Of a stretch of 64,000 nt of DNA, positions 1 through 64,000 are shown in pieces (the first letter of the stretch is position 1; each line of letters opens with the position of its first letter). The DNA lies in NCBI GenBank assembly GCA_964482995.1, contig CAYZZC010000002.1:1074-65073 (forward strand), read 5' to 3'. The translations under genes and the position numbers were made by a program. The notes under the pieces are model-generated. The model had not been told where the DNA came from, made no database searches, and saw only the letters and a program-made list of their open reading frames with translations. This DNA is from an uncultured Candidatus Saccharibacteria bacterium. GTDB taxonomy: Bacteria; Patescibacteriota; Minisyncoccia; Phycocordibacterales; SBAW01.

Positions 1-135
1 GTCTTCCTCCACATGGAGATAGTCCGCAAGGGCCATATGGACACACCAGAGCCCGACCAGGTGCTTTGGGTAAAATGTGCAGAGAGTCCGAAAGGCCTCC
101 AGGCAACAGATGTATGTCTGGAGCCGCCAGGAGGG
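1..135 (+). CDS. Possible 3' end of an upstream gene (partial, product unknown)
   Basis: Frame +1 reads open from the window edge to TAG at 133-135, and a strong intrinsic terminator follows at 159-192. Too short to assign. Confidence 0.25.
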
Positions 136-158
136 TAGTGGTGTACAACAAAAAGACT

Positions 159-192
159 GGGCCGGAGTAATCTCCGGCCCTCTTAATTTTTT
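159..192. terminator. Rho-independent terminator
   Basis: Perfect 9-bp GC-rich stem GGGCCGGAG/CTCCGGCCC with a 4-nt loop, followed by TCTTAATTTTTT. An A-run upstream makes it potentially bidirectional. Confidence 0.7.
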
Positions 193-268
193 ATATTTGA
201 TATAGTTATCCCGAGTTCGTTTGCCGTGGTGGCGGAATTGGACTTATTTATATTTTCCTGGTTTGAGT

Positions 269-350
269 GGGCGCGTGGCGGAACTGGTATACGCGTACGT
301 CTCAGAAGCGTATCCCGCAAGGGTTGGGAGTTCGAGTCTCCCCGCGCCCA
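269..350 (+). tRNA. tRNA-Leu (anticodon CAG), type II with long variable arm; CCA not encoded
   Basis: Acceptor stem GGGCGCG/CGCGCCC; 3-bp D stem with a GG loop; anticodon stem TACGT/GCGTA with loop CTCAGAA (anticodon CAG); variable-arm hairpin CCC-GCAA-GGG; T arm GGGAG-TTCGAGT-CTCCC; discriminator A. Confidence 0.85.
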
Positions 351-444
351 CTCAGCCCAGGAAGGGGCCCCTGTGCACAGAGTATTTGTGCTTTCCTAGG
401 CGCGAGCTACTATAACCGCTAGGAGTTGTTAAGGAGGATGTGCC

Positions 445-948
445 ATGAAGAAGCTCTTTGTAAGTGCATTCGTTGTGTGTGCGTTGTTGTTAGGAGCGCC
501 CGCGTTTGCTGGTGGAGGCTCTTGCGTTTCGAAAATAGAGGAAGCTTTGCGGGCAGCAAAGAACCACCTGGGGAACCAGGCGGCCCTCAAGAAGGATGCG
601 GAGCGGTATTTCAGCGAAGATCTTTTCTTGCGCCCGATCGCTCTCGATTTGAAGCGCGGCAGGGCATCAGCTGCCGACCGTAGAGACCAGATCGCTTATG
701 CGCATAGTTTTATAGCGAGCATTGCAAGCAGGCTTGCAAAATATGCGGATGTGCAAATCACCTGGACAGGCTCAGGTGGCACTGTGTCTGGCATATGGTT
801 TGAGTTGGTAAACGGCAAAAAGGCCATTCGTCGCATTATTGTCACTGTGGTTGGTGGTTGTCAGGTCCGTAACGTTAATGCAGGTGGGTATCAGCTCTCT
901 AGCATGATTGGCGATTATCGCAAACTCTCCAAAAATGGTTCTCGCTAA
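445..948 (+). CDS. Secreted hypothetical protein with N-terminal signal peptide
   Basis: AAGGAGG RBS 7 nt upstream of the ATG. N-terminus MKKLFVSAFVVCALLLGAPAFAGG has a classic n/h/c signal-peptide layout. No recognisable domain. Confidence 0.6.
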   Translation: MKKLFVSAFVVCALLLGAPAFAGGGSCVSKIEEALRAAKNHLGNQAALKKDAERYFSEDLFLRPIALDLKRGRASAADRRDQIAYAHSFIASIASRLAKYADVQITWTGSGGTVSGIWFELVNGKKAIRRIIVTVVGGCQVRNVNAGGYQLSSMIGDYRKLSKNGSR

Positions 949-957
949 CTGCCTCTC

Positions 958-996
958 TGGCCCGCTACCCCTCAAAAGGTTGCGGGTTTGTTTTTT
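958..996 (+). terminator. Putative intrinsic terminator between convergent genes
   Basis: CCCGC...GCGGG stem with a long loop followed by TTTGTTTTTT. The stem is weak. Confidence 0.35.
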
Positions 997-1744
997 AAAA
1001 TAAATCTTGGCTTTTTTTCCATTTGTCCGCAGCAGCAATTGAGCGCTCAATGTCGGTGCGGGTATATGTTTTAAGGAGCTCGAAGTTGCTGCTCCACTCC
1101 TCTCCGCTCCACCACTCTAGGGGCTCAAAATTTGTTTTATACAAAGCTTTTTCTCCATACACGGTGCCTAAATAATAGTGGGCGAGGCCCTGAGCTTTTG
1201 CATCACGCATACAATCGAGCATGAGCCACAGCCCTAGCGATTGCTTCGTGAGCGACAAATCGTAAAAAGAAAACCAAAAATGCGCCATGGTTTCATCGCC
1301 CGCTTCGAGCACGTAAGCAATTACTGCAGTGTCTTTTGCATAAACAACAACGGTAGAGATTATCCCGCTCGCAAGTATTGTCTCCAAACGCTCGCGCGGC
1401 ATCACCGCGGCGCCATGCCGACTCCCGAAGTAGTCGAGGCAAAAGACAAGAAAAGTTTCCGTGATCTCAAAATCTTTAAACGGGATTCTTTTTTTAGTGA
1501 ACACGCCGTCAAATTTCTTTGCGATACGGCGGTTTTCGCTGGTTGGCTCAAAATCTGCAAGCGCCACTCGTGCACTGCGCGCCATATAAAAAACATCTTT
1601 AGTGCCTCGCGCCCCAGAGTAGGGCAGGAACCCGGCTTTGTAGATGTCTGCGAGCGTATCTCCCGCCTCGCGCACGCAATAATTAGCATACGCAAATGTA
1701 TACGAACCATACTCATGTGCCGCTTCGCTCGAAAATAGCCTCAT
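995..1744 (-). CDS. Arginyl-tRNA-protein transferase family protein (bacterial Bpt-like aminoacyl-tRNA protein transferase)
   Basis: C-terminal half carries ATE_C-like motifs: SLG, YYLGTVYGEKALYKTNFEPLE resembling the YLGYW...MxYKxxFxPxE signature. Confidence 0.55.
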   Translation of the reverse strand: MRLFSSEAAHEYGSYTFAYANYCVREAGDTLADIYKAGFLPYSGARGTKDVFYMARSARVALADFEPTSENRRIAKKFDGVFTKKRIPFKDFEITETFLVFCLDYFGSRHGAAVMPRERLETILASGIISTVVVYAKDTAVIAYVLEAGDETMAHFWFSFYDLSLTKQSLGLWLMLDCMRDAKAQGLAHYYLGTVYGEKALYKTNFEPLEWWSGEEWSSNFELLKTYTRTDIERSIAAADKWKKSQDLF

Positions 1745-3156
1745 TGTGGAAATTTTTCTTCTGCCATTTGGGGGATGGTCTTGATAAGTCCGCCTAAATC
1801 ACCAGAGGTAAGAAGCAAGATTGCATCGGCTGGTAGGAGCTCTTCTTTTATTTTTGTGAGTGCCTCGCTCGTATCAGTGATCGCTTCAGCAAAGAACCCG
1901 GCGCTGCTTACTCGCTCGACGATCTCTTCTTGTGTTAACTGCGCGTGTGTCGAGGCGCCTTGGGACGCAGGCTCGTAGATGTATATTTTTTCTGCGCCGC
2001 CGAACACGTCGTCGTAGTTGTGGAGCGCTGCGCGGTTGCGCCAAGTAAAAGTGTGCGGCTCAAACACCACTATAAGCCTCCGAGCGGGGAAGTGGAGCTT
2101 CATTGCTGCTACCGCGCTTTTTGCTTTTTCATATGAAGAGCCAAAGCCTTCAAAAACGGGGACAATTGAGGCGGGAGAGAGGAGTTCCATGCGGCGCTTT
2201 ACCCCAAGGAAGGTAGCAACGCCTTTTGTGATTTCCTCAAGCGTAAGCAGCTTTTTCTCCAAGAGCAGGGCGCACACTCCTACAATATTCTCTATATTAT
2301 GGGCGCCAAGAAGTGTGGTTGATAGGGTAGCCATTTTTGTCTCACCGTTATACAAGTCAAAGGTGGTTGGCATACCATACTGGATATTTTTAGGATGCCA
2401 CGACTGTGTTTCGCTCATACTGTAAAAAACTTTCCTTCCTGGGTAAGCATCTGCGATTTTTTTTGCGTGTGTTTCTTGGCTGTTTGCTACCACGAGCCCG
2501 TCTTCTGGGAGTGCCTGTATGAGAGTCTGAAATGGAGTGAGATACTCTGCATGTGTAGGGAATACATTTACATGGTCGTGCGTAGCTGAAGTAAGAAGAA
2601 TGTTCTTTGGGTTGTAATGGAGGAACTTCGCTGTTGAGTCCCAGTTAGACGAGGGGTACTCATCGCCTTCAAGTACAAAAGTCTCTCCTTTGCCGATATG
2701 AGCATAGGCCTCGAACCCCTTAGTCACTTCGCCAATAAAATAGCTCGGGTCTTTACTTGCTTCTTTTAAACACCAAGCGAGTAGTGCAGTAGATGTTGAT
2801 TTACCATAGCTGCCCACCACGACAATGTTGTCTGTGTCTTTGGTTAGCTCCTCTAAAATGTCGGGGAATGATTTTACTGGTTTTCCACTCTGAAATGCGG
2901 CACGCACCTCCTCGTTGCTCTCAGACACCAGTTTTGCGTTTTTGCCTATCACAATAATATCTGTGTCGGCGGGGATGTTCTCTTTCTTATAGCCTTGAGC
3001 AAAAGGGATTTGCGCTTTAGCTAAATAATCGGAGACTGGTGGGTAGAAGCCCTCGTCTGAGCCGCTTATTTGCCAGCCAAGCTCGCGCAAAAGAAGCGCA
3101 GTGGCGCTCATACCCTTGCCCGCGATGCCTATAAAATGGGCTTTTTTACCGTTCAT
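1741..3156 (-). CDS. Mur ligase family protein, MurC/Mpl-like (UDP-N-acetylmuramate-L-alanine ligase or murein peptide ligase)
   Basis: N-terminus HFIGIAGKGMSATALLL...FYPPVSDYL and a GSYGKSTSTALLAW P-loop region are typical of MurC/Mpl. 471 aa. Confidence 0.75.
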   Translation of the reverse strand: MNGKKAHFIGIAGKGMSATALLLRELGWQISGSDEGFYPPVSDYLAKAQIPFAQGYKKENIPADTDIIVIGKNAKLVSESNEEVRAAFQSGKPVKSFPDILEELTKDTDNIVVVGSYGKSTSTALLAWCLKEASKDPSYFIGEVTKGFEAYAHIGKGETFVLEGDEYPSSNWDSTAKFLHYNPKNILLTSATHDHVNVFPTHAEYLTPFQTLIQALPEDGLVVANSQETHAKKIADAYPGRKVFYSMSETQSWHPKNIQYGMPTTFDLYNGETKMATLSTTLLGAHNIENIVGVCALLLEKKLLTLEEITKGVATFLGVKRRMELLSPASIVPVFEGFGSSYEKAKSAVAAMKLHFPARRLIVVFEPHTFTWRNRAALHNYDDVFGGAEKIYIYEPASQGASTHAQLTQEEIVERVSSAGFFAEAITDTSEALTKIKEELLPADAILLLTSGDLGGLIKTIPQMAEEKFPQ

Positions 3157-3202
3157 GGTGGGTGTTGAAACTATCCTAACATTTACTAGGTTTAAAAGGT
3201 AA

Positions 3203-3228
3203 AGCGGCCGCCTGGAATACCGGCGGCC
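3203..3228. promoter_or_regulatory. GC-rich inverted repeat in divergent intergenic region (possible operator/attenuator)
   Basis: GCGGCCGCC-tggaatac-CGGCGGCCG forms an 8-9 bp perfect stem in otherwise AT-rich intergenic DNA. No T-run follows. Confidence 0.3.
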
Positions 3229-3266
3229 GAGTCAATTTATATAAGTATTTACATTGTTTATAAATA

Positions 3267-3992
3267 GTGGTATTTTATTACCTATCTATGGCCTCGTCTC
3301 TCCTCCCCGCTCAGGGCAAACTTTCTGTCGTTGCGACACCAATAGGTAACCTTGAGGACATCACGCTCAGGGCCTTACACGTGCTTAAAGAAGCTGATGT
3401 TATTGCTTGCGAGGACACTCGAGTGACTAAAAAGCTTCTCTCACATTTTGATATACATACTCCAACCATCACCTTTAATGCCAACAGCGGAGAAAGAGGT
3501 TTTGAAAAGATTGTCGAGCTACTGCGAGCAGGCAAGCATGTAGCACTCGTGTCAGACGCTGGCACGCCAGGAGTGTCCGACCCGGGGCTCCAGCTGGTGT
3601 CGATAGTACGCGAGAAGCTACCAGGGCTTACCATCGAGGCAATCGCTGGTGCCTCAGCGCTCACCGCAGCTCTTTCTATTGCAGGTTTGCGTGCAGCTTC
3701 CTTTACTTTTTACGGCTTTTTGCCTCTTAAAAAGGGGAGGGAGACTTTGTTTAAAGAGATACATGCTTCAAAGCGCGCCAGTGTCATGTACGAGTCCCCA
3801 CACCGCATTATGAAGACGCTTGAGGCTCTTGCAGCCATCTTGCCGGTGGAGCGCCGTGTAGGGGTCTTCCGTGAGCTTACTAAGATGTATGAAGAGGCGA
3901 TGGTTGGCTCTGCGCAGGAGGTACTAAAACATTTTAGTGACAACCCAGGGAAACAGCGTGGAGAATTTGTCGTGATAGTTGAGTCTTTGTGA
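3267..3992 (+). CDS. rsmI: 16S rRNA (cytidine1402-2'-O)-methyltransferase RsmI
   Basis: LSVVATPIGNLEDITLRALHVLKEADVIACEDTR plus ALVSDAGTPGVSDPG tetrapyrrole-methylase-fold motifs. Alternative ATG at 3288 (MASS...) sits behind TTTACA-17-TATTTT promoter-like hexamers. Confidence 0.85.
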   Translation: MVFYYLSMASSLLPAQGKLSVVATPIGNLEDITLRALHVLKEADVIACEDTRVTKKLLSHFDIHTPTITFNANSGERGFEKIVELLRAGKHVALVSDAGTPGVSDPGLQLVSIVREKLPGLTIEAIAGASALTAALSIAGLRAASFTFYGFLPLKKGRETLFKEIHASKRASVMYESPHRIMKTLEALAAILPVERRVGVFRELTKMYEEAMVGSAQEVLKHFSDNPGKQRGEFVVIVESL

Positions 3993-4004
3993 TAGTATTT
4001 CTCT

Positions 4005-4301
4005 ATGTCTAAAGAGACCATAGTTGCAGTGCTCGGCATATGGGTGATAGTTGTCCCTTATTTAGGCTTCCCGAGCTCGTGGAAAACAGTTATTTTTGTT
4101 CTCTCCGGTTTTGCTGTTATGATAGTCGGTTTCTTTTTGAGAGCAGAGGCTCTCGCGCGCTTGTCTGGCCAAGGCAAGGAAGCATCTTTCGCTCGTAGAA
4201 CATTCGTAGAAAACCAGCCCGCTGTCCAGGCAGGCTCTGCACCCTCTCTGTCGGATCAGCAAGGCCATGAGCGAAAAGAAAAAATCAACTCACTTAATTA
4301 A
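4005..4301 (+). CDS. Small membrane protein (2 predicted TM helices), hypothetical
   Basis: Hydrophobic segments IVAVLGIWVIVVPYLGF and VIFVLSGFAVMIVGFFL. Overlaps the next gene start by 35 nt. Confidence 0.4.
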   Translation: MSKETIVAVLGIWVIVVPYLGFPSSWKTVIFVLSGFAVMIVGFFLRAEALARLSGQGKEASFARRTFVENQPAVQAGSAPSLSDQQGHERKEKINSLN

Positions 4302-5544
4302 GCAATCTGCCTCCTACGGTGCGGCATTAGTGCTTGGAGTGGGTGGGATGTTTGTGGCCGCCTACTCTGGCCTGCCGGCGCTTTTTTCTGTTTCTTATTC
4401 TGAGTCGGCATTAGTCGCAAGTTCAGCGACCACCACTCTAGCAGAAGTGCACAAGGAGCCATCAGTGGTGCATATTGCTACTCCACGTGCGGTAAAGGGC
4501 ATATACCTTTCTCAATGCGTTGCGGGGACCCCCTCGTTTCGCGATAAACTGGTGTCATTTATTGACGACACTGAGCTCAATACAGTTATTATCGATATAC
4601 GCGATTACACTGGCAAGATTGCATTCCCTACAGAAAATCCCGCGCTTGCAGACGCTGTTTCAGACGCTTGTGGCGCGAGCGACATGAAGAGCTTTATAAA
4701 AAAACTTCATGAAAAAGATATTTATGTGATCGGGCGTATCACGACATTTCAAAATCCCTACTGGAGCTTGCTGTATCCAGACCAGGCAGTGCAAAAAAAA
4801 GGCGGTGGTGTGTGGAAGGACCATAAGGGCCTCGCCTTTGTTGATGTGGGCGCTAAGCCTTATTGGGACAATGTTGTCGAGCTTGGGAAGGTTTCCTATG
4901 AGATAGGGTTTGATGAGCTCAACTTCGATTATCTTCGATATCCTTCAGACGGCCCCATGTTGGAAGCCGATTACACCTGGAGCAACGGCAAGCCAAAAGC
5001 GGTTGTCCTTGAAGAGTTTTATGTATATCTCACCAACGCTTTGAGGCCAACTGGCGCAGTGCTCTCCGCAGACCTCTTTGGTATGGTGGCGACAAACCAA
5101 GATGATTTAAACATCGGCCAAGTGCTTGAGCGCGCGCTCCCATACTTTGATTATATTTCTCCCATGGTGTATCCCTCGCATTACCCATCTGGCTACAACG
5201 GATATAAAAATGTAAACGAGCATTCATACGATATAGTTAAGCTTGCAATGGACACTGCAACAGCTCGCGCCGTGGCCACTAGTACAAAGATTGCTTCGTT
5301 TGCCTACACGCCTATCGCGTCGACCACACCGCAGATTTATAAAAAACCGTCATACTCACCTTCAAAAATCCGCCCATGGCTCCAAAGCTTTGATTACCCG
5401 ATTGCTTACACTCCTGCGATGGTAGAGGAGCAGATCAAAGCAAGCAATGATGCAGGCCTCGATTCATGGCTCTTTTGGGACGCAGCAAATAAATATACAT
5501 CGTTGCGGCAGGTACTTTCTTCGTCTGCTGTTCCACAATTATGA
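4267..5544 (+). CDS. Putative glycoside-hydrolase-like protein (DUF4015/GHL-type TIM barrel), membrane-anchored
   Basis: N-terminal TM anchor, then a region (IIDIRDYTG...GFDELNFDYLRYP) resembling the putative glycosyl hydrolase-like family. No tool confirmation. Confidence 0.45.
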   Translation: MSEKKKSTHLIKQSASYGAALVLGVGGMFVAAYSGLPALFSVSYSESALVASSATTTLAEVHKEPSVVHIATPRAVKGIYLSQCVAGTPSFRDKLVSFIDDTELNTVIIDIRDYTGKIAFPTENPALADAVSDACGASDMKSFIKKLHEKDIYVIGRITTFQNPYWSLLYPDQAVQKKGGGVWKDHKGLAFVDVGAKPYWDNVVELGKVSYEIGFDELNFDYLRYPSDGPMLEADYTWSNGKPKAVVLEEFYVYLTNALRPTGAVLSADLFGMVATNQDDLNIGQVLERALPYFDYISPMVYPSHYPSGYNGYKNVNEHSYDIVKLAMDTATARAVATSTKIASFAYTPIASTTPQIYKKPSYSPSKIRPWLQSFDYPIAYTPAMVEEQIKASNDAGLDSWLFWDAANKYTSLRQVLSSSAVPQL

Positions 5545-6539
5545 GAAAAGATTGGCTAATCCTTGGGGGAGTTACTTTTGTCGCGTTGCTTATTGTTGTC
5601 GCACCGCTTCTCCCGGGGAGTGTCCGCGTTCCTTCTCTTGGTAATTTTATTCCTTCGCCAGCTTCATCGGTGAGCATACTCTTTGTGGGCGACATTATGC
5701 TAGACCGTGGTGTAGCCTCGCACGCTGGTAAGGTAGGAGACCAAGTGTTATTTGCAGGAGTAAAAAAACTTTTTTCTGGGCATGACCTGGTGGTTGCTAA
5801 CCTGGAGGGGGCCATTACCTCAAACGCATCAGTCTCGCGACAAGACAACTCTATATTGCGTTTCACCTTTGACCCACGTTTTGCAAACATACTTGCACGA
5901 GCGGGGGTTAAGGTGGTGAGTCTTGCCAACAACCACTCGCTCGACTTCGGTGAGTTTGGGTATGAAGACACTCGCAGTTTCCTAGACAAGGCAGGCTTGG
6001 CTTCTTTTGGTTCGCCATTTAACGACCGACATACTGCAACGTCTGTAGTTATTAAAGATAAAAAGATTTGTTTAGTGGGATACCATGAGCTGTTTCGTGC
6101 TGAAACAACTTCAACGCTATTAAAAATTGAAACTATCCGACCACTGTGTGATTACGTAATAGTCTTTTCACATTGGGGGGAAGAATATACACATGAGCCC
6201 ACAGCCAGGCAACGCGAATCTGCGCACGCGTTTATCGATGCTGGAGCCGATGTGGTTATTGGCGCGCACCCGCACGTAGTGCAGCCGCTTGAGATCTATA
6301 AAAACAAGGCAATTTTTTACTCGCTCGGCAATTTTCTCTTTGACCAGGGGTTTTCTCCAGAAGTAAAGCGCGGTGTAGCTGTGGAAATAGAGTTTTTTGC
6401 CTCCTCAGTCAAATTTACTTTGACCCCAGTCAATACTTTTAAAGAAGTCTCGGTTGCAGACGACGAGGTGGCACAGGCCGTGTTCGACGACCTTGGGGTT
6501 GCTACATCAGAACCATTCTTTTTAAACTTGGTATACTAA
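5541..6539 (+). CDS. CapA/PgsA-family metallophosphatase (poly-gamma-glutamate capsule synthesis protein homolog)
   Basis: FVGDIMLDRGV, NLEGAIT, ANNHSLDFG, HWGEEY, GADVVIGAHPHVVQP and YSLGNFLFDQ motifs; N-terminal TM anchor. Confidence 0.75.
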   Translation: MRKDWLILGGVTFVALLIVVAPLLPGSVRVPSLGNFIPSPASSVSILFVGDIMLDRGVASHAGKVGDQVLFAGVKKLFSGHDLVVANLEGAITSNASVSRQDNSILRFTFDPRFANILARAGVKVVSLANNHSLDFGEFGYEDTRSFLDKAGLASFGSPFNDRHTATSVVIKDKKICLVGYHELFRAETTSTLLKIETIRPLCDYVIVFSHWGEEYTHEPTARQRESAHAFIDAGADVVIGAHPHVVQPLEIYKNKAIFYSLGNFLFDQGFSPEVKRGVAVEIEFFASSVKFTLTPVNTFKEVSVADDEVAQAVFDDLGVATSEPFFLNLVY

Positions 6540-6541
6540 GA

Positions 6542-8275
6542 GTGATGCGAGAAGACCCTTCTGTCGTTACCTACTTTGCAGAAACCAATTCCCGCGGCAA
6601 GCAGGTGCCTTTTGGTATCAAGCGCGCCGACCGTGCGCGCCACATGTATATAATCGGCAAGACAGGCATGGGCAAGTCGACCTTGCTTGAGAACCTGGCG
6701 ATCCAAGATATCCGCAACGGCGAGGGTATGGCGTTTATAGACCCGCACGGCTCTACAGCCGACAGGATCCTCGAGTATGTCCCCGAACATCGCATTAAAG
6801 ACGTAGTCTACTTTGCGCCGTTTGATATGGAGCACCCTGTTGCGTTTAACGTCATGGAGGATGTCGGCTACGACAAACGCCACTTGGTGGTCTCCGGGCT
6901 CCTCTCAGCCTTTCGCAAGATCTGGGTAGACGCATGGAGTGCCCGCATGGAGTACATCCTCTCCAACACACTGCTCGCTCTTTTGGAGTACGAAGGTTCG
7001 ACGCTCCTGGATGTAAACCGCATGCTTATCAACAAAGCCTTCCGCAAAAAAGTGGTGGAGAATGTCACCGACCCGATTGTAAAAAGTTTTTGGGTCGACG
7101 AGTTTGCAAACTATACCGACCGATACACCCAAGACGCCACCCCTGCGATCCAAAACAAGATTGGCCAGTTTACCAGCAACCCCCTGATCCGCAATATTGT
7201 GGGGCAGCCAAAATCTTCTTTCGACATCCGCAAAATAATGGATGACAAAAAGATCCTCATTATCAACCTCTCCAAGGGGCGGGTGGGGGAGGTAAACGCG
7301 ACACTGCTTGGCTCGATGCTTGTCACCAAGATTTATCTTGCTGCTATGTCGCGTGCCGATGTTGCTGCGGAAGAGCTTAATGAGCTGCCCAGTTTTTATT
7401 TTTATGTGGACGAGTTCCAAAACTTTGCTAACGAGAGCTTCTCGGACATACTCTCCGAGGCGCGTAAATATAAATTACGGCTCATTATTGCGCACCAGTA
7501 TGTCGAGCAAATGGAGGAGGAGGTACGAGATGCAGTGTTTGGTAACGTGGGTACCACTATCGCGTTTCGTGTCGGGCCTTTTGACGCAGAAACACTAGAG
7601 ACTATTTTTAGCCCACAGTTTGAGGCTACCGACCTGGTCAACTTAGGTTTTGCGCAGATTTATCTGACTCTCATGATCGACGGTGTCGGCTCACCACCCT
7701 TTAGCGCAACCACGATGAAGCCGTTTGACCCACCACCGCAAAAGTTTGTTGATGCGGTGATCGCCAACTCGCGCGCGCAGTTTGCAAAACCGCGCGCCAC
7801 AGTGGAAGAAGATATACGAAAATGGAATGAGCTTGAGCCGGTAGAGACCACTGCCAACAAAGCAAAACCAAAAAGCGATTATGCGCCGGCTCGCAAGGCC
7901 GAGCCTCTTGCACAGAGGCCAGCTCCAGCAAAACCTGCTGTGCAGCCGAAACATGCTGCGCCTATAGAGCATAAAGTGCCCACGCCGGTAGTAGAAAAAA
8001 AGATCGAGCCAAAAGCGCCACCAGCACCCCCACTTGATGGTGCAAAGAGTTTGCGTGAGGCTCTCGCGCAAGTAACTGGTAATAAATCTATACCTCCATC
8101 ACCACCTTCGCAGCACGCCCCGGATCTAAAAGAGACTTTGCACACTATTGCTCCTAAAGCAGAGGCTCCAAAACCACAAGAACCGGCTGGGTTGCCAGAA
8201 AATGTCTTGCGTGAGATGCTATCGGTCGATGAAGTCGATGACACAGAGTCGCCGTTTGAGCGGCCGGATAAGTAA
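6542..8275 (+). CDS. TraD/TraG/VirD4-like AAA ATPase (type IV secretion DNA-binding-domain family) with ~170-aa Pro/Ala/Lys-rich C-terminal tail
   Basis: Walker A IIGKTGMGKST, then FIDPHG. Walker B region ILIINLSKG...YVDEFQNF. Low-complexity tail AKPKSDYAPARKAEPLAQRPAPAKPAVQPK... Confidence 0.6.
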   Translation: MMREDPSVVTYFAETNSRGKQVPFGIKRADRARHMYIIGKTGMGKSTLLENLAIQDIRNGEGMAFIDPHGSTADRILEYVPEHRIKDVVYFAPFDMEHPVAFNVMEDVGYDKRHLVVSGLLSAFRKIWVDAWSARMEYILSNTLLALLEYEGSTLLDVNRMLINKAFRKKVVENVTDPIVKSFWVDEFANYTDRYTQDATPAIQNKIGQFTSNPLIRNIVGQPKSSFDIRKIMDDKKILIINLSKGRVGEVNATLLGSMLVTKIYLAAMSRADVAAEELNELPSFYFYVDEFQNFANESFSDILSEARKYKLRLIIAHQYVEQMEEEVRDAVFGNVGTTIAFRVGPFDAETLETIFSPQFEATDLVNLGFAQIYLTLMIDGVGSPPFSATTMKPFDPPPQKFVDAVIANSRAQFAKPRATVEEDIRKWNELEPVETTANKAKPKSDYAPARKAEPLAQRPAPAKPAVQPKHAAPIEHKVPTPVVEKKIEPKAPPAPPLDGAKSLREALAQVTGNKSIPPSPPSQHAPDLKETLHTIAPKAEAPKPQEPAGLPENVLREMLSVDEVDDTESPFERPDK

Positions 8276-9074
8276 AAATCTATTTATTGGTGCTATTTTG
8301 TGTGCCTCCTGTGTTGGTGTGCCTGGGTCTGTACAAGCCTCAATACAAATAACCGAGATTATGTACGACCTGCCGGGTGGCGACACCGGCCGTGAGTGGG
8401 TTGAGGTCACCAACACAGGGAGCGCCACCGTTAACCTAACGACTTATCGGCTTTTTGAGGCAGACACTAACCACAAAATATCCATTGCTTTAGGTGGAGC
8501 GGTGCTGGCGTCAGGAGCATCGGCAGTCATTGCAGATAATGCAGCAAAATTTAAAACAGACTGGCCCACGTACACCGGGGTTCTTTTTGAAAGCGCATTC
8601 TCTCTTTCAAATACAGGCGAAACTTTTTCGCTTAAAAATGGCACATCAACTACTGAAGACTCTGTTTCTTATACCTCGAGCTGGGGCGGGGCGGGGGATA
8701 GCGGCTCGCTCCATCGAGAGGGAAATTCTTTTGTTTCTGCACTGCCTACCCCGGGAGTATTTCCTGGGGTTCTTGCACCAGTACCGAAGGCAGAAAAGCC
8801 CGCACCGATAGTAAAAGACACTTCTGCAGCTACAAAAAATAAAACAACAAAAACAATCGTTACCGCTTCGTCGAAACAAGTAGCTGCTGTGCAAAACTCT
8901 GATGTAGACACTACCCCAACCAACCCCTTGCTGTTTTGGATATTGGGCCTTGCAGGCATTGTCGCACTAGGTGTTGCAGGAGTGGTATATGCAGGTAGCG
9001 GGCTGTCGCCACGTACTCCTTTTTCTCAAGTGACTAAAGGCACTAAAGACGAGTTTAAAATCATTGAAGATTAG
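8229..9074 (+). CDS. Lamin-tail-domain (LTD) secreted protein with C-terminal TM anchor
   Basis: Signal peptide MKSMTQSRRLSGRISKNLFIGAILCASCVGVPGSVQA. LTD signature ITEIMYDLPGGDTGREWVEVTNTGSATVNL...SLSNTGETFSLKNG. C-terminal helix LLFWILGLAGIVALGVAGVVYA. Start chosen inside the 3' end of the upstream gene; a TTG at 8298 is an alternative. Confidence 0.55.
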   Translation: MKSMTQSRRLSGRISKNLFIGAILCASCVGVPGSVQASIQITEIMYDLPGGDTGREWVEVTNTGSATVNLTTYRLFEADTNHKISIALGGAVLASGASAVIADNAAKFKTDWPTYTGVLFESAFSLSNTGETFSLKNGTSTTEDSVSYTSSWGGAGDSGSLHREGNSFVSALPTPGVFPGVLAPVPKAEKPAPIVKDTSAATKNKTTKTIVTASSKQVAAVQNSDVDTTPTNPLLFWILGLAGIVALGVAGVVYAGSGLSPRTPFSQVTKGTKDEFKIIED

Positions 9075-9104
9075 GCAAAAAAAAGATAGAGTAGGGTCAC
9101 ATAT

Positions 9105-10001
9105 ATGTCGGACACTGGTGGTAAAAAGCTTGTTTTGGTAACCGGCGGAGCTGGGTTTATAGGCTCGCACCTCTGCGAGCGGCTTGTTAAAGACGGTCAT
9201 AGAGTTATTTCGCTCGACAATTACTTTACCGGTTCAAAAGACAACCACGTTGCAGGTGTAGATTATCGCGAAGGGCACACTAAAGATATAGAGAAATATA
9301 TATCGGAAAAGCCTGATATTATTTACCACCTCGGTGAATACTCGCGTGTGGCCAAAGCCATCGAGGAACCAGCGGTTGTATGGGACCTCAACATGGTTGG
9401 TACTTTTGCAGTACTCGAGTTTTGGCGCAAACGAGGTGGCAAACTCGTATATGCCGGTTCCTCAACCAAAATGGCGACACCACGGCCGGAAGGTATCGCG
9501 GGCCGCGACCTTTCTCCCTACACCTGGGCCAAAGCCTCTAACACTGAGCTGGTGCACAATTACAGCCTCTGGTATAAGCTGCCTTACGCGGTCGTATATT
9601 TTTATAACGTGTATGGTCCGCGGGAGCGCGCTGGCGAGTATGGCACAGTGATAGAAATATTTAAACAAAAATATTTACAAGGGGAGCCCCTCACGGTCCG
9701 AAGTCCTGGCACACAGACACGTATCTACACCCACGTAGAGGACAGTGTTGCTGGTATTGTCCTTGCAGGAGAAAAGGGGGAAGGAGACGAGTATAGTATT
9801 GCTGCCGAGAAAAGTTACCCGATCCTTGAGGTCGCAAAGATGTTTAGCGATAACATAGAGATGCTTCCCGTTAGAGCAACTAGCAGACCCTCTGCTGATG
9901 TAGATACAAACACAGAAAAATTAAAAGCATTGGGGTGGAAGCAACAATACACACTTGAGGAATATATCAAAGCAATTAAGAGAGAAAAGCTAGCACAATG
10001 A
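9105..10001 (+). CDS. NAD-dependent epimerase/dehydratase, UDP-glucuronate decarboxylase (UXS)-like extended SDR
   Basis: KKLVLVTGGAGFIGSHLCERLVKDGHRVISLDNYFTGSKDNH closely follows the UXS N-terminus. YTWAK (YxxxK) and VYGPRE motifs present. Confidence 0.75.
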   Translation: MSDTGGKKLVLVTGGAGFIGSHLCERLVKDGHRVISLDNYFTGSKDNHVAGVDYREGHTKDIEKYISEKPDIIYHLGEYSRVAKAIEEPAVVWDLNMVGTFAVLEFWRKRGGKLVYAGSSTKMATPRPEGIAGRDLSPYTWAKASNTELVHNYSLWYKLPYAVVYFYNVYGPRERAGEYGTVIEIFKQKYLQGEPLTVRSPGTQTRIYTHVEDSVAGIVLAGEKGEGDEYSIAAEKSYPILEVAKMFSDNIEMLPVRATSRPSADVDTNTEKLKALGWKQQYTLEEYIKAIKREKLAQ

Positions 10002-11188
10002 AACGCATCCTTATCTTTAGTCTCGCATATTATCCGAGCAACGTAAGCGGAGCTGAAGTTGCGATAAAAGAAATAACCGACCGTATACCGCGAGAGGAAA
10101 TTGCTTTTGATGTGATTACTCTGCGCTTTGAAAAAAGCGCGCCACTTGTTGAGCAAATAGGAAATGCGCAGGTGTATCGTGTTGTGGGAGGACCTTCCTA
10201 TGTAGCCAAAACATTTTTTCCATTTTTTGCCGCAATAAAGGCCTATCGCTTGCATCGCGCATTCCACTACGACGGTTGGTGGGCCATGATGAGCTATATG
10301 TTGTTCCCGATTGTGTTGTTGCGTTTGTTTGGTGTGCGGTTGCCCTATGCACTGGCTATCCAAGAAGGCGACACGTTTGAGTACATGTTTGGTCGGCCTC
10401 ATATACGATTTTTGCTTCCACTTTTGCGTATAGGGTTTAAAAACGCTTCCGTTATCCAAACTATTTCAAAATATTTAGCAGGGTGGCCGAAGCGCTTCGG
10501 GTATAAAGGCCCACTTGAGGTTATACCAAATGGGTTTAACCCCTCGTTTCTTACTCGTGAGTATCCCCCGCACGAACTCGACGCGCTTAAAAAGAAACTT
10601 GGTATCAAACAAGACGAAGCAGTGCTTGTTACTGTTTCTCGTTTGGTAAAAAAGAACGCAGTCGACGATTGTATCCGCGCACTTGCGCTACTTTCGCGCA
10701 GGACAAAACTTTTAGTAGTAGGCAGTGGGCCAGACGAGGCGATGCTTAAACAACTCGCCCTCGATTTAAAAGTCTCTGAGCAAGTGATATTTGTTGGGAA
10801 TGTCGACACCAGCGAGACAACTAAGTATAGAAAGATCTCAAATATTTTTGTGAGACCCTCGCGCTCAGAGGGTATGGGCAATTCGTTTGTCTCCTCGATG
10901 GCGCTCGGGCTCCCTGTTATCGCAACTCAAGAGGGGGGCATTGCCGATTTTCTTTTTGATGCAAAACGCAATCCAGAAAAACAGACGACTGGTTGGGCAG
11001 TAGACAAAGACTCGCCAGAGCAGATCGCGCAAGCGGTAGAGGACATACTTGGTAATCCTGAACATACAAAAAAAGTGGTCGAAGTGGCACGTAATCTTGC
11101 ACTCACTAAATTTGATTGGGACACTATCGCAAAAGATATGCAAAATAAGGTCTTTTCAAGGCTTTTTGATAAAGACCTTGCAAAATAA
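9998..11188 (+). CDS. Glycosyltransferase family 4 (GT-B, retaining)
   Basis: C-terminal EGMGNSFVSSMALGLPVIATQEGGIADFL (the EX7E region of GT4). ATGA overlap with the upstream gene. Confidence 0.8.
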   Translation: MKRILIFSLAYYPSNVSGAEVAIKEITDRIPREEIAFDVITLRFEKSAPLVEQIGNAQVYRVVGGPSYVAKTFFPFFAAIKAYRLHRAFHYDGWWAMMSYMLFPIVLLRLFGVRLPYALAIQEGDTFEYMFGRPHIRFLLPLLRIGFKNASVIQTISKYLAGWPKRFGYKGPLEVIPNGFNPSFLTREYPPHELDALKKKLGIKQDEAVLVTVSRLVKKNAVDDCIRALALLSRRTKLLVVGSGPDEAMLKQLALDLKVSEQVIFVGNVDTSETTKYRKISNIFVRPSRSEGMGNSFVSSMALGLPVIATQEGGIADFLFDAKRNPEKQTTGWAVDKDSPEQIAQAVEDILGNPEHTKKVVEVARNLALTKFDWDTIAKDMQNKVFSRLFDKDLAK

Positions 11189-11206
11189 CCAGGTTTGTGA
11201 TATAAT
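11178..11206 (+). promoter_or_regulatory. Strong sigma70-type promoter (TTGCAA-17 nt-TGaTATAAT, extended -10)
   Basis: -35 TTGCAA at 11178-11183, 17-nt spacer, TG at -15/-14, -10 TATAAT at 11201-11206. AAGGAAGGTGG RBS precedes the ATG at 11273. Confidence 0.6.
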
Positions 11207-11272
11207 ATACGATAGTAAATCATAGGAATAAACCTCTGATTTTTTGTTTGAAAAAAGAAAGGAAGGTGGCCA

Positions 11273-12100
11273 ATGGCCGCAAAACAATCAAAGTTCCCTC
11301 GTGTGGGGCTCCTTATCCGCGCCTACAACAAGAAGGGCAAACCGCAGGAAGATATCGACAAGGATATCGCCCGGGCGGTCAAAAATGCTCAAAAGGCTCT
11401 CAACGTTACAGTTGGTGGCCACCCTGTATTTACCCGTATTATTTTTTTGGTTCCAATCGACCATGATTACGGCGGCACATACTCGCTGTTGCGCACAGGT
11501 TTTGCGCAGGCTGGGATTGGTGAGGAAGTAGACGTGATTGAGGTCCATGGCCATCATTCGCGCGAAGCCCTCAACCAGGGCTTGCGTGAACTTGCGATGG
11601 GTGGTGTCGAGTATCGCGAAGTGGCTTTGGAGGATTGCGAACAATATGGCGTCGTTGTTTCTGGCAAGGCAATCGACTACGTCAAGCCAGCGACCATGAA
11701 GGCAATGTTTGAGGCATTTGCCTTGGGCGCCAAGGTCGTCGGCGTTGCAACCGACGAACTTGCCGAAATTGTTGGCAAAGGCCGGATCCAGAACACTTTT
11801 GCTGGGTGGGATCTGGGCGCACTCTTCGCACTTGAACCTTCAGGGTTTGACTCATTGGACGGTGTCGAAGAATACGCTCCAGCCGCGCGGCTTGTCCGCA
11901 AGCACGGTAGATGTATCGCAGTGCTTGAACCTTCTAATCTGCCTAAGCTCGATATCCGGAACAATCCTGATGGCAAGGCGCGGCATGCTGAGGTCATGAA
12001 TACCAAATCTGCACGGCAATTGGCAGAAGCAGAGCGCACTGGCATTTCTTTTGCCGAAACCGAAGCGGGCATGATGCCCGGATATCCGAAGCAAGTTTGA
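11273..12100 (+). CDS. Hypothetical protein (275 aa), stand-alone transcription unit
   Basis: Own consensus promoter, strong RBS and a perfect terminator. GC3-rich codon usage differs from its neighbours. No recognisable motif. Confidence 0.5.
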   Translation: MAAKQSKFPRVGLLIRAYNKKGKPQEDIDKDIARAVKNAQKALNVTVGGHPVFTRIIFLVPIDHDYGGTYSLLRTGFAQAGIGEEVDVIEVHGHHSREALNQGLRELAMGGVEYREVALEDCEQYGVVVSGKAIDYVKPATMKAMFEAFALGAKVVGVATDELAEIVGKGRIQNTFAGWDLGALFALEPSGFDSLDGVEEYAPAARLVRKHGRCIAVLEPSNLPKLDIRNNPDGKARHAEVMNTKSARQLAEAERTGISFAETEAGMMPGYPKQV

Positions 12101-12124
12101 AAACTTGCTTCTACACTACAACGA

Positions 12125-12158
12125 CCCGCTGGGTAAAACCAGCGGGCCTTTTTGTTTG
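12125..12158 (+). terminator. Rho-independent terminator
   Basis: Perfect 8-bp stem CCCGCTGG/CCAGCGGG with loop GTAAAA, followed by CCTTTTTGTTTGTT. Confidence 0.8.
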
Positions 12159-12172
12159 TTATAGTCTTTTAT

Positions 12173-13081
12173 ATGCGGGTTTTAATGATAACGGGCGACA
12201 AAAGCATTTCAGTGCCCGGGACCCCGGGCTTTGCGCGTTTTGAGCTCCAGCGCTCACAAGTCGAGGATCTCGCCCTCGTGTATTGGGGGCGAGGCAACCT
12301 TTGGCCTAAACTACCAAAAGGGCATTTCGACATTGTGACAGCACAGGACCCGTTTTGGCGCGGGCTTTTTGCTTGGTATGTCTCGCGGTTGCTTCATGCA
12401 CGGCTTAACATACAAGTGCATGCCGATCTCGATGCGCAAAGTTTTATAAAAAAGATTGTGGCGCGTTTTGTTTTAAATCGTGCCAGCTCAGTGCGTGTTG
12501 TGTCTGAGAGAGTAAAAAAGCAAGTCGAGGTTTTTGGTGTGCGAGCGCCAATACAAGTGTTGCCCGTGTATCTCGATATAGAGCGTTTTCGTGGTTTACA
12601 GCGGCAACCAGGCCTGCAGAAAACGATATTGTGGGTGGGGAGGTTTGAGACAGAAAAAGACCCTTTGCGGGCAATTTCTGTTTTGAAAGAAGTCCGCGAG
12701 AGTGGGGTTGATGCAAAACTTATTATGCTTGGTTCTGGCAGCATGGAACATAAATTAAAGCAAAGGGCACAAAGACTCCCTGTTGAGTTCCCTGGGTGGC
12801 AGGACTCTGCGGCGTATCTGGGGAGGGCAGATGTAGTGCTCTCTACCTCTTTACACGAGAGTTGGGGGGCAAGTATTGTTGAAGCACTTGCAGCTGGGGT
12901 GCCAACAGTGGCACCAGATGTTGGTATAGCGCATGAAGCAGGAGCCATAGTAGTGTCTCGCCAGGAGCTTGCGCAAGCGCTCACAGGGGCGCTACGATCA
13001 GACACAAAAGTGGAATTAAAGTTACAATTGCTCACACGAGAAGAATGGGGGCATGCATGGAAAGAATCATTACTACTATGA
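12173..13081 (+). CDS. Glycosyltransferase, GT1/GT4-like (GT-B)
   Basis: C-terminal STSLHESWGASIVEALAAGVPTVAPDVG (E-x7-E-like nucleotide-sugar binding region). Start MRVLMITGDK chosen downstream of the terminator T-run. Confidence 0.7.
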   Translation: MRVLMITGDKSISVPGTPGFARFELQRSQVEDLALVYWGRGNLWPKLPKGHFDIVTAQDPFWRGLFAWYVSRLLHARLNIQVHADLDAQSFIKKIVARFVLNRASSVRVVSERVKKQVEVFGVRAPIQVLPVYLDIERFRGLQRQPGLQKTILWVGRFETEKDPLRAISVLKEVRESGVDAKLIMLGSGSMEHKLKQRAQRLPVEFPGWQDSAAYLGRADVVLSTSLHESWGASIVEALAAGVPTVAPDVGIAHEAGAIVVSRQELAQALTGALRSDTKVELKLQLLTREEWGHAWKESLLL

Positions 13082-13986
13082 AAATTGGATTTATAGGACA
13101 AGGTTTTATAGGCAAGAGTTACGCCGACGACTTCGAAGGGCGGGGGTTAAGTGTCGTGCGCTACGGTTTGCAGCCAGAGTATGTTGGTAATAAAGAAATA
13201 ATTAAGGGGTGTGATCTTGTGCTTATTGCGGTTCCTGCGCCGACGCTACCAACTAGCGAGCTGCGCAACGATAGTCACCCAAAGGTGAGATTTGAGGATA
13301 AAAATATCCGCGAGGGGGTGGGGCTCACAAAACAGGGAGCAGTTGTAGTTATTAAGTCGACTATGCCACCAGGTACAACAGAGTCTATACAAGAACAATA
13401 TCCGGACAGAATTATTTTGCACAGCCCGGAGTTTTTACTTGAGACAACTGCCGCAAAAGACGCCTCAAGCCCCGAGCGCAACATTGTAGGTATACCAAAA
13501 GAGACCTCCGCACATCGTGTTGCTGCAGAACAATTTTTGTCATTGTTGCCAAAAGCGCCCTACACACTTATATGTGACGCAAAGACAGCGGAACTTATTA
13601 AATATGGCAGTAATGCATATTTGTTTACCAAGATAGTTTTTTCAAACATGTTCTTCCAACTGGTCGAAAAGTACGGAGCAGATTGGGAAGTAGTGCGTGA
13701 GGCTATTGGCCGTGACCCGCGTATTGGCCCCGCACACATGGACCTCCACCTTAAGGACGAACCAGAGGGTGTCTACCGCCGCCGTGGTGCCGGCAGAAGC
13801 TGTTTTATAAAAGACTGGGCCCAGCTCTCTGAGCTGTATGCGCAAGAGCTACCCGAGGATACCAATACTATCCAAGCACTACGCGGGTTCGAGTATAAAA
13901 ATGCAGAGCTTTTGCGCGAGTTTGATCGCTACGTTAATTTGCTCGAGGGAGTGTACGGGCCTGACGCTGGCAAAAAAAATATATGA
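13078..13986 (+). CDS. UDP-glucose/GDP-mannose dehydrogenase-family protein, short form (NAD-binding and central domains only)
   Basis: MKIGFIGQGFIGKSYADDF Rossmann motif, HSPEFLLETTAAKDASSPERNIVG (compare NPEFLREGxAxxDxxxPDRIVIG) and LIKYGSNAYLFTKIVFSNMF (compare ELxKYxxNAFLATKISF). About 300 aa, so the usual C-terminal UDP-binding domain appears absent. Confidence 0.5.
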   Translation: MKIGFIGQGFIGKSYADDFEGRGLSVVRYGLQPEYVGNKEIIKGCDLVLIAVPAPTLPTSELRNDSHPKVRFEDKNIREGVGLTKQGAVVVIKSTMPPGTTESIQEQYPDRIILHSPEFLLETTAAKDASSPERNIVGIPKETSAHRVAAEQFLSLLPKAPYTLICDAKTAELIKYGSNAYLFTKIVFSNMFFQLVEKYGADWEVVREAIGRDPRIGPAHMDLHLKDEPEGVYRRRGAGRSCFIKDWAQLSELYAQELPEDTNTIQALRGFEYKNAELLREFDRYVNLLEGVYGPDAGKKNI

Positions 13987-14783
13987 AACACTACGATTTT
14001 GCTGTTGGCTTGGTCAAAGAAGCTGGGGAGTTTATCAAACAATCACGCCTAGGAAACATACAAGTATTTCATAAGGGAACTGATGAGCGCGACGTGGTAA
14101 CTAAAATTGATTTAGAGGTCAGTGGGCTCTTAATCTCGCGTATACAACAAAACTTTCCCGAGCATCGTATTTATTCTGAAGAAGGCGCTGGTGGAGAAGA
14201 GTCGTCTACCCAGGAGTATGAATGGGTGCTCGACCCTGTCGACGGTACAGCAAACTTTTCTCGCGGGATTCCGCATTTTGCAGTGTGCGTGGGCCTTCTC
14301 CACAAAGGTGTGCCTATGGTGGGGGCGATTTATAATCCTATCACAGGTGAATTATTTAGTTTTGAAAAGGGGCGTGGTGCGTTTTTAAATGATCAGCCTA
14401 TCCATGTGTCCTCCACTACCGACCCCGCACAGGCGCAAGGTATCTTAGTAATCGGACACAAGGCGCCACTTTGGGATTGGGGGGTCGCTTTGTATAGAGC
14501 ATTTCTTGAACACTTAAAAAAGTTAAAAGCGTTTGGATCTTCCTCACTTGACCTCTGCTTTGTGGCAGCAGGACGTGCTGAGGTAGTGGTGTATGGAACC
14601 TTTAGCGCAAAGGATTCTGCCGCTGCAGTGGGGCTTCTCAGAGAAGCAGGGGGAGAGATCTACACACCGCAAGGCGAGCCAATACTTCTTTCGAAAAAGG
14701 CTCAGCCGATAGTCGTAACAAATAACAAAGAGATGTTTAAAAATCTGGAGCAGCATCTTAGTGTCGACCTATTGCCTTCCTAA
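13983..14783 (+). CDS. Inositol monophosphatase family protein (SuhB/CysQ-like sugar phosphatase)
   Basis: EEGAGG...WVLDPVDGTANFSRGIPHFAV metal-binding motifs. Confidence 0.75.
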   Translation: MKHYDFAVGLVKEAGEFIKQSRLGNIQVFHKGTDERDVVTKIDLEVSGLLISRIQQNFPEHRIYSEEGAGGEESSTQEYEWVLDPVDGTANFSRGIPHFAVCVGLLHKGVPMVGAIYNPITGELFSFEKGRGAFLNDQPIHVSSTTDPAQAQGILVIGHKAPLWDWGVALYRAFLEHLKKLKAFGSSSLDLCFVAAGRAEVVVYGTFSAKDSAAAVGLLREAGGEIYTPQGEPILLSKKAQPIVVTNNKEMFKNLEQHLSVDLLPS

Positions 14784-15890
14784 AATCTCTTGCTGTCGAG
14801 CCTTTTCATCCTCTGTGCGCAACATATCTATTTTTGTCACATAGGCGGACACAACAGATTCCGGTACAGGCATGTCTTGCAGAACTGCATTCATCGCTTC
14901 TCTCCATAATATCAAACGCTCCTCAGTGAGAGTACGCAGGTTGCCAGAGGTTTTAGAAAGTGCTTGTGCATAAAAGGCAAGAAGGAAACCTATTTTATAG
15001 ATACGCATAAGTCGGAGCACCAAATATTCTTCCTCGCCGCGGTTTGTGCGGACATACTCAGCCAACGTACGCTCAAGCGCTGCATTGTGGTGGATCATAA
15101 AGTTGAGGAACCTAGCCCACCCCTCATATTTGTTGCCGAAATGGATCGAGGCGTAATCAAGCAAAAAAATATCTCGGTTTGCAACGCGTAAGTTGTTAGG
15201 CACAAAGTCTGCATGTGTTAGGAAACCGCAATATCTAGCGATGGTGGTTTTATTGGCGTGCAAAAAATCTCGCGCTTTCTTGAAAAGGTCTTTAAACTCT
15301 GGTCGCTCAGGCAGATGTGTAAATACTTTCTCCTGGTAGGTGTCAAACGCACGCAGATAATCTTCTGCGGTCTCCATGCCGAATGTCTTTTTGATTATCT
15401 GCGCGTGCTCGTTTGTTGTCGCGTGCACACCCTCTTGTGTTTCAAAAGCGCGCAGTGCGAGAAAAAACTGTTCGTCGAGTGTATGCTCAATAAAAGCACG
15501 TTCTTGCTCTATATAAGAGGTGATCGAAAATACGAACTCACCGTGGCGAGTATGTAAAAGCTCTTCCGGTGTGCGGAAAGCTCTCACCGCAAATTTGATC
15601 CGGTGGAGTACTTCTCTGCACTCACGTTCACGCTCTATCTCCTTTATGCCCTGGGGGTTGTTGCTTGCTTTGATAATGACACGCGTCCCGTCGCTTATGC
15701 GTCTCCCAGTGAGCACAAGCTTGAGGCCTCCACCTCCTACATCGCGCGCTGTGTTTGTGAGGTAGCGCTCGCCTCCCGTGTGCACCTGGCGTTCATCAAG
15801 TGAGAAACCGAGTGTAGTAAGTATTGGTTTTATCTTCTCGAGCACTTGGTCGCGGTAAGCTTCCCACGCGGCTTGGTCGTTTGCGGACAT
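14769..15890 (-). CDS. Phosphotransferase (APH/choline-kinase-like protein-kinase fold)
   Basis: LTHADFVPNNLRV (Brenner HxDxxxxN) and LLDYASIHFGNKYEGWARFLNFM (D-x-E region) are typical of the aminoglycoside-phosphotransferase-like kinase family. Confidence 0.55.
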   Translation of the reverse strand: MSANDQAAWEAYRDQVLEKIKPILTTLGFSLDERQVHTGGERYLTNTARDVGGGGLKLVLTGRRISDGTRVIIKASNNPQGIKEIERERECREVLHRIKFAVRAFRTPEELLHTRHGEFVFSITSYIEQERAFIEHTLDEQFFLALRAFETQEGVHATTNEHAQIIKKTFGMETAEDYLRAFDTYQEKVFTHLPERPEFKDLFKKARDFLHANKTTIARYCGFLTHADFVPNNLRVANRDIFLLDYASIHFGNKYEGWARFLNFMIHHNAALERTLAEYVRTNRGEEEYLVLRLMRIYKIGFLLAFYAQALSKTSGNLRTLTEERLILWREAMNAVLQDMPVPESVVSAYVTKIDMLRTEDEKARQQEILGRQ

Positions 15891-15932
15891 TGTATTTTTA
15901 TTTTATAATAATTGTTACATAATTACAACTAT

Positions 15933-16889
15933 ATGGAGACAGTACTTGTTACAGGTGGTGCGGGGTTCATAGGATCAAACTTAGTCCACGCTTTGCTTAA
16001 AAAAGGTTATCGTGTTGTTTGTGTCGACAATTTTGATGACACTTATGATCCGCTTTATAAAGAAGAGCATATTGCTCCGTTTATAAACGACCAGCAATTT
16101 GTGTTATACAGGGTTGATATCCGCAATGCACAAGCACTGTATGAAGTGTTTGAAAAAGAGAAACCAATATTGGTTGCACATCTCGCTGCAAAAGCAGACA
16201 CGCGCCACGCAGTTGAGAACCCACACACATATCTTTCAGTAAACATGGACGGCACGCTCAACATCTTGGAACTGTGCAGGAAGTTTGGTGTGCGTATGAC
16301 TGTTGTAGCCTCCTCAGGTTCGGTCTATGGTAACAACCCACACACGCCCTGGAAAGAGGATACACAGACAGACTTGCCACTCTCTGCATACGGTGTCACC
16401 AAAAAGGCCACTGAGATGCTCGCGTACACATACAACCATAATTTTGGAATGAATATTGTTTGTCTTCGCTATTTTAATGTCTACGGGGAAAACAATCGCC
16501 CTTCTATGGTCCCGTACAAATGGGCAAAGGCGTTCCTTGCTGGTGAAGAAATTGAGTTGTCGGGAGAGGGAACTCGCAAAAGAGACTTCACTTATGTGGG
16601 TGATGTGGTCGATGCCACTATCCTTGCGCTTGAGTCTAACTTATCGTATGAGGTCATCAACATCGCCGACAGCAAACCATGCTCGCTCACCGACCTATTT
16701 GCAGTATTTGAAAAAGTAGTTGGGAACACTCCGCCGGTGCGCAAACGCGAGAGCAACAAGGCAAGTGTTAATGAGATGTACGCAGATAGTACGAAGGCCA
16801 AAAAACTATTGGGTTGGGAGCCAAAGGTGTTTCTTGAAGAGGGGATAGAGCGGTTAGTTGCGTGGTACCGTGCGAACCGACTCAAATAA
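15933..16889 (+). CDS. NAD-dependent epimerase/dehydratase (GalE-like UDP-sugar 4-epimerase)
   Basis: METVLVTGGAGFIGSNLVHALLKKGYRVVCVDNF; SAYGVTK (YxxxK). 325 aa. Confidence 0.8.
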   Translation: METVLVTGGAGFIGSNLVHALLKKGYRVVCVDNFDDTYDPLYKEEHIAPFINDQQFVLYRVDIRNAQALYEVFEKEKPILVAHLAAKADTRHAVENPHTYLSVNMDGTLNILELCRKFGVRMTVVASSGSVYGNNPHTPWKEDTQTDLPLSAYGVTKKATEMLAYTYNHNFGMNIVCLRYFNVYGENNRPSMVPYKWAKAFLAGEEIELSGEGTRKRDFTYVGDVVDATILALESNLSYEVINIADSKPCSLTDLFAVFEKVVGNTPPVRKRESNKASVNEMYADSTKAKKLLGWEPKVFLEEGIERLVAWYRANRLK

Positions 16890-18005
16890 AGTGGTTAGTA
16901 TTTTGATGTGGGCCTCCCAAGAAAATTTTTCTGTGAGAAGTTTTTTCCCTCCAGCCACTAACTTTTCCTTAAGCGGCTGGTCTTTAAAAAGGCGCTTGAT
17001 TGCTTCTGCAAGTGCTTGGTCATCGTGCGGCTGAACTAAAAGACCTGTTTTCTCGTGATAGACCGCTTCGTTTGTTCCGGGGATATCGGTAGCAACCATG
17101 GGAATACCCGCAGCAAAACTCGTGAGTGCTGTGTGGGGTAACCCTTCGTAATATGAGTTAAGCACATATACTTCTGATATTTTGCGGATGTGCCATGTCT
17201 CTGCGCGGGATATCCGACCGAGAAATACCACATGTGTTTTGAGTCCAAGTTCTTCAGCAAGTCTTTTTAGCGATTCTTCCTCTGGTCCATCCCCAGCAAC
17301 AAGGAGTTTTGTGTCAGGAAATTCTCCTACAATGTGAGTCATGGCGCGGATAATGCCGTCAACACCTTTCCACTCGACAAGACGGGCGGTAACCACCAAT
17401 TGATGCGGAATTATCTTTTGGTCAAAAGGCAGGGCATCAGGTTTTTGTGCTGCATTGTAATTAACAACAACTCTTTCTGGTTTTATGTGATAGGTGCGGA
17501 TTATTGCGTTACGCAAGTAACTTGAGGGGGTCGCCACTCTGTTTGCCCGGCGCAATACAAACCCCTGCAATTTCAATATGAGGCGGATTTTAAGCGAACC
17601 TTCTGGGCGGAGTAAAAACTCCTCTAATTGAAGGCTAGTTTGACGTAATTGTGTTGCGCGCTCCCACGCCTCATCGCCGACAAACTTAAGTACTACCGGG
17701 ACTCCGGTTAGCATACCTACTAGTACTGCCGGGAGACCTGCAGCAACCGCATTCTGAACATAGATAACATTGGATTCTCTCGCCTCTCTCCACAATACCC
17801 ACGTGAATTTAAAAAGCCTTAGTGGGAGGGAACGACGCTTACTAACAGTGACAAGTTTAACCCCGGGTATTTTTTCAGACGTTGAGGCAAACGCTACTAC
17901 AGTTATCTCATGAGAGTCTTTTAAAAGTAGGGCGAGCTCTTTGGCATAGGTGGCTGGGCCCCCTATTTCGGGCGGGTAGAGAGGTGTAGCGAGTACTATT
18001 TTCAT
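16854..18005 (-). CDS. Glycosyltransferase family 4
   Basis: MKIVLATPLYPPEIGGPATYAKELA N-terminus plus a C-terminal EGLPHTALTSFAAGIPMVATDIPG motif. Confidence 0.8.
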   Translation of the reverse strand: MKIVLATPLYPPEIGGPATYAKELALLLKDSHEITVVAFASTSEKIPGVKLVTVSKRRSLPLRLFKFTWVLWREARESNVIYVQNAVAAGLPAVLVGMLTGVPVVLKFVGDEAWERATQLRQTSLQLEEFLLRPEGSLKIRLILKLQGFVLRRANRVATPSSYLRNAIIRTYHIKPERVVVNYNAAQKPDALPFDQKIIPHQLVVTARLVEWKGVDGIIRAMTHIVGEFPDTKLLVAGDGPEEESLKRLAEELGLKTHVVFLGRISRAETWHIRKISEVYVLNSYYEGLPHTALTSFAAGIPMVATDIPGTNEAVYHEKTGLLVQPHDDQALAEAIKRLFKDQPLKEKLVAGGKKLLTEKFSWEAHIKILTTLFESVRTVPRN

Positions 18006-18043
18006 CGATAGCAGTCTATCATGGAGTTTGTTACAGTGGCGAT

Positions 18044-19093
18044 ATGAAGCTTTTGATTTGCACTCAAGCCGTAGATCGAAACGACCCTACTCTCGGCTTT
18101 TTCCATAGGTGGATCGAGGAGTTCGCAAAACAGTGCGACCAGGTAACTGTTGTATGTCTCCAAAAAGGCGATTACGAACTCCCTCATAATGTCACTGTCT
18201 ACTCGCTTGGTAAAGAGCGTGGGCGGGTATCGCGTGCGAGGTACGCCATACGATTTTGGAGAATATTGTTGAGGTTGGGGAGGTCCTATGACGGGGTATT
18301 TGTACACATGAATCCTGAGTACATCATACTCGGTGGCTTGTGGTGGAAGTTTTTTAGAAAAAAGATTGGGTTATGGTATGTGCATAAAAGTGTCAATACA
18401 AAATTACGTATAGCAGTCTTGTTTAGTAATTACGTTTTTACTGCATCAAAAGAAAGTTTTAGACTTGTCTCACAAAAAGTAATGATTATGGGGCACGGTA
18501 TTGATATCACGCGCGCCAAGGCGCGCATTCCTCGTGCAAGCAATGTGCGCCTCATTACTTCCGGCCGTGTGACCGTAATCAAACATCTTGAAGTAATAGT
18601 GGGGGCATTTCTTTTACTCAAGCAAAAAGGCTTAGAAGTAACCTGCACAATTCTTGGCGCTCCTGTTACGGAGGATGATTTTAGATATCAGAAAACACTT
18701 TTTAAAATCCTCACAGATGCTAACGAGAAGCCCGAGACAGTGTTTGTCGGTGCCGTCCCGCACGACCAGGTGCCCGAGTTTCGTGCAACAGCAGATTATT
18801 TTCTCCATGCTAGCGATACTGGTTCGCTCGACAAGTCGGTCCTGGATGCTGTGATTAGTGGAGTTGTGCCGCTTTCTCCAAGTGAAGCATATGTAGAATT
18901 TTTTGGAGCATACAAGCCTGTGTTAGCGTACCCCAAGGGTGACAGCCAAGCTCTCGCCGATAAAATTATTGCTCTTGAAGCAATGACAGAGGAAAAGCGA
19001 GAAGAGATACGGAAAGCACTGTACGCACGTGTGACAGAAAAATATAGTTTGACTGCGCTTATACCCAGAATCCTCGCTGTATATAAGCGCTAG
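18044..19093 (+). CDS. Glycosyltransferase (GT-B, GT1/GT4-like)
   Basis: N-terminus VDRNDPTLGFFHRWIEEFAKQ; C-terminal DTGSLDKSVLDAVISGVVPL region. Confidence 0.6.
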   Translation: MKLLICTQAVDRNDPTLGFFHRWIEEFAKQCDQVTVVCLQKGDYELPHNVTVYSLGKERGRVSRARYAIRFWRILLRLGRSYDGVFVHMNPEYIILGGLWWKFFRKKIGLWYVHKSVNTKLRIAVLFSNYVFTASKESFRLVSQKVMIMGHGIDITRAKARIPRASNVRLITSGRVTVIKHLEVIVGAFLLLKQKGLEVTCTILGAPVTEDDFRYQKTLFKILTDANEKPETVFVGAVPHDQVPEFRATADYFLHASDTGSLDKSVLDAVISGVVPLSPSEAYVEFFGAYKPVLAYPKGDSQALADKIIALEAMTEEKREEIRKALYARVTEKYSLTALIPRILAVYKR

Positions 19094-19098
19094 TTGTT

Positions 19099-20130
19099 AT
19101 GCAAAAAAATTCTCAATCGAAATATATGTTTTTGTATGGAGGGGCTATTGGCGATACGCTTTTAGGTATCCATATTGGCCGCGTCCTTTCGGAAAATAGA
19201 CCGGGTATACAGCTGGTAATGCTCTCTACACGCAAGAGCACATTTGCTCGCGAGTTGACTCAAAACATACCGTTTGTTATGTACCGCGAACTTAACAGAA
19301 ACAACCCAATTTCCTGGATCCAATTATTAGGACTCATGTTTACAAGGTGGAACTCGGTAGTGTTTGATCCGTTTGCTTCGCCAGTATCAACGTGGTGGAA
19401 GATTATTTTATGGTGCACCTCCCGCTATCCCGGCGGTATACACATACGAGCTCAAATACATGAGCAAAAGGTGCCTTCATATTCGCGAGTATTTTTATAT
19501 GATTCGCGGAAAACCAATCTTTTTGATACACCTTCTTCAATACTTGAGCAGTGGGGTATACAAACAGAAAAGGTTCCTAACCCAAGTTTACCAATGCCCG
19601 CTTGCATCCCACCACACTCGAAGCCGTATATTGTTTTTCATTTTTTTGCAGGCTCAATCCGCCGCTCGGTCGCTCCATCTCATGCGCGAGAATTGCTTGT
19701 AGCCGCAAGGAGCCGTTTCCCACACCACACATTTATAGTCACTTGTGCACGAGGCGAGGAAGAGCTGGCTAAGCAGATTGGAGATATCACCAACAATGTA
19801 ATCATAAAGGTTGGGCTCTCTGCGCAAGAAATAGTGTGTCTCTTGTCCCATGCGAGTATGTGTGTAGGTGCCGCCTCTGGTATCACGCATATCGCCGCAC
19901 ATCTGCCAACCCCGTCTGTAGTGTTGTGCAACCTTTCTGATCCTTGCTGGTTACCTCTATATAACCTCCGAGTGGCTTTGCTTTTTGAGCGCGACCGATG
20001 CGGATGCAATGGGGACAAGACAGGGGAGTGTAGCGAAGTCACAGAGGAAGGAGTCTTTTATCGCTGTTTGTATGATATTAAAACTGAAACTGTTATAAAA
20101 GCTATGGAAGAAAAAATTGAACATTCTTAA
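19099..20130 (+). CDS. Glycosyltransferase family 9 (ADP-heptose:LPS heptosyltransferase-like)
   Basis: YGGAIGDTLLGIHIGRVL, FHFFAGSIRRS and VGAASGITHIAAHLPTPSVVL correspond to GT9 signatures. Confidence 0.7.
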   Translation: MQKNSQSKYMFLYGGAIGDTLLGIHIGRVLSENRPGIQLVMLSTRKSTFARELTQNIPFVMYRELNRNNPISWIQLLGLMFTRWNSVVFDPFASPVSTWWKIILWCTSRYPGGIHIRAQIHEQKVPSYSRVFLYDSRKTNLFDTPSSILEQWGIQTEKVPNPSLPMPACIPPHSKPYIVFHFFAGSIRRSVAPSHARELLVAARSRFPHHTFIVTCARGEEELAKQIGDITNNVIIKVGLSAQEIVCLLSHASMCVGAASGITHIAAHLPTPSVVLCNLSDPCWLPLYNLRVALLFERDRCGCNGDKTGECSEVTEEGVFYRCLYDIKTETVIKAMEEKIEHS

Positions 20131-20135
20131 TACAC

Positions 20136-21158
20136 ATGTCTAAACTCGCACTTTATATACCAGAACCACTCAAACGTTTATCGGCACCATGGTTTGCGCC
20201 AGTATCTGAAAAACATTTGTTTACCAAGGACCTTCCTCCCAATTTTTTTGAAACGTTGGTAGAAAAAGTCTCTGACCCTGCATCTGCACGGGCGATAGTC
20301 CTACCTAACAATTTTAAAACACTCGACGCAGAAGCAGCTTCCTATATCCGCACCTATGCTGACCTGGGAGAAAAGCTCAATATCCCCGTGTTTGTTTTTT
20401 CTCTCGGTGATTTTACTCATGATGTACGTTTTGACAGAAGGGTGTACGTATTTCGGTTTTCAACCTATCGTTCAGAGATAGGGTCCCATGATATTGTTAT
20501 GCCAACTTCCACCGAAGACCCGCCCGAGGAACTCCTACACACACGAACGAAGAAAACAAAGCCCACAGTATCCTTTTGCGGCATGGGCGGGTTTCCATCT
20601 ACAAAAGATTGGGTTAAGTACTACATAAAAAACTTTATCTGGGACATAAAAGCCCTTTTTAGGGAGAGCGCGAAGGCAAAAAAAATTGGTGTGTATTGGC
20701 GTCGCAAGATGATGCGGGTTTGCGAGAGATCTAATCTTGTAGAGACACATTTTATTGTGAGACGTACGTTTTCGGGCTTACGCAAAACTATAGAGGTTGA
20801 CCCAAAGCTAGCGCGGAAAGAATATCTCAACAGCATCGCAGAGGCCGATTTTGTATTGGCCCCTAAGGGGGACGGCAACTATTCAAACCGGTTTCTAAAA
20901 ACACTCGCATTCGGACGTATCCCAGTGTTAGTAGACACAGAGGTGGTGTTGCCACTTGAAAATGTGATCGATTACTCGAAAATAGTCGTGCGTGTGCCAA
21001 TGGATCGTGTGCACAACACACCGCGTTATATACGCGAGTTTTATGATGCGCTGAGCGAAGAGGAGTGGGCTTCGCGCCAGCGCCTGGCGCGGAATGTGTT
21101 TGAAGAGTATCTTAGACAGGACTCGTTTTTCCGATACTTTTTCAGCCACGCATTATAA
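20136..21158 (+). CDS. Exostosin-like (GT47-type) glycosyltransferase
   Basis: C-terminal ADFVLAPKGDGNYSNRFLKTLAFGRIPVLVD...IDYSKIVVRV resembles the exostosin-family pattern. Confidence 0.5.
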   Translation: MSKLALYIPEPLKRLSAPWFAPVSEKHLFTKDLPPNFFETLVEKVSDPASARAIVLPNNFKTLDAEAASYIRTYADLGEKLNIPVFVFSLGDFTHDVRFDRRVYVFRFSTYRSEIGSHDIVMPTSTEDPPEELLHTRTKKTKPTVSFCGMGGFPSTKDWVKYYIKNFIWDIKALFRESAKAKKIGVYWRRKMMRVCERSNLVETHFIVRRTFSGLRKTIEVDPKLARKEYLNSIAEADFVLAPKGDGNYSNRFLKTLAFGRIPVLVDTEVVLPLENVIDYSKIVVRVPMDRVHNTPRYIREFYDALSEEEWASRQRLARNVFEEYLRQDSFFRYFFSHAL

Positions 21159-21163
21159 TCCTC

Positions 21164-22588
21164 ATGCTCAAGTCTCTTACAACCACGGACCGCGCGCTCC
21201 TTATTATAGGATTCGCACTGGTGATATTCTTTTCTTCCTACAGATTATTTGCAAGCCCGGAAACCTGGATGGACGAAGGGCTCATTATTCAGACCGCAAA
21301 AGGTATCCTCGAGACAGGCAAAGCCTCATTGCCTGTAGCGCCTGGCGTGTATGAGCCGCTTGGGTATATCAGCACAGGATTCCCGGTTACCTTGCCGCTT
21401 GCGGGTGTGTTTGGAGTATTTGGTGTTTCAATCGAAGCGGCGCGTCTTATAATGCTCGCGTTTCTACTTTCTTTCTACGTTGTACTTTGGTTTTATACGC
21501 GCAGGACAATTGGCGGGGTTGCTGCATGGCTAGGATTTTTTCTTCTTGTTTTCTTTGGCCCTCTTTACGGTAATGGACGCAATGTGCTTGGTGAGATCCC
21601 CGGCCTTCTATTTATACTTTTAGCACTTTTGCCTCTCCTAGAGTCTGGAGTACTAACGCGCAACAAGGCTTTGTTAGTTGGGATAGGGGCTGGGCTTGCA
21701 GTTGCCACCAAACCAATATTCATTCTTTTTTTACCGGCACTCTTGCTAGCCCTTTTATTGCGGCATCAGGAACTTGAACTGAAAAAAGTTTTCTTCTTTG
21801 GTGTAGTCGGCGTCTTGGTGCCTCTCTTTGTGTGGGCATTATTTCAATTTGACCACGTGTCGATCTTGCGTGTGCTTGAAGTGTATGTCAACCCACACGA
21901 TCTTAATATACAGAATGCACTGGCGGCCAATGTTAAAAGGTTTTTTACTGAGCTGCAGCCGCTATATTTCCTCTTTGCACTAGGTATCTGGACTGTAAGT
22001 TACGCACTACGAAAACTGAGGCGGGAGTCTATACCGCTTGCCGAAGAAGCTCTACTCTTCTTCTCTATACTTGTATTTCTTGCTTATCTGCGTACTGCCG
22101 GCTACTATCGCTACTTTTTCCCTGCTCAAGTTTTTGCGTTGCTATATCTACCACAGTCTCTGTGGTATCTCGTAGGAAAGCGCAGCCAACTTTTCTCACG
22201 GGTGGTTATTGTCGGTCTGTGTGGACTCATCTTGTTTCAAGCTTACGAAACAGCGTTTCGCTCGTGGACTGCCACACATTATAATTCTACTCGCACAGAA
22301 GCACTACAGAAGTACTTTGCTTCTGTGCCCGCAGAAGAAGAAATTTTTGTATACCAAGCGCCAGAAGTTGTTCCTTTTTTGGATGGACGTCCAGTATATC
22401 AATATGTGGAGATCACCCCTTCGATCCGTGCTGGTAGCCAACAAGCACGCCTTGTCCAATCGGGAGGGGTACAGTGGGTGTTTACCCCGGAAGATTTTTT
22501 TATAGCTCACCGTGATACTCTGTTTGAGAGGTATACAATCATGGAAAAAATAGACAGCTACGTGGCGGCTGAGCTTAAGGCTCGTTAG
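21164..22588 (+). CDS. GT-C fold membrane glycosyltransferase (ArnT/PMT family, GT39/GT83-like), polytopic
   Basis: More than 10 predicted TM helices. N-terminal PETWMDEGLIIQTAKGILE loop resembles the DE/DD motif loop of ArnT/PMT enzymes. Confidence 0.6.
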   Translation: MLKSLTTTDRALLIIGFALVIFFSSYRLFASPETWMDEGLIIQTAKGILETGKASLPVAPGVYEPLGYISTGFPVTLPLAGVFGVFGVSIEAARLIMLAFLLSFYVVLWFYTRRTIGGVAAWLGFFLLVFFGPLYGNGRNVLGEIPGLLFILLALLPLLESGVLTRNKALLVGIGAGLAVATKPIFILFLPALLLALLLRHQELELKKVFFFGVVGVLVPLFVWALFQFDHVSILRVLEVYVNPHDLNIQNALAANVKRFFTELQPLYFLFALGIWTVSYALRKLRRESIPLAEEALLFFSILVFLAYLRTAGYYRYFFPAQVFALLYLPQSLWYLVGKRSQLFSRVVIVGLCGLILFQAYETAFRSWTATHYNSTRTEALQKYFASVPAEEEIFVYQAPEVVPFLDGRPVYQYVEITPSIRAGSQQARLVQSGGVQWVFTPEDFFIAHRDTLFERYTIMEKIDSYVAAELKAR

Positions 22589-22599
22589 GGTAAGATAAT

Positions 22600-23031
22600 A
22601 TGATCTCATTTTCAAATTATTGGTTTCTTTTGCGTTATGCCTTAGTGGGTATCTCTGGTGGGGTGCTGCAAACCGCGACGCTGTATGTTTGGGTGGAAAT
22701 TTTACATCTCCAGGCGTATTACCTTTCTGGTTCGGCGGTTGGTTTTTGTTTAGCTCTCATGCTTACATTTACGCTTCAAAAATATTGGACTTTTAAAGAT
22801 TATGAGCAGACATTATTTGAGAGACAATTCATTTGGTATACACTTTTTGCCCTCATAAACCTAGGCGCTAATATATTACTCTTACGTACAAGCAAGCTCG
22901 CACTTGAGGCCTTGGGGCTCGATTTCTTCCACGTCTGGTATCTTATGGCGCAAATAGGTATTATCGTAACTCTTGCGCTATTGAGTTTTGTAGCAAACTA
23001 TTTTATAACCTTTCGTAAAAGACATGCCTAA
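22600..23031 (+). CDS. GtrA-family membrane protein (polyprenyl-phosphate-sugar flippase-like)
   Basis: 143 aa with 4 TM helices and LRYALVGISGGVLQTATLYVWVE at the N-terminus. Confidence 0.7.
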   Translation: MISFSNYWFLLRYALVGISGGVLQTATLYVWVEILHLQAYYLSGSAVGFCLALMLTFTLQKYWTFKDYEQTLFERQFIWYTLFALINLGANILLLRTSKLALEALGLDFFHVWYLMAQIGIIVTLALLSFVANYFITFRKRHA

Positions 23032-23749
23032 GACCATTATACTCCTACCAACCTACAATGAGCGAGAAAATGTCTTGCGTATTATTCCTGAAATATTTCA
23101 GACCGACGCGAGGCTCGGGATATTAGTTATAGATGACAATTCTCCTGATGGTACCGCAGAAGTAATCCGCTCGTTGATGACACAATATCCTAACTTGAGA
23201 CTTCTTTCTCGCCCAGAGAAAGAAGGGCTTGGCGAGGCATACAAGGCGGGGATAGCACAAGTGCTCGCCGATTCCTCGATAGAGAGGATCATTACCATGG
23301 ATGCAGATGGTTCACATGCCGTAGAGTATTTACCTGCGCTTATTTCTGCGAGCGAGACATACGACATGGTCATAGGTTCTCGCTATGTGCTGGGTGGCGG
23401 AATAGAAAATTGGGAGAGATGGCGGTACGCGCTTTCTCAGGGTGGTAATTGGTACACGCGTACCATTATCGGACTACCTATTAAAGATATAACCGCAGGC
23501 TTTGTTTGTTACCGGACAGATATATTGCGAAGGGTAGATTTTTCTCGCGTGAAAGCTTCAGGATATGCTTTCCAAATGGAATTAAAGTTCTGTATCGCCT
23601 ATACACTTGGGGGCAGTGTTGCGGAAATCCCCATTGTATTCAGAGCACGTCGAGAGGGGGAGTCAAAAATCTCGCGGCATATAATTACTGAAGGGCTCAA
23701 AACACCATGGCGATTGTTTTATCGGAAATGGATCAACTATGAGCACTAA
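23024..23749 (+). CDS. GT2 polyprenyl-phosphate glycosyltransferase (DPM1/ArnC/GtrB-like)
   Basis: ILLPTYNERENV, VIDDNSPDGT and TMDADGSH motifs. ATGA overlap with gtrA. Confidence 0.8.
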   Translation: MPKTIILLPTYNERENVLRIIPEIFQTDARLGILVIDDNSPDGTAEVIRSLMTQYPNLRLLSRPEKEGLGEAYKAGIAQVLADSSIERIITMDADGSHAVEYLPALISASETYDMVIGSRYVLGGGIENWERWRYALSQGGNWYTRTIIGLPIKDITAGFVCYRTDILRRVDFSRVKASGYAFQMELKFCIAYTLGGSVAEIPIVFRARREGESKISRHIITEGLKTPWRLFYRKWINYEH

Positions 23750-24596
23750 CCCTTACTGTTTGCTGTGCGGCTCACCCTCACATTTTTTTGGAAATAAAAG
23801 CAGTTATACGCTTTATACTTGTGACAACTGTACTTTCACCTTTGTGCATCCCATACCGAATTCTAGAGATGTATATACAGAGGGTTATTTTACCGGGGCG
23901 TCAGCTCACTCCGGATACGCAAACTATGACGCTGACAAAGAGGCTATGGTGCCTACGTTTGAAAAATATCTCAAACGTATAGCGCTGCTCGTACCTGGCA
24001 AAAGAATGCTCGACGTAGGAGCTGCTACAGGTTTTTTCTTACAGATTGCGAAGCGTTTTGGTTTTAATGTCTACGGAGTCGAGATATCCTCCTATGCTTC
24101 CGGGCAAGCCACAAAGAAGGGGATACTTATGATAACTGGGACACTTAATGATGTGCCAAAGTCACCCTTGTTTGACGTGATAACAATTCTTGATGTTATA
24201 GAACATGTCGGCGACCCATATGCTGAGTGTCTGCGTGCTCACGCATTGCTTGAGAGGGGCGGGTTATTAGTGATCAACACCCCCGACATCGGGAGTCTCT
24301 ACGCACGGCTCATGGGGGAAAAATGGCATCTCATAATCCCACCAGAGCATCTTTTTTATTTTAATCGCAAAAACATGCGCATAATGCTTGAAAAAATAGG
24401 TTTTGAGGTAGTGTCTATCACAACGATAGGAAAACGCTTCACACCTCAACTTGTTTTTAAGACGCTGTATGTATGGCAAAAGTTATCTCTATGGAAATAC
24501 CTTTCTGATTTTTGTGAACGCACGCCGCTACGACATGTAGCGATCCCTATAAATTTATACGACAATATGTTTGTTATTGCGCGCAAGAAAAAATAA
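23739..24596 (+). CDS. Class I SAM-dependent methyltransferase with N-terminal Cys4 zinc ribbon
   Basis: CLLCGS...CDNC zinc ribbon, then MLDVGAATGFF motif I. Confidence 0.7.
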   Translation: MSTNPYCLLCGSPSHFFGNKSSYTLYTCDNCTFTFVHPIPNSRDVYTEGYFTGASAHSGYANYDADKEAMVPTFEKYLKRIALLVPGKRMLDVGAATGFFLQIAKRFGFNVYGVEISSYASGQATKKGILMITGTLNDVPKSPLFDVITILDVIEHVGDPYAECLRAHALLERGGLLVINTPDIGSLYARLMGEKWHLIIPPEHLFYFNRKNMRIMLEKIGFEVVSITTIGKRFTPQLVFKTLYVWQKLSLWKYLSDFCERTPLRHVAIPINLYDNMFVIARKKK

Positions 24597-24604
24597 ACAT
24601 CTAT

Positions 24605-25438
24605 ATGTCACTTACCAAAATAGCAATGTTCGTATACACAGTCATATTAAAGCCGTGGCCTTTGCGATGGATTACTAATAAAATGCTCCTTCTAGTAATC
24701 CCTAGTCGTGTCTCTCTGCCAGAGGGCGTAGTAAACCTACATCCAAAGGACCCAGTCATCTCAGGCGCTTTGGCTCTTGGTGTATACGAGACTTACCAGC
24801 TTGATTTGTTTCGCTCACTAATACGCAAGGGTATGACCGTGCTAGACATAGGTGCAAACGTAGGGCTCTATACAGTTATTGCTGCGCGGCTTGTGGGGGA
24901 GGAGGGAAGAATTATCTCTTTTGAGCCAGAAGCACAAAACTTTGGGATACTTAAAAAAAATATATCGGACAATAATTTCAAAAATGTACAACCAATTCAA
25001 GTGGCGGTGGCAGACACAGAGGGTGAACTCACTCTTTTTCTATCAAAAGGAAACAAGGGCAAACATTCTTTATTTAGACCTTCTGACACAGGGGGAGAAC
25101 AGGTAGTAAAAACTATTGTATTAGACAAGTGGTTGGAGAAACATACCATTGGCAAAGTGGATATCATAAAGATCGACATACAGGGAGCAGAACCTCTTGC
25201 TTTCTCCGGTATGCAAAAGACGCTCAGCACAAAACCGGTACTACTTATGGAGTACGATCCAAAATCGATACGCGAGAGTGGACATAACCCAATCGAAACC
25301 CTCGAGATGCTTCTTGGGTATGGATATGTGTTGTATAGCGTAGACGAAGGCAAAAAAAGCAAAAAGAAAATTAATGACATTCGGCTGTTCACTGATGCTC
25401 TGCGTAAAGAACAATATGCGAACCTGCTTTGCATCTAA
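24605..25438 (+). CDS. FkbM-family methyltransferase
   Basis: VLDIGANVGLYTVIAARLVGEEGRIISFEPEAQNFGILKKNI and EGELTLF motifs. Confidence 0.7.
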   Translation: MSLTKIAMFVYTVILKPWPLRWITNKMLLLVIPSRVSLPEGVVNLHPKDPVISGALALGVYETYQLDLFRSLIRKGMTVLDIGANVGLYTVIAARLVGEEGRIISFEPEAQNFGILKKNISDNNFKNVQPIQVAVADTEGELTLFLSKGNKGKHSLFRPSDTGGEQVVKTIVLDKWLEKHTIGKVDIIKIDIQGAEPLAFSGMQKTLSTKPVLLMEYDPKSIRESGHNPIETLEMLLGYGYVLYSVDEGKKSKKKINDIRLFTDALRKEQYANLLCI

Positions 25439-25441
25439 CTT

Positions 25442-26590
25442 ATGAAAAAACAAACACTCTACTATATTGCTAATGCGCGCATGCCAACCGAAAAGGCGCA
25501 CGGCATCCAGATCGCCAAAATGTGCGAGGCTTTTCTTGAAGCGGGCATCAATTTGGTGCTGGTGTTGCCACGCCGTGGCAAGCCAGAAAAATCTATAAAA
25601 GATTTTTACGGGCTGCGTAAAGATGTCCCGGTGGTGATGCTCTGGGGCGTAGACCGACACAATAAAGGGCCGTTCTGGTATTACCTGAGCTCGTATTCGT
25701 TCATCATTTCCTACTTTTTATATGTTCTTTTGTATGTGGATAAGAAACACTCGGTGATTTATACTGTTGACCTAGACCACTTTTCGTACAAAGCACTTTC
25801 ATATCTTAGCGTCCCGTTTTTCTCTGAGATGCATGGTGGGAAGCCGAACAATGCCCTCCACCGAAAGTTTTTCTCCAAAATTGCAGGGGTTATTCCTACC
25901 AACCACATTACCAAACAAGAGCTTCTGGAAAAATTTCATATCTCTGAGAAGAAATTTTTGGTTGAGCCAAATGGTGTCGATCTTTCAAACTTTGCGCAGC
26001 TTGAGGTGCAAAAAGCTCGAACACAGCTTGGCCTATCCATAGATAAAAAATTAGTTTTGTATGTTGGGCGTTTTTTTGAGTGGAAAGGCCTCGACATCCT
26101 CACTGAAGCAGCGCCGCTTTTGCCGGATACGATACAGCTTGGTATGGTGGGAGGCACCGTTGAAGAGTTTAAAAGGATTACTGGTAAGAGCCCTCACCCA
26201 TGCATGCACTTTTATGGGAGCCAGCCGTATGCACAGATACCGCTCTGGATTTCTGCGGCTGATGCACTGTTGGTGTTAGGCACCAAACAAGACGTGCAGT
26301 CGTACCACTACACCTCGCCGATGAAGGTGTTTGAGTATATGGCTATGAAGCGGCCAATTATCGCGAGCAAGACGCCAGCGCTTCAGGATATCTTGTCTGA
26401 TAAATCATGTTATTTTTATGAGCCGGACAATGCCAAAGACTTAGTGCGTGCAATGGAGCAAGCAGTCGAAGGCTCTTCAGAATATAAGCTTACCGAAGCG
26501 TATAACACCGTATTGAAATATACTTGGGGTATGCGCGCAGAGCGCATCCGCGCGTTTATGAATCGTTTGCTCAACGACAGAGCAGTATGA
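25442..26590 (+). CDS. Glycosyltransferase family 4
   Basis: GT-B layout, LVLYVGRFFEWKGLDIL, and YTSPMKVFEYMAMKRPIIASKTPALQDIL (EX7E-like). Confidence 0.75.
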   Translation: MKKQTLYYIANARMPTEKAHGIQIAKMCEAFLEAGINLVLVLPRRGKPEKSIKDFYGLRKDVPVVMLWGVDRHNKGPFWYYLSSYSFIISYFLYVLLYVDKKHSVIYTVDLDHFSYKALSYLSVPFFSEMHGGKPNNALHRKFFSKIAGVIPTNHITKQELLEKFHISEKKFLVEPNGVDLSNFAQLEVQKARTQLGLSIDKKLVLYVGRFFEWKGLDILTEAAPLLPDTIQLGMVGGTVEEFKRITGKSPHPCMHFYGSQPYAQIPLWISAADALLVLGTKQDVQSYHYTSPMKVFEYMAMKRPIIASKTPALQDILSDKSCYFYEPDNAKDLVRAMEQAVEGSSEYKLTEAYNTVLKYTWGMRAERIRAFMNRLLNDRAV

Positions 26591-27465
26591 CACAACCACC
26601 ACTAAAAGAGTTTCGTGCCAATATAACCTCGCGTCAGGGCGAGGATGGCATTATTGCTGAAATTTTTCGGCGTATCGGCACCAAAAACAAATGGTGCGTG
26701 GAGTTTGGTGCGCTCAACGGTGTGCACGACAGCAACGTATGGACGCTGATAAAAAACGAAGGCTGGTCTGGTGTGCTTATTGAGGCTGACCGGACCTACT
26801 TTGAAACGTTAGTCGAAAACTATAAGGATACTCCGCGCGCCATATGTTTAAATCTCTTTCTTTCTTTTGAGGGGGAGAACAGCCTTGACGCAGTGTTTGC
26901 CCGCACGCCGCTCCCCAAAGATGTTGACCTTGTTTCGATAGACATAGACGGCAACGATTATCATGTATGGGAGTCGCTCAAAGAATATCGGCCTCGAGTG
27001 GTGGTTATAGAGTTTAACCCTACTATCCCAAACGACATCGTGTTTGTACAACCGCGCGACATGGCTGTGCAACAAGGCTCCTCACTCCTCGCTCTCGTAG
27101 AGCTTGCAAAGAAAAAGGGCTACGAGCTTGTAGAGGTTACTGGTGCAAATGCTTTTTTTGTAGAAGCGTCGCTGATGTCAGAGCTCCAGCTAGACAACCT
27201 CTCGATAAGCGCGCTGCATCCGGAAGTTGAGTACTATACACGCGTATATCAGCTCTACGATGGCACGCTAAAGCTCGATGGCTATAAAGAGCTTTTATGG
27301 CACCGCAAACCAATTAGTGAAGAGGACATACAAGTTTTACCAGCGCATGAGCGGGTGTACCCTGCGGGCCTCAGCTCTGCGCCTGCAATACGGAACCTCA
27401 AATACTGGGTGCGAAAATCTCCTCTGTATCCGCTTATAAGACGCTTGCGGGGGCAAGATAAATAA
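26587..27465 (+). CDS. Putative FkbM-like SAM methyltransferase / hypothetical
   Basis: QGEDGIIAEIF...WCVEFGALNGVHDSN resembles the Methyltransf_21 N-terminus. ATGA overlap with the upstream GT4. Confidence 0.45.
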   Translation: MTQPPLKEFRANITSRQGEDGIIAEIFRRIGTKNKWCVEFGALNGVHDSNVWTLIKNEGWSGVLIEADRTYFETLVENYKDTPRAICLNLFLSFEGENSLDAVFARTPLPKDVDLVSIDIDGNDYHVWESLKEYRPRVVVIEFNPTIPNDIVFVQPRDMAVQQGSSLLALVELAKKKGYELVEVTGANAFFVEASLMSELQLDNLSISALHPEVEYYTRVYQLYDGTLKLDGYKELLWHRKPISEEDIQVLPAHERVYPAGLSSAPAIRNLKYWVRKSPLYPLIRRLRGQDK

Positions 27466-27466
27466 T

Positions 27467-29350
27467 ATGTCAGAGGGGTCAAACATACGCACTATAGAAA
27501 CTGCGCACGGACGCTTTAGTGTTGATATGTTGCGCGACAAAAAGATAGGCACGAACTTACAAGAGGGGAGCTACCACCAAGAAGATACACTTGAGCTTCT
27601 AAAAAATTTTATTACGCCGGACAGTGTAGTTGTTGATATTGGCGCACATATAGGCACTTTGGCAGTCCCTCTCGCAAAACTTGCCGGGAAGGTTATTGCG
27701 TTTGAGCCAGCGCCAAGCACCTTTGCACTTCTTAAAAAAAATATCGAACAGAATAATCTCACCATTGATGCACGCAACAAAGGGCTGGGGAGCCGCTCTG
27801 GCTACGCATCACTCCAAACAGAACATTTTGCAAATGCCGGAGCAAATACATTAGAGCTTGGTCAAGGTTCAATAGAGGTGAGCACACTTGATGACGAGGT
27901 CGAGTATGCCGATGTTATAAAGATAGACGTAGAGGGTATGGAACTCGCAGTATTTGAAGGTGGGGTGGAGCTTATAGAAAAAGTGCGCCCCATTATTTTT
28001 AGCGAGGTTAATTTATCCGCGCTGCGTGCGCATGGCTCTTTGCCGCAAAAGATCGAGCAGTTTTTGTACAAACGCGGATATGACCTCTACGTGCCTCTGG
28101 GGGACAAAAAGCTTGGCAAAATAGGGAGCCTTAGCCTCGTGTCTCTTTTAAAGGCCCCTCGTGCATATTTATTGAGGAGCCAAAGCGCCCCCTTTGATAT
28201 CTTGGCTATCCCACGGGGAAAATCCATACCAATACCGCACATTTCAGCATCAGCAACCTACTGGTATTTAGGAGCAGATTATTTTAAAAAACAAACAAAG
28301 AGACTAAGACAATTCTTTTTTGATAAAAAAAATAACAGCACATTGCTCGTTCGTAAGGCGGTGACGTTTCGCGCCTCCTCAATAGGAGACTCTCTTATGG
28401 GGAAATATCTACTTGAGAATATCCACGCAGCTTTTCCTGAGGCACGCTGTTCGATATTAGTTGCAGGAAAGGCGGGTATGATCCGCGACCTCCTCGCGGC
28501 GTATCCGTGGATCGAGATTATAGAGGCAAATAAAAGCCAACCCCTCAGTATTATTACTGCTTTTAGAAAGCTTTTTTTGAGCGATGCAACTGTTACCCAA
28601 TACTCGGGGCGTGGGCAGTTTGCAACCGCTACAAAGCTTTTTGCACGAGCAATTACGCGCCGTGGCCGCTTTGCGGGGTTTACTGATGCGTGGCCACTCA
28701 ACACATACTTATATGACCGTCTTATCCCGTTTAGTATGCGCAGAGCGATGCGGCTGCATGAGTGTGACGCACTCGAGGCTTTAGGTATTGAAGTGAGCAT
28801 CAAAGACATTACTCTCCTCGCAAAAGAATGGAATCCTGTGCTCGAGCGCCTTCATCTTGAAGAAAAGAAATATATTATTTTGAATCTTTTTTCAAGCACG
28901 CCTGCGCGCGGGCTCTCGCTTGCGCGGCAAATAGATATTGCGCGTGGTTTGTATGACATATTTGGTAAAGATAAAAAAATTATTCTCACCGGCGGGAGCT
29001 TTGACGCGCCGATAGTGGAGAAAATAAAAGAAGCCGTGCCCGAAATCCTTGATGCGCCAGGCCTTTCAATGCAAGAACTCATAACGCTTGTCGCAAAAAG
29101 TGCCGGGAGCGTGAGCTTAGACACGGGTGTCGGGCATATCGGGGCGCAGGTGGGTGTGCCGCTTGTGATAATGCGCACGTGCTGGGGCTACAACTGGTGG
29201 AACAAAGATAACTACGGCCGCGAGGGGATAGAGGTACTTTCTCGTGAGGACTTATGTGTTAATGGCCACGTAAGCAAAAACTTCCCCGACTGTCTCGACC
29301 AAATCGCAACGAGCAATATCGTAGCCGCCGCAAAGGAACTCTTTATTTGA
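27467..29350 (+). CDS. Bifunctional protein: N-terminal FkbM-family methyltransferase fused to C-terminal GT9 (heptosyltransferase-like) glycosyltransferase
   Basis: Residues 1-200 have VVDIGAHIGTLAVPLAKLAGKVIAFEPAPSTFALLKKNI (FkbM). Residues ~280-627 have GVGHIGAQVGVPLVIM and GT9-like organisation. Confidence 0.6.
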   Translation: MSEGSNIRTIETAHGRFSVDMLRDKKIGTNLQEGSYHQEDTLELLKNFITPDSVVVDIGAHIGTLAVPLAKLAGKVIAFEPAPSTFALLKKNIEQNNLTIDARNKGLGSRSGYASLQTEHFANAGANTLELGQGSIEVSTLDDEVEYADVIKIDVEGMELAVFEGGVELIEKVRPIIFSEVNLSALRAHGSLPQKIEQFLYKRGYDLYVPLGDKKLGKIGSLSLVSLLKAPRAYLLRSQSAPFDILAIPRGKSIPIPHISASATYWYLGADYFKKQTKRLRQFFFDKKNNSTLLVRKAVTFRASSIGDSLMGKYLLENIHAAFPEARCSILVAGKAGMIRDLLAAYPWIEIIEANKSQPLSIITAFRKLFLSDATVTQYSGRGQFATATKLFARAITRRGRFAGFTDAWPLNTYLYDRLIPFSMRRAMRLHECDALEALGIEVSIKDITLLAKEWNPVLERLHLEEKKYIILNLFSSTPARGLSLARQIDIARGLYDIFGKDKKIILTGGSFDAPIVEKIKEAVPEILDAPGLSMQELITLVAKSAGSVSLDTGVGHIGAQVGVPLVIMRTCWGYNWWNKDNYGREGIEVLSREDLCVNGHVSKNFPDCLDQIATSNIVAAAKELFI

Positions 29351-29414
29351 CATAACCTATAAAGTGTAATACTCTGTTCATGGAACTAGAAACCGGGAAC
29401 TAGAGGAGTATCCC

Positions 29415-30239
29415 ATGTCCTATGAGCTCTTTGTTATCGACCACAAGCCTGAACTCGATGAGCAGGAGAAAGGCCGTGTAGCGGCTCTGAAAAACAAGCT
29501 CGCAACCGCCAAGAGTCTTGGTCTGAAAGCGCAAGCTGGTTCGATCAAGACTGACATTACTACCATTGAGCGCGGTCCTCTTATAATGACCCCGCCCATG
29601 ACCGACAGCGAGCTGACCATCTGGCGTGCCTGGCTGCCAACGGCCTACACCGACATCAAAGATGATCAAAATTACGGGCTGGCAGACTACAACTTCGACC
29701 GCATCCCGAGCCCTGTGCTCAAGATGTGGCAGAAGCACAGAGAATCCGGTCTGTTTGAGCGGTTCGAAATCTGGACACCAGAAATTGTTCAACCAGATCC
29801 GATCCTCGTTGGCGTCGTTGGCCGCGTTCGGTATTTGCTTGCCCGCTGGGGCGAGTCCGATGCCAACCTGGTCTCCTTCGACGACATCAAGCGCGAGCTG
29901 GTGCGCCGTTGGCACAACAATGAATCCCTCGGCAATGAATCGACCAGTGAAAGGTGTGCCCGTTACGATCGAGTCGGTGACGCGTTCTCCTCGGCGGTTA
30001 TCTACATGTTATGCGTGGGCATTCCTGTCTGTATAACTCTTCTTGTGTTGTTGGAAGCTCTTCTGTACCCGGCAGGCGCCACGATCAGCGGTCTCTTGGC
30101 TGCTGTTTCGATTGGAGTCGCCAGATTCTTCTATGCTCGCAAGAGTATGACGAAGAAAGTACTGCAATCGAGCACCATCATGCAGGCGATTGCAAAGGAC
30201 GATTCGGTTTCGCGCGAACTGTATCCAGCTTCGGCCTGA
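29415..30239 (+). CDS. Hypothetical protein with C-terminal double TM anchor, stand-alone unit
   Basis: AGAGGAG RBS 6 nt upstream of the ATG, terminator downstream, GC3-rich codons unlike its neighbours. Hydrophobic C-terminus VIYMLCVGIPVCITLLVLL...ISGLLAAVSIGVA. Confidence 0.45.
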   Translation: MSYELFVIDHKPELDEQEKGRVAALKNKLATAKSLGLKAQAGSIKTDITTIERGPLIMTPPMTDSELTIWRAWLPTAYTDIKDDQNYGLADYNFDRIPSPVLKMWQKHRESGLFERFEIWTPEIVQPDPILVGVVGRVRYLLARWGESDANLVSFDDIKRELVRRWHNNESLGNESTSERCARYDRVGDAFSSAVIYMLCVGIPVCITLLVLLEALLYPAGATISGLLAAVSIGVARFFYARKSMTKKVLQSSTIMQAIAKDDSVSRELYPASA

Positions 30240-30264
30240 AATCGTTCTGATATGCAGAAACCAT

Positions 30265-30309
30265 AGCCCTCGCTCTAACCTTATGGTTGGTGCGGGGGCT
30301 TTTATTTTG
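30265..30309 (+). terminator. Rho-independent terminator (long imperfect hairpin plus T-run)
   Basis: AGCCCTCGCTCTAACC-ttat-GGTTGGTGCGGGGGCT followed by TTTATTTTG. Confidence 0.6.
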
Positions 30310-30946
30310 CAACGGTAAAGAGGAAAAAGAGGTGAGCGGGGTCGTTGGCAAAAGACTTTTTTTCAACCAAATGCAGGCCTGCTTCGCGCGCGTGATTTAA
30401 AAACCACGAGACAGGAGTTCCTTTTTTACCTAACTCCCAATAATGTTCGCCATTAAAGACATGCGTTTTCCAAAAGAAGGGGATTTTGAAAAGTAGTGAA
30501 AAACGTTTTATAAGCGGGACTTTAATAATTGCAGAGAACACATACCCCGGCTGCGGGACTGAGATAACTACCGAGTGTTTTGCTACACGCGTAATTTCTC
30601 TAAGTGCCTGAGGTAGGTCGCTCGTCTCTATGTGCTCGAGAATTTCTGCTGCTATAACGACATCAAACGATTTATCAGGAAGCGGGATATTGGTGACGGA
30701 GCCGAGTATGTCTGGCTTTAAATCCTCTGCGATATCGAGCGTTGTAACTTCAAAACCTCTACGGGTGAGCTCCTGGGCCACCACGCCGCTCCCAACACCC
30801 ACCTCAAGCACTGAGCGGCCTTTTGTCTTTGCAATAAGATCTAGTTGATGAAAATACGAATTCCATCGCTCGAGCGATGTATATGCAAGCCCCAAGTAGT
30901 GAGCCTTGTCTACCTGCGTTTTATAATTTGTTTTTTGATCGTGCAT
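30302..30946 (-). CDS. Class I SAM-dependent methyltransferase
   Basis: VLEVGVGSGVVAQEL (motif I) and DVVIAAEILEHI (motif II/III). Confidence 0.7.
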   Translation of the reverse strand: MHDQKTNYKTQVDKAHYLGLAYTSLERWNSYFHQLDLIAKTKGRSVLEVGVGSGVVAQELTRRGFEVTTLDIAEDLKPDILGSVTNIPLPDKSFDVVIAAEILEHIETSDLPQALREITRVAKHSVVISVPQPGYVFSAIIKVPLIKRFSLLFKIPFFWKTHVFNGEHYWELGKKGTPVSWFLNHAREAGLHLVEKKSFANDPAHLFFLFTVAK

Positions 30947-30985
30947 ATATAGACACCACCTATTTTTACTATATAATGCAGCCTT

Positions 30986-32026
30986 ATGAAAGCCGCTATT
31001 TTGGAGCAGATCGATGCGCCACTTACTGTGGGCGAAGTAGGGCTAACTGAGCTTTTGCGCGGCCAGGTTTTGGTCAAGATTTTAGTGAGCGGTATTTGTG
31101 GCTCGCAACTCCAAGAAATCGCAGGCAACAAAGGTAACGCAAAGTTTCTGCCACACCTGATGGGGCACGAGGGCTGCGGTATTGTCGAGGAGGTGGGTGA
31201 GGGCGTCACCAAGGTAAAAAAAGGAGACAAGGTGGTGATGCACTGGCGTAAAGGTGAAGGAGTCGAAGCAGATTTCCCCACATACACATTCAACGGCAAG
31301 ACAATGAAGAGCGGCAAAGTAACCACTTTTAGTGAACACTCGATTGTTTCAGAAAATCGGGTGACACCGGTGCCCAACGACACACCAAACGACCTATGTG
31401 CACTTTTGGGCTGCTCGCTCTCTACAGCGCTCGGCACTATAAACACCGAGGCAAAAGTACAGCGTGGAGAAAGCGTCATGATTGTGGGGGCGGGAGGTCT
31501 TGGTGCTAATTTAATCAAAGCGGCAAAAATGGCAGGCGCCTCGCCTATTATCTCTGTCGATATTCACGAGCATAAGCGAGAGTCTGCACTTCTACTTGGT
31601 GCAACGCATTTTATAAACGCCGCGACAGAAGGTATTGCAGACGCACTTCTAACACAAACAGGCCTCAAGAGTGTCAGTGTTATTGTCGACACCTCAGGCG
31701 CTAAGAAAAGTTTAGAGAGCACTATCCCGCTCCTTTCTGGTGGCGGGCGCTATATTCTTGTCGGCCAACCAAAACCTGGCGAGACTATTGAGCTTACAAA
31801 CGCGTATCATTTTTTTGACGGAGAAGGGAAGACACTTAAAGCAACACAAGGAGGTGGTTTTATGCCAAGCACGGATATCCCGCGCTACCTCGAGCTGTTT
31901 GCATCTGGCGCGCTCAACATAGACGGCATAATCACGCACCGAATTTCACTCGACCAAATAAATGAAGCAATTGATTTAGTACGAAAGGGGATGGCTGGTC
32001 GGGTTATTATAGACATATCATCATGA
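30986..32026 (+). CDS. Zinc-dependent alcohol dehydrogenase (MDR family)
   Basis: GICGSQLQ, HLMGHEGCGIVEEVGEGV and the GAGGLG Rossmann segment. Confidence 0.8.
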   Translation: MKAAILEQIDAPLTVGEVGLTELLRGQVLVKILVSGICGSQLQEIAGNKGNAKFLPHLMGHEGCGIVEEVGEGVTKVKKGDKVVMHWRKGEGVEADFPTYTFNGKTMKSGKVTTFSEHSIVSENRVTPVPNDTPNDLCALLGCSLSTALGTINTEAKVQRGESVMIVGAGGLGANLIKAAKMAGASPIISVDIHEHKRESALLLGATHFINAATEGIADALLTQTGLKSVSVIVDTSGAKKSLESTIPLLSGGGRYILVGQPKPGETIELTNAYHFFDGEGKTLKATQGGGFMPSTDIPRYLELFASGALNIDGIITHRISLDQINEAIDLVRKGMAGRVIIDISS

Positions 32027-32976
32027 ACAAACTTTTAGAAGCATATAAGCGGATGCTTTTCATACGAGTTGCCGAGCAAGAGCTTGTACAACTGTATCTC
32101 GACAAAAAGTTATTTAGTATGGTGCACTTTTATGTCGGCCAAGAGGCTGTGGCGGTTGGTGTATGCGACGCACTAAAACCCGAGGACAAAGTGATGGGCA
32201 ATCATCGCTCGCACGGGCACTACCTCGCCAAGGGCGGCAACTTCCGCAGGATGGCGTGCGAGCTCCTCGGCCGTGCAAACGGCCTGGCGCACGGCAAGGG
32301 CGGCTCGATGCACATGATCGACAAGTCGGTTAACTTTGTCGGCTCAACCCCGCTTTTGGGGAGCGTTGCGCCGCTTGCAGCCGGTGTTGCGTTTGAACAA
32401 AAGTTTAATAATCGAGACACTATCACTACTGCCTTTTATGGCGACGGCGCCTCAGAAGAGGGCGTGGTGTACGAGACATACAACTTGGCGGCGCTGTACC
32501 AAGTGCCGCTGCTCCTGATTGTTGAAAATAATCTCTTTGCTATCAACTCAAAACTAAAAGACCGCCGCGCGCCCGGCCATACTCTTGAAAAAATTGTATC
32601 AGGGTTCGGTGTCGAGTATAGAAAAGCAGACGGGAACGATTACAAAGACGTGCATGCAAAAGCAAAAGAACTAGCCGACCTTGTCCGCCGAGAAAAGCGG
32701 CCAGCCGTGCTTGAGTGTGTTACCTACCGCCACATGGCGCACTCAACACCCCTTATGGATGAAAAACATCGTGAGGCAGATACGCTTGAAGAGCGCACCA
32801 AGCAAGACCCCCTTACTAAGCTTAAGGCTGAGCTTCTTGCGAGCGGCATTACAGAAGGAGAGCTTGCTACTTTAGAAAAAACATTTAAAGAGGAAGTGCA
32901 GGCTGATATCAATTTCGCGCTCGAGTCGCCGTTCCCCACAAAGGAAGAAATGTATACCGACATGTATGCAGAATAA
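32023..32976 (+). CDS. ThDP-dependent 2-oxoacid dehydrogenase E1 component, alpha subunit (PdhA/AcoA-like)
   Basis: FYVGQEAVAVGV, HRSHGHYLAKG, ThDP motif region YGDGASEEGVVYETYNLAAL. ATGA overlap with the ADH. Confidence 0.85.
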   Translation: MNKLLEAYKRMLFIRVAEQELVQLYLDKKLFSMVHFYVGQEAVAVGVCDALKPEDKVMGNHRSHGHYLAKGGNFRRMACELLGRANGLAHGKGGSMHMIDKSVNFVGSTPLLGSVAPLAAGVAFEQKFNNRDTITTAFYGDGASEEGVVYETYNLAALYQVPLLLIVENNLFAINSKLKDRRAPGHTLEKIVSGFGVEYRKADGNDYKDVHAKAKELADLVRREKRPAVLECVTYRHMAHSTPLMDEKHREADTLEERTKQDPLTKLKAELLASGITEGELATLEKTFKEEVQADINFALESPFPTKEEMYTDMYAE

Positions 32977-34015
32977 TTACAATATGGAACCAAGGATTAT
33001 CAAATACGCCGAGGCGATTAAAGAGGCCACCAAGCAGATACTCGAAAGCGACAAAACCGCTTTTCTTATGGGCCTTGGTGTCCCGCAGGGTGCCGCAGGC
33101 ACTGTCGTGGGGCTTAAAGAGCTCTTCCCCACCCAAGTGCTTGATACACCGACCTCTGAGGCGGCGCTCACCGGGCTAGCGGTCGGGGCGGCTATCAGCG
33201 GCCTGCGCCCCATGGTCTACCATGAGCGCGTTGAGTTTAGCTTGCTCGCCAGCGACGCTATCTTTACCCAGGCTGCAAAATGGAACTACATGTTTGGCGG
33301 CAACAACCCAGTGCCGGTAGTGCTGCGTATTGCCGTTGGCCGACAGTGGGGCAATGGCCCACAGCACTCCCAGGCGCTCTACGGCCTCTTTGGAGCGGTG
33401 CGGGGGCTTAAAGTGGTTATACCCTCGACCCCCCACATGATGAAGGGCCTGCTAATATCCGCTATCCGCGATAACAACCCTGTCGTGATTCTAGAGCCCC
33501 GTTGGCTCTACCAGGTAAAGGGGCATGTGCCAACTGAGATGTTTACTGAGCCGCTCGACCGCGCACGCGTGGTTAAAGAAGGGACTGATCTCACGGTGGT
33601 TGCCTACGGCGACGGTTTTGTAGACACACTTGCTGCGCTCAAGCTCTTGCCGGAGGATATCAGTGTTGAGATGATCGACCTCGTGAGCATCAACCCGATT
33701 GACCACCAAACGATCGCGAAGTCGGTTGAGAAAACAGGCCGGCTTCTGTGTGTCGACAGCACCAACAGCGCATTTAGCATTGGCTCAGAGATAATCGCTA
33801 AAGTAGCGCAAAATCCGGTGGGCTTAACTCAAGCGCCCGTTGGAGTCGCGGCGCCCGATGTGCCGGTGCCCACCTCGCCCGCCTTAAGCGAGTTTTGGTA
33901 CCCAACTAAAATCGACATCGCAAACGCGATTTTGAAAATGTTTGGGAAACCCGAGCTCGATATAAAACTCCCGTTCGAAGAGCTCCACCTTGCCCCGACC
34001 ACCACGCTCGAGTAA
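32966..34015 (+). CDS. 2-oxoacid dehydrogenase E1 component, beta subunit (transketolase-like)
   Basis: Transketolase pyrimidine-binding and C-terminal domain pattern (LMGLGV..., VVIPSTPHMMKGLL, DLTVVAYG). Confidence 0.85.
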   Translation: MQNNYNMEPRIIKYAEAIKEATKQILESDKTAFLMGLGVPQGAAGTVVGLKELFPTQVLDTPTSEAALTGLAVGAAISGLRPMVYHERVEFSLLASDAIFTQAAKWNYMFGGNNPVPVVLRIAVGRQWGNGPQHSQALYGLFGAVRGLKVVIPSTPHMMKGLLISAIRDNNPVVILEPRWLYQVKGHVPTEMFTEPLDRARVVKEGTDLTVVAYGDGFVDTLAALKLLPEDISVEMIDLVSINPIDHQTIAKSVEKTGRLLCVDSTNSAFSIGSEIIAKVAQNPVGLTQAPVGVAAPDVPVPTSPALSEFWYPTKIDIANAILKMFGKPELDIKLPFEELHLAPTTTLE

Positions 34016-34197
34016 ATACAGATTATTTTACTAAAGTGACGACTATATCGCTTGCAGGGAAAAGATAACAAAATCCTGTCATTTCATATACTACTTGGCG
34101 GCGGAGTGACGAGTTTACATACCATTCAATAAGTTTGTTGTAAAAAAAGAAGCGCGATGATTTTTTATCAAAGTTTATTTTTAAGTTCTCAAGCCTG

Positions 34198-34602
34198 CTA
34201 AAGACGAATTCCATAAAAAAAATCTCCGCTTCGGTGGTTCCATATATACGTGCCTTTTGCAAAATAATCGAAAGTAGTAACTGCAAAACGTTTTTTATGT
34301 GTCGGGTCAGTAAAGTTATTACGTGAGGTAAAGTGCGGGACACGGATATGCACCTTGCCGCCTGAGGCGAGGATGCGATGAATATCCTTTAATACAGGGA
34401 TATACTCAACGTGTTCTAAAATATCCTGGCACAAGATTTCATCGAAACTATTATCTGCAAAGGGGAGCGGCAGTTTTTCGATATCGTGTACAACATCAAC
34501 TCCTGGGAGCTGCACTATATTAAGGTTTACCCAGCCTTCTTTAATGTCTGTGCCACAACCAAGGTTGAGTTTGCGTGGAGAGACGGCATTCTTTTTATCC
34601 AT
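34198..34602 (-). CDS. Class I SAM-dependent methyltransferase (Methyltransf_11-like), apparently truncated; remainder continues in another frame to 34023
   Basis: LNLGCGTDIKEGWVNLN, DEILCQDILEHV and GGKVHIRVPH. The ORF stops just after an A8/T8 homopolymer (34215-34222). A -strand ORF in a different frame (34023-34343) then runs on for ~60 codons past the tract. Confidence 0.5.
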   Translation of the reverse strand: MDKKNAVSPRKLNLGCGTDIKEGWVNLNIVQLPGVDVVHDIEKLPLPFADNSFDEILCQDILEHVEYIPVLKDIHRILASGGKVHIRVPHFTSRNNFTDPTHKKRFAVTTFDYFAKGTYIWNHRSGDFFYGIRL

Positions 34603-34625
34603 GGAGGCAGTATATCAACTTTCTG

Positions 34626-35441
34626 TTACTGAGCGAAGTTGGCGTATTTGTTTTCAAAATACGTTTCTTTGCCAAAGTAATATGGCCAGTCGATACTGTT
34701 GTTTTTGGTGACAATGTGCGGCACGTTAGCAAACCACGCTGCGGTGTTGCTTAAAGTTGTGTTTGTACCAATGACGACACTGCAGGTGGAGAGTAAAAAC
34801 AGGTTAGTCTCGGCGTTCTCAAGGTAGACATGTGTCGTGTACCCTTCAAATATTTTTGCTGCAGGAGCTCGGTCTGAGGCGATCAAAAGCTCTACGTCCC
34901 CTTTATGGAGTTGTTTCTCGCGCATATATTCATCGATAATCTCTCGCACGCGCGTGGATGAGACCAAGAACTCACCGTCCTCGAAGCCCCCAAATGGTAT
35001 GAGTCGTAGATGGACGCCAATTTTTATACGGCCGGTTTTTAGCGGTGCCACAAGACTTTCGATCTTTCTTTGCAGACGAGGTGATGACCCGAATTTTTCT
35101 ATTATCTGCTTTCTGTAGCGCTCGAGCCCAAGTGGGTTTCTAAACATCCAGCCAAAAAAGTAGAGAGTCTCTTGTGCCTCAAGTGCGGGGGGCAAGGCTT
35201 CAGTCGGTGAGAGGAATTTCGGCCCGCCCAAGGCCCATATGCCCGCTTTACCGCGCGTTACTTTGTCTACCATCCATGCATAAAGCGCATACGGCCTACG
35301 CAGTACGCGGTCCTGTTCAAAAAAACTTATATTGACAACCTCTCTACCGCTTTCAATGCCATAGGCATAGATACTCATATCGTTTAGCAGCCGGTTGGCG
35401 TACTCGTGCGCACGATGTTCGATGATAAAAAGCTTTTTCAT
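34626..35441 (-). CDS. Putative glycosyltransferase (fucosyltransferase/GT11-like), low confidence
   Basis: Start MKKLFII abuts the stop of the upstream gene. FFG-W and HLRLIPFGG segments weakly recall GT11. No firm motif. Confidence 0.35.
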   Translation of the reverse strand: MKKLFIIEHRAHEYANRLLNDMSIYAYGIESGREVVNISFFEQDRVLRRPYALYAWMVDKVTRGKAGIWALGGPKFLSPTEALPPALEAQETLYFFGWMFRNPLGLERYRKQIIEKFGSSPRLQRKIESLVAPLKTGRIKIGVHLRLIPFGGFEDGEFLVSSTRVREIIDEYMREKQLHKGDVELLIASDRAPAAKIFEGYTTHVYLENAETNLFLLSTCSVVIGTNTTLSNTAAWFANVPHIVTKNNSIDWPYYFGKETYFENKYANFAQ

Positions 35442-36142
35442 TCTAGTATTGTCCAATTCTTTTTGAGTATGGGGAGCCGCCATGGGGGGTTACTGCGCGC
35501 ATACCGATGTACAAAAAGTTTTTGTTTTGGGTTTTGATAGGGAAGGCAGTCGACTAAAAACATAAATACGGAGTCTACCACGTGTATCTCCTCTGCACGC
35601 TCCATGACCGTGCAATAGTCAAAGATATTATCTGTTAAACTCTTTTCGGCGCGTACTGCAAGGAGGTGTGCCGGCAGTCTTTGAGGCGACATACGCGAAC
35701 CGTAGATAGCGTCGTCGTGGATAAATATATAGGGCTCTTTGGATGTGACACGTGCAAAAAAATCTTGTTCCCGCGTTTGGTCGCGCTGTACATAAAAACT
35801 GCTCCACTTTTTTTCGTGCGGCACGTTTGCCAGCGCGTAAAATTGTCGCTCCGCTGGGATGCCAAGCTCTGTGTCGTCGTAGAGTATTTTGATCTCGTCG
35901 TAGCGCGCGCTACCAAGCTTGAATTTGTTGTAGAAGCGAAAGAATTGCTTATCTCGGTGGTTGTTTGATTTTTCTATTTTGAGATTCTCCAAATCACGAT
36001 ACATAAAGGAGACTGAAGCAAAATAACGGGGGATACAGAAGATCCCGACACGGTCATATTTTTTGCAATATTCACGCACTAAACCGTTGACGATTATGTT
36101 GTCGCCCAGCTTGTTGTGGTGGTCAAGGAGTATGCTAGACAC
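35438..36142 (-). CDS. Hypothetical protein in glycan locus
   Basis: Long ORF co-directional with and abutting the downstream gene. No recognisable motif. Confidence 0.4.
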   Translation of the reverse strand: MSSILLDHHNKLGDNIIVNGLVREYCKKYDRVGIFCIPRYFASVSFMYRDLENLKIEKSNNHRDKQFFRFYNKFKLGSARYDEIKILYDDTELGIPAERQFYALANVPHEKKWSSFYVQRDQTREQDFFARVTSKEPYIFIHDDAIYGSRMSPQRLPAHLLAVRAEKSLTDNIFDYCTVMERAEEIHVVDSVFMFLVDCLPYQNPKQKLFVHRYARSNPPWRLPILKKNWTILE

Positions 36143-36180
36143 GAGCCGATTTTACTATACAATCGGGCAGATACAAACGT

Positions 36181-36954
36181 ATGAAAAAGATACTCGTTAT
36201 AGGCGAAACGTGCCTGGACCGCTTTGTGTATTGCCACGCGGAGCGTCTTGCCCCCGACCTACCTGTGCCAGTTTTGAACGTGATCGAGGAGACGAAGAAC
36301 CCCGGTATGGCCAAAAATGTCGAGCGCAACATCAAGGCGATCTACGAGCATTGCGATCTTATCACCAACCCCGGTTGGGAGGAGGTTACCAAAACGCGCT
36401 ACGTCCACCGCAACTCAAACCACACGTTTATACGCATTGATGCGAACACACACATCGACCGTATCGCTATGCGCGACATGCCGCTCGACGAGTATGAGAT
36501 TGTTGCAATTTCAGACTATAACAAAGGGTTTTTAAAAGAGGAGGACATTCAGGCAATCTGCGAACGGCATGACAAAGTTTTTATTGATACAAAAAAGGTG
36601 CTCGGCGACTGGGCTGCCAAAGCAAAGATAATTAAAATAAACAATTTCGAATACGAGCGCTCCAAACCAAACATTACTCCCGAACTCGCTGAGAAGATTA
36701 TTTGCACCAAAGGTGAGTTTGGGGCGCAGTTTCAGGGCAGATTATATTCTGTTACACCAGCCGAGGTTAAAGACTCCAGTGGTGCCGGAGACTCCTTCTT
36801 TGCGGCGCTTCTGGTACGATACATAGAGACAGGCGACATCGACGAGTCTATCCGTTTTGCTAACGAGTGCGCCTCAAAGGTAGTGGCGCAAAAAGGTATC
36901 ACTGTTATTGAACGACCAAAAAAAGTTACACATGAACAAGGTCAAAACGCTTAA
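36181..36954 (+). CDS. PfkB-family carbohydrate kinase, HldA/RfaE-domain-I-like (D-glycero-beta-D-manno-heptose-7-phosphate kinase)
   Basis: N-terminal MKKILVIGETCLDRF and a C-terminal DSSGAGDSFFAALL anion-hole motif. Immediately followed by an HldC-like gene. Confidence 0.65.
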   Translation: MKKILVIGETCLDRFVYCHAERLAPDLPVPVLNVIEETKNPGMAKNVERNIKAIYEHCDLITNPGWEEVTKTRYVHRNSNHTFIRIDANTHIDRIAMRDMPLDEYEIVAISDYNKGFLKEEDIQAICERHDKVFIDTKKVLGDWAAKAKIIKINNFEYERSKPNITPELAEKIICTKGEFGAQFQGRLYSVTPAEVKDSSGAGDSFFAALLVRYIETGDIDESIRFANECASKVVAQKGITVIERPKKVTHEQGQNA

Positions 36955-37420
36955 AGAGGTCCTGCGTGCAACTAACGCTGCGCGCAAAGAAGGTAAAAAA
37001 ATAGTCGCTACAAACGGCTGTTTTGACATCATGCATGTGGGCCACGTACAAAGCTTTACTCAAGCAAAAAAACTGGGGGATATTTTGGTAGTGGGTATAA
37101 ACTCAGACGCCTCAGTCCGCACCAATAAGGGCGACCTGAGGCCGATAGTCCCCGAGCGCGACCGAGCCACGGTGGTAGCGGCTCTTGCGGTGGTAGACTA
37201 TGTATTTATTTTTCCTGAAAAAACTCCTTTCTCCTGGATAAAAAAGATGCGCCCAGATATCCAGGTGAAGGGTGTTGATACAAAAAACCATCCTGACTTC
37301 GCCGCTCAAAAGCGCACACTCGAAAAAATCGGCGCCAAGTTCGTACTGCTCCCGTTGGTTAAAGGCAAATCAACGACAAAAATTATTGAAAAGATAACCC
37401 GCGCGTACAACAAAAATTAG
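36932..37420 (+). CDS. Cytidylyltransferase-fold adenylyltransferase, HldC/RfaE-domain-II-like (D-beta-D-heptose-1-phosphate adenylyltransferase)
   Basis: IVATNGCFDIMHVGHVQ (HxGH motif) and VVGINSDASVR. Confidence 0.75.
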   Translation: MNKVKTLKEVLRATNAARKEGKKIVATNGCFDIMHVGHVQSFTQAKKLGDILVVGINSDASVRTNKGDLRPIVPERDRATVVAALAVVDYVFIFPEKTPFSWIKKMRPDIQVKGVDTKNHPDFAAQKRTLEKIGAKFVLLPLVKGKSTTKIIEKITRAYNKN

Positions 37421-37794
37421 CTCTTTTTCTGGCTGTCACCCTTGCCGATGCGGTAGGAGTCGCTCTCTTCGTGGGTGGTAGAAACCTCTACAATGACCGA
37501 AGGCTCAAGTGCCACAAGCTGGTGGGGGGTTGAGGGCGGGATATGCACTACGCTGCCAGGCCCAAGCTCGGTTATGATGCGGTCTGCGTTGGCGAGGTTG
37601 TAGTACCTTAGCTCTAGTTTGCCATCGAGCACATACCAAGCCTCATCTTTTTTCTTGTGGTAGTGGTCGCTAAACGTGGCTCCCTTGTTAAACTTAAGGA
37701 GCTTGCCGCAGTACTTCTCGGTATTGATGATCCATATCTCGGCCCCCCAGCCCTTGGGGTGTATCTCCGCCTGTAGTATCTCTAAGTCGCTCAT
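37417..37794 (-). CDS. Cupin-domain protein (possible sugar isomerase/epimerase)
   Basis: GKLELRYY...GPGSVVHIPPSTPHQL is a two-motif cupin signature. 125 aa. Confidence 0.55.
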   Translation of the reverse strand: MSDLEILQAEIHPKGWGAEIWIINTEKYCGKLLKFNKGATFSDHYHKKKDEAWYVLDGKLELRYYNLANADRIITELGPGSVVHIPPSTPHQLVALEPSVIVEVSTTHEESDSYRIGKGDSQKKS

Positions 37795-37880
37795 ATTGTG
37801 CGCTTACCCTACCATAACCAATTATTTCTTCCATAGGTTGCCCGGTTGCCCTTCAATTTTGAAAACAGTACTATACGGCC

Positions 37881-38243
37881 ATGCAAGGCGCGGCTATTAT
37901 TATAGGTGTTGGTGTCGATGTGGTGGAAATTGACAATATACAAAAAGCTCGGTTTAAAAAGAGGCTTGCCGAATATTTTTTAACCCCGCAGGAGATTAAA
38001 CTTATGCCCAAGGGGTCAAAAGTATCTCAGTATATTGCCTCCCGCTTTGCGCTAAAGGAGGCGGTCATCAAAGCATTTCCCGAAAGTCTTTCGCCTTTTG
38101 ATTTTAGGATTGAGAAGAGAGGTGGGCGGCCTGTGGTGGTATTTATTGACTCGCACCAGAATAAAAAATATAAAATATTTGCGAGCTTGACGCACACTGC
38201 GCACATTGCTGCCGCGGTCGCGATCGTACATACAAAGAAATAG
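37881..38243 (+). CDS. acpS: Holo-[acyl-carrier-protein] synthase (4'-phosphopantetheinyl transferase)
   Basis: IIGVGVDVVEIDNI, FALKEAVIKAF and SLTHTAHIAAAVAIV are typical AcpS motifs. 120 aa. Confidence 0.75.
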   Translation: MQGAAIIIGVGVDVVEIDNIQKARFKKRLAEYFLTPQEIKLMPKGSKVSQYIASRFALKEAVIKAFPESLSPFDFRIEKRGGRPVVVFIDSHQNKKYKIFASLTHTAHIAAAVAIVHTKK

Positions 38244-38245
38244 AT

Positions 38246-39949
38246 ATGCACCCACTCTCCTATATCAGTTCCTATATGCGCCGCCCCAAGCTTGCCCCAA
38301 AGGGCATGCGGGCTGTCTCGATCAACCTCATCACCAACTTTACAGACGATGTGCTCGAACGTGTACTCGGCGGGATGTGTCTCGCAGAAGACGTCTACCC
38401 AAATATTACCCGCGCACCATATAAACAGTATGCCCTTGCATTTAAAAATAAAAAAAGTGAAATCAATACGTCAAAACCAGACATATCCTACATTTTTTTT
38501 GACGCAAGCCCGTACAAACAGTCCGAATTTTTAGATCCCGCGCATAGAAAAGAGATACTCGCAGACATTGAACGCTATGCACGGGCGACAGGCGGAGCTA
38601 CTATTGTCTGCCTATTTGCTTTGCCGTACCATGGCGCATACGGCCATCATTTTGCCGAGGAGCCGCTTTTTGTTGCGCTATCCGATCTTAATACAAAACT
38701 AAAAGTACTAGCGAAGAAAAACGCTAGTATCCATATTTTTGACACAAATAAAGTGATAGCCCAGGTGGGAGAAACTCATGCGCGTGACTTACGTGGCCAT
38801 CATGCGTTTGATATGCCCTTTACTACCGACTTTCTTACAGCACTCGCTGCATCCTGGCTCACATATGCGCGCGCAATTCTTGGGCTTTCGCGCAAATGTA
38901 TTGTGTTAGACCTCGACAATACCATTTGGGGCGGGATTGTTGGCGAAGAAGGAGCGCTTGGTGTAATACTCGGGCACGAGTATCCTGGCATCGCGTATCA
39001 GAACTTCCAGCGAGCGCTTCTCTCTATGTGGGAGCGCGGAGTAATCCTAGCTATAAACAGCAAAAACAATGAGGCAGACGTTGATGAAGTGTTTAAGAAA
39101 AACCCGCACATGATTTTAAAAAAAGAGCATATCGCCGTTATTCGGGCAAACTGGGAGGACAAAACCCAAAATATCAGAGAGATAGCGCAGGAGCTCAATA
39201 TAGGCCTCGATAGCCTCGTGTTTATCGATGACTCACCACTTGAGCGGGAGCGTATGCGCACAGAGGTTCCCGAGGTTATGACACCTGAGTGGAGTTTGGA
39301 GCCTGAGCACTACGCGAGAGAGCTTTTTTCGCTAAATGTATTTCACCAGATGTCTCTCACCACAGAGGATAAGAAAAAAGGTCAAATGTATGTTGAGGAA
39401 AACAAGCGAAAAAAAATACAGACAACTGCAAAAAACGTCGATGAGTACATTAAAAAGCTCAAAATTACTGTAACAGTTGCGCAGGGGCATGAGGTGGATA
39501 TTGCACGTGCGGCTCAACTGACTCAAAAAACAAACCAATTTAACCTCACCACCAAACGTTACTCTGAGGCCGATATTAGTCATATGATTAAAAAGGGCGA
39601 TATGGTAATCACTGGCGATGTCAGAGACATATTCGGTGGGTATGGTGTCGTTATCCTGGCGATCATAAAAATCGAAAAGAAACGTGCAACCCTTGATACA
39701 TTTTTAATGAGCTGTCGGGTTATGGGTCGAGGAGTGGAAGAGGTATTTTTTGAACATATAATTAAGCAGCTCCACGCAAAAGGCATGGAGACACTCAAAG
39801 CTTCTTTTATACCGACTCCCAAAAACAAACCCGCCTCGAAGTTCCTCTCCTCTGTTAGTATACACTCAGCTTCGCCCACGAAACTTGAGCCCTATATAAA
39901 AAAGATTGCCAAGCATAAGCAGAAACCTATTATCAGTATCACTTCTTAA
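38246..39949 (+). CDS. FkbH-like protein (HAD-IIIC family phosphatase/acyl-ACP loader)
   Basis: Central HAD motif I CIVLDLDNTIWGG, then INSKNNEADV and VFIDDSPLE. The 567-aa domain order matches FkbH/OzmB-type glyceryl-ACP loaders. Confidence 0.7.
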   Translation: MHPLSYISSYMRRPKLAPKGMRAVSINLITNFTDDVLERVLGGMCLAEDVYPNITRAPYKQYALAFKNKKSEINTSKPDISYIFFDASPYKQSEFLDPAHRKEILADIERYARATGGATIVCLFALPYHGAYGHHFAEEPLFVALSDLNTKLKVLAKKNASIHIFDTNKVIAQVGETHARDLRGHHAFDMPFTTDFLTALAASWLTYARAILGLSRKCIVLDLDNTIWGGIVGEEGALGVILGHEYPGIAYQNFQRALLSMWERGVILAINSKNNEADVDEVFKKNPHMILKKEHIAVIRANWEDKTQNIREIAQELNIGLDSLVFIDDSPLERERMRTEVPEVMTPEWSLEPEHYARELFSLNVFHQMSLTTEDKKKGQMYVEENKRKKIQTTAKNVDEYIKKLKITVTVAQGHEVDIARAAQLTQKTNQFNLTTKRYSEADISHMIKKGDMVITGDVRDIFGGYGVVILAIIKIEKKRATLDTFLMSCRVMGRGVEEVFFEHIIKQLHAKGMETLKASFIPTPKNKPASKFLSSVSIHSASPTKLEPYIKKIAKHKQKPIISITS

Positions 39950-39950
39950 T

Positions 39951-40181
39951 ATGGACACCCTCAAACACATTTTCTCCTCAATTCTTGGTGTGCCTGAGGC
40001 GCGCGTTGTGGACTCGCTCTCGCCAGAGAACACCGCAACTTGGGATTCGCTCAATGCGATTATTTTACTCACCGAGATAGAGAAGGCCTTTAACGTGAAG
40101 TTTACGTTCGACGAGGCGATGGCAGTAAAGAATTTTGGCGGGGCCGTGGCACTTATCCGCTCTAAAGGTGGCAAAGTATAA
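39951..40181 (+). CDS. Acyl carrier protein (discrete, 76 aa)
   Basis: TWDSLNAIILLTEIEKAF contains the DSL phosphopantetheine-attachment serine; ATG 2 nt after the fkbH-like stop. Confidence 0.75.
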   Translation: MDTLKHIFSSILGVPEARVVDSLSPENTATWDSLNAIILLTEIEKAFNVKFTFDEAMAVKNFGGAVALIRSKGGKV

Positions 40182-40187
40182 ACTTAT

Positions 40188-40610
40188 ATGCCCGCCGTAT
40201 CTAAAAAATTTTCAGATATTATGGTTGGGGAGCGTGCCCAGTTTGAAATTAATATTACGGAAAAGTTAGTGGATGAGTTTGCAAAAGTCTCTGGCGACTA
40301 TAATCCGCTCCATACCGACGAAGCATATGCAAAAAACTCTCCGCTTGGTGGGCGTATTGCGCACGGCATGATCGCAGGCGCGCTGTTTTCTCGCCTACTC
40401 GGTATGTATCTCCCTGGAGAGAAATGCCTTTATTTATCACAGTCACTTTTTTTTAGAAAACCGATCAGGATAGGCACAGAGGTGATTGTGTTAGGGGAGG
40501 TCCAGCATAAAACAGACTCACTCCAAGCGCTCACTATAAGAACGTGCGTATCCAACAAACAAACAAGCGAAGCACTCGTCGACGGTGAAGCTATAGTCAA
40601 AATGTTATGA
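40188..40610 (+). CDS. MaoC-like hotdog-fold dehydratase
   Basis: DYNPLHTDEAYA matches the (R)-hydratase DxNPxHxD motif. 140 aa. Confidence 0.75.
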   Translation: MPAVSKKFSDIMVGERAQFEINITEKLVDEFAKVSGDYNPLHTDEAYAKNSPLGGRIAHGMIAGALFSRLLGMYLPGEKCLYLSQSLFFRKPIRIGTEVIVLGEVQHKTDSLQALTIRTCVSNKQTSEALVDGEAIVKML

Positions 40611-41353
40611 CCAAAAAAAACGGAAAAGTAGTCTTGTTGAGCGGCGGGATGGGTGGTGTGGGGAGTGCCATAGCAACGCTGCTTATAGAAAGTGGCTATC
40701 AGGTAGCTCTTTTATACAGGAGCTCCTCGGAGGGTGAGGTGTTGGAGAAAAAAGGAACACTTGGGGAGCTGTCTTTTTTTGTTCAATGTGATGTTGCAAA
40801 TTTTAGAGAGACTGAGTTTGCGGTCAAAAAAGTCCTCGATCATTTCGGATCTATTGATATATGCATCCATGCTGCGGTTGGGAAGATTACCAGAAAGCCG
40901 ATACTCGACATGAAGGCGGAGGAATTTAGGGATGAGTTTGAAGCGGGTTTGTTTGGAGCCTTTAATCTTTTTTCTTCCGCTCTGCCTTCAATGAAAAAGC
41001 ATGGTGGGGGTATGCTTATCGGTATCACTTCCTCAACTATCGAGATTGGTAGCGGAGCTCGTATGGGGGCCTACAGCACGGCAAAATATGCTTTGCGCGG
41101 TTTACTCCGCGAACTCTATAAAGAACTTAAGGCTGAAAATATTGATGTGTATGCCGTAGCGCCTGACCTTCTCAAAACCGATCTCACTGCAGATTTGCCA
41201 GAGAAATATTTTGAGTTTGCAGAGGCAAAAACACACCAAAAGAAATTAATGATCCCAGAAGATGTGGCAAAAGTTGTTCTTTCTGTATGCCAGGGCGCAG
41301 TAAAGAGCGGGAGCTCAATACTTGTCTCGACAGGTGTGGCGACTGCGTTATAA
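40607..41353 (+). CDS. SDR-family oxidoreductase (ketoreductase, FabG-like)
   Basis: LLSGGMGGVGSAIA glycine-rich motif, YSTAKYALRGL (YxxxK). ATGA overlap with maoC. Confidence 0.8.
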   Translation: MTKKNGKVVLLSGGMGGVGSAIATLLIESGYQVALLYRSSSEGEVLEKKGTLGELSFFVQCDVANFRETEFAVKKVLDHFGSIDICIHAAVGKITRKPILDMKAEEFRDEFEAGLFGAFNLFSSALPSMKKHGGGMLIGITSSTIEIGSGARMGAYSTAKYALRGLLRELYKELKAENIDVYAVAPDLLKTDLTADLPEKYFEFAEAKTHQKKLMIPEDVAKVVLSVCQGAVKSGSSILVSTGVATAL

Positions 41354-41362
41354 TCCCGACAC

Positions 41363-42823
41363 ATGCTTTTTAACTCGATTCCTTTTCTTGTATTTTTTCC
41401 CGTTGTCTTCTTTTTGTATTGGGCCTTACCAGGCAAGGTACGCCCTTTTCTTCTGCTTCTTGCGAGCTGCTATTTCTACATGGCATTTGTGCCGTACTAC
41501 ATTCTCGTCTTATTTTTTCTTATCACCGTTGATTATGTTCTGGCATTTTATATCGAAAGAGGAGGTGCCTATAAAAAATTATATCTCTACGTAGCGATCC
41601 TATCCAATGTAGGCCTCCTGTTTGTATTTAAATACTTCAACTTTTTCGATGACAATATAACAGCTCTTGCACAAACACTTCATTGGAACTATTCACTTGG
41701 TGCGCTCTCGCTTATTCTGCCGCTTGGTCTCTCGTTTCATATCTTTCAAAGCCTGGCCTATATTATTGAGGTCTATAAGGGTCGATACAATCCTGAGCGC
41801 AACTACCTCACCTATGCGCTCTATGTGATGTTCTTCCCGCAACTAGTGGCCGGCCCGATTGAGCGTCCTGCACAACTTCTCCCACAGCTTAAAACAACAC
41901 AGCAGTTCAGGTACAGCCAGGTCGTATCGGGCTTGCGTTTAATGATGTGGGGATTCTTTAAGAAAATTGTCATTGCTAATAACCTCGCGATTCTTGTTAC
42001 TTTTGTATATGCACGCTCGGGCACCGCAGACGCCTCAGTATTGTTGGTAGCCGTTTTCGCATTCTCGATCCAGCTCTATGCCGATTTTTCGGGGTACTCC
42101 GATATAGCAGTTGGCTCGGCTCGGATGCTTGGTATCGAGCTCGTACAGAACTTTAAACAACCTTACTTTTCGCGCTCGATTGCAGAGTTTTGGCGGCGCT
42201 GGCATATTTCGCTCTCCTCCTGGTTTCGCGACTATGTATATCTCCCGCTTGCATGGAAATACTCTGCTCGCCCGTGGGGCCTGTACGGCGCAGTCGTTTT
42301 TACTTTTGTGTTGACAGGTGTTTGGCACGGTGCGGGATGGAACTATGCCGCAATGGGCTTATTGTTTGGACTCTATATCTGTGTAGGTATGTGGACGAAA
42401 AATTGGCGTGACTCAGTTGCAAAAAAAATAGGATTAGGAGAAGGGCTGCGAGCGATTTTTCAGATAGGCACCACATTTATTTTGACCACGTTTGCATGGA
42501 TATTTTTTAGGTCAGCAAACCTGCAAGAAGCGCTGATGATCATTCGCCGTTTGTTAACAGAGTGGGGAAGCGACGCATTCCATTTTCTCCTTTGCGGTGA
42601 CTACTGCTCTTTTTATATGCTAGGTGTAGGTAAGAAGACTCTTCTTATGATAGGTCTTTCGGTCGCGATACTTTTTATTGTTGAATACGTACAACAATCA
42701 GCTACTACGCCGCGCCTCTGGCAGTATCGCGCGGTTAGATGGGGTTCTTATTACCTGCTCCTCGTGTGGACTCTTCTTATAGGCTACTTTGCACCGACAA
42801 TATTTATCTACTTCCAATTTTAA
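41363..42823 (+). CDS. MBOAT-family membrane O-acyltransferase (DltB/AlgI-like)
   Basis: Polytopic, with FWRRWHISLSSWFRDYVYLPL containing the conserved MBOAT histidine. Confidence 0.85.
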   Translation: MLFNSIPFLVFFPVVFFLYWALPGKVRPFLLLLASCYFYMAFVPYYILVLFFLITVDYVLAFYIERGGAYKKLYLYVAILSNVGLLFVFKYFNFFDDNITALAQTLHWNYSLGALSLILPLGLSFHIFQSLAYIIEVYKGRYNPERNYLTYALYVMFFPQLVAGPIERPAQLLPQLKTTQQFRYSQVVSGLRLMMWGFFKKIVIANNLAILVTFVYARSGTADASVLLVAVFAFSIQLYADFSGYSDIAVGSARMLGIELVQNFKQPYFSRSIAEFWRRWHISLSSWFRDYVYLPLAWKYSARPWGLYGAVVFTFVLTGVWHGAGWNYAAMGLLFGLYICVGMWTKNWRDSVAKKIGLGEGLRAIFQIGTTFILTTFAWIFFRSANLQEALMIIRRLLTEWGSDAFHFLLCGDYCSFYMLGVGKKTLLMIGLSVAILFIVEYVQQSATTPRLWQYRAVRWGSYYLLLVWTLLIGYFAPTIFIYFQF

Positions 42824-42827
42824 CTAT

Positions 42828-43985
42828 ATGCCTCTATTTATAAAAAATATCCTCATGTTTCTTACACCAATCGCGCTGGTGTTTGCGCCGGCAGTTATCG
42901 TCCTTACTGCTTCCGGTGAGTTTTATTCAACACAAAAGGTGGGAGAGTTGGCGCGCAGCAGGGAAACAATTGTTGTTGGTGCCGCCTACAGCAACACGAG
43001 GGGTGACTACCAATTGCAAGAGACCTTCATTCGTAAACCAGAAGTCATTGCCCTTGGCACCTCGCGGGTAGGAGGCTTCCGCGCAGTCTTTTTTAAAGAC
43101 CCTGCTGTTTTTTATAATGACACTGGCACAGGAGGAGTACTCAGCAACTTCAGATATTTCTTGGAGAAGGTTTCTGACAACTCGCCGAAGATTATCATCG
43201 CAGGCATGGACCCTTATTTTTTTAGCCCTGAAGAAGTCGCACGAAACAGTGTGGTCACAAGGCCCGACCCTTTTGTTGCTTATATCTCACCCCACCGCCC
43301 ATTTTTTGAGGGCCTCTTTTTGGGAGGCGGGTGGTGGAGGATATATCCCGATTACTTCTCAGATAAATTTTCTTTGAGTGATGTATTTGGTGCGCAGTAT
43401 GCGAATACAACATACATTGGCTTGCGCGCAGTTGCCGACGGTAACGGGTTCTTAAACGACGGCAGCAATTACTTTGGTGATGTTATTAGCAGCAAAGAGA
43501 AGCAACAAAATGCACGTGCGAGTATCGAGGCTCTAGCAGCAAGTATCTCTGAAACGAGCGGCGACGAGTACGGGAGTGGCATTTCACCAGAAGCCCTTGC
43601 TGAAGTACGCAGGTTCTTAGATACTACAAAAAAACAGGGGAGTTACGTAATTGGCTTTATACCGCCGCTTTCGCACGCGCAGTATGAGCGGCTAAAAGAA
43701 TTCCCTAATGCGCCCTATGCCTACGCTTTTAAAAATCTAGGACCAGTATTAACTAACCTCTATAAGGAATATGGCTACGATTTCTATGATTTTACGGACA
43801 TTACTGCCTTTGGTGGCTCGGACAGCGAGATGGTAGAGTCTAAGCACGGGTCAGAAAAGCTGTATCTGCGGATGTTTATAAAGATGGCGCAGATAAATAA
43901 ACAGCTTGGCGCTTTAGTGGACACGAGGTACCTTACAAAGAGGCTGCAAAGCGCAGAAAGCAATCTCGTTGTATTTCCTCTATGA
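42828..43985 (+). CDS. DltD/AlgJ-like membrane-anchored partner of the MBOAT (SGNH-like extracytoplasmic acyltransferase)
   Basis: N-terminal TM anchor, then IALGTSRVGG with a candidate catalytic Ser. Size (385 aa) and position immediately after the MBOAT mirror dltB-dltD. Confidence 0.5.
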   Translation: MPLFIKNILMFLTPIALVFAPAVIVLTASGEFYSTQKVGELARSRETIVVGAAYSNTRGDYQLQETFIRKPEVIALGTSRVGGFRAVFFKDPAVFYNDTGTGGVLSNFRYFLEKVSDNSPKIIIAGMDPYFFSPEEVARNSVVTRPDPFVAYISPHRPFFEGLFLGGGWWRIYPDYFSDKFSLSDVFGAQYANTTYIGLRAVADGNGFLNDGSNYFGDVISSKEKQQNARASIEALAASISETSGDEYGSGISPEALAEVRRFLDTTKKQGSYVIGFIPPLSHAQYERLKEFPNAPYAYAFKNLGPVLTNLYKEYGYDFYDFTDITAFGGSDSEMVESKHGSEKLYLRMFIKMAQINKQLGALVDTRYLTKRLQSAESNLVVFPL

Positions 43986-45055
43986 CAATCCATTACTTTA
44001 CCTTTAGCAATGTGCAGGGCGGCTCCTCCCGGCAGCGCGCATTTCGAGTCGTAGATGAGCTGCGCGCGCGCGGGCTCTCAGTCGTTATTCATACACCTCC
44101 CGTACTCGATATATCGCGCACGCGTTGGCCAAAAAAATTCTTGCTTATATTGCAGGTAGTCCGCTCACTCTTTTCGATCAAAAAGGGTGACATTATTTAC
44201 CTACAGCGCACGATCTCAAACAAATATTTTTTTGTGATTATGGTTGCGTATATTTGGTTTTTTAGACGGAAAATGATTTTTGACCTTGACGACCCGGTCT
44301 GGCTCCATAGCTTTTTTAAGACAAAAATGTTTACTAAGATGGCTGATGTTGTTGTCACTTGCTCACATGCACAAGCTGAGTGGGCGAGACAGTTTAATAA
44401 AAACGTACACATAATCCACATCGCCCTTGACCTTGCGGCCTACAAAAAATTCACCAAAGACTATACTACCAAATCGACTCCTGTGGTAATTGGGTGGGTA
44501 GGGACTGGGCCCGAGCACCTTTATAACCTCCAAGATCTCGCAGCTGTTTTTGAACAACTTTTAAAAAAGAGCCCCATCCCGTTTAAGTTTGTGCTTATCG
44601 GAGCGCTCAAAAACAAAAAGGTGTATGAGGTATTTCAAACTATTCCTGGCCTCAATGTCGAGTTTATAGACGCGCTTGACTGGAACAACCCCGAGAGCGT
44701 GCCGCGAGAGATCCAAAAATTTGATATTGGTGTCCTACCGCACAAAGCGGAGGGTGAGTGGAACAAGGCTAAAACCTCTTTCAAGATCCTTGAGTACATG
44801 GCGTGCGGGGTTGCCTCAGTGGTGAGCGATTTTGGCGAGATGCCGTACATTGTCACTGACGGCACAAACGGCTTTCTCTCTTCTTCTCAAGAGGAGTGGG
44901 CAGAGAAGTTGGAGCAGCTCATTGCAGACAAAGATTTGCGTGCGCGGCTTGGGAAGGCTGGGCAAGAGCGAGTGCGAGAAGAATATTCTTTTGACGCAAT
45001 TATCCCGCGGCTTATAGAAATTTTTAAGACTCTCGAGCGTGTGCCCAATCGATAA
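43982..45055 (+). CDS. Glycosyltransferase family 4/1
   Basis: C-terminal FKILEYMACGVASVVSDFGEMPYIVTDGTNGFL (EX7E region). Confidence 0.7.
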   Translation: MTIHYFTFSNVQGGSSRQRAFRVVDELRARGLSVVIHTPPVLDISRTRWPKKFLLILQVVRSLFSIKKGDIIYLQRTISNKYFFVIMVAYIWFFRRKMIFDLDDPVWLHSFFKTKMFTKMADVVVTCSHAQAEWARQFNKNVHIIHIALDLAAYKKFTKDYTTKSTPVVIGWVGTGPEHLYNLQDLAAVFEQLLKKSPIPFKFVLIGALKNKKVYEVFQTIPGLNVEFIDALDWNNPESVPREIQKFDIGVLPHKAEGEWNKAKTSFKILEYMACGVASVVSDFGEMPYIVTDGTNGFLSSSQEEWAEKLEQLIADKDLRARLGKAGQERVREEYSFDAIIPRLIEIFKTLERVPNR

Positions 45056-45740
45056 CCTCTTTGAGTGAGTTGCGCGTTCCTGCGTCAGACCAAAACCCAG
45101 TGTGTATATGGTGTGCACAGCGACCGTTGGTGACGTACCAGTTGTTTACGTCGGTAAGCTCTAACTCGCCACGAGCAGATGGTTTGAGGGTAGGGATAAT
45201 ATCAAATACGTTTGGCGGGTAGATGTAGAAACCGGTGACCGCGTAGTTGCTCTTAGGCTCTTTCGGCTTTTCTTCTATGCCGACAATCTTTCCATCCTTA
45301 AGTTCCGGTACGCCAAAGCGCGAGGCGTCCGGCACGAGCGATAAAAATAGCATCGCGTCTGTAGAACCGACGCTCGGTGGCAAGGTGGCAGGGAAGGCAG
45401 TGTAATCAAATATATTGTCACCAAGAATAACCGCGACAGAGTCTGACCCCACAAAGTCTTTGGCCAAGCTCAGCGCTTGTGCGATGCCGCCGGCCTCTTT
45501 TTGAACACGGTAGGTGAGCTGCACTCCGTAGTCGGAGCCGTCGCCTAGAAACTCCGCAATAGAGCCTATATGGTCGCCACCAGTTACGATCATGATATCC
45601 GTGATGCCCGCATATTTGAGCGTCTCAAGCGGGTAGAGGATCATGGGGCGGTTAAGGATGGGCACCATGTGCTTGTTTATAGTAAAAGTCGCCGGCTGAA
45701 GCCGAGTCCCTTTACCCCCCGCTAATATGAGACCTTTCAT
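45024..45740 (-). CDS. rmlA: Glucose-1-phosphate thymidylyltransferase-like nucleotidyltransferase (short RmlA-type)
   Basis: MKGLILAGGKGTRLQP...PMI signature and AVILGDNIF. Confidence 0.75.
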   Translation of the reverse strand: MKGLILAGGKGTRLQPATFTINKHMVPILNRPMILYPLETLKYAGITDIMIVTGGDHIGSIAEFLGDGSDYGVQLTYRVQKEAGGIAQALSLAKDFVGSDSVAVILGDNIFDYTAFPATLPPSVGSTDAMLFLSLVPDASRFGVPELKDGKIVGIEEKPKEPKSNYAVTGFYIYPPNVFDIIPTLKPSARGELELTDVNNWYVTNGRCAHHIHTGFWSDAGTRNSLKEVIDWAHARES

Positions 45741-45805
45741 AACGCTCAGAGTTATAACAGATAACAAGAGACAAGTACACAGGTTTCTGGTATTGTCGAT
45801 CCATT

Positions 45806-46816
45806 ATGAAAGGCACCATTTTTGTCACTGGCGGAGCTGGGTTCATTGGCTCTAATTTCATTAGATATGTGTTGTCTAGGCACCCATTAGCAAAAGTCGT
45901 TTGTCTTGACGCTCTTACGTACGCCGGCAATAAGGATAACCTAAAGGGTCTGCCTGCTAAGCGCTTCATATTTGTAAAAGGCGATATTGCCGATAAGGCA
46001 GTAGTAGCTCGTATCTTAAAAAAACATAAACCCGTTTATGTAGTACATTTTGCCGCAGAGTCGCATGTCGACCGTAGTATCCACGGCGGCGCAGAGGCAT
46101 TTTTCCATACCAATGTGCTTGGTACTGCGGCGCTCCTAGGCGTACTTAAAGGTGTTCCTTCTATTAAAAAAATAGTACATGTCTCGACCGACGAGGTGTA
46201 TGGTGCTCTGCCGCTCAAAGGTGGCAATAAATTTACCGAAGAGTCGCCCCTGCTCCCCAACTCTCCCTATGCAGCATCCAAAGCGGCATCTGACCTAGTG
46301 GCACGCTCATATTTTAAAACCTATGGTCTCCCAGTTGTTATCACGCGTTGTTCCAACAACTACGGCCCGTATCAGTATCCGGAAAAACTGATCCCTTTCT
46401 CAATTACTCGGCTTATGGAGGGGAAATCAATCACAATATATGGTGATGGACAGTATGTCCGGGACTGGATCCATGTTGAGGATCATTCCAGCGCAATCCT
46501 ACTCGCTTTAGAAAAAGGGGCTCCTGGTGAGATATATAACATAGGCGCGGATGATGAGTTTAGTAATCTTACTCTCGCACGACGTTTGCTCAAATATTTT
46601 AAAAAAGGTGAGTCTGCAATTACTTATGTCAAAGACCGGCCTGGGCATGACCGCCGCTACGCTATCGATGCTTCGAAGATTAAACGCGAACTCGGGTGGA
46701 AGCCAAAACACACGTTTAACAAGTCATTTGAAACAACGGTAGCGTGGTATGTTGAACATAAGGACTGGATGAAAAAAGCTCTCCTGCGTACAGGCAGAGC
46801 TAATACCCACCTATAA
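45806..46816 (+). CDS. rmlB: dTDP-glucose 4,6-dehydratase
   Basis: IFVTGGAGFIGSNF, HFAAESHVDRS, STDEVYG, YAASKAASD. Confidence 0.85.
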   Translation: MKGTIFVTGGAGFIGSNFIRYVLSRHPLAKVVCLDALTYAGNKDNLKGLPAKRFIFVKGDIADKAVVARILKKHKPVYVVHFAAESHVDRSIHGGAEAFFHTNVLGTAALLGVLKGVPSIKKIVHVSTDEVYGALPLKGGNKFTEESPLLPNSPYAASKAASDLVARSYFKTYGLPVVITRCSNNYGPYQYPEKLIPFSITRLMEGKSITIYGDGQYVRDWIHVEDHSSAILLALEKGAPGEIYNIGADDEFSNLTLARRLLKYFKKGESAITYVKDRPGHDRRYAIDASKIKRELGWKPKHTFNKSFETTVAWYVEHKDWMKKALLRTGRANTHL

Positions 46817-46817
46817 T

Positions 46818-47360
46818 ATGTCTTCCCTTACTAAAACAGTACTTGCATTTCCTGATGTATTTCTCATAACAACTGCTGTGCGGGAGGATGTGCGGGGCAA
46901 TTCTCTCACTATGTATGATGAAGAAGAGTTCGCTAAGCTTGGTATTACAGCATGCTTTGTACAGGACTATGTATCATTCTCAAAAAAAGGAGTTATCCGC
47001 GGTCTTCATTATCAAAAGCCTCCGCATGCGCAAGATAAATTAATCCGCCCCGCGACAGGCAAAGTGCTCGACGTAGTAGCTGTATACGACCAAGCATCAC
47101 CTGATTTCGGCAAATATATTTCTGTAGAGCTCGATGCAAAAAAAGGTGAGATGCTTTTTGTACCTGGTACCTATGCACACGGTTTTTGTGTGCTCAGTGA
47201 TGAGGGGGCACTCGTTGAGTATAAATTAAGTGATGGATATCATCCCGAGTTGGCGGGTGGAGTCAGATGGGACGATCCTTTATTTATGGTTGCGTGGCCT
47301 ACCTCTGATCCGCTATTGTCTCCCCAGGATGTTGCGTGGCCCCTTCTCATCAAAGCATAA
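46818..47360 (+). CDS. rmlC: dTDP-4-dehydrorhamnose 3,5-epimerase
   Basis: DVRGNSL, RGLHYQKPPHAQDKLIR and GFCVLSDEGALVEYK motifs. 180 aa. Confidence 0.85.
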   Translation: MSSLTKTVLAFPDVFLITTAVREDVRGNSLTMYDEEEFAKLGITACFVQDYVSFSKKGVIRGLHYQKPPHAQDKLIRPATGKVLDVVAVYDQASPDFGKYISVELDAKKGEMLFVPGTYAHGFCVLSDEGALVEYKLSDGYHPELAGGVRWDDPLFMVAWPTSDPLLSPQDVAWPLLIKA

Positions 47361-47362
47361 TT

Positions 47363-48211
47363 ATGACTGTATCGCGCGATAAAATTCTCACTACAGGGGC
47401 AGGAGGTATGTTGGGCAGCTATGCCAATTTTGGTATAAAAACTACCCGCGATATGCTCAACGTAGAAGACCTCTCTCAAGTGCGCGCTTTGTTTATGCAA
47501 AGCAGGCCCTCAGTGATTTTTCATTTTGCTGCAGCGACAAATTTGGTTGAGTGTGAAAAAGACCCTACAGGAACATACAGAGCAAATGCTGTCGGTACCT
47601 ATAACATTGCTCTTGCCGCACGTGAAATAGGAGCAAAACTGGTGTATGTATCTACCTCTGCAATCTTTGACGGCAAAAAAGAGGCTCCGTATCTGGAGAA
47701 TGATATACCCAGCCCTCAGAACCATTATGGTCATTCTAAATATATGGGAGAGCTAGTTGTAGAGAGTATGTTGCCCGATGCTGTTATTGCTCGCACCTGT
47801 TGGATGTTTGGCGGCGGCCCCGACAAGGATCACAAATTTGTTGCGAATATTTTAAAACAATTGGAAAAACCAAAAATTGAAGTCATCGGTGGCAAGCGCG
47901 GCTCCCCCACCTACGGCAAGGATTTTGTCGAAGCACTCATTACTCTTGTTGAGGAAGAGAAGGGAGGTATATTTCATGTGGTGAACGAAGGATCACCTAC
48001 ACGAGTTGAAATTGCTCGCGAAATTGTAAAGATCGCTAGAGCCTCGTCCAAGGTCGTTGAAGCAGATTCAGCAGTGTTTGAAAAACAATACCCTGGAGCG
48101 GGTGCACGTGGTAATGAGAGTATTGCTTCAACAAAAATCACTTTGCGTCCATGGCAGGAAGCATTGGCAGAATATATCAACACAGAGTGGAAGAGGAAGA
48201 TTATTTCCTAA
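47363..48211 (+). CDS. rmlD: dTDP-4-dehydrorhamnose reductase
   Basis: ILTTGAGGMLGS, FHFAAAT, YGHSKYMGE (YxxxK), GIFHVVNEG. Confidence 0.8.
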   Translation: MTVSRDKILTTGAGGMLGSYANFGIKTTRDMLNVEDLSQVRALFMQSRPSVIFHFAAATNLVECEKDPTGTYRANAVGTYNIALAAREIGAKLVYVSTSAIFDGKKEAPYLENDIPSPQNHYGHSKYMGELVVESMLPDAVIARTCWMFGGGPDKDHKFVANILKQLEKPKIEVIGGKRGSPTYGKDFVEALITLVEEEKGGIFHVVNEGSPTRVEIAREIVKIARASSKVVEADSAVFEKQYPGAGARGNESIASTKITLRPWQEALAEYINTEWKRKIIS

Positions 48212-48215
48212 GATC

Positions 48216-49100
48216 ATGAAAGAAACCCCAGACATTTCTATAGTGGTTTTAAATTGGAATACTTCATACCTGCTTACAAGAGCACTTGAGTCTATTATTT
48301 CTGCAGCAGGCGATATCAACTATGAAGTTATTGTGATCGACAACGCCTCGACCGACGGGGGGTTTAAGCATGTGCCAGAAAATATCCGTCATAATCCTCG
48401 TTTTACTTTCATACAGAACGAAAAGAATTTAGGATGGGCGGCTATCAATATCATGCTTGAGCAATCGCATACAAAATACATTGCGACCATAGATCCTGAT
48501 GCACTTCTTCGTCCAGGCGCACTCCAATCTCTCTATAGGTTTATGGAAGAGCACCCAGAAGCGGGAGCAGCAACAGCGTCACTTTTTAATCCAGATGGTT
48601 CCCCTCAGCTCTATTATCGTCGTATCATGACGCCCTCGATATATTTCTTCACTACGATTATCGGGAGAGTTATCGATAAATACCTGCTTAACCTCAGGCG
48701 TTGGAAACAATATCGTTATGAAGACCTTAATATTAATGTCCTTTCAGAAGTAGAGCAGCCAGCATGGCCATGCCTTATGTGGCGGCGCGAAGCACTTGGC
48801 ACATATATCGTTGATGAACAAATCCCTTTTTATTTTCTTGACGTTGAGATGAGTAGGAGCTTGTATAACCGAGGATATAAAATATATCTTGTACCCGACG
48901 CTACGATTACCCACCTCAAGTCGACCTCCTATAATAAGAAAGAAAGCTCATGGCGTCGGAAGGAGTATAACCGCAGCCTTATGGTATATTTTAAAAAGCA
49001 CTATCCATTTTCTGCTCCATTGGTATGGGTTGCAGCATGGATCGACCGAGCACTCAGAGCCTTGTCCCGAGCTTTTCTTGGCCGAGAACCGTTGCGATGA
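48216..49100 (+). CDS. Glycosyltransferase family 2
   Basis: ISIVVLNWN...VIVIDNASTDG and IDPDAL (DxD) motifs. Confidence 0.75.
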   Translation: MKETPDISIVVLNWNTSYLLTRALESIISAAGDINYEVIVIDNASTDGGFKHVPENIRHNPRFTFIQNEKNLGWAAINIMLEQSHTKYIATIDPDALLRPGALQSLYRFMEEHPEAGAATASLFNPDGSPQLYYRRIMTPSIYFFTTIIGRVIDKYLLNLRRWKQYRYEDLNINVLSEVEQPAWPCLMWRREALGTYIVDEQIPFYFLDVEMSRSLYNRGYKIYLVPDATITHLKSTSYNKKESSWRRKEYNRSLMVYFKKHYPFSAPLVWVAAWIDRALRALSRAFLGREPLR

Positions 49101-50332
49101 ATATGGAAGATTGTATTTATAAGACAACCTGTCGGGTGTGCGAAGGAAGCGGCCTTGTTGAGGTGCTTAACTTAGGTTCAACTCCGCCTGCAAACGCATA
49201 TCTTAGCCAAGAAGATTTGGATAAGCCAGAAAAATATTTTCCTTTGGTTCTATATTTTTGTCGGACTTGCTCACTCCTTCAGTTACGCCATGTGGTGAAC
49301 CCTGAGATCCTCTTTAAGGATTATCATTTTTTAACTGGCGCAAGCTCACCCTCAGTCGCACATTTTAAGGAGTATGCCGAAAAAGTGATATTGCCACTTA
49401 TTACTTCGCCTAACGATCTTTTAATAGATATCGGCGGCAATGACGGCGTTCTGCTCAGTTATATAAAGGATAAAGCTCGCGTACTCAATGTTGACCCGGC
49501 TGACAACCTCGCCTCCATTTCAGAAGAGAGGGGTGTGCCATTTTATCCGGCGTTTTTTACATCACAAACAGCGGACGAGCTGCTAGAGAAATTTGGTGAA
49601 GCAAAAGTGGTGACCGCAAACAACGTGTTTGCTCACACGGACCCTATTCGAAATGTGTTCGAGGGAGTAGCAAAACTTATTGGTGAAAATGGTACGTTTA
49701 TATTTGAAGTTCATTGGGCGAAGCATCTTGTAGATGAAAGCGCTTTCGACCAGATATATCACGAGCATCTTTGTTTTTACTCGCTGCACGCACTAAAAAT
49801 GTTAGTAGAAGGGGCGGGTATGCAGATATTTGATGTTGAGATAGTCCCGGCACAAGGCAAGTCGCTGCGTGTCTATACTGCGAAGAGCCGCGCGCCAAGC
49901 GAAAACGTTACTCGCGTTCTTGCTGAGGAAAAAGCTGCAGGGCTCACAAACGAAGCAACTTACCACGCGTTTGCACAACATGTGGAAGAAAATAAAAAGA
50001 AGGTTGTCTCACTACTCAAAGAGCTAAAAAGCAAAGGTAAAAAAATAGTGGGCTATGGCGCCCCAGCAAAGAGCAACACACTCCTTAATTATTATGGTGT
50101 CGGCAAAGAAACACTCGACTATTTAACTGACACGACAACTCTCAAGCAAGGGCTCTTTAGTCCTGGGACACACATACCAATCGTCTCTCCAGATAGGCTT
50201 TTGACTGATACTCCAGATTACATACTACTTCTCGCATGGAACTTTAAAGACGCTATTTTAGAGAAAGAAAAAGCGCTTCGAGCAAAGGGCGTAAAATTTA
50301 TTGTCACTGTGCCTAGAGTAGAAATTATATAA
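49097..50332 (+). CDS. NDP-hexose C-methyltransferase family (TylC3/EvaC-like) with N-terminal zinc-binding domain
   Basis: CRVCEGS...CRTC Cys4 motif, LIDIGGNDGVLL SAM motif, and a C-terminal HLCFYSLHAL...VYT block of the C-methyltransferase family. ATGA overlap with the GT2. Confidence 0.7.
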   Translation: MNMEDCIYKTTCRVCEGSGLVEVLNLGSTPPANAYLSQEDLDKPEKYFPLVLYFCRTCSLLQLRHVVNPEILFKDYHFLTGASSPSVAHFKEYAEKVILPLITSPNDLLIDIGGNDGVLLSYIKDKARVLNVDPADNLASISEERGVPFYPAFFTSQTADELLEKFGEAKVVTANNVFAHTDPIRNVFEGVAKLIGENGTFIFEVHWAKHLVDESAFDQIYHEHLCFYSLHALKMLVEGAGMQIFDVEIVPAQGKSLRVYTAKSRAPSENVTRVLAEEKAAGLTNEATYHAFAQHVEENKKKVVSLLKELKSKGKKIVGYGAPAKSNTLLNYYGVGKETLDYLTDTTTLKQGLFSPGTHIPIVSPDRLLTDTPDYILLLAWNFKDAILEKEKALRAKGVKFIVTVPRVEII

Positions 50333-50381
50333 TGTTCGCTAGTTGTGTTACAACAATTGTTCTGACACAGTTGTAATATCT

Positions 50382-52268
50382 ATGCCTCTCCAAAACGAGA
50401 AAAATATTATTCTGCTTTCTGAGATAGGGCAGCTACCGGCCCTTGAGCATTTTTTGGGAGAGCACCCAGAGATCGTCTCAGAAGGCTATACGTTAATTCC
50501 GATTGATATTGAGATCGAGAATGTGCTAATGGAAAAAGGCATTCCTTTTGTCTCTGGACGAGAGTATCGCACGCGAGACGCCGACTTTATGGTGCTCGCC
50601 GAAGAGTGGCCACGAGCCCTGTTTGAGAGCAAAGACTGGTTGTTCTTCTCGTATCGCGGTGTGTCACTTTCTCAACTGTACTTTCTTTCAGTGCAATGGT
50701 ATCTCTCCCATCTTCTATACTACGCAGATATTGTTGCAAATGTGATTCATAAACATATTGGATTGAAGCGACTAGTTGTATTTCCTGCTCCAGACGGTAC
50801 ACCCCCAATGGGAAGTGTCCTCGTTGCGCGTCAAATTCATGCTTTTGTAGACGCAGCGGAATGTATAGGGCGAGCTGGTGGCGTAGAAGTGATTGTTCAG
50901 AATATTGATTCAGCACTCAAAAATGAAATTCGCTCCGCATCATTTACTTTAAAACGAGGCCTTTTTAGTGTTGGAATATTGCTTCTTAATATCATTGTTG
51001 CCTCGATGCGTTCAAAACGAGAGATCAGTATTCTTGCAAGTGACTATTGGAAAAATCTAGAACCGTATATAAAAAACCTGCCTGCCGAGATTATGCTTAT
51101 CGATCGGCAGGAAGCTTTTAAAGCAGGGATAAAAAATATATGGAAGTACCGGATGCGCTTCGTGCATCCTGACTCGTTTAGAGAATCAGTCCAGGAGGAA
51201 CAAAGCACGGCTAGAGAAAATATTGCAAGACAGTGGAGTTTGCTTAAACAGCAAGGCACAATGCCCACTTTTGAGTTTAGAGGGTTTTCTCTTCGACCAC
51301 TTTTTGTGCAGGCGCTTGAGGCTATTATTAGAGACGTTCTAGAAGAACGGCTTGAAGATATCGATGACACACACGCAATGCTCAAGCGTTTGAAACCACA
51401 AGTTGTAGCTTTGCGCGCGACAGTCAGTACCCAGACACACTTTGTTATTTTGGCACAAGTGGCACGCGCACAAGGCATACCATCGATAGAGATGCAGCAT
51501 GGTTTTGAGTACTACGGCCCCGGTTCGGTGAGTAAACGTCACCGTAGCGAATACACAGGTGTATATGGCCCACTCACCGCGCGGCAACTTGCTGAGGTTG
51601 GTGACAACGACACTACTCCAGTAATAATCGGCTCCCCACGTTTTGATGTATATGCGTCGCTCAGAGACGCTGGCGCAAACAAAAAATCAACAGGACGAGT
51701 CACTGTGCTGTGTGTTGCCCCTGCGGTAGACCCGGGCGGAGACTTTGACACATATGAGACAGAGGAATTTTTTAAGACGATTGCCAATGCAGCAACGCAC
51801 ATTCCTAACATTCATGTAATCGTCAAGCGTCGCCCGGGACCCAACAGAGATGAATGGTATCTTTCAATGATTGCCTCGTTATTCTCAACTATTTCTCATG
51901 AGGTTGCACAGTTTGAACCATTTGCAGAGCTCTACCCATGCGCCGACATCGTAATCTCTTGCTACTCAACTGCAGCCATCGAAGCAATGCAATGCGGTAA
52001 GCCACTTATCTATCTCGGTGTCTCTCCAGAGCAGGCAATGATGGGGGTGCATCATTTCTCATACTACGCTAGTCAAGGCGCAATGATGATCGCCACCACT
52101 GAGGCAGAACTAAGCACCGCTCTCGTATTTCTTGTAAGAGACCAACATGCACGCGCAGAAGTATCAAAACACGCGGTGGCGTTTCTGGACCGGGAGTATG
52201 CATTCGACGGGCGCGCCAATGAGCGTGCGGCCGAATTAGTTCGCTCACTCGCTGCGAGCAAAAGGTAG
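50382..52268 (+). CDS. Large capsule/teichoic-acid-type polymerase-like protein (CDP-glycerol glycerophosphotransferase/Capsule_synth-like C-terminal domain)
   Basis: C-terminal ADIVISCYSTAAIEAMQCGKPLIYL resembles the TagB/TagF pattern ADxLITDYSSvxFDFLLLDKPIIFY. N-terminal 300 aa unassigned. Confidence 0.45.
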   Translation: MPLQNEKNIILLSEIGQLPALEHFLGEHPEIVSEGYTLIPIDIEIENVLMEKGIPFVSGREYRTRDADFMVLAEEWPRALFESKDWLFFSYRGVSLSQLYFLSVQWYLSHLLYYADIVANVIHKHIGLKRLVVFPAPDGTPPMGSVLVARQIHAFVDAAECIGRAGGVEVIVQNIDSALKNEIRSASFTLKRGLFSVGILLLNIIVASMRSKREISILASDYWKNLEPYIKNLPAEIMLIDRQEAFKAGIKNIWKYRMRFVHPDSFRESVQEEQSTARENIARQWSLLKQQGTMPTFEFRGFSLRPLFVQALEAIIRDVLEERLEDIDDTHAMLKRLKPQVVALRATVSTQTHFVILAQVARAQGIPSIEMQHGFEYYGPGSVSKRHRSEYTGVYGPLTARQLAEVGDNDTTPVIIGSPRFDVYASLRDAGANKKSTGRVTVLCVAPAVDPGGDFDTYETEEFFKTIANAATHIPNIHVIVKRRPGPNRDEWYLSMIASLFSTISHEVAQFEPFAELYPCADIVISCYSTAAIEAMQCGKPLIYLGVSPEQAMMGVHHFSYYASQGAMMIATTEAELSTALVFLVRDQHARAEVSKHAVAFLDREYAFDGRANERAAELVRSLAASKR

Positions 52269-52322
52269 CAGAGCCCTTGCAAAGATAGCATTTTGTTGTA
52301 AAATCACATCCTCATAAAAGGT

Positions 52323-53087
52323 ATGCTAAATAGCTATAATTTAAAGCGAAAAACAGTCCTTGTGACTGGCGCATGCGGGCAAATTGGCCAGGCATTGGTG
52401 CTAGCGCTCCTTAAAAACGGTGCATATGTCTATGGCGTTGATGTGGTGCCCGCGGTTGACTCCAAGTTTAAAAAGCTCTTAGCGCCCTACGCTCGTCGCT
52501 TTTCATACATTGCAGCAGATATTACCAGCGAGCGCAAAATTAAAGCAATGCTACGCGCTCTCAAGCGCCCAGTAGATGTGCTTATCAACTGTGCCGGGGT
52601 CGGTGTCTATACACCGTTTGAGAAGCGCACCGAGGAAGAACTCGACCGCGTCATAAACCTCAACCTAAAAGGCACGATCTTTATGTCCAAGGCCATTTCA
52701 AAAGACATGGCAAAGAGAAAGAAGGGCACTATCATAAATTTCGGTTCGGTTTATGGTGTGGCAGTGCCGGACTTTCGCATCTACGGCGACTCTGGCAGAA
52801 ACAGTTCTGAGATTTATAGCGCAACAAAAGCAGGCATTATACATCTGACAAAATATCTGGCTGTCTATTTGGCGAAGCATGGGGTTAGGGTTAACGCTAT
52901 TTCCCCTGGAGGTGTATTTAACAACCAGGCAGACTTTTTTGTGAAAAATTACGAATATAAGACGCCGATTGGTCGTATGGCTACGCCGGATGATCTTGTG
53001 GGAGCCATACTGTTTTTAGCCTCAGACGATGCTCGTTACATAACCGGGCAAAATATTGTTGTAGATGGAGGATTCACCTTATGGTAA
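52323..53087 (+). CDS. SDR-family oxidoreductase
   Basis: VLVTGACGQIGQAL, NCAGVG, YSATKAGI. Confidence 0.8.
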   Translation: MLNSYNLKRKTVLVTGACGQIGQALVLALLKNGAYVYGVDVVPAVDSKFKKLLAPYARRFSYIAADITSERKIKAMLRALKRPVDVLINCAGVGVYTPFEKRTEEELDRVINLNLKGTIFMSKAISKDMAKRKKGTIINFGSVYGVAVPDFRIYGDSGRNSSEIYSATKAGIIHLTKYLAVYLAKHGVRVNAISPGGVFNNQADFFVKNYEYKTPIGRMATPDDLVGAILFLASDDARYITGQNIVVDGGFTLW

Positions 53088-55501
53088 AACGAGCGAAGGA
53101 AAAAACAGATAAAAGACGCAAAGCGTTTGTCATTGGAGCCGGCATGAGCGGGCTCTCTTCTGCTTTGCGTATGGCTGAGCTCGGGCTCGATGTCACGCTG
53201 TTTGAGAAGGACGGAGTTGTGGGTGGGATGGCAGGTTCATTTGCCTGGGGGGAGTTTCCTCATATGGACCACGGCCCACACATCTTTCATACCCCAGACG
53301 AACGTCAGGCAAAGATTTGGGACACTGAGTACGGCGATTTATTTTATAAAAACGAATTCTGGGGCAAGAACGTCAAGGGGGAAAGGTTCGATGAATACTA
53401 CGATTATCCGCTTTCGCTCGAGTCGCTCAAGAGTTTTCCTGCCAAGCTTCGTACACAGGTTTTGGAGGAGATAGGGAAGCTCGACGAAACCCGCAAAGCA
53501 GAGGCAAAGAGTTATCGCGAGTATGTGCTCGAGCTTGTGGGCCCAACACTCACAGAGATGTTTTTTATCCGTTACCCTGAAAAACTATGGGGAGTCTCGG
53601 TTGACGATATGACTCCCAATTGGGCACCTAAGCGAGTTAATTTCCGCAGAGCGAAAGGGCACTTTCACGCAGGGCAGTGGAGCGCGGTAGGTAAATATGG
53701 CGCGGGCAGGGTCTTGGAGCGTATGGCAGAGAAATTTACTGCGGTTGGTGGCACCTTGCGTCTCAATACTGCACTTACTGGGATTGAAAAGAAAGACAAC
53801 ATCATTACTTCTCTCGTGTTTGGTAAAGAGAAGATCGTAGTAGGGCCAAATGATCACGTTGTTTCTACCATGCCACTTCCCGTGCTTGGCGAACTCTTGG
53901 GTGTGCACAATAAGCTTAAATATCGTGGGGCAAAGCTTATTTTTATTGCCGCAAAGAAAAGCCAAGCCATAAAGGGCAAGCCGAGTTTCTTGTACTATGA
54001 TGATCCTAATATCATCTTCCACCGCGTCAGCGAGCAGAAAAAGTTTTGTCCGGTTGGATTCCCTAAAAACAAGACCGTGTTGACGGTTGAAGTTGCTTTT
54101 ACCCTCGGGGACGAACGCGACAAGACTTCTGAAAAAGCGTTTATCGAACGCGTAACCAAAGACCTTATAAAAGTAGGTCTGCTTAAGAAAGGCGAGGCTT
54201 GTGATGGCAAAATGGTCTCGCTGCCGTATGTGTACCCCCTTATGGTAAAAGGTGTTGAAGATGAACTAGCTCAAGTACGCTCAAAAATAGCGGCGTTTAA
54301 GCAGCTCCACCTTATTGGCACCGGCGGCGACTACCACTATGCAGACCTGCAGATCCTTGCGGTAAAGGGGCGCGACTTAGGAGAGCGGCTTGCAGGAAAA
54401 AATGAGCTGGAAAGTAAAGAACTCCGCAAAGATATACAAACACACTCTTTTAATACAGAAGTGCAGCTTGGTGCACACACAGTCAAATATGGTGCACCAG
54501 CGTTTATTATCGCCGAAGTCGGTCTCAACCATAACGGGTCAGTAGTGCTTGCAAAGAAGCTGATAGACGCGGCTAAAGAAGCCGGAGCATCGGCAGTCAA
54601 ATTTCAGAGTTATCGCGCAGAGAGCCGACTCTCTAAAAAAGTAAAAGAGAATCGTTATGCTGAGGAGTTGGTGGACACCGAGGAGTCGACCTTCAAGATG
54701 TTGAAGCGCCTCGAGTTTGGACTTAAAGAACATAAGGAGCTTTTTGCCTATGCACGTAAAGTGGGTATTCCTATTTTTTCTACCCCGTTTGATATTGAGA
54801 ATGTTGAATTACTTGAGTCTCTCGGTACGCCCTTTTATAAAATCGCCTCGATGGACGTAGTTAATTTGCCGCTCATTAAGCGAGTAGCCCTGACAGGGAA
54901 GCCGATCATTATGTCGACCGGTATGTCGACGCTCTCGCAGATCGACGACGCGGTCGGCACAGTGCGCGGCGCAGGGAACAAAAATCTTGTACTACTCCAA
55001 TGTGTTTCCTCCTACCCAGCTGCAGCAGAGGACATGAACTTGCGCGCAATGAAAACGCTTCATAAAACATTTGGTGTGCCTGCCGGCTTCTCTGACCATG
55101 CTATTGGCCTTACCGCCTCTGTGGTCGCGCTCTCGCTTGGGGCTGTGGTAATCGAGCGGCACTTTACGCTCGATAGGTTTATGGAAGGGCCCGACCATAT
55201 ACTTTCTTCTGATCCAAAAGAGTTGAAAGAGCTTGTGCGATTGAGCCGCACTATACCGCTTATAAAAGGTAAAGGACAAAAGATTATTGTGGGGAGCGAG
55301 GTTGAGACGATAAATAAATTTAAAAAAGGTCTCTACGCAAAAGTAAATATAAAAAAAGGGCAGAAGATTACAACTGAGATGCTTACGATCAAAGGTCCAG
55401 GTGGAGCGATTCTACCTAAATTTATGGACATGGTAGTGGGTAAAACCGCTCACGAAGCGATCTCTGCAGATTATCCGATCCTTTGGGACCATGTTGTATG
55501 A
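53081..55501 (+). CDS. Fusion protein: N-terminal UDP-galactopyranose-mutase-like FAD oxidoreductase domain plus C-terminal NeuB-family synthase (N-acetylneuraminate/pseudaminate synthase-like) with SAF domain
   Basis: N-terminus AFVIGAGMSGLSSA...GGMAGSF...HGPHIFHTPD matches the Glf dinucleotide and HIFHT motifs. C-terminus has PAFIIAEVGLNHNGS, LLQCVSSYPAAAEDMNLRAM, GFSDHAIGL and a SAF-type tail. 806 aa. Confidence 0.7.
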   Translation: MVKRAKEKTDKRRKAFVIGAGMSGLSSALRMAELGLDVTLFEKDGVVGGMAGSFAWGEFPHMDHGPHIFHTPDERQAKIWDTEYGDLFYKNEFWGKNVKGERFDEYYDYPLSLESLKSFPAKLRTQVLEEIGKLDETRKAEAKSYREYVLELVGPTLTEMFFIRYPEKLWGVSVDDMTPNWAPKRVNFRRAKGHFHAGQWSAVGKYGAGRVLERMAEKFTAVGGTLRLNTALTGIEKKDNIITSLVFGKEKIVVGPNDHVVSTMPLPVLGELLGVHNKLKYRGAKLIFIAAKKSQAIKGKPSFLYYDDPNIIFHRVSEQKKFCPVGFPKNKTVLTVEVAFTLGDERDKTSEKAFIERVTKDLIKVGLLKKGEACDGKMVSLPYVYPLMVKGVEDELAQVRSKIAAFKQLHLIGTGGDYHYADLQILAVKGRDLGERLAGKNELESKELRKDIQTHSFNTEVQLGAHTVKYGAPAFIIAEVGLNHNGSVVLAKKLIDAAKEAGASAVKFQSYRAESRLSKKVKENRYAEELVDTEESTFKMLKRLEFGLKEHKELFAYARKVGIPIFSTPFDIENVELLESLGTPFYKIASMDVVNLPLIKRVALTGKPIIMSTGMSTLSQIDDAVGTVRGAGNKNLVLLQCVSSYPAAAEDMNLRAMKTLHKTFGVPAGFSDHAIGLTASVVALSLGAVVIERHFTLDRFMEGPDHILSSDPKELKELVRLSRTIPLIKGKGQKIIVGSEVETINKFKKGLYAKVNIKKGQKITTEMLTIKGPGGAILPKFMDMVVGKTAHEAISADYPILWDHVV

Positions 55502-56529
55502 AAAAGGCCATTGAAGCAGCCCTTAAAAAAATAAAGAAAAATGCGCGTGGCCGAACCACTGCGTTTGTGATAGGCAACACCTCCGATCTTTTTTTGCAGG
55601 ATCGATTTTATGAGACGCCGATGCGCGAAACACCAGAGCTAATTTATAGTGGCGTTATTGTACGCGATGTTGTCACAGCCTGCGCTGTTGCGCGGCTAGT
55701 TGATGACAAGGTCGACTATGTTTTTGTCGACGATGAAAAAAAGGTACGTAAAATGTATTACGGAGCGAATGATGTTGGCAATATAGAGAAGGCTGTGCGG
55801 AATATTGTTGCACAATCGACCCTCCTTACCTACAAGGGCAATGACATCACGGTTGAAGCAGTCGATGCTCTGGTGTGTAACTTGGTGTCAGAGGTTAGTG
55901 GGACCCGAATTGCGATAATCGGCATGGGGAACTTTGGCTCAAAAGTGGCACTTAAATTAGTTGAGCGTGGTGTCCATATCAATGCGTATCGTCGCGACCA
56001 AAACAAACTTCGTACAATATGTACTGGGCTCAACCAGATCAAATCGAAAGATACTATTTCAAAAATTATTCCTGCAAAAAGTATTGTCGCAGCATGCAGG
56101 GGTGCCGAGATTGTAATTGGTATCACAAATGAAAAAGGTGTCATCAAAAAAGCGATGCTCAAACATGCAGCGCCTGGGGTTATTTTAATTGACGCAGGTA
56201 AGGGGTGTTTTGCTGAGGAAGTGGCGCAAGATCTATCACATCTTATCTACCGAGTTGATGTATCGATTATACAGAAACACATATTTCTCGGGCTTATCCA
56301 TGCGCGCGAGCATATGCAGAAATCTCTTGGGCGACGGCATATCCAAAAATTAGGAGGCACTATTATTTCAACAGGTCTTCTTGCACAACGGGGAGAAATT
56401 GTTGTTAATGATATTAAACGCCCCACTGTGGTTGTGGGTATAGCAGCCAAGGGTGGCGTGCTAGAGAGAAACACTCCGCACATACAAAAACAGATTGCAG
56501 AGATAAAGAAGTTTTTTAAGATAAAATAA
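55498..56529 (+). CDS. NAD(P)-binding Rossmann-fold protein, function unknown
   Basis: RIAIIGMGNFGSKVALKLVERGVHI dinucleotide-binding motif. ATGA overlap with the neuB fusion. Confidence 0.45.
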   Translation: MKKAIEAALKKIKKNARGRTTAFVIGNTSDLFLQDRFYETPMRETPELIYSGVIVRDVVTACAVARLVDDKVDYVFVDDEKKVRKMYYGANDVGNIEKAVRNIVAQSTLLTYKGNDITVEAVDALVCNLVSEVSGTRIAIIGMGNFGSKVALKLVERGVHINAYRRDQNKLRTICTGLNQIKSKDTISKIIPAKSIVAACRGAEIVIGITNEKGVIKKAMLKHAAPGVILIDAGKGCFAEEVAQDLSHLIYRVDVSIIQKHIFLGLIHAREHMQKSLGRRHIQKLGGTIISTGLLAQRGEIVVNDIKRPTVVVGIAAKGGVLERNTPHIQKQIAEIKKFFKIK

Positions 56530-56533
56530 GCAC

Positions 56534-57289
56534 ATGGCAACCATCGCTATTATCCAGGCGCGCATGAGCTCGACCCGGCTCCCCGGCAAAATACTTTTTG
56601 AAATTGCACCAGAAAAAACGATACTCTCGTGTATGCTTGAGCGCGTTGCTGCCAGTAAAGAAATCGACAAAACGATTATCGCCACTACGACGAATCCTAA
56701 AGACCAGGTGCTTGTTGATTATTTAGAGAAGGCAGGCCAGCCGTATTATGTCGGGAATGAGAATGACGTGCTCGACCGCTACTACCAAGCAGCGCTTGTT
56801 CATGGCGCAAAGCAGGGAGACATTATTGTGCGCATGACATCAGACTGCCCGATAATCGACCCCAAGGTTATCGACGAGACAATACAATTTTTTAAATCAG
56901 GCGACTTTGATTACGCCTCCAACAACCTTGAGCCATACACCTACGCAGACGGCATGGATACAGAAGTTTTTTCTTTTAATACTTTAGAAAAAACATGGAA
57001 GGAGGCGACGATCCCCGCACACCGTGAACACGTAACGTTTTATATGTGGAAGAATCCGAACATCTTTAAAATTGGTCAATATAAAAACCATAAGCCCAAC
57101 CAAGCTGGGTATCGTCTCACGATCGATTACTCTGTCGATTACGAATTGCTCAAAGAGGTGTATAAAAATCTGTATCCAAAAGACCCGCTTTTTAGTAACG
57201 ACATGATTGTGGAGTTTTTGAATCAGCATCCCGAAGTAAAAAACCTCAATAGCGAAACCGAGCGCAACAAGTCCTGGAAGGCCGCATAA
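56534..57289 (+). CDS. CMP-sugar synthetase, acylneuraminate/pseudaminate cytidylyltransferase family (NeuA/PseF/SpsF-like)
   Basis: IAIIQARMSSTRLPGKIL is the family N-terminal signature; MTSDCPIID follows. Confidence 0.8.
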   Translation: MATIAIIQARMSSTRLPGKILFEIAPEKTILSCMLERVAASKEIDKTIIATTTNPKDQVLVDYLEKAGQPYYVGNENDVLDRYYQAALVHGAKQGDIIVRMTSDCPIIDPKVIDETIQFFKSGDFDYASNNLEPYTYADGMDTEVFSFNTLEKTWKEATIPAHREHVTFYMWKNPNIFKIGQYKNHKPNQAGYRLTIDYSVDYELLKEVYKNLYPKDPLFSNDMIVEFLNQHPEVKNLNSETERNKSWKAA

Positions 57290-57306
57290 TGTAAGACAAA
57301 GAAAAT

Positions 57307-57343
57307 GGCCGGAGTCTGGGACTCCGGCCGGTTATACAATTCA
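57307..57343 (-). terminator. Intrinsic terminator (perfect 10-bp stem), mainly serving the minus-strand gene
   Basis: GGCCGGAGTC-tgg-GACTCCGGCC. On the minus transcript it is followed by AUUUUCUUUGUCUU; on the plus side the T-run is poor. Confidence 0.65.
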
Positions 57344-57349
57344 GCTCAC

Positions 57350-57859
57350 TTAGGTTGCAGAGGCGGGAGTTACGTTTAACCGTCGCAGTAGATCGCGAAC
57401 GATCCTATCGTAGGCCGGGCGGAAGACCGAGGCCTCTTGATCGTTAGGACTGCTGATCACTCTCACCATCGTAGCGAGTTGATCCCACTCAGGTCCTATA
57501 CCGAGATGGCTGAAGGCCATCTCTACTTCGTTGTACCGAGCTTCCGGCTGTAAAGGGAGCAGCTTGATTTGTGTGGCGAAACGGCTAACGTCTCCACCAG
57601 ACATAGTAACCCACTTCTCTTCATGTGGACCATTGAAGAGTCTGCTAATGCGGCCCTGCTTTTGTAGGTAGGCTGGTGTCGCATAATAGCCACGCATCCG
57701 CATAAAAGTGTTTTCAGCTGTTGCAACCCCACAAGGTAGCGCATAGCTGTGCACCTCCCATTTTCGCTCAGGTGTTTCCTGGAAAGTTGCCGCAGCGCGG
57801 AACGCATCCAGAATCTCTCGGCCCGTACATGTACGGGGCAGAGTTAATTTGATCGACAT
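57350..57859 (-). CDS. Hypothetical protein (169 aa), stand-alone unit
   Basis: GGAG RBS 9 nt upstream of the ATG on the minus strand, terminator downstream, GC3-rich codons. No recognisable motif. Confidence 0.45.
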   Translation of the reverse strand: MSIKLTLPRTCTGREILDAFRAAATFQETPERKWEVHSYALPCGVATAENTFMRMRGYYATPAYLQKQGRISRLFNGPHEEKWVTMSGGDVSRFATQIKLLPLQPEARYNEVEMAFSHLGIGPEWDQLATMVRVISSPNDQEASVFRPAYDRIVRDLLRRLNVTPASAT

Positions 57860-57992
57860 GGCTTATCTCCAAGGTTCTTTTCATACGCATGTTTGGGTGC
57901 GTACTCCCAAAAATATAATACTGTATTTATAAAGTAGTGTCAAGTTTTGGTAAGGACAGAAACTTAAAAGCTGTTATAGTGTTGTATATTCT

Positions 57993-59309
57993 ATGCAACA
58001 CAAGGGCCAAAAGCTGTGGAAGCGGGCTAAGAAGCTGATCCCTGGTGGCAATCAACTTCTTTCAAAACGTGCGGAGATGTTTTTACCTGAGCAATGGCCG
58101 GCGTACTTTTCTAAAGTAAAAGGACCCTATATTTGGGACCTTGACGGTAAAAAATATCTCGATATGTCGATCATGGGTATCGGCGCATGCCCGCTTGGCT
58201 ATGCTGACCCCGACGTAAATAAAGCGGTAAAAAAAGTGGTTGAGCGCGGCTCCATGGCGACGTGGAACACGCCAGACGAAGTAGAGCTCGCAGAGGTGCT
58301 CATCAAGATCCACCCATGGGCAAGCATGGTGCGCTACGCACGCACGGGCGGCGAGTCGATGGCTATCGCCTCGCGCATCGCACGTGCTTACACTGGCCGC
58401 GACGTGATCGCCTTTTGCGGCTACCACGGCTGGAGCGACTGGTATCTTGCGACCAATCTTAAAGACCCGAAGGGTCTCAACGAGCATTTACTTGCAGGGC
58501 TCGAGCCGAGAGGTGTGCCAAAAGGGCTACGTGGCTCGATCCTTCCGTTTCGATATAATCGCATTGAAGAGTTAGAACAAATTGTAAAACATACCAAAGG
58601 TAAACTCGCTGCAATAATCATGGAGCCGATACATGGCGATGAGCCAAAAGATGATTTTCTTAAAAAAGTTCGCGCAATCGCAGATAAGGCCAGTGCGGTA
58701 CTTATTTTTGACGAAATCTCAATCGGTTTTAAAGAAACTATTGGCGGCTCGCATCTTCTTTATAAAGTTACTCCTGACATCGCGGTGTTCAGCAAGGGTA
58801 TGAGCAACGGCTACCCGATGGCGGCTATTATCGGCAAAAAAGAGGTGATGCAAGCTGCACAAGACACGTTTATCTCAAGCACCTACTGGACCGAGAGTAT
58901 TGGGCCCGCAGCTGCGCTTGCAACGATTAAAAAAATGCAGAAATATAATGTGCCAAAACATCTGGTTTCAATAGGGGAAGCTGCGAACAAAGGGCTAGAA
59001 AGACTCGCAAAGAAGCACGGTATTGCTATAAAAATAGGGGGTACTTCGACCATGGGATATTTCTCGTTTGATTACGGCAAAGAGAGCAGTGCAGTGCGCA
59101 CGCTCTTTACCCAGGAGATGCTCAAGCGAAAGATTCTTGCGGCAAACCGCTTTTATCCGTCATACGCACACACAAAAAAACATCTCGATATCTATTTTAA
59201 GGCGCTTGACCAGGTATTCTCCATTATGAAAAAAGCGATCGATAAAGGTACAATCGAGAAACAACTTAACGGGCCAGTTGCGCACTCAGGCTTTGAGCGG
59301 CTTAACTAA
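57993..59309 (+). CDS. Class-III PLP-dependent aminotransferase (glutamate-1-semialdehyde aminomutase-like)
   Basis: LIPGGNQLLSKR, DLDGKKYLDM, FDEISIGF and a VFSKGMSNGYP PLP-lysine region. Confidence 0.8.
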   Translation: MQHKGQKLWKRAKKLIPGGNQLLSKRAEMFLPEQWPAYFSKVKGPYIWDLDGKKYLDMSIMGIGACPLGYADPDVNKAVKKVVERGSMATWNTPDEVELAEVLIKIHPWASMVRYARTGGESMAIASRIARAYTGRDVIAFCGYHGWSDWYLATNLKDPKGLNEHLLAGLEPRGVPKGLRGSILPFRYNRIEELEQIVKHTKGKLAAIIMEPIHGDEPKDDFLKKVRAIADKASAVLIFDEISIGFKETIGGSHLLYKVTPDIAVFSKGMSNGYPMAAIIGKKEVMQAAQDTFISSTYWTESIGPAAALATIKKMQKYNVPKHLVSIGEAANKGLERLAKKHGIAIKIGGTSTMGYFSFDYGKESSAVRTLFTQEMLKRKILAANRFYPSYAHTKKHLDIYFKALDQVFSIMKKAIDKGTIEKQLNGPVAHSGFERLN

Positions 59310-59369
59310 ACACCTAATTTATTGACCAGCAGTCCTTAAAAAGGTAGTTTTATACATACATACCTCTCT

Positions 59370-60254
59370 ATGGAACTTGATAATAGTGTCGGCAATCTAA
59401 AATATTTTTCAAAATATTTTATACCCGCAACCGCGTGTAATTTGTGTGGCTCGACAAAAAGAGTTGAGTGGGCAAAGAGCGATCCAATAACCGCTTATCA
59501 ATGTGACAATTGCGGCCTAATTTATCACGATCCTCAGATGACTAGAGAGGGGCGAGATGCTTTTTATGCGAGCGGTTATTTTGAGCTCCAGAACAATTCT
59601 GCTGATGCAGCGGCTCGCGATAAAATGTACGAAGTTGAAATTACCTATCTAGAAAAATATATTAAAGGAGGAAAGATATTAGATGTTGGTTGTGGGGGAG
59701 GATTCCTGCTCAATAAGTTTGGCACTTCATGGGAAAAGCATGGTATTGAGTTTGACCACACCTCTGCAGAACATGCCCGTACTGCGCTGCATCTTAATGT
59801 AAAAGATGGTGAGGTAGATGAGGCATCTTATCCAGAGGGATTTTTTGATGTGATTGTTATGCGTGGTGTTATTGAGCACATGGCAGATCCAAAAACCATG
59901 CTCAAACACATGATGCCATGGCTCAAACCAGGAGGGCTATTGTACATAACCTCTACACCAAATATAGAGAGCCTTTGTGCTGAGTTGTATCGAGAAAAAT
60001 GGAAACTCTTTACTGCGGATCATCAAATACATTTTTCAAAGCGCACCATTGTTGAGTTGGGTAAGGAACTTGGTATGGAGCTTCTCGATTCAGCATATTT
60101 TTATTTGGAAACGCCTTATGCTCATGAGATTGAAGATTATAGAAAGATAATCAAAGACGCCACTCTTTTCGCTCTTGGGGAGGGGGACAAAGTGGTTTCC
60201 TCTCCCGCGTTCTATGGCAATATGCTCAGCATGATTCTTAAAAAAAATCTCTAA
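59370..60254 (+). CDS. Class I SAM-dependent methyltransferase with N-terminal zinc ribbon
   Basis: CNLCGS...CDNCG, then ILDVGCGGGFLL motif I. Confidence 0.7.
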   Translation: MELDNSVGNLKYFSKYFIPATACNLCGSTKRVEWAKSDPITAYQCDNCGLIYHDPQMTREGRDAFYASGYFELQNNSADAAARDKMYEVEITYLEKYIKGGKILDVGCGGGFLLNKFGTSWEKHGIEFDHTSAEHARTALHLNVKDGEVDEASYPEGFFDVIVMRGVIEHMADPKTMLKHMMPWLKPGGLLYITSTPNIESLCAELYREKWKLFTADHQIHFSKRTIVELGKELGMELLDSAYFYLETPYAHEIEDYRKIIKDATLFALGEGDKVVSSPAFYGNMLSMILKKNL

Positions 60255-60264
60255 TTATCTCCAG

Positions 60265-62049
60265 ATGCGAATTCTAGAAACTATACAAGTGCTGTATACA
60301 AGCTTCAGCCGATATCGGTGGCACATGCTTGTGCTTGTAGTGCTTGGGTTTTTGGGTGCTGTTTTGGAGGGTATCGGCGTCAATGCTGTAATTCCGCTCA
60401 TCTCTTTTTTTACAGGCGGAGGAGGTGAGACATCTACTGACCTTATCACGACCACTATTCGCGGTTTTTTTGGTTTTCTATCTATTCCGTTCACTTTTCG
60501 GTATCTACTTGGATTTATCTTGACTCTGTTTATATTGCGCGCAGTAGCGGTCGTTGCGTTTGGCTATATCCGCGGATGGGTCACTACCGATTATCTATGT
60601 GATGAGAGCGAGTCTATGCTGCGCCACACCATGCTTGCTTCGTGGCCGTTTTTACTCAAACAAAAACTCGGCACGCTTCACAGCGTGCTTGTGCGCGACA
60701 TACAACGATCTTCTGCTCTGTTGGAGATTGTGGGGCAAATTATCCAGTCGTTCAGCGGATTTGTCATGTATCTTTTGGTAGCGATCAATATTTCTCCTAT
60801 CACCACGCTTTATACCCTCATCGGGGGGGCGGCACTTGTCCTCTTTGGCCGCCCTTTTCTCATCAGAAACCGTCGCACCGCGGATTTGGTCATACAACAG
60901 GAAAAATCTTTTTCTCAATTTTTAGGCGAGCATATCATAGGGACAAAATCTATAAAGGCCGCTGGGGTAGAGCGTCTCGCGATACGACAGGGTAATACGT
61001 ATCTGCGTGCGCTTCGCACCCTGTCGCTTAGGATGGCACTCATTCGTTCAGGGAGTGCAAGTATGTTCCAACCCTTCAGCCTTATTTTCGTGATTATTCT
61101 TTTTACGGTCTCGTACAAGTCTCCTGGTTTTAGCATCGTCTCTTTTGGCGCAACGTTGTATCTTATACAAAAAATATTCACCTATTTAGAGTCTGGTATA
61201 AACGCGCTCCATAGTGTAAATGAGACCCTGCCGTATGCAAAAAGCCTCACCTCTTATAAAAAGATGTTAGAGGACCACCGTGAAGAAAAAGTGATAGGCA
61301 CAGCGCCCATGGTATTTAAGCAGCAGCTCGCATTTGAAAATGTATCATTTTCATACAATGGCGACACTGCGGTGCTTTCTTCCATCTCATTTGCTCTTCC
61401 ACGCGGGCAGACGGTAGGACTTATCGGGCCCTCGGGAGCTGGCAAGACCACCGTGGCCGACCTTTTGCTGAGGCTTTTCGAACCAACTTCAGGCCAAATC
61501 ACATTGGATGGTGAACCCATTGCAAACATTTCTGTCGACGAGTGGCGTAAGCATGTGGGCTACGTTTCGCAAGATGTCTTTTTGCTTAACGATTCTATTG
61601 CAGAAAACATTCGCTTCTACAGCAAAGACATTTCAAAAGAGGATATTATCACTGCTGCAAAACAGGCGAATATCTACGAGTACATCATGTCTCTACCGGA
61701 AGGGTTTGAGACAACGGTCGGCGACCGCGGGGTGCTGCTCTCCGGCGGCCAGCGCCAGCGCGTGGTTTTAGCGCGCGCTCTGGCGCGTAAACCGGTATTC
61801 CTTATCCTTGACGAAGCAACCTCAGCACTCGACTCGGAGTCGGAAAAGCTTATCCAAGAGTCGATACGCACACTCCACGGCAACGTGACCGTGTTTGTTA
61901 TAGCGCACCGTCTCTCGACTATCGAAAATGCTGACATGCTCCTTGTGCTCGAAAACAAGCAACTAAGCGAGGTCGGTGCGCCCGAGGAGTTGCGCAAAAA
62001 CCCAAACTCCTACTTTGTAAAGCACCACGATCGCCACAAAACACAATAG
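60265..62049 (+). CDS. ABC transporter, fused permease/ATP-binding exporter (MsbA/type I exporter-like)
   Basis: 6-TM N-terminal domain, Walker A GPSGAGKTT, ABC signature LSGGQRQR, Walker B FLILDEATSALD, H-loop AHRLST. Confidence 0.85.
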   Translation: MRILETIQVLYTSFSRYRWHMLVLVVLGFLGAVLEGIGVNAVIPLISFFTGGGGETSTDLITTTIRGFFGFLSIPFTFRYLLGFILTLFILRAVAVVAFGYIRGWVTTDYLCDESESMLRHTMLASWPFLLKQKLGTLHSVLVRDIQRSSALLEIVGQIIQSFSGFVMYLLVAINISPITTLYTLIGGAALVLFGRPFLIRNRRTADLVIQQEKSFSQFLGEHIIGTKSIKAAGVERLAIRQGNTYLRALRTLSLRMALIRSGSASMFQPFSLIFVIILFTVSYKSPGFSIVSFGATLYLIQKIFTYLESGINALHSVNETLPYAKSLTSYKKMLEDHREEKVIGTAPMVFKQQLAFENVSFSYNGDTAVLSSISFALPRGQTVGLIGPSGAGKTTVADLLLRLFEPTSGQITLDGEPIANISVDEWRKHVGYVSQDVFLLNDSIAENIRFYSKDISKEDIITAAKQANIYEYIMSLPEGFETTVGDRGVLLSGGQRQRVVLARALARKPVFLILDEATSALDSESEKLIQESIRTLHGNVTVFVIAHRLSTIENADMLLVLENKQLSEVGAPEELRKNPNSYFVKHHDRHKTQ

Positions 62050-62135
62050 CCCTCAGTGATGGTGCGTGCTACTATCTCCCTAGCTGCTCTTTGTAAGAGC
62101 GCATCAACAACCACAACAAATAACAGGAGGCTTCG

Positions 62136-63953
62136 ATGCCTAAGCGCTTTGTACTTGTGGCTCGCAAGCCACCAATTGAACCGCTCGGACTGCACTATCT
62201 GGATGAAATCCCTCGCCAAGTCGGCTGGGACTCAAACATTGTTCTCATCGAGAACAACAACTTTGAACCTCTCTTTGAGATAATCCGTGCCAAAAAGCCG
62301 GACATGGTTGGTTTTCATGTGTGGGCGGGATATCACCTGCCCATGCTTGCAGCTGCCGACACTGTCCGTGCGCTCGGTATCCCCGTAATTATGGGTGGGC
62401 CTTACCCTACCTATGCTTACGACAAGTGTGTTCCTCATGCAGATTGGGTGATCCGCTCAGGCGGGTTCAGGTTACTCAAGCAAGCGCTTGAGGGCTCGCT
62501 CAAAAAAGGTGTCCACTTTGACATCACTGCCCGGTACGAAGGGTTCCCGATTCCAAGCCGGGAAACTATCTATGGGGCATATCCTGAGTACGGGAAATCT
62601 CCTATCAAGAGCATCTTTGGTTCAGAGGGGTGTCCCTATAAGTGCTCATACTGTCATGCGCCTGAAAAGAATAAGATGCATGGCGGCTTCGATGCTTTCT
62701 TGCGCCCTATCGGCGATATTGTTGCCGAAGCGCAGATTGTCATGCGAGGCTGGCCAGAGACAAAGTTGTTCTATTTTCAGGACGACATTTTTGGCTTCGA
62801 CGAGAAAGTCTGGCTCCCAGAGTTTGCAAAACGCTGGAAGCAGGAAGTTGGCGTCCCGTTCCATTGCCAAATGAGGCTCGAGATGACTCGGCACGCGTCT
62901 GGCGATGCGCGGCTCGACCTCTTTGTCGAGGCGGGTTGTAGCGGCATCACGCTTGCTATCGAGTCTGACAATGAGTTCCTCAGGGATCAAGTGCTCTTCC
63001 GGTCTATGCCGGACCATCTGATCCTAGAGGGTTGCAAGAAGATAATGGATCGCGGGATGACACTGCGCACGGAGCAGATCCTTGCCGTGCCGTTTAGCGA
63101 TATCACGACCGACTTGGGGACACTCGACCTCAACAACCGCATCAACCCGACAATGGCGTGGACTTCTATCCTTTCTCCGTATCCCGGAGTTCCAATCGGC
63201 ACGATCGCCAAGAACTTCGGGTTGTGGGAGGGGACCGATGACGACCTCAAGGAACTCTTCTTTTATGAGAGCGTCCTCAAACACGTTAAGGGAGGACCGC
63301 GAGTTATCGAGCAGATTGTGCGGGCCCTCCCGCACGATCAACAAAAAGACGCCCTGCTTCGGATGACAACCGCAAACCGGACCGGACATACGGCTGACGT
63401 CTATTATCAGCACGTAAAGAAGGAAAAAGTTGGCAAGGCCACGTTTGTGGTCAATGTCGGTAGCCCTGAGCGTGTGGGAGCTATCGAATATTTGTCACCC
63501 GAGGAGAACGACCTATATTGCAAGTCTACAGTCCGCCTCCAGAATTTGTTTATGGGCCTCGCTAAGATGCCCAAAGCAAAAGAGTTGGGAGGCAAGCTCG
63601 TCGCGCTCACCGCGGACGAGTGGGCTTGGAAGCGTATCGGCGAGGTTACCACCGCTCATCTTTTGGAGGTGGTACCCGCTGCTGTGCTTGAGGGCCGATC
63701 ACATGCGCTCGCGCGTGAAATGGGCTTTTCCTCACCAGAGGAGTTTCCCAAATCGATCGCTCAAAACCCGCATTACTTCACCTACTTTCCTTCATCAGGG
63801 ATGTTGGCGAAGAAGATTGTTAAGCAACGTGTGTTTGGTCCTGGGCGTTCCACAAAAGACTCGCTCCACGACCTTGCTACTATTGTGCGGCGGCATCTCT
63901 TTGACCTTGGGCTCTACAAGGTTGTGGAGAGTTTGCCGCCGATCGCGGCCTGA
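62136..63953 (+). CDS. B12-binding-domain radical SAM protein
   Basis: N-terminal cobalamin-binding-like Rossmann segment (VGFHVWAGYHLPMLAAADTVRALGIPVIMGG), CxxxCxxC cluster GCPYKCSYC, and FQDDIF/TLAIESDNE radical-SAM core elements. GC3-rich. Confidence 0.65.
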   Translation: MPKRFVLVARKPPIEPLGLHYLDEIPRQVGWDSNIVLIENNNFEPLFEIIRAKKPDMVGFHVWAGYHLPMLAAADTVRALGIPVIMGGPYPTYAYDKCVPHADWVIRSGGFRLLKQALEGSLKKGVHFDITARYEGFPIPSRETIYGAYPEYGKSPIKSIFGSEGCPYKCSYCHAPEKNKMHGGFDAFLRPIGDIVAEAQIVMRGWPETKLFYFQDDIFGFDEKVWLPEFAKRWKQEVGVPFHCQMRLEMTRHASGDARLDLFVEAGCSGITLAIESDNEFLRDQVLFRSMPDHLILEGCKKIMDRGMTLRTEQILAVPFSDITTDLGTLDLNNRINPTMAWTSILSPYPGVPIGTIAKNFGLWEGTDDDLKELFFYESVLKHVKGGPRVIEQIVRALPHDQQKDALLRMTTANRTGHTADVYYQHVKKEKVGKATFVVNVGSPERVGAIEYLSPEENDLYCKSTVRLQNLFMGLAKMPKAKELGGKLVALTADEWAWKRIGEVTTAHLLEVVPAAVLEGRSHALAREMGFSSPEEFPKSIAQNPHYFTYFPSSGMLAKKIVKQRVFGPGRSTKDSLHDLATIVRRHLFDLGLYKVVESLPPIAA

Positions 63954-64000
63954 TACTCTTAAGCCGCAACGACAGCCGGCCGCTTCGCTTTGCGAGGCGG

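Follow-up and report, generated by a model that had tools for sequence, protein, structure and literature searches.

A predicted C-methyl-branched 6-deoxyhexose pathway built on the rml genes of a Candidatus Saccharibacteria bacterium

Known sugar C-methyltransferase systems

Several described members of the TylC3 family belong to antibiotic clusters. MtmC, from the mithramycin pathway of Streptomyces argillaceus (structure 4rv9), is grouped with TylC3 and EryBIII as a dTDP-4-keto-2,6-dideoxyhexose 3-C-methyltransferase of the mycarose pathways, in which RmlA/RmlB-type enzymes provide the dTDP-4-keto-6-deoxy sugar. The substrate of TcaB9 and KijD1 is dTDP-3-amino-2,3,6-trideoxy-4-ketohexose, a 3-amino sugar, and EvaC is a 3-C-methyltransferase acting on the same compound. 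NovU, CloU and CouU, from aminocoumarin antibiotic clusters, are TylC3-family enzymes that methylate C-5 on the way to noviose, a 5-C-methyl sugar. In novobiocin, noviose is made by RmlA, RmlB, RmlC-like, C-methyltransferase and RmlD-like enzymes (NovV, NovT, NovW, NovU and NovS), the same five types that are encoded at the locus described here.

Other systems are directed to the cell surface. Coxiella burnetii CBU_0691, a TylCIII homologue, is predicted to function in the synthesis of virenose (6-deoxy-3-C-methylgulose) for the LPS O-antigen, and its predicted substrate is an NDP-4-keto-6-deoxyhexose with both the 2- and 3-hydroxyls (PMC3539893); its likeness to the present enzyme is one of family and of surface-glycan setting. 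The TDP version of that route (thymidylyltransferase, 4,6-dehydratase, C-methyltransferase and 4-reductase) matches the core of many CPR loci discussed below, although in Coxiella the carrier may be either GDP or TDP and a search for a dedicated reductase found none (PMC3539893), whereas here rmlA, rmlB, rmlC and rmlD are adjacent. 3-C-methyl-rhamnose (evalose) has been described as a constituent of the O-polysaccharides made by Burkholderia andropogonis, Azorhizobium caulinodans and Phyllobacterium trifolii (PMC7203242, with references cited there and in PMC5644692). These surface polymers contain the sugar class predicted here, a likeness at the level of the sugars, but the producers are Gram-negative proteobacteria, and the rhizobial sugars are reported to be derivatives of D-rhamnose, presumably derived from GDP-mannose.

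Conservation of dTDP-L-rhamnose synthesis in CPR classes has been reported (PMC9166423). The locus analyzed here lies in a stretch of 64,000 nucleotides from an uncultured Candidatus Saccharibacteria bacterium (GCA_964482995.1, CAYZZC010000002.1:1074-65073), referred to below as the window. It combines ordinary rhamnose genes with a C-methyltransferase of the antibiotic-sugar type, so that this CPR bacterium probably uses a branch of the dTDP-rhamnose pathway to decorate its surface glycan with a 6-deoxyhexose bearing a C-methyl branch.

The rml genes and their packing

The genes relevant to this proposal are as follows.

43982-45055, plus strand: GT4-type (Glycos_transf_1) glycosyltransferase; PF13692, PF00534
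45024-45740, minus strand: rmlA, short-form glucose-1-phosphate thymidylyltransferase, 238 aa; PF00483, 176.6 bits
45806-46816, plus strand: rmlB, dTDP-glucose 4,6-dehydratase; TIGR01181, 451.5 bits
46818-47360, plus strand: rmlC, dTDP-4-dehydrorhamnose 3,5-epimerase; TIGR01221, 161.9 bits
47363-48211, plus strand: rmlD-like NAD(P)H-dependent dTDP-4-ketohexose 4-reductase; PF04321, 191.6 bits
48216-49100, plus strand: GT2-family glycosyltransferase, candidate transferase; PF00535, 69.5 bits
49103-50332 (alternative start 49097), plus strand: predicted SAM-dependent NDP-4-keto-6-deoxyhexose C-methyltransferase of the TylC3/MtmC/TcaB9 family; PF08421, PF13489, PF08484
50382-52268, plus strand: conserved 628-aa protein without an assigned family, directly downstream of the methyltransferase; weak NF046086 and TIGR04396 matches

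RmlB and RmlC score above the NCBIfam trusted cut-offs (365.1 and 155.75 bits, respectively), while RmlA (232 bits against a TIGR01207 cut-off of 360) and RmlD (190.2 bits against a TIGR01214 cut-off of 224) score below them. The RmlA shortfall can be attributed to the absence of the C-terminal ~50 residues in the short form; the protein contains a GGKGTRL motif, and among solved structures it comes nearest to the short RmlA of Bacillus anthracis (3hl3, E 5e-75). The gene probably starts at ATG 45740 (MKGLILAGGKGTRL..., 238 aa) rather than at TTG 45767. RmlB, which would supply the 4-keto-6-deoxy intermediate, shows TDEVYG and YAASK motifs. In RmlC, the blocks RGLHYQ, KL.R, YK and RWDDP align with the genuine RmlC 7pvi, and among solved epimerases the match is better to that enzyme (5e-36) than to NovW (9e-23) or EvaD (1e-14). 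RmlD contains GxxGxxG and YGHSK motifs, and the solved structures most like it are without exception dTDP-4-dehydrorhamnose reductases (5u9c, E 7e-42).

The sequence-only reading had placed six genes within 45024-50332, with the GT2 and methyltransferase genes following rmlD through ATGA-type overlaps. All six are present at those positions, with rmlA divergent from rmlB and the order rmlB, rmlC, rmlD, GT2, methyltransferase on the plus strand. The overlaps fare less well: rmlB and rmlC are separated by 1 nt, rmlC and rmlD by 2 nt, and rmlD and the GT2 gene by 4 nt. An ATGA overlap between the GT2 and methyltransferase genes exists only if the latter begins at ATG 49097; ATG 49103, which is favoured by gene callers and by most homologues (the alignments begin at residue 3), would separate the two genes by 2 nt. 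Packing is thus tight, yet the overlap description is true once at best, and then off the conserved start.

The methyltransferase

The methyltransferase comprises 409 aa from ATG 49103, or 411 aa from ATG 49097, and has an N-terminal zinc domain (PF08421, 81.5 bits, cut-off 31.3), a class-I SAM-binding Rossmann domain (PF13489, 53.4 bits) and the PF08484 C-terminal domain (188.5 bits, cut-off 23.5). The two outer domains, which had been proposed from the sequence and for which a profile search had been suggested, are therefore well over their cut-offs. MtmC has the same three-domain architecture. Full-length alignments link the protein to the solved sugar 3-C-methyltransferases MtmC (E 1e-85), KijD1 (2e-74) and TcaB9 (3.5e-72), and not to O- or N-methyltransferases, which bears out the earlier assignment as a C-methyltransferase. 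Identity is 34% to TcaB9 and KijD1 and 37.5% to MtmC (286 bits). The latter value is close to that between MtmC and TcaB9 (39.7%, 280 bits), a pair of proven 3-C-methyltransferases with different substrates, and this similarity supports the C-methyltransferase reading.

The expected Cys4 zinc site is also in place. Two CxxC pairs, Cys12/Cys15 and Cys55/Cys58, correspond in the alignment to the cysteines found in TcaB9 and MtmC, and each residue is kept in 225-238 of 238 aligned sequences. The fold and catalytic residues of TcaB9 and KijD1 are shared as well: Tyr76, His180, Tyr221, Glu223 and His224, each kept in 230-238 of the 238 sequences, match TcaB9 Tyr76, His181, Tyr222, Glu224 and His225, which we take to be the active-site residues probed in that enzyme (the numbers fit its SEQRES at an offset of 2), and the Tyr/His/Tyr-x-Glu-His set is conserved in MtmC. 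The SAM motif DIGGNDG (residues 111-117) aligns with EIGCNDG in TcaB9 and EIGSNTG in MtmC. The enzyme thus belongs to an already known family and does not represent a new type of system; its activity is predicted from family membership and these residues.

Conservation of the gene neighborhood

Linkage of rml genes to the methyltransferase is kept in dozens of CPR species genomes, as expected from the association that had been proposed for this locus, and is reinforced by gene fusions. In the closest clade (11 loci, methyltransferases at least 64% identical) the gene order is rmlB-rmlA-rmlC-rmlD-GT2-methyltransferase, with rmlA in 10 of 11 loci, rmlB and rmlC in nine each, and the rmlD-GT2-methyltransferase block contiguous. 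The wider clade (25 loci, 45-64% identity) has the order rmlB-rmlA-rmlD-methyltransferase, mostly without rmlC: in 18 of the 25 the methyltransferase gene is immediately preceded by rmlD, and rmlC is nearby in five. Since RmlD orthologues are linked to the methyltransferase even where rmlC is missing, the natural substrate of RmlD may be a methylated keto-sugar. The neighbors of methyltransferases less than 45% identical are other SDR enzymes and not rmlA, rmlB or rmlD. In naturally occurring fusion proteins the methyltransferase is combined with RmlD-like (P0030, P0122), RmlC-like (P0133), SDR dehydratase/epimerase-like or GT2 (P0154, P0170) domains. In a neighbor-joining tree that includes three solved enzymes, the rml-linked CPR clade lies apart from the branch on which MtmC, TcaB9 and KijD1 sit.

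The flanking genes vary in their conservation. A GT2 orthologue adjoins the methyltransferase in eight of the 11 closest-clade loci and is absent in more distant ones; the protein has DNASTD and DPD motifs and is soluble, with no TM segment found. Orthologues of the GT4-type enzyme, 56-80% identical, are located upstream of rmlB or rmlA in closest-clade loci (L001-L009 and L028). Loci L002-L009 keep the 628-aa protein, 24-54% identical, downstream of the methyltransferase gene; a Pfam search gave no match and a search of solved structures no relative, and its C-terminus weakly resembles surface-carbohydrate/BFO_1060-type transferases (NF046086, E 1.8e-7; TIGR04396, E 2.3e-5, both far under the cut-offs). 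Further downstream there is a NeuB/CMP-transferase (nonulosonic-acid) module, with the methyltransferase gene at its boundary and apparently in the same transcription unit.

Proposed pathway and alternatives

Neither an NDP-hexose 2,3-dehydratase nor a DegT-type sugar aminotransferase is found among the window's genes, and a 3-ketoreductase is likewise missing there. The substrate should therefore keep its 2-hydroxyl, unlike those of MtmC, TylC3 and EryBIII, and its 3-hydroxyl, unlike the 3-amino sugar of TcaB9 and KijD1, and should be dTDP-4-keto-6-deoxyhexose itself, in a surface-glycan locus instead of an antibiotic cluster. In the proposed pathway, RmlA would make dTDP-glucose and RmlB would convert it to dTDP-4-keto-6-deoxy-D-glucose. 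The conserved His/Tyr/Glu site would then deprotonate the carbon beside the 4-keto group, with C-3 the most likely position, and the SAM methyl group would be transferred to the enolate. RmlC would epimerize C-5, and the RmlD-like enzyme would reduce the 4-keto group. If C-3 is inverted upon methylation, as reported for TylC3 and quoted in PMC3539893, the basis of this stereochemical prediction, the product would be dTDP-6-deoxy-3-C-methyl-L-mannose (3-C-methyl-L-rhamnose). Final transfer could fall to one of the flanking proteins: the GT2, the GT4-type enzyme upstream or the 628-aa protein downstream.

It may be that RmlC is bypassed. The small number of wider-clade loci with rmlC nearby suggests that the enzyme could stand outside the methyl-sugar branch, in which case dTDP-4-keto-6-deoxy-D-glucose would be 3-C-methylated and passed straight to the RmlD-like enzyme, whose reduction would give a D-series, virenose-like 6-deoxy-3-C-methyl-D-gulose or -allose, while RmlC and RmlD made dTDP-L-rhamnose in parallel. 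The four-gene core of the wider clade, with rmlD so often directly upstream, and the two RmlD-methyltransferase fusions are consistent with such a route, and the same four enzymes have been proposed for TDP-D-virenose (PMC3539893). However, the window's own clade usually has rmlC, located between rmlA/rmlB and rmlD, an RmlC-methyltransferase fusion exists, and the absence of rmlC was scored in 17-kb loci, so the gene may sit elsewhere in those genomes. This variant is rather unlikely, and less probable than the L-series pathway.

A second question is the position of the methyl group. C-5 also adjoins the 4-keto group, and a NovU-type enzyme would give a noviose-like 5,5-gem-dimethyl dTDP-sugar, in which case RmlC would serve solely as a 3-epimerase. 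Noviose synthesis draws on an identical set of five enzyme types, NovU being a member of this methyltransferase family, so gene content is compatible with either C-3 or C-5; and since the solved 3-C-methyltransferases fall outside the rml-linked clade, the C-3 assignment is an extrapolation to that clade. Nevertheless, 5-C-methylation is unlikely: the solved relatives are all 3-C-methyltransferases whose residues are conserved in the window enzyme, the window RmlC is nearer to true 3,5-epimerases than to NovW, and the C-methyl hexoses of surface glycans that a literature search turned up are 3-C-methyl sugars (PMC3539893, PMC7203242). It is very improbable that the adjacency is incidental, with the rml genes making only dTDP-L-rhamnose and the methyltransferase using another nucleotide keto-sugar (a nonulosonic-acid intermediate or a GDP/CDP-sugar), as its place beside the NeuB module and the SDR neighbors of its more distant relatives might suggest, given that rml linkage persists in many loci without nonulosonic-acid genes, that the fusions involve RmlD-like, RmlC-like and dehydratase-like domains, and that rmlD, GT2 and methyltransferase genes stay together in the closest clade.

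With 3-C-methylation by the dTDP-rhamnose branch as the preferred reading, a broader and rather doubtful proposal is that the core mostly lacking rmlC is a lineage-wide module of Patescibacteria, also present in DPANN archaeal bins, and that much of what metagenomic surveys count in CPR as a conserved "dTDP-L-rhamnose pathway" then makes a branched, virenose- or evalose-like 3-C-methyl-6-deoxyhexose. If so, CPR episymbionts would have such a sugar as a signature of their envelopes, and the window's clade would have gained rmlC and the GT2 gene, turning the branched sugar into an L-series sugar. The sequence-only reading had regarded C-methyl-branched sugars as rare in cell-surface glycans. This holds for chemically characterised glycans, but not for genes: the family is abundant outside antibiotic clusters, with 4,027 clusters at 50% identity (E <= 1e-30).

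The rml genes and the methyltransferase

The genes listed by the sequence-only reading (rmlA, rmlB, rmlC, rmlD, a GT2 and a sugar C-methyltransferase) are all confirmed by the ORF map, the sequence, Pfam and NCBIfam, as follows.

Genes of the rml-methyltransferase cluster
45024-45767 (ORF), minus strand: rmlA-type nucleotidyltransferase; start most likely ATG 45740, MKGLILAGGKGTRL..., 238 aa
45806-46816: rmlB; TIGR01181, 451 bits, above cut-off
46818-47360: rmlC; TIGR01221, 162 bits, above cut-off
47363-48211: rmlD-like reductase; TIGR01214, 190 bits, below the cut-off of 224
48216-49100: GT2; PF00535, 69.5 bits
49103-50332: methyltransferase; PF08421 zinc domain (81.5 bits), class-I SAM domain and PF08484 C-terminal domain (188.5 bits)

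The same reading described ATGA-type overlaps between these genes. The other junctions instead have gaps of 1, 2 and 4 nt, and the GT2 and methyltransferase genes overlap in this manner only if ATG 49097 is used as the start; gene callers and most homologues favour ATG 49103. RmlA is a short form that scores below its NCBIfam cut-off, and its nearest relative among solved structures is the RmlA of Bacillus anthracis, which is just as short (E 5e-75). The best solved relatives of RmlD are dTDP-4-dehydrorhamnose reductases without exception. RmlC is more similar to genuine 3,5-epimerases than it is to NovW, EvaD or ChmJ. For the donor specificity of the GT2, solved structures provided generic GT2 matches only (best E 2e-9).

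In a PDB sequence search with the methyltransferase (E <= 1e-3), the sole solved relatives are sugar 3-C-methyltransferases whose alignments span the full length: MtmC (E 1e-85), KijD1 (2e-74) and TcaB9 (3.5e-72). These full-length matches settle the fold. Identity to MtmC is 37.5%, about the same as that between MtmC and TcaB9 (39.7%). No NCBIfam family name matched the protein. In an alignment of 238 sequences (the window protein, 235 homologues, TcaB9 and MtmC), the zinc-binding cysteines Cys12, Cys15, Cys55 and Cys58 are present and each is kept in at least 225 sequences. The same is true of Tyr76, His180, Tyr221, Glu223 and His224, which correspond to the TcaB9 active-site residues Tyr76, His181, Tyr222, Glu224 and His225, their numbering checked against the SEQRES offset. 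The SAM motif DIGGNDG is also present, with a second glycine that varies across the alignment. An O- or N-methyltransferase was considered and rejected, given that the solved relatives are exclusively sugar 3-C-methyltransferases and that both family-specific Pfam domains are present. The earlier call of a C-methyltransferase thus stands: there is neither clustering with O- or N-methyltransferases nor loss of the zinc or C-terminal domain, because the solved relatives are 3-C-methyltransferases only and the zinc cysteines and catalytic residues are kept. On every feature that could be tested, the sequence marks the protein as a genuine member of the TylC3/MtmC/TcaB9 family.

Distribution and gene context of related loci

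The methyltransferase family is not rare in genomes: an HMMER scan of 1.84 billion representatives returned 16,449 matches at E <= 1e-3 and 4,027 at E <= 1e-30. An identical protein and the closest relatives (67-89% identity) lie on metagenomic contigs, and those with a source name are labelled Parcubacteria, Kaiserbacteria, Paceibacterota or Patescibacteria, which assigns the window to a CPR bacterium. Surveying a single genome of each species gave at least 563 relatives; CPR lineage names are attached to 44 of the best 80 loci, which were analysed. Window proteins were mapped onto these 80, and loci with at least 4 kb upstream were grouped by methyltransferase identity.

Gene context by methyltransferase identity to the window protein (among the best 80 of at least 563 relatives)
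At least 64% (11 loci): rmlA 10, rmlB 9, rmlC 9, GT2 orthologue 8; order GT4-type, rmlB, rmlA, rmlC, rmlD, GT2, methyltransferase, unknown protein
45-64% (25 loci): rmlD directly upstream 18, rmlA 15, rmlB 16, rmlC only 5, GT2 0; core rmlB-rmlA-rmlD-methyltransferase; diverse CPR lineages, Gemmatimonadaceae and a DPANN archaeal bin
Below 45% (25 loci): no true rmlA, rmlB or rmlD; other SDR enzymes and RmlC-like proteins; lineages represented include Peribacteria, alphaproteobacteria and Planctomycetes

In a neighbour-joining tree, all rml-linked methyltransferases form one clade, within which the clade of the window protein is nested; the solved actinomycete enzymes lie opposite, together with the distant group. 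Several homologous proteins are natural fusions of the methyltransferase, to an RmlD-like domain (P0122, P0252), an RmlC-like domain (P0133), an SDR dehydratase/epimerase-like domain (P0127, P0129, P0141, P0145, P0165) or a GT2 domain (P0154, P0170). These constitute independent evidence, at the level of domain architecture, that the methyltransferase would act within an NDP-4-keto-6-deoxyhexose pathway and pass its product to a glycosyltransferase.

Some loci depart from the general pattern. In most of the related loci L002-L009, rmlA is co-directional between rmlB and rmlC and is 52-55% identical to that of the window; in the window, L001 and L007 it lies upstream of rmlB on the other strand (77-91% identity). 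In the window's sub-lineage, rmlA seems to have been replaced or inverted. Five loci from bins labelled Aenigmatarchaeota or 'uncultured archaeon' (L036, L038), Myxococcales and Gemmatimonadaceae (L011, L012, L013) carry methyltransferases of 48-64% identity with rmlA, rmlB and rmlD neighbours; they nest in the CPR rml-linked clade and are cases of horizontal transfer or mis-binning. In certain CPR loci (L009, L039, L057), the C-methyltransferase gene has a paralogue within 17 kb; of the two in L009, a 30%-identical copy adjoins rmlD and a 70%-identical copy adjoins the GT2.

Substrate and proposed mechanism

The methyltransferase combines family membership and an intact catalytic apparatus with a conserved linkage to rml genes. 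Neither an NDP-hexose 2,3-dehydratase nor a DegT-type aminotransferase was detected among about 60 scanned window ORFs. A 2-deoxy or 3-amino substrate (mycarose- or tetronitrose-like) was rejected for this reason, and the substrate should be a 4-keto-6-deoxyhexose that retains its 2- and 3-hydroxyls. The sole aminotransferase in the window (57993-59309, plus strand) is of class III and HemL/GntE-like. That the rml genes adjoin the methyltransferase by chance, and that its substrate is another nucleotide sugar, is hard to credit given the linkage and fusions described here.

By analogy with TylC3/TcaB9-type enzymes, the His224 equivalent would act as a base and take a proton from the carbon adjacent to the 4-keto group, and the resulting enolate would attack the SAM methyl. 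The noviose pathway has the same five enzyme types as the window locus, and methylation at C-5, as by the noviose-pathway enzyme NovU, was considered for that reason; we regard it as improbable. C-3 is most likely the methylated position, since all solved relatives are 3-C-methyltransferases and the C-methyl hexoses retrieved from surface glycans, virenose (PMC3539893) and 3-C-methyl-rhamnose (PMC7203242), are 3-C-methyl sugars. PMC3539893 quotes inversion of C-3 upon methylation by TylCIII. If the same occurs here, methylation would replace C-3 epimerisation, RmlC would need to invert C-5 only, and reduction by RmlD would give dTDP-3-C-methyl-L-rhamnose. At loci without rmlC, the same logic would lead to a D-series, virenose-like sugar. 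It may be that the methyl branch bypasses RmlC in the window locus too, but this is rather unlikely.

Relation to known surface glycans

CPR bacteria attach to hosts, a way of life in which the envelope probably has a central part. We know of no chemically characterised CPR or Patescibacteria surface glycan, and a literature search returned none. The search also yielded no link between C-methyltransferases and CPR and no conserved rml-methyltransferase module across Patescibacteria, which appears undocumented. A published precedent for a methyltransferase homologue in a surface-glycan locus comes from Coxiella (PMC3539893). Surveys describe the dTDP-L-rhamnose pathway as conserved in CPR (PMC9166423); PMC11623550 was set aside as a source on this point, its subject being host rhamnose. 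The present loci suggest that CPR metabolic reconstructions which score the rhamnose pathway as present may be masking a different end product. It is conceivable, if doubtful, that the end product common to CPR is the branched sugar instead of rhamnose. The compact, conserved module and its predicted C-methyl-branched deoxysugar provide a hypothesis testable with recombinant enzymes and no cultivation. A 3-C-methyl-6-deoxyhexose could serve as a chemical marker for CPR in environmental samples, and C-methyltransferases that should take the simple RmlB product would be of use in glycodiversification.

Downstream genes and the surrounding locus

Between about 9 and 64 kb, the window is almost wholly a surface-glycan locus. 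It encodes numerous GT1/GT2/GT9/GT47-like transferases, FkbM and other methyltransferases, a PMT_2-like membrane transferase, GtrA and an ABC exporter. The first convincing terminator downstream of the methyltransferase is a strong hairpin at 57307-57329; a promoter scan was not usefully above expectation (28 found, 20 ± 4.6 in shuffled sequence). Between methyltransferase and hairpin lie genes for a 628-aa protein, a PtmA-like SDR, an 806-aa fusion, an NAD-binding protein and a CMP-sugar cytidylyltransferase. These make up a nonulosonic-acid module, probably co-transcribed with rmlB through the methyltransferase gene.

Other features of the locus
50382-52268, plus strand: 628-aa protein; no Pfam domain or solved relative; C-terminus only weakly similar to BFO_1060/TIGR04396 surface-carbohydrate proteins; also directly downstream of the methyltransferase in L002-L009
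53081-55501, plus strand: 806-aa fusion of an N-terminal FAD amine-oxidase/UDP-galactopyranose-mutase (GLF)-like domain, NeuB nonulosonic-acid synthase and SAF
37881-43985, plus strand: Dlt-like carrier-protein module
30986-34015, plus strand: zinc alcohol dehydrogenase and thiamine-diphosphate E1 alpha and beta subunits
62136-63953, plus strand: B12-binding radical-SAM protein, weakly HpnJ/AprD4-like
6542-9074, plus strand: TrwB/TraG-like coupling ATPase, then a lamin-tail-domain protein

The architecture of the 806-aa fusion is unusual for NeuB; it is kept in L003 and L007 (71-81% identity), flanked by the PtmA-like SDR, NAD-binding protein and CMP-sugar cytidylyltransferase. The Dlt-like module encodes a 4'-phosphopantetheinyl transferase, an FkbH-type loader (TIGR01686, 305 bits), a small ACP (39906-40181; PP-binding, 27.7 bits), a MaoC dehydratase, an SDR, an MBOAT of roughly 9 TM segments and an unknown protein of 398 aa that has a single TM segment at its N-terminal end. 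This composition points to ACP-dependent O-acylation of a surface polymer with glyceryl or hydroxyacyl groups. Homologues of the MBOAT and the 398-aa protein occur in none of the best 80 of at least 563 related loci, most of which reach only a few kb upstream of rml. No E2 or E3 was seen near the E1 subunits, which with the alcohol dehydrogenase may function in sugar or side-chain modification. The radical-SAM protein and the class III aminotransferase are at the distal end of the locus, beside the ABC exporter, and the coupling ATPase and lamin-tail-domain protein are just upstream of the glycan locus.

What the first reader, a model, noticed from the sequence alone, without database searches (positions are those of the whole stretch)
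53081..57289. UDP-galactopyranose-mutase-like FAD domain fused to a NeuB-type nonulosonic-acid synthase, next to a CMP-sugar synthetase
An 806-aa ORF joins a Glf-like flavoenzyme domain (GxGxxG, GG, HIFHT motifs) to a full NeuB/PseI-like PEP-condensing synthase with a SAF domain. Downstream, with 4-nt ATGA overlaps, come a Rossmann protein of unknown function and a NeuA/PseF/SpsF-family cytidylyltransferase. An SDR sits upstream, and a class-III aminotransferase and a methyltransferase lie further downstream. NeuB-family enzymes are normally stand-alone. Fusion to a UGM-like flavin domain suggests a channelled two-step synthesis of an unusual ulosonic (sialic-, pseudaminic- or legionaminic-like) acid, for example with flavin-dependent ring contraction or redox tailoring of the sugar acceptor. 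The expected PseB/PseC/PseH-type or NeuC-type upstream enzymes were not recognised in this window. That suggests a non-canonical route to the hexosamine precursor.
Basis: partly seen in the sequence, partly recalled or inferred. Interest (0 to 1): 0.75.

Follow-up and report, generated by a model that had tools for sequence, protein, structure and literature searches.

The report
Flavin mutase-like domain fused to sialic-acid-type synthase
A real, widely conserved but unstudied bacterial enzyme joins a flavin domain of the UDP-galactopyranose-mutase family to a sialic-acid-type (NeuB) synthase, and with a new Rossmann partner and a CMP-transferase it appears to make an unknown activated sugar acid for cell-surface or flagellin glycosylation.

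Summary
ORF 53081-55501 encodes 806 aa: a UGM-family FAD domain (about 1-440), a roughly 20-residue linker, then a complete NeuB barrel and SAF domain.

It is not an assembly artefact. More than 200 distinct full-length fusions of about 795 aa exist. All 80 genome loci retrieved with the N-domain alone carry the fusion. They span Patescibacteria, Omnitrophota, Nitrospirae, magnetotactic bacteria, SAR11/SAR86/SAR116, Prochlorococcus, one archaeon and cultured Aliarcobacter and Aliiglaciecola.

The N-domain keeps the UGM flavin-proximal His, both diphosphate-binding Arg and three of four Tyr. The NeuB domain keeps its catalytic set.

An uncharacterised NADP-type Rossmann protein of about 350 aa lies within 9 kb (usually adjacent) in 63 of 80 loci, and a CMP-transferase lies nearby in 61 of 80. 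In Aliarcobacter and Aliiglaciecola the module sits beside Maf glycosyltransferases and flagellin genes.

Canonical NeuC/LegG-type genes are missing from the window and from 79 of 80 loci. PseG-type genes were absent from the seven Pfam-annotated loci.

My best guess (about 0.35-0.4) is that the flavin domain breaks the anomeric bond of an NDP-sugar and passes the free aldose to NeuB.

The sugar, the product and the Rossmann protein's role remain unknown. No literature on the fusion was found.

The parts
53081..55501 (+). 806-aa bifunctional protein: UGM-family FAD domain, linker, NeuB barrel and SAF domain
   Evidence: ORF and translation. Pfam and NCBIfam matches. 100% identical protein P0001 found on 6 independent contigs. 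More than 200 homologous fusions.
53081..54400 (+). N-terminal FAD domain (residues 1-440) of the UDP-galactopyranose mutase family, fusion-specific clade
   Evidence: PDB sequence and profile hits are UGMs. Foldseek to UGMs 4dsh and 3ukk, E about 1e-23, TM 0.76. H67, H70, Y165, W170, R185, R315, Y385 and Y420 are conserved and align to K. pneumoniae UGM H60, H63, Y155, W160, R174, R280, Y314 and Y349.
54401..54460 (+). Interdomain linker (residues about 441-460), predicted disordered
   Evidence: pLDDT below 50 for residues 441-453. Poorly conserved columns in alignment A1.
54500..55282 (+). NeuB-type PEP:aldose condensing (ulosonic acid synthase) barrel, residues 474-734
   Evidence: PF03102 full length, 4.6e-90. 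TIGR03569 361 bits and TIGR03586 309 bits, both below the equivalog cutoffs. PDB hits 6ncs, 8h2c, 1vli and 1xuu at E 1e-47 to 1e-52. Invariant E479, K507, Q509, K587, H673, E692, H694 and D705.
55331..55498 (+). SAF (antifreeze-like) C-terminal domain of NeuB-type synthases, residues 751-806
   Evidence: PF08666, 7.8e-08. Aligned to the C-terminal domains of PseI and SpsE.
55498..56529 (+). 343-aa Rossmann partner: a new two-domain NAD(P)-binding family, translationally coupled to the fusion by an ATGA overlap
56534..57289 (+). CTP_transf_3 cytidylyltransferase (predicted CMP-ulosonic acid synthetase)
   Evidence: PF02348, 3.9e-27. Only weak KdsB-type NCBIfam hits. A CTP_transf_3 gene lies within 9 kb of the fusion in 61 of 80 loci.
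52323..53087 (+). Classical SDR oxidoreductase (PRK09186 / PtmA-like), overlapping the fusion start by 7 nt
   Evidence: Pfam adh_short. NF006619 199.6 bits and FlagModPtmA 143.7 bits, both below cutoff. Present in 44 of 80 loci.
57993..59309 (+). Class III (GSA-aminomutase-like) aminotransferase, an accessory tailoring gene
   Evidence: PF00202, 6.5e-48. PRK06209 284 bits, below cutoff. Present in 20 of 80 loci.
59370..60254 (+). SAM-dependent methyltransferase, accessory
   Evidence: Methyltransf_23/11/12/25. Present in 17 of 80 loci.
60265..62049 (+). ABC exporter (fused transmembrane and ATPase domains), a frequent neighbour
   Evidence: ABC_membrane plus ABC_tran. Present in 34 of 80 loci.
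50343..52268 (+). About 630-aa protein whose C-terminal part resembles BFO_1060 / TIGR04396 surface-carbohydrate proteins. Candidate transferase for the activated sugar acid.
   Evidence: NF046086, 1.8e-07, and TIGR04396, 2.3e-05, both far below cutoff. Syntenic in Patescibacteria loci L006-L008 and L016.

Best explanation
**What it is (high confidence, about 0.9).** The 806-aa ORF is a genuine bifunctional enzyme. It is the core of a conserved module: SDR, then the UGM-like/NeuB fusion, then a new NADP-type Rossmann protein, then a CMP-transferase, with variable aminotransferase, methyltransferase and exporter genes. The module builds a CMP-activated 3-deoxy-2-ulosonic (sialic-acid-like) sugar for surface or flagellin glycosylation. 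It does so without the canonical NeuC/LegG/PseG step.

**How it most likely works (inferred, about 0.35-0.4).**
1. The N-domain binds an NDP-sugar as a UDP-galactopyranose mutase does. It keeps both diphosphate-binding arginines, the tyrosines and the flavin-proximal histidine.
2. Its reduced flavin N5 displaces the nucleotide from the anomeric carbon, giving the flavin-iminium, open-chain sugar adduct.
3. Instead of re-closing to a furanose nucleotide, the adduct is hydrolysed, possibly after C2 epimerisation through the enamine. This releases free aldose.
4. The fused NeuB domain condenses the aldose with PEP.
5. The Rossmann protein then performs an NADP(H)-dependent step. This is either a keto/hydroxyl tailoring of the sugar acid or keeping the flavin reduced.
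6. The cytidylyltransferase activates the product.
7. A Maf-type transferase (proteobacteria) or a TIGR04396-like transferase (this window) attaches it.

**Shown:** domain identities, conserved residues, conservation of the fusion, and gene neighbourhoods.

**Inferred:** substrate, order of steps, hydrolytic outcome, and the role of the Rossmann protein.
For: **The fusion is real and ancient.**
- 707 homologues at E <= 1e-10, and the top 120 are all fusions of about 795-806 aa with the same Pfam set. A second query gives 120 more.
- All 80 genome loci found with an N-domain-only profile carry the fusion.
- Pairwise identities of the N- and C-domains correlate at r = 0.89 over 57 loci.

**The N-domain is UGM-type.**
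- PDB sequence hits, profile hit at 1e-21 and fold hit.
- R185, R315, Y165, W170, Y385, Y420 and H67 align to K. pneumoniae UGM R174, R280, Y155, W160, Y314, Y349 and H60. They are conserved in at least 96% of fusion-clade representatives.

**The NeuB domain is complete,** with an invariant catalytic set.

**The module is conserved.** Counts within 9 kb of the fusion, out of 80 loci: Rossmann 63, cytidylyltransferase 61, SDR 44.

**Minimal unit.** A two-gene fusion-plus-Rossmann unit stands alone in Nitrospiraceae.

**Link to glycosylation.** In Aliarcobacter butzleri and Aliiglaciecola the six-gene module lies next to Maf and flagellin genes, with no pse or leg genes nearby.

**A hydrolase step is missing.** An Epimerase_2 homologue occurs in only 1 of 80 loci, and none occurs in the window.

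**NDP-sugar supply genes sit directly upstream of the fusion in many loci.** These are NTP_transferase, GHMP kinase, epimerase/dehydratase and DegT genes.
Against: - No biochemical data exist for any member.
- A hydrolytic or epimerising outcome has never been described for a UGM-family enzyme (my knowledge). Nothing in the sequence distinguishes it from true mutase chemistry.
- The retained mobile-loop Arg (R185) is what a true mutase needs to hold the nucleotide for re-attack.
- Two UGM nucleotide-contact positions differ (T156 to P166, N270 to Y305). The nucleotide, or even the ligand class, is therefore uncertain.
- Stand-alone NeuB genes in the same loci also lack an adjacent NeuC-type gene in all but L041. 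The absence is therefore not specific to the fusion.
- PseG-type hydrolases could not be searched sensitively.
- Fourteen loci carry a second, catalytically intact NeuB-like domain fused to the cytidylyltransferase. The simple linear pathway does not explain this.
- The near-universal Rossmann partner has no necessary role in the scheme.
- The model's interdomain geometry is unreliable (pTM 0.55).
Confidence: 0.38

Rival explanations
1. The N-domain is a true nucleotide-sugar pyranose-furanose mutase. It supplies a furanose donor for the same glycan. It is fused to NeuB only for co-expression or complex formation, not for consecutive catalysis.
For: - The full UGM residue set is kept, including the mobile-loop Arg needed to retain the nucleotide.
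- The nearest stand-alone relatives (PRK07208-type, 27-30% identity) sit in glycosyltransferase clusters, for example in Gloeothece.
- UGM homologues are known to act on several different NDP-sugars (my knowledge).
Against: - Within this clade the domain was fused to NeuB in every one of the 80 retrieved loci, and the two halves co-evolve (r = 0.89).
- The fusion plus Rossmann pair occurs as an isolated unit with no adjacent glycan gene cluster; the nearest glycosyltransferase gene lies about 4 kb away.
- The compact flagellin-island module contains no obvious furanosyltransferase.
- Clade-specific substitutions at ligand-contact positions (W80, N97, P166, D422, Q424) indicate a changed substrate or chemistry.
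Confidence: 0.2
2. The flavin domain is a redox enzyme (oxidase or dehydrogenase) that tailors the sugar acceptor or the finished ulosonic acid. For example, it could make a keto or aldehyde group that the aminotransferase then aminates. This is analogous to the KdnB/KdnA route to 8-amino-Kdo.
For: - The fold is shared with amine oxidases, protoporphyrinogen oxidase and CrtI. Pfam Amino_oxidase scores 8.6e-17, and PPO structure 3lov scores nearly as well as UGMs.
- An aminotransferase (class III or DegT) lies nearby in 39 of 80 loci.
- The two conserved Arg residues could bind a carboxylate rather than a diphosphate.
Against: - All sequence-level best hits are UGMs, with the UGM-specific motifs GPHxxHT, RxxExK and YxYxD.
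- Aminotransferases are absent from half of the loci and from the compact Aliiglaciecola module.
- Three other dedicated oxidoreductases (SDR, Rossmann, GFO or AKR) are already present in the modules.
Confidence: 0.15
3. The flavin domain acts last, on the CMP-activated ulosonic acid. The phosphate and the adjacent carboxylate would mimic a diphosphate. The reaction could be ring contraction to a furanosidic CMP-sugar.
For: - A cytidylyltransferase accompanies the fusion in 61 of 80 loci.
- Positions that contact uridine in UGM are altered (P166, Y305), which is compatible with a different nucleotide.
- Furanosidic Kdo exists in some capsules (my knowledge).
Against: - Flavin N5 attack on a quaternary ketosidic carbon is chemically unprecedented (my knowledge).
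- The fusion plus Rossmann pair occurs without a nearby cytidylyltransferase.
- Fusing the first and last steps of a pathway is less usual than fusing consecutive steps.
Confidence: 0.08
4. The ORF is an artefact, that is, two genes joined by a sequencing or assembly frameshift.
For: Two related MAG loci (L013, L077) show the gene split within the N-domain. This shows that frameshift errors do occur in such assemblies.
Against: - The identical protein occurs on 6 independent contigs.
- More than 200 distinct clusters share the same architecture across many phyla, including isolate genomes.
- The linker is in frame and the two domains co-evolve.
Confidence: 0.01

Closest known systems
UDP-galactopyranose mutase (Glf/UGM; for example K. 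pneumoniae 3gf4, T. cruzi 4dsh, A. fumigatus 3ukk)
   Same: - Same fold and FAD-binding motifs.
- Flavin-proximal His in the GPHIFHT motif.
- Both diphosphate-binding Arg, three of four Tyr, the W160 equivalent, and the RxxExK and YxYxD motifs.
   Different: - Only about 16-25% identity. TIGR00031 scores 50 bits against a cutoff of 304.
- Belongs to a separate clade nearer the uncharacterised PRK07208-type 'long' family.
- Clade-specific changes at P166 (Thr in UGM), F195 (Tyr), Y305 (Asn), W80 and N97.
- Always fused to NeuB. Activity unknown.
Bacterial nonulosonic acid synthases NeuB (N. meningitidis 1xuu), PseI (C. jejuni 8h2c), LegI, and SpsE (1vli)
   Same: Full NeuB barrel plus SAF domain. 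About 32-38% identity to solved members. Invariant metal and PEP-binding residues.
   Different: - Below the equivalog cutoffs for both NeuB/LegI (361 against 399.65) and PseI (309 against 340.25).
- Lys replaces the SAF-domain Arg that contacts the N-acetyl group in NeuB (K771; alignment, residue role from my knowledge).
- Carries a 440-aa N-terminal flavin domain. Substrate unknown.
NeuC / LegG (hydrolysing NDP-sugar 2-epimerases) and PseG (UDP-sugar hydrolase)
   Same: Proposed functional analogy only. These enzymes occupy the step immediately before the synthase in all known bacterial pathways, acting on an NDP-sugar to release the free aldose.
   Different: No sequence or fold relationship. 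Those enzymes are cofactor-independent GT-B-like proteins. The domain here is a flavoenzyme. The analogy is untested.
Fused 'adapter' enzymes of sialic acid pathways: mammalian GNE (UDP-GlcNAc 2-epimerase/ManNAc kinase) and the Leptospira NeuB-phosphatase fusion (PMC3438082)
   Same: Precedent for fusing the enzymes that flank the synthase step into one polypeptide.
   Different: Different partner domains and different chemistry. Neither involves a flavin.
Campylobacter/Helicobacter/Aeromonas flagellin glycosylation islands (pse/leg genes plus Maf)
   Same: In Aliarcobacter and Aliiglaciecola the module lies next to Maf and flagellin genes and includes a PseF-like cytidylyltransferase.
   Different: No PseB/C/H/G/I or LegB/C/H/G genes. 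Instead the module contains an SDR, the fusion, the Rossmann protein, a methyltransferase and a GFO/IDH/MocA oxidoreductase.

Membership tests
UDP-galactopyranose mutase family (PF03275 GLF / TIGR00031) | N-terminal FAD-binding Rossmann motif GxGxxG plus the GG motif | tested here: met
   G19-x-G21-x-x-G24, E42 and G48-G49 are invariant in alignments A1 and A2. NAD_binding_8 scores 1.7e-13.
UDP-galactopyranose mutase family (PF03275 GLF / TIGR00031) | Flavin-proximal His in the GPH(I/V)(F/Y)HT motif | tested here: met
   G65-P66-H67-I-F-H70-T71 aligns to K. pneumoniae UGM GPHIFHT. H67 is conserved in 96% of both the fusion clade and the stand-alone relatives.
UDP-galactopyranose mutase family (PF03275 GLF / TIGR00031) | Two arginines that bind the nucleotide diphosphate (K. 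pneumoniae UGM R174 on the mobile loop, and R280) | tested here: met
   R185 aligns to R174 and R315 aligns to R280 in HMMER alignments. Both are 100% conserved in 25 fusion representatives. The roles of these residues come from the published UGM literature (my knowledge).
UDP-galactopyranose mutase family (PF03275 GLF / TIGR00031) | Active-site tyrosines and tryptophan (K. pneumoniae UGM Y155, W160, Y185, Y314, Y349) and nucleotide contacts (T156, N270) | tested here: inconclusive
   Y165, W170, Y385 and Y420 are conserved. Y185 is replaced by F195, T156 by P166 and N270 by Y305.
UDP-galactopyranose mutase family (PF03275 GLF / TIGR00031) | Score above the curated family thresholds | tested here: inconclusive
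   Pfam GLF scores 30.8 bits, just above the cutoff of 26.3. NCBIfam TIGR00031 scores 50.5 bits, far below 303.75. The best NCBIfam model is PRK07208.1-3 'hypothetical protein' at 160 bits, below its cutoff of 380.
UDP-galactopyranose mutase family (PF03275 GLF / TIGR00031) | Catalyses pyranose-furanose interconversion of an NDP-sugar using reduced flavin | not testable with these tools
   Requires an enzyme assay.
NeuB-type nonulosonic acid synthase (PF03102; TIGR03569 NeuB/LegI; TIGR03586 PseI) | Complete NeuB TIM-barrel domain | tested here: met
   PF03102 matched over positions 1-241 of 241, at 4.6e-90. Fold match to 8h2c, 1xuu and 6ncs.
NeuB-type nonulosonic acid synthase (PF03102; TIGR03569 NeuB/LegI; TIGR03586 PseI) | Metal-binding His pair and PEP/aldehyde-binding Glu, Lys, Gln and Asp | tested here: met
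   E479, K507, Q509, K587, H673, E692, H694 and D705 are invariant in 24 fusions. They lie in the conserved motifs aligned to NeuB, PseI and SpsE. Mapping to N. meningitidis NeuB E25, K53, Q55, H215 and H236 is from my knowledge of 1XUZ.
NeuB-type nonulosonic acid synthase (PF03102; TIGR03569 NeuB/LegI; TIGR03586 PseI) | C-terminal SAF/antifreeze-like domain | tested here: met
   PF08666 over residues 751-806, 7.8e-08.
NeuB-type nonulosonic acid synthase (PF03102; TIGR03569 NeuB/LegI; TIGR03586 PseI) | Equivalog-level membership in the Neu5Ac/Leg or Pse synthase subfamily (which would imply the substrate) | tested here: not met
   TIGR03569 scores 361.0, below 399.65. TIGR03586 scores 309.2, below 340.25. 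This is a distinct subfamily and its sugar substrate is unknown.
Canonical bacterial Pse / Leg / Neu5Ac pathway | Presence of a 4,6-dehydratase (PseB/LegB), a DegT aminotransferase (PseC/LegC), an N-acetyltransferase (PseH/LegH) and a hydrolase or 2-epimerase (PseG/LegG/NeuC) alongside the synthase | tested here: not met
   - No DegT, hexapeptide, GNAT-PseH, Epimerase_2 or Glyco_tran_28_C gene in the window.
- An Epimerase_2 homologue in only 1 of 80 related loci.
- None in the seven loci that carry precomputed Pfam annotation.
CMP-ulosonic acid synthetase (CTP_transf_3: NeuA/LegF/PseF/KdsB) | CTP_transf_3 domain, and an equivalog match to a known CMP-sugar synthetase | tested here: inconclusive
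   PF02348 scores 95.9 bits, above the cutoff of 22.6. There are only weak N-terminal KdsB-type NCBIfam hits, at most 58 bits. The Aliarcobacter counterpart is PseF-like at 158 bits, below its cutoff of 205.7.

The most novel reading that the evidence does not exclude
The fusion defines a previously unrecognised, flavin-dependent entry into ulosonic-acid biosynthesis. A UGM-type domain would replace the NeuC/LegG/PseG step. In at least some lineages it would feed NDP-heptoses rather than hexoses to NeuB, producing ten-carbon ('higher-carbon') CMP-ulosonic acids.

Such compounds were recently detected by mass spectrometry in Magnetospirillum, without any assigned genes (bioRxiv 10.64898/2026.04.20.719630).

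Supporting hints:
- Heptose-nucleotide genes (GmhA, HddA/HddC-like, HldE domains) lie within 10 kb of the fusion in 18 of 80 loci, often immediately adjacent.
- These loci include organisms whose LPS lacks heptose (Prochlorococcus; my knowledge).
- The window itself, from a CPR bacterium that has no LPS (my knowledge), encodes split HldE-like genes.
- The family is enriched in magnetotactic lineages.
Probability: 0.12. Interest if true: 0.9.

Novelty: new variant of a known kind. Interest (0 to 1): 0.68.

Why it matters
Sialic-acid-like sugars (Neu5Ac, pseudaminic and legionaminic acids) shape how bacteria are seen by hosts, phages and neighbouring cells. All known bacterial routes to them share the same logic and the same enzyme families.

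This module is a different solution, and it is widespread. It occurs in some of the most abundant marine bacteria (SAR11, SAR86, SAR116, Prochlorococcus). It also occurs in candidate-phyla-radiation bacteria, magnetotactic bacteria and the emerging pathogen Aliarcobacter butzleri.

It couples a flavoenzyme of the UGM family, whose flavin normally acts as a nucleophile, to the carbon-carbon bond-forming synthase. It also brings in an entirely uncharacterised NADP-binding protein family.

Working it out would:
- define a new sugar, or a new route to a known one;
- probably reveal new flavin chemistry;
- correct the annotation of hundreds of genes now labelled 'N-acetylneuraminate synthase' or 'FAD-dependent oxidoreductase';
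- provide targets and tools for flagellin and surface glycoengineering.

Cultured carriers make the question directly testable.

Tried and rejected
- **Literature.** Eight full-text searches found nothing on this fusion. A large NeuB phylogeny paper (PMC8208679) does not mention fusions or FAD. The Leptospira paper describes a different fusion, NeuB-phosphatase.
- **Frameshift or assembly artefact.** Rejected.
- **Generic amine oxidase.** Rejected, because the UGM-specific motifs and residues are conserved.
- **Judging a domain interface or channel.** Not possible. pTM is 0.55, and no coordinates or PAE are accessible.
- **Looking for split (unfused) versions.** None among the 80 loci. Two apparent splits are frameshifts inside the N-domain. 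A few shorter representatives (P0249, P0255, P0275) could not be placed in genomic context.
- **Plasmid collection.** Only stand-alone relatives at 22-27% identity and ordinary glf genes.
- **Testing whether the loci are simply legionaminic-acid clusters lacking LegG.** Rejected for most loci. A crude repeat scan found clear hexapeptide acetyltransferases in only about 4 loci. DegT is present in only 24 of 80.
- **PseG-type hydrolases.** These could not be searched sensitively, for lack of a seed.
- **'NeuBfam' ORFs next to one class of cytidylyltransferase.** These turned out to be aldo-keto reductases, linked into the NeuB cluster by single-linkage chaining.

Full report

Yes. The window has an uninterrupted ORF at 53081..55501 (+) of 806 codons, starting at an ATG.

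Pfam places these domains:
- NAD_binding_8 at residues 17-74.
- Amino_oxidase at 22-364.
- A marginal but above-threshold GLF match at 161-340 (30.8 bits against a cutoff of 26.3).
- A full-length NeuB domain at 494-734 (4.6e-90).
- A SAF domain at 751-806.

The neighbouring genes are as described:
- An SDR at 52323-53087, whose stop codon overlaps the fusion's start.
- A Rossmann protein whose real start is the ATG at 55498, overlapping the fusion's stop as ATGA.
- A CTP_transf_3 cytidylyltransferase at 56534-57289.
- A class III aminotransferase at 57993-59309.
- A methyltransferase at 59370-60254.

One detail is wrong. The Rossmann and cytidylyltransferase genes are separated by 4 nt rather than overlapping.

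**2. Is the fusion an artefact?**

No.
- The identical protein (P0001) lies on six independently assembled contigs.
- A search of 5.8 billion proteins returned 707 homologues at E <= 1e-10. The best 120 are all proteins of about 795-806 aa with the same domain set, down to 46% identity.
- A second search from a divergent member returned another 120.
- A scan of species-representative genomes with a profile of the N-domain alone returned 80 loci, and every one encodes the N-domain fused to NeuB.
- Two of those loci show frameshifts inside the N-domain, which is typical MAG noise.

The taxa are strikingly broad. They include:
- Patescibacteria (the window's own relatives: Paceibacteria, Kaiserbacteria and 'Saccharibacteria' MAGs at 61-76% identity).
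- Omnitrophota, Elusimicrobia, Nitrospirae, Planctomycetes and Terriglobia.
- Magnetococcales and other magnetotactic bacteria.
- SAR11, SAR116 and SAR86.
- Prochlorococcus and Synechococcus.
- A Nitrososphaerales archaeon.
- Aliarcobacter.

Pairwise identities of the two halves correlate at r = 0.89 over 57 loci. The fusion has therefore evolved as one unit.

**3. What is the N-domain?**

Its best sequence matches among solved structures are all UDP-galactopyranose mutases (3gf4, 1.6e-10). A family profile reaches 1e-21 over the full length of T. cruzi UGM.

The AlphaFold model (pLDDT 82.9) superposes on UGMs at E about 1e-23 with TM 0.76. A protoporphyrinogen oxidase scores close behind.

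More telling, the HMMER alignments place family-invariant residues on the K. pneumoniae UGM residues known to matter:

| Fusion residue | K. pneumoniae UGM residue |
|---|---|
| H67, H70 | H60, H63 |
| Y165 | Y155 |
| W170 | W160 |
| R185 | R174 (mobile-loop Arg) |
| R315 (in a conserved RxxExK motif) | R280 |
| Y385 | Y314 |
| Y420 | Y349 |
| D422 | D351 |

Differences are F195 for Y185, P166 for T156 and Y305 for N270.

The domain is far from canonical Glf. TIGR00031 scores 50 bits against a cutoff of 304. The closest curated model is the uncharacterised PRK07208 family at 160 bits.

An exhaustive search of 1.8 billion cluster representatives shows two tiers:
- The top roughly 40 hits are nearly all fusions.
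- Below E about 1e-39 lies a large family of stand-alone 425-490-aa relatives (27-30% identity).

The stand-alone relatives examined include one in a Gloeothece glycosyltransferase cluster.

Compared with those relatives, the fusion clade has its own signature at W80, N97, P166, P183, F195, D422 and Q424.

So the domain is a UGM-family protein by fold and active-site signature, but a distinct clade whose substrate and reaction are open.

**4. What is the C-domain?**

It is a complete NeuB-type synthase.
- It is 32-38% identical to solved NeuB, PseI, SpsE and Leptospira NeuB.
- E479, K507, Q509, K587, H673, E692, H694 and D705 are invariant.
- It scores below the equivalog cutoffs of both the NeuB/LegI and the PseI models, so the sugar it accepts cannot be read from homology.

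**5. What surrounds it?**

I clustered the ORFs within 9 kb of the fusion in the 80 loci. The table gives the number of loci containing each partner.

| Neighbour | Loci (of 80) |
|---|---|
| Rossmann protein (usually adjacent and co-directional) | 63 |
| Any CTP_transf_3 cytidylyltransferase | 61 |
| SDR | 44 |
| Epimerase/dehydratase | 38 |
| ABC exporter | 34 |
| DegT aminotransferase | 24 |
| NTP_transferase | 23 |
| Class III aminotransferase | 20 |
| Methyltransferase | 17 |

Radical SAM enzymes also recur.

In Nitrospiraceae the fusion and the Rossmann gene form an isolated pair with no adjacent glycan gene cluster; the only glycosyltransferase gene nearby sits about 4 kb upstream among thiamine-biosynthesis genes. 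That pair is the minimal unit. The Rossmann protein's divergence tracks the fusion's (r = 0.66, Mantel p <= 0.001).

The Rossmann protein itself is new.
- Only its central NAD(P) domain matches Pfam, in all 33 members scanned.
- Its GxGNxG motif followed by Arg-Arg after the second strand suggests NADP(H). That reading is inference.

**6. What is the module for?**

The most informative contexts come from cultured bacteria found with the last protein search. In Aliarcobacter butzleri and Aliiglaciecola sp. the gene order is:
1. SDR
2. Fusion
3. Rossmann protein
4. Methyltransferase
5. PseF-like cytidylyltransferase
6. GFO/IDH/MocA oxidoreductase

This block lies directly beside Maf proteins and flagellin genes. 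Maf proteins are the transferases that put CMP-activated nonulosonic acids on flagellin in Campylobacter, Helicobacter and Aeromonas (my knowledge).

No pse or leg genes are nearby.

In the window, the gene two positions upstream encodes a protein of about 630 aa whose C-terminus weakly resembles the BFO_1060/TIGR04396 surface-carbohydrate family. It is a candidate transferase.

Together these contexts make it very likely that the module yields a CMP-activated ulosonic acid that is transferred to a surface protein or glycan.

**7. How might it work?**

All known bacterial routes need an enzyme that frees the aldose from its nucleotide just before the synthase: NeuC, LegG or PseG.
- The window has none.
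- A WecB-seeded search found an Epimerase_2 homologue in only 1 of 80 loci, and there it sits next to a stand-alone NeuB.
- None appears in the seven loci with precomputed Pfam annotation.
- Genes that make or modify NDP-sugars often sit immediately upstream of the fusion.

A UGM-type flavin breaks exactly the bond in question. Reduced N5 displaces the nucleotide and forms an open-chain iminium.

My best hypothesis is therefore that the N-domain is the missing nucleotide-releasing step. Hydrolysis of the adduct, possibly after C2 epimerisation through the enamine, would hand free aldose to the fused NeuB. I put this at about 0.35-0.4.

It is inference, and it has real weaknesses:
- It does not explain the near-universal Rossmann partner.
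- It does not explain the second, catalytically intact NeuB-like domain fused to the cytidylyltransferase in 14 loci.
- Stand-alone NeuBs in these loci also usually lack a NeuC.
- The retained mobile-loop Arg fits a true mutase equally well.

Rivals, with my estimates:
- A genuine pyranose-furanose mutase fused for co-expression (about 0.2).
- A redox tailoring enzyme working with the aminotransferases (about 0.15).
- Action on the CMP-sugar itself (about 0.08).

**8. A speculative lead.**
- Heptose-nucleotide genes (GmhA, HddA/HddC-like, HldE domains I and II) lie within 10 kb of the fusion in 18 of 80 loci, often adjacent.
- The window, from a lineage without LPS (my knowledge), has split HldE-like genes at 36181-37420.
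- A 2026 preprint reports unassigned CMP-activated ten-carbon ulosonic acids in Magnetospirillum (10.64898/2026.04.20.719630).

If the fusion accepts NDP-heptoses, it would make exactly such sugars. I could not check whether Magnetospirillum carries the gene. I rate this at about 0.12.

**9. Verdict.**

It is a conserved, uncharacterised enzyme system in a biologically important pathway, with cultured hosts available for testing.

It is a new variant of a known kind (ulosonic-acid biosynthesis), built on a UGM-family flavin domain and a new Rossmann family. Its chemistry and product are unknown.

Interest: 0.68.

Noticed in passing
Related loci, for example L040:13484-15235, L029:13500-15260, L058:7253-8995 and L028:5742-7514: In 14 of 80 loci the cytidylyltransferase downstream of the Rossmann gene carries an N-terminal second NeuB-like domain, giving a protein of about 585 aa. 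That domain is divergent but keeps the Glu, Lys, Gln, His, His and Asp catalytic set. These modules therefore encode two apparently competent PEP-condensing domains. No explanation offered here accounts for this.
   Followed up: partly
Related loci, for example L022:14974-15858 and L062:8325-9275; also L091:14508-16156: A second class of CTP_transf_3 (PseF-like, about 230 aa) is regularly followed by an aldo-keto reductase in 10 loci (17 loci carry such an AKR ORF). In Aliarcobacter and Aliiglaciecola it is followed instead by a GFO/IDH/MocA oxidoreductase. This recurrent cytidylyltransferase-reductase pair has no known role.
   Followed up: partly
window 62136-63953 (+) and 60265-62049 (+): A B12-binding radical SAM enzyme and an MsbA-like ABC exporter follow the module. 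B12-rSAM and rSAM-SPASM genes recur next to the fusion in 10 and 13 loci. They could C-methylate or otherwise extend the sugar, which may be relevant to the reported C10 ulosonic acids.
   Followed up: no
window 36181-36954 (+) and 36908-37420 (+): Overlapping genes resemble HldE/RfaE domain I (heptose-7-P kinase, 115 bits) and domain II (heptose-1-P adenylyltransferase, 170 bits against a cutoff of 181.5). They sit in a candidate-phyla-radiation genome, a lineage that has no LPS (my knowledge). This implies an ADP-heptose-type precursor for some other glycan.
   Followed up: partly
window 50343-52268 (+): A protein of about 630 aa with no Pfam match. Its C-terminal 160 residues weakly resemble the BFO_1060 / TIGR04396 surface-carbohydrate proteins. 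It is syntenic with the module in four Patescibacteria loci (L006-L008, L016), and is a candidate ulosonic-acid transferase.
   Followed up: partly
window 30986-34015 (+), 38246-39949 (+), 41363-42823 (+): Inside the same large glycan region lie a zinc alcohol dehydrogenase, the E1 alpha and beta subunits of a TPP-dependent dehydrogenase, an FkbH-like protein and an MBOAT acyltransferase. This hints at an unusual acyl or glyceryl-type substituent on a surface polymer.
   Followed up: no
window 23739-29350 (+), 49025-50332 (+): An unusually dense set of methyltransferases. It includes three FkbM-type enzymes (one fused to a GT9-like domain, 627 aa) and a TylC3-type sugar C-methyltransferase with a zinc-binding domain. 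This suggests heavily methylated sugars.
   Followed up: no
window 6542-9074 (+): A TrwB/TraG-like type IV coupling-protein ATPase (577 aa) is followed by a lamin-tail-domain protein, at the edge of the glycan region.
   Followed up: no
L028 (JASLOE010000028.1, Nitrososphaerales archaeon MAG) 2231-7514: The fusion, the Rossmann gene and the NeuB-cytidylyltransferase gene occur together on a contig binned as a thaumarchaeon. This is either inter-domain transfer of the module or a binning error.
   Followed up: no
L013:3910-6222 and L077:9983-12240: In two MAG loci the fusion gene is split by a frameshift within the N-domain, not at the domain boundary. This is probably sequencing error or pseudogenisation.
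   Followed up: no
window 57350-57859 (-): A 169-aa ORF on the opposite strand, with no family match, sits between the cytidylyltransferase and the aminotransferase. It is absent from the otherwise syntenic loci L007 and L008.
   Followed up: no
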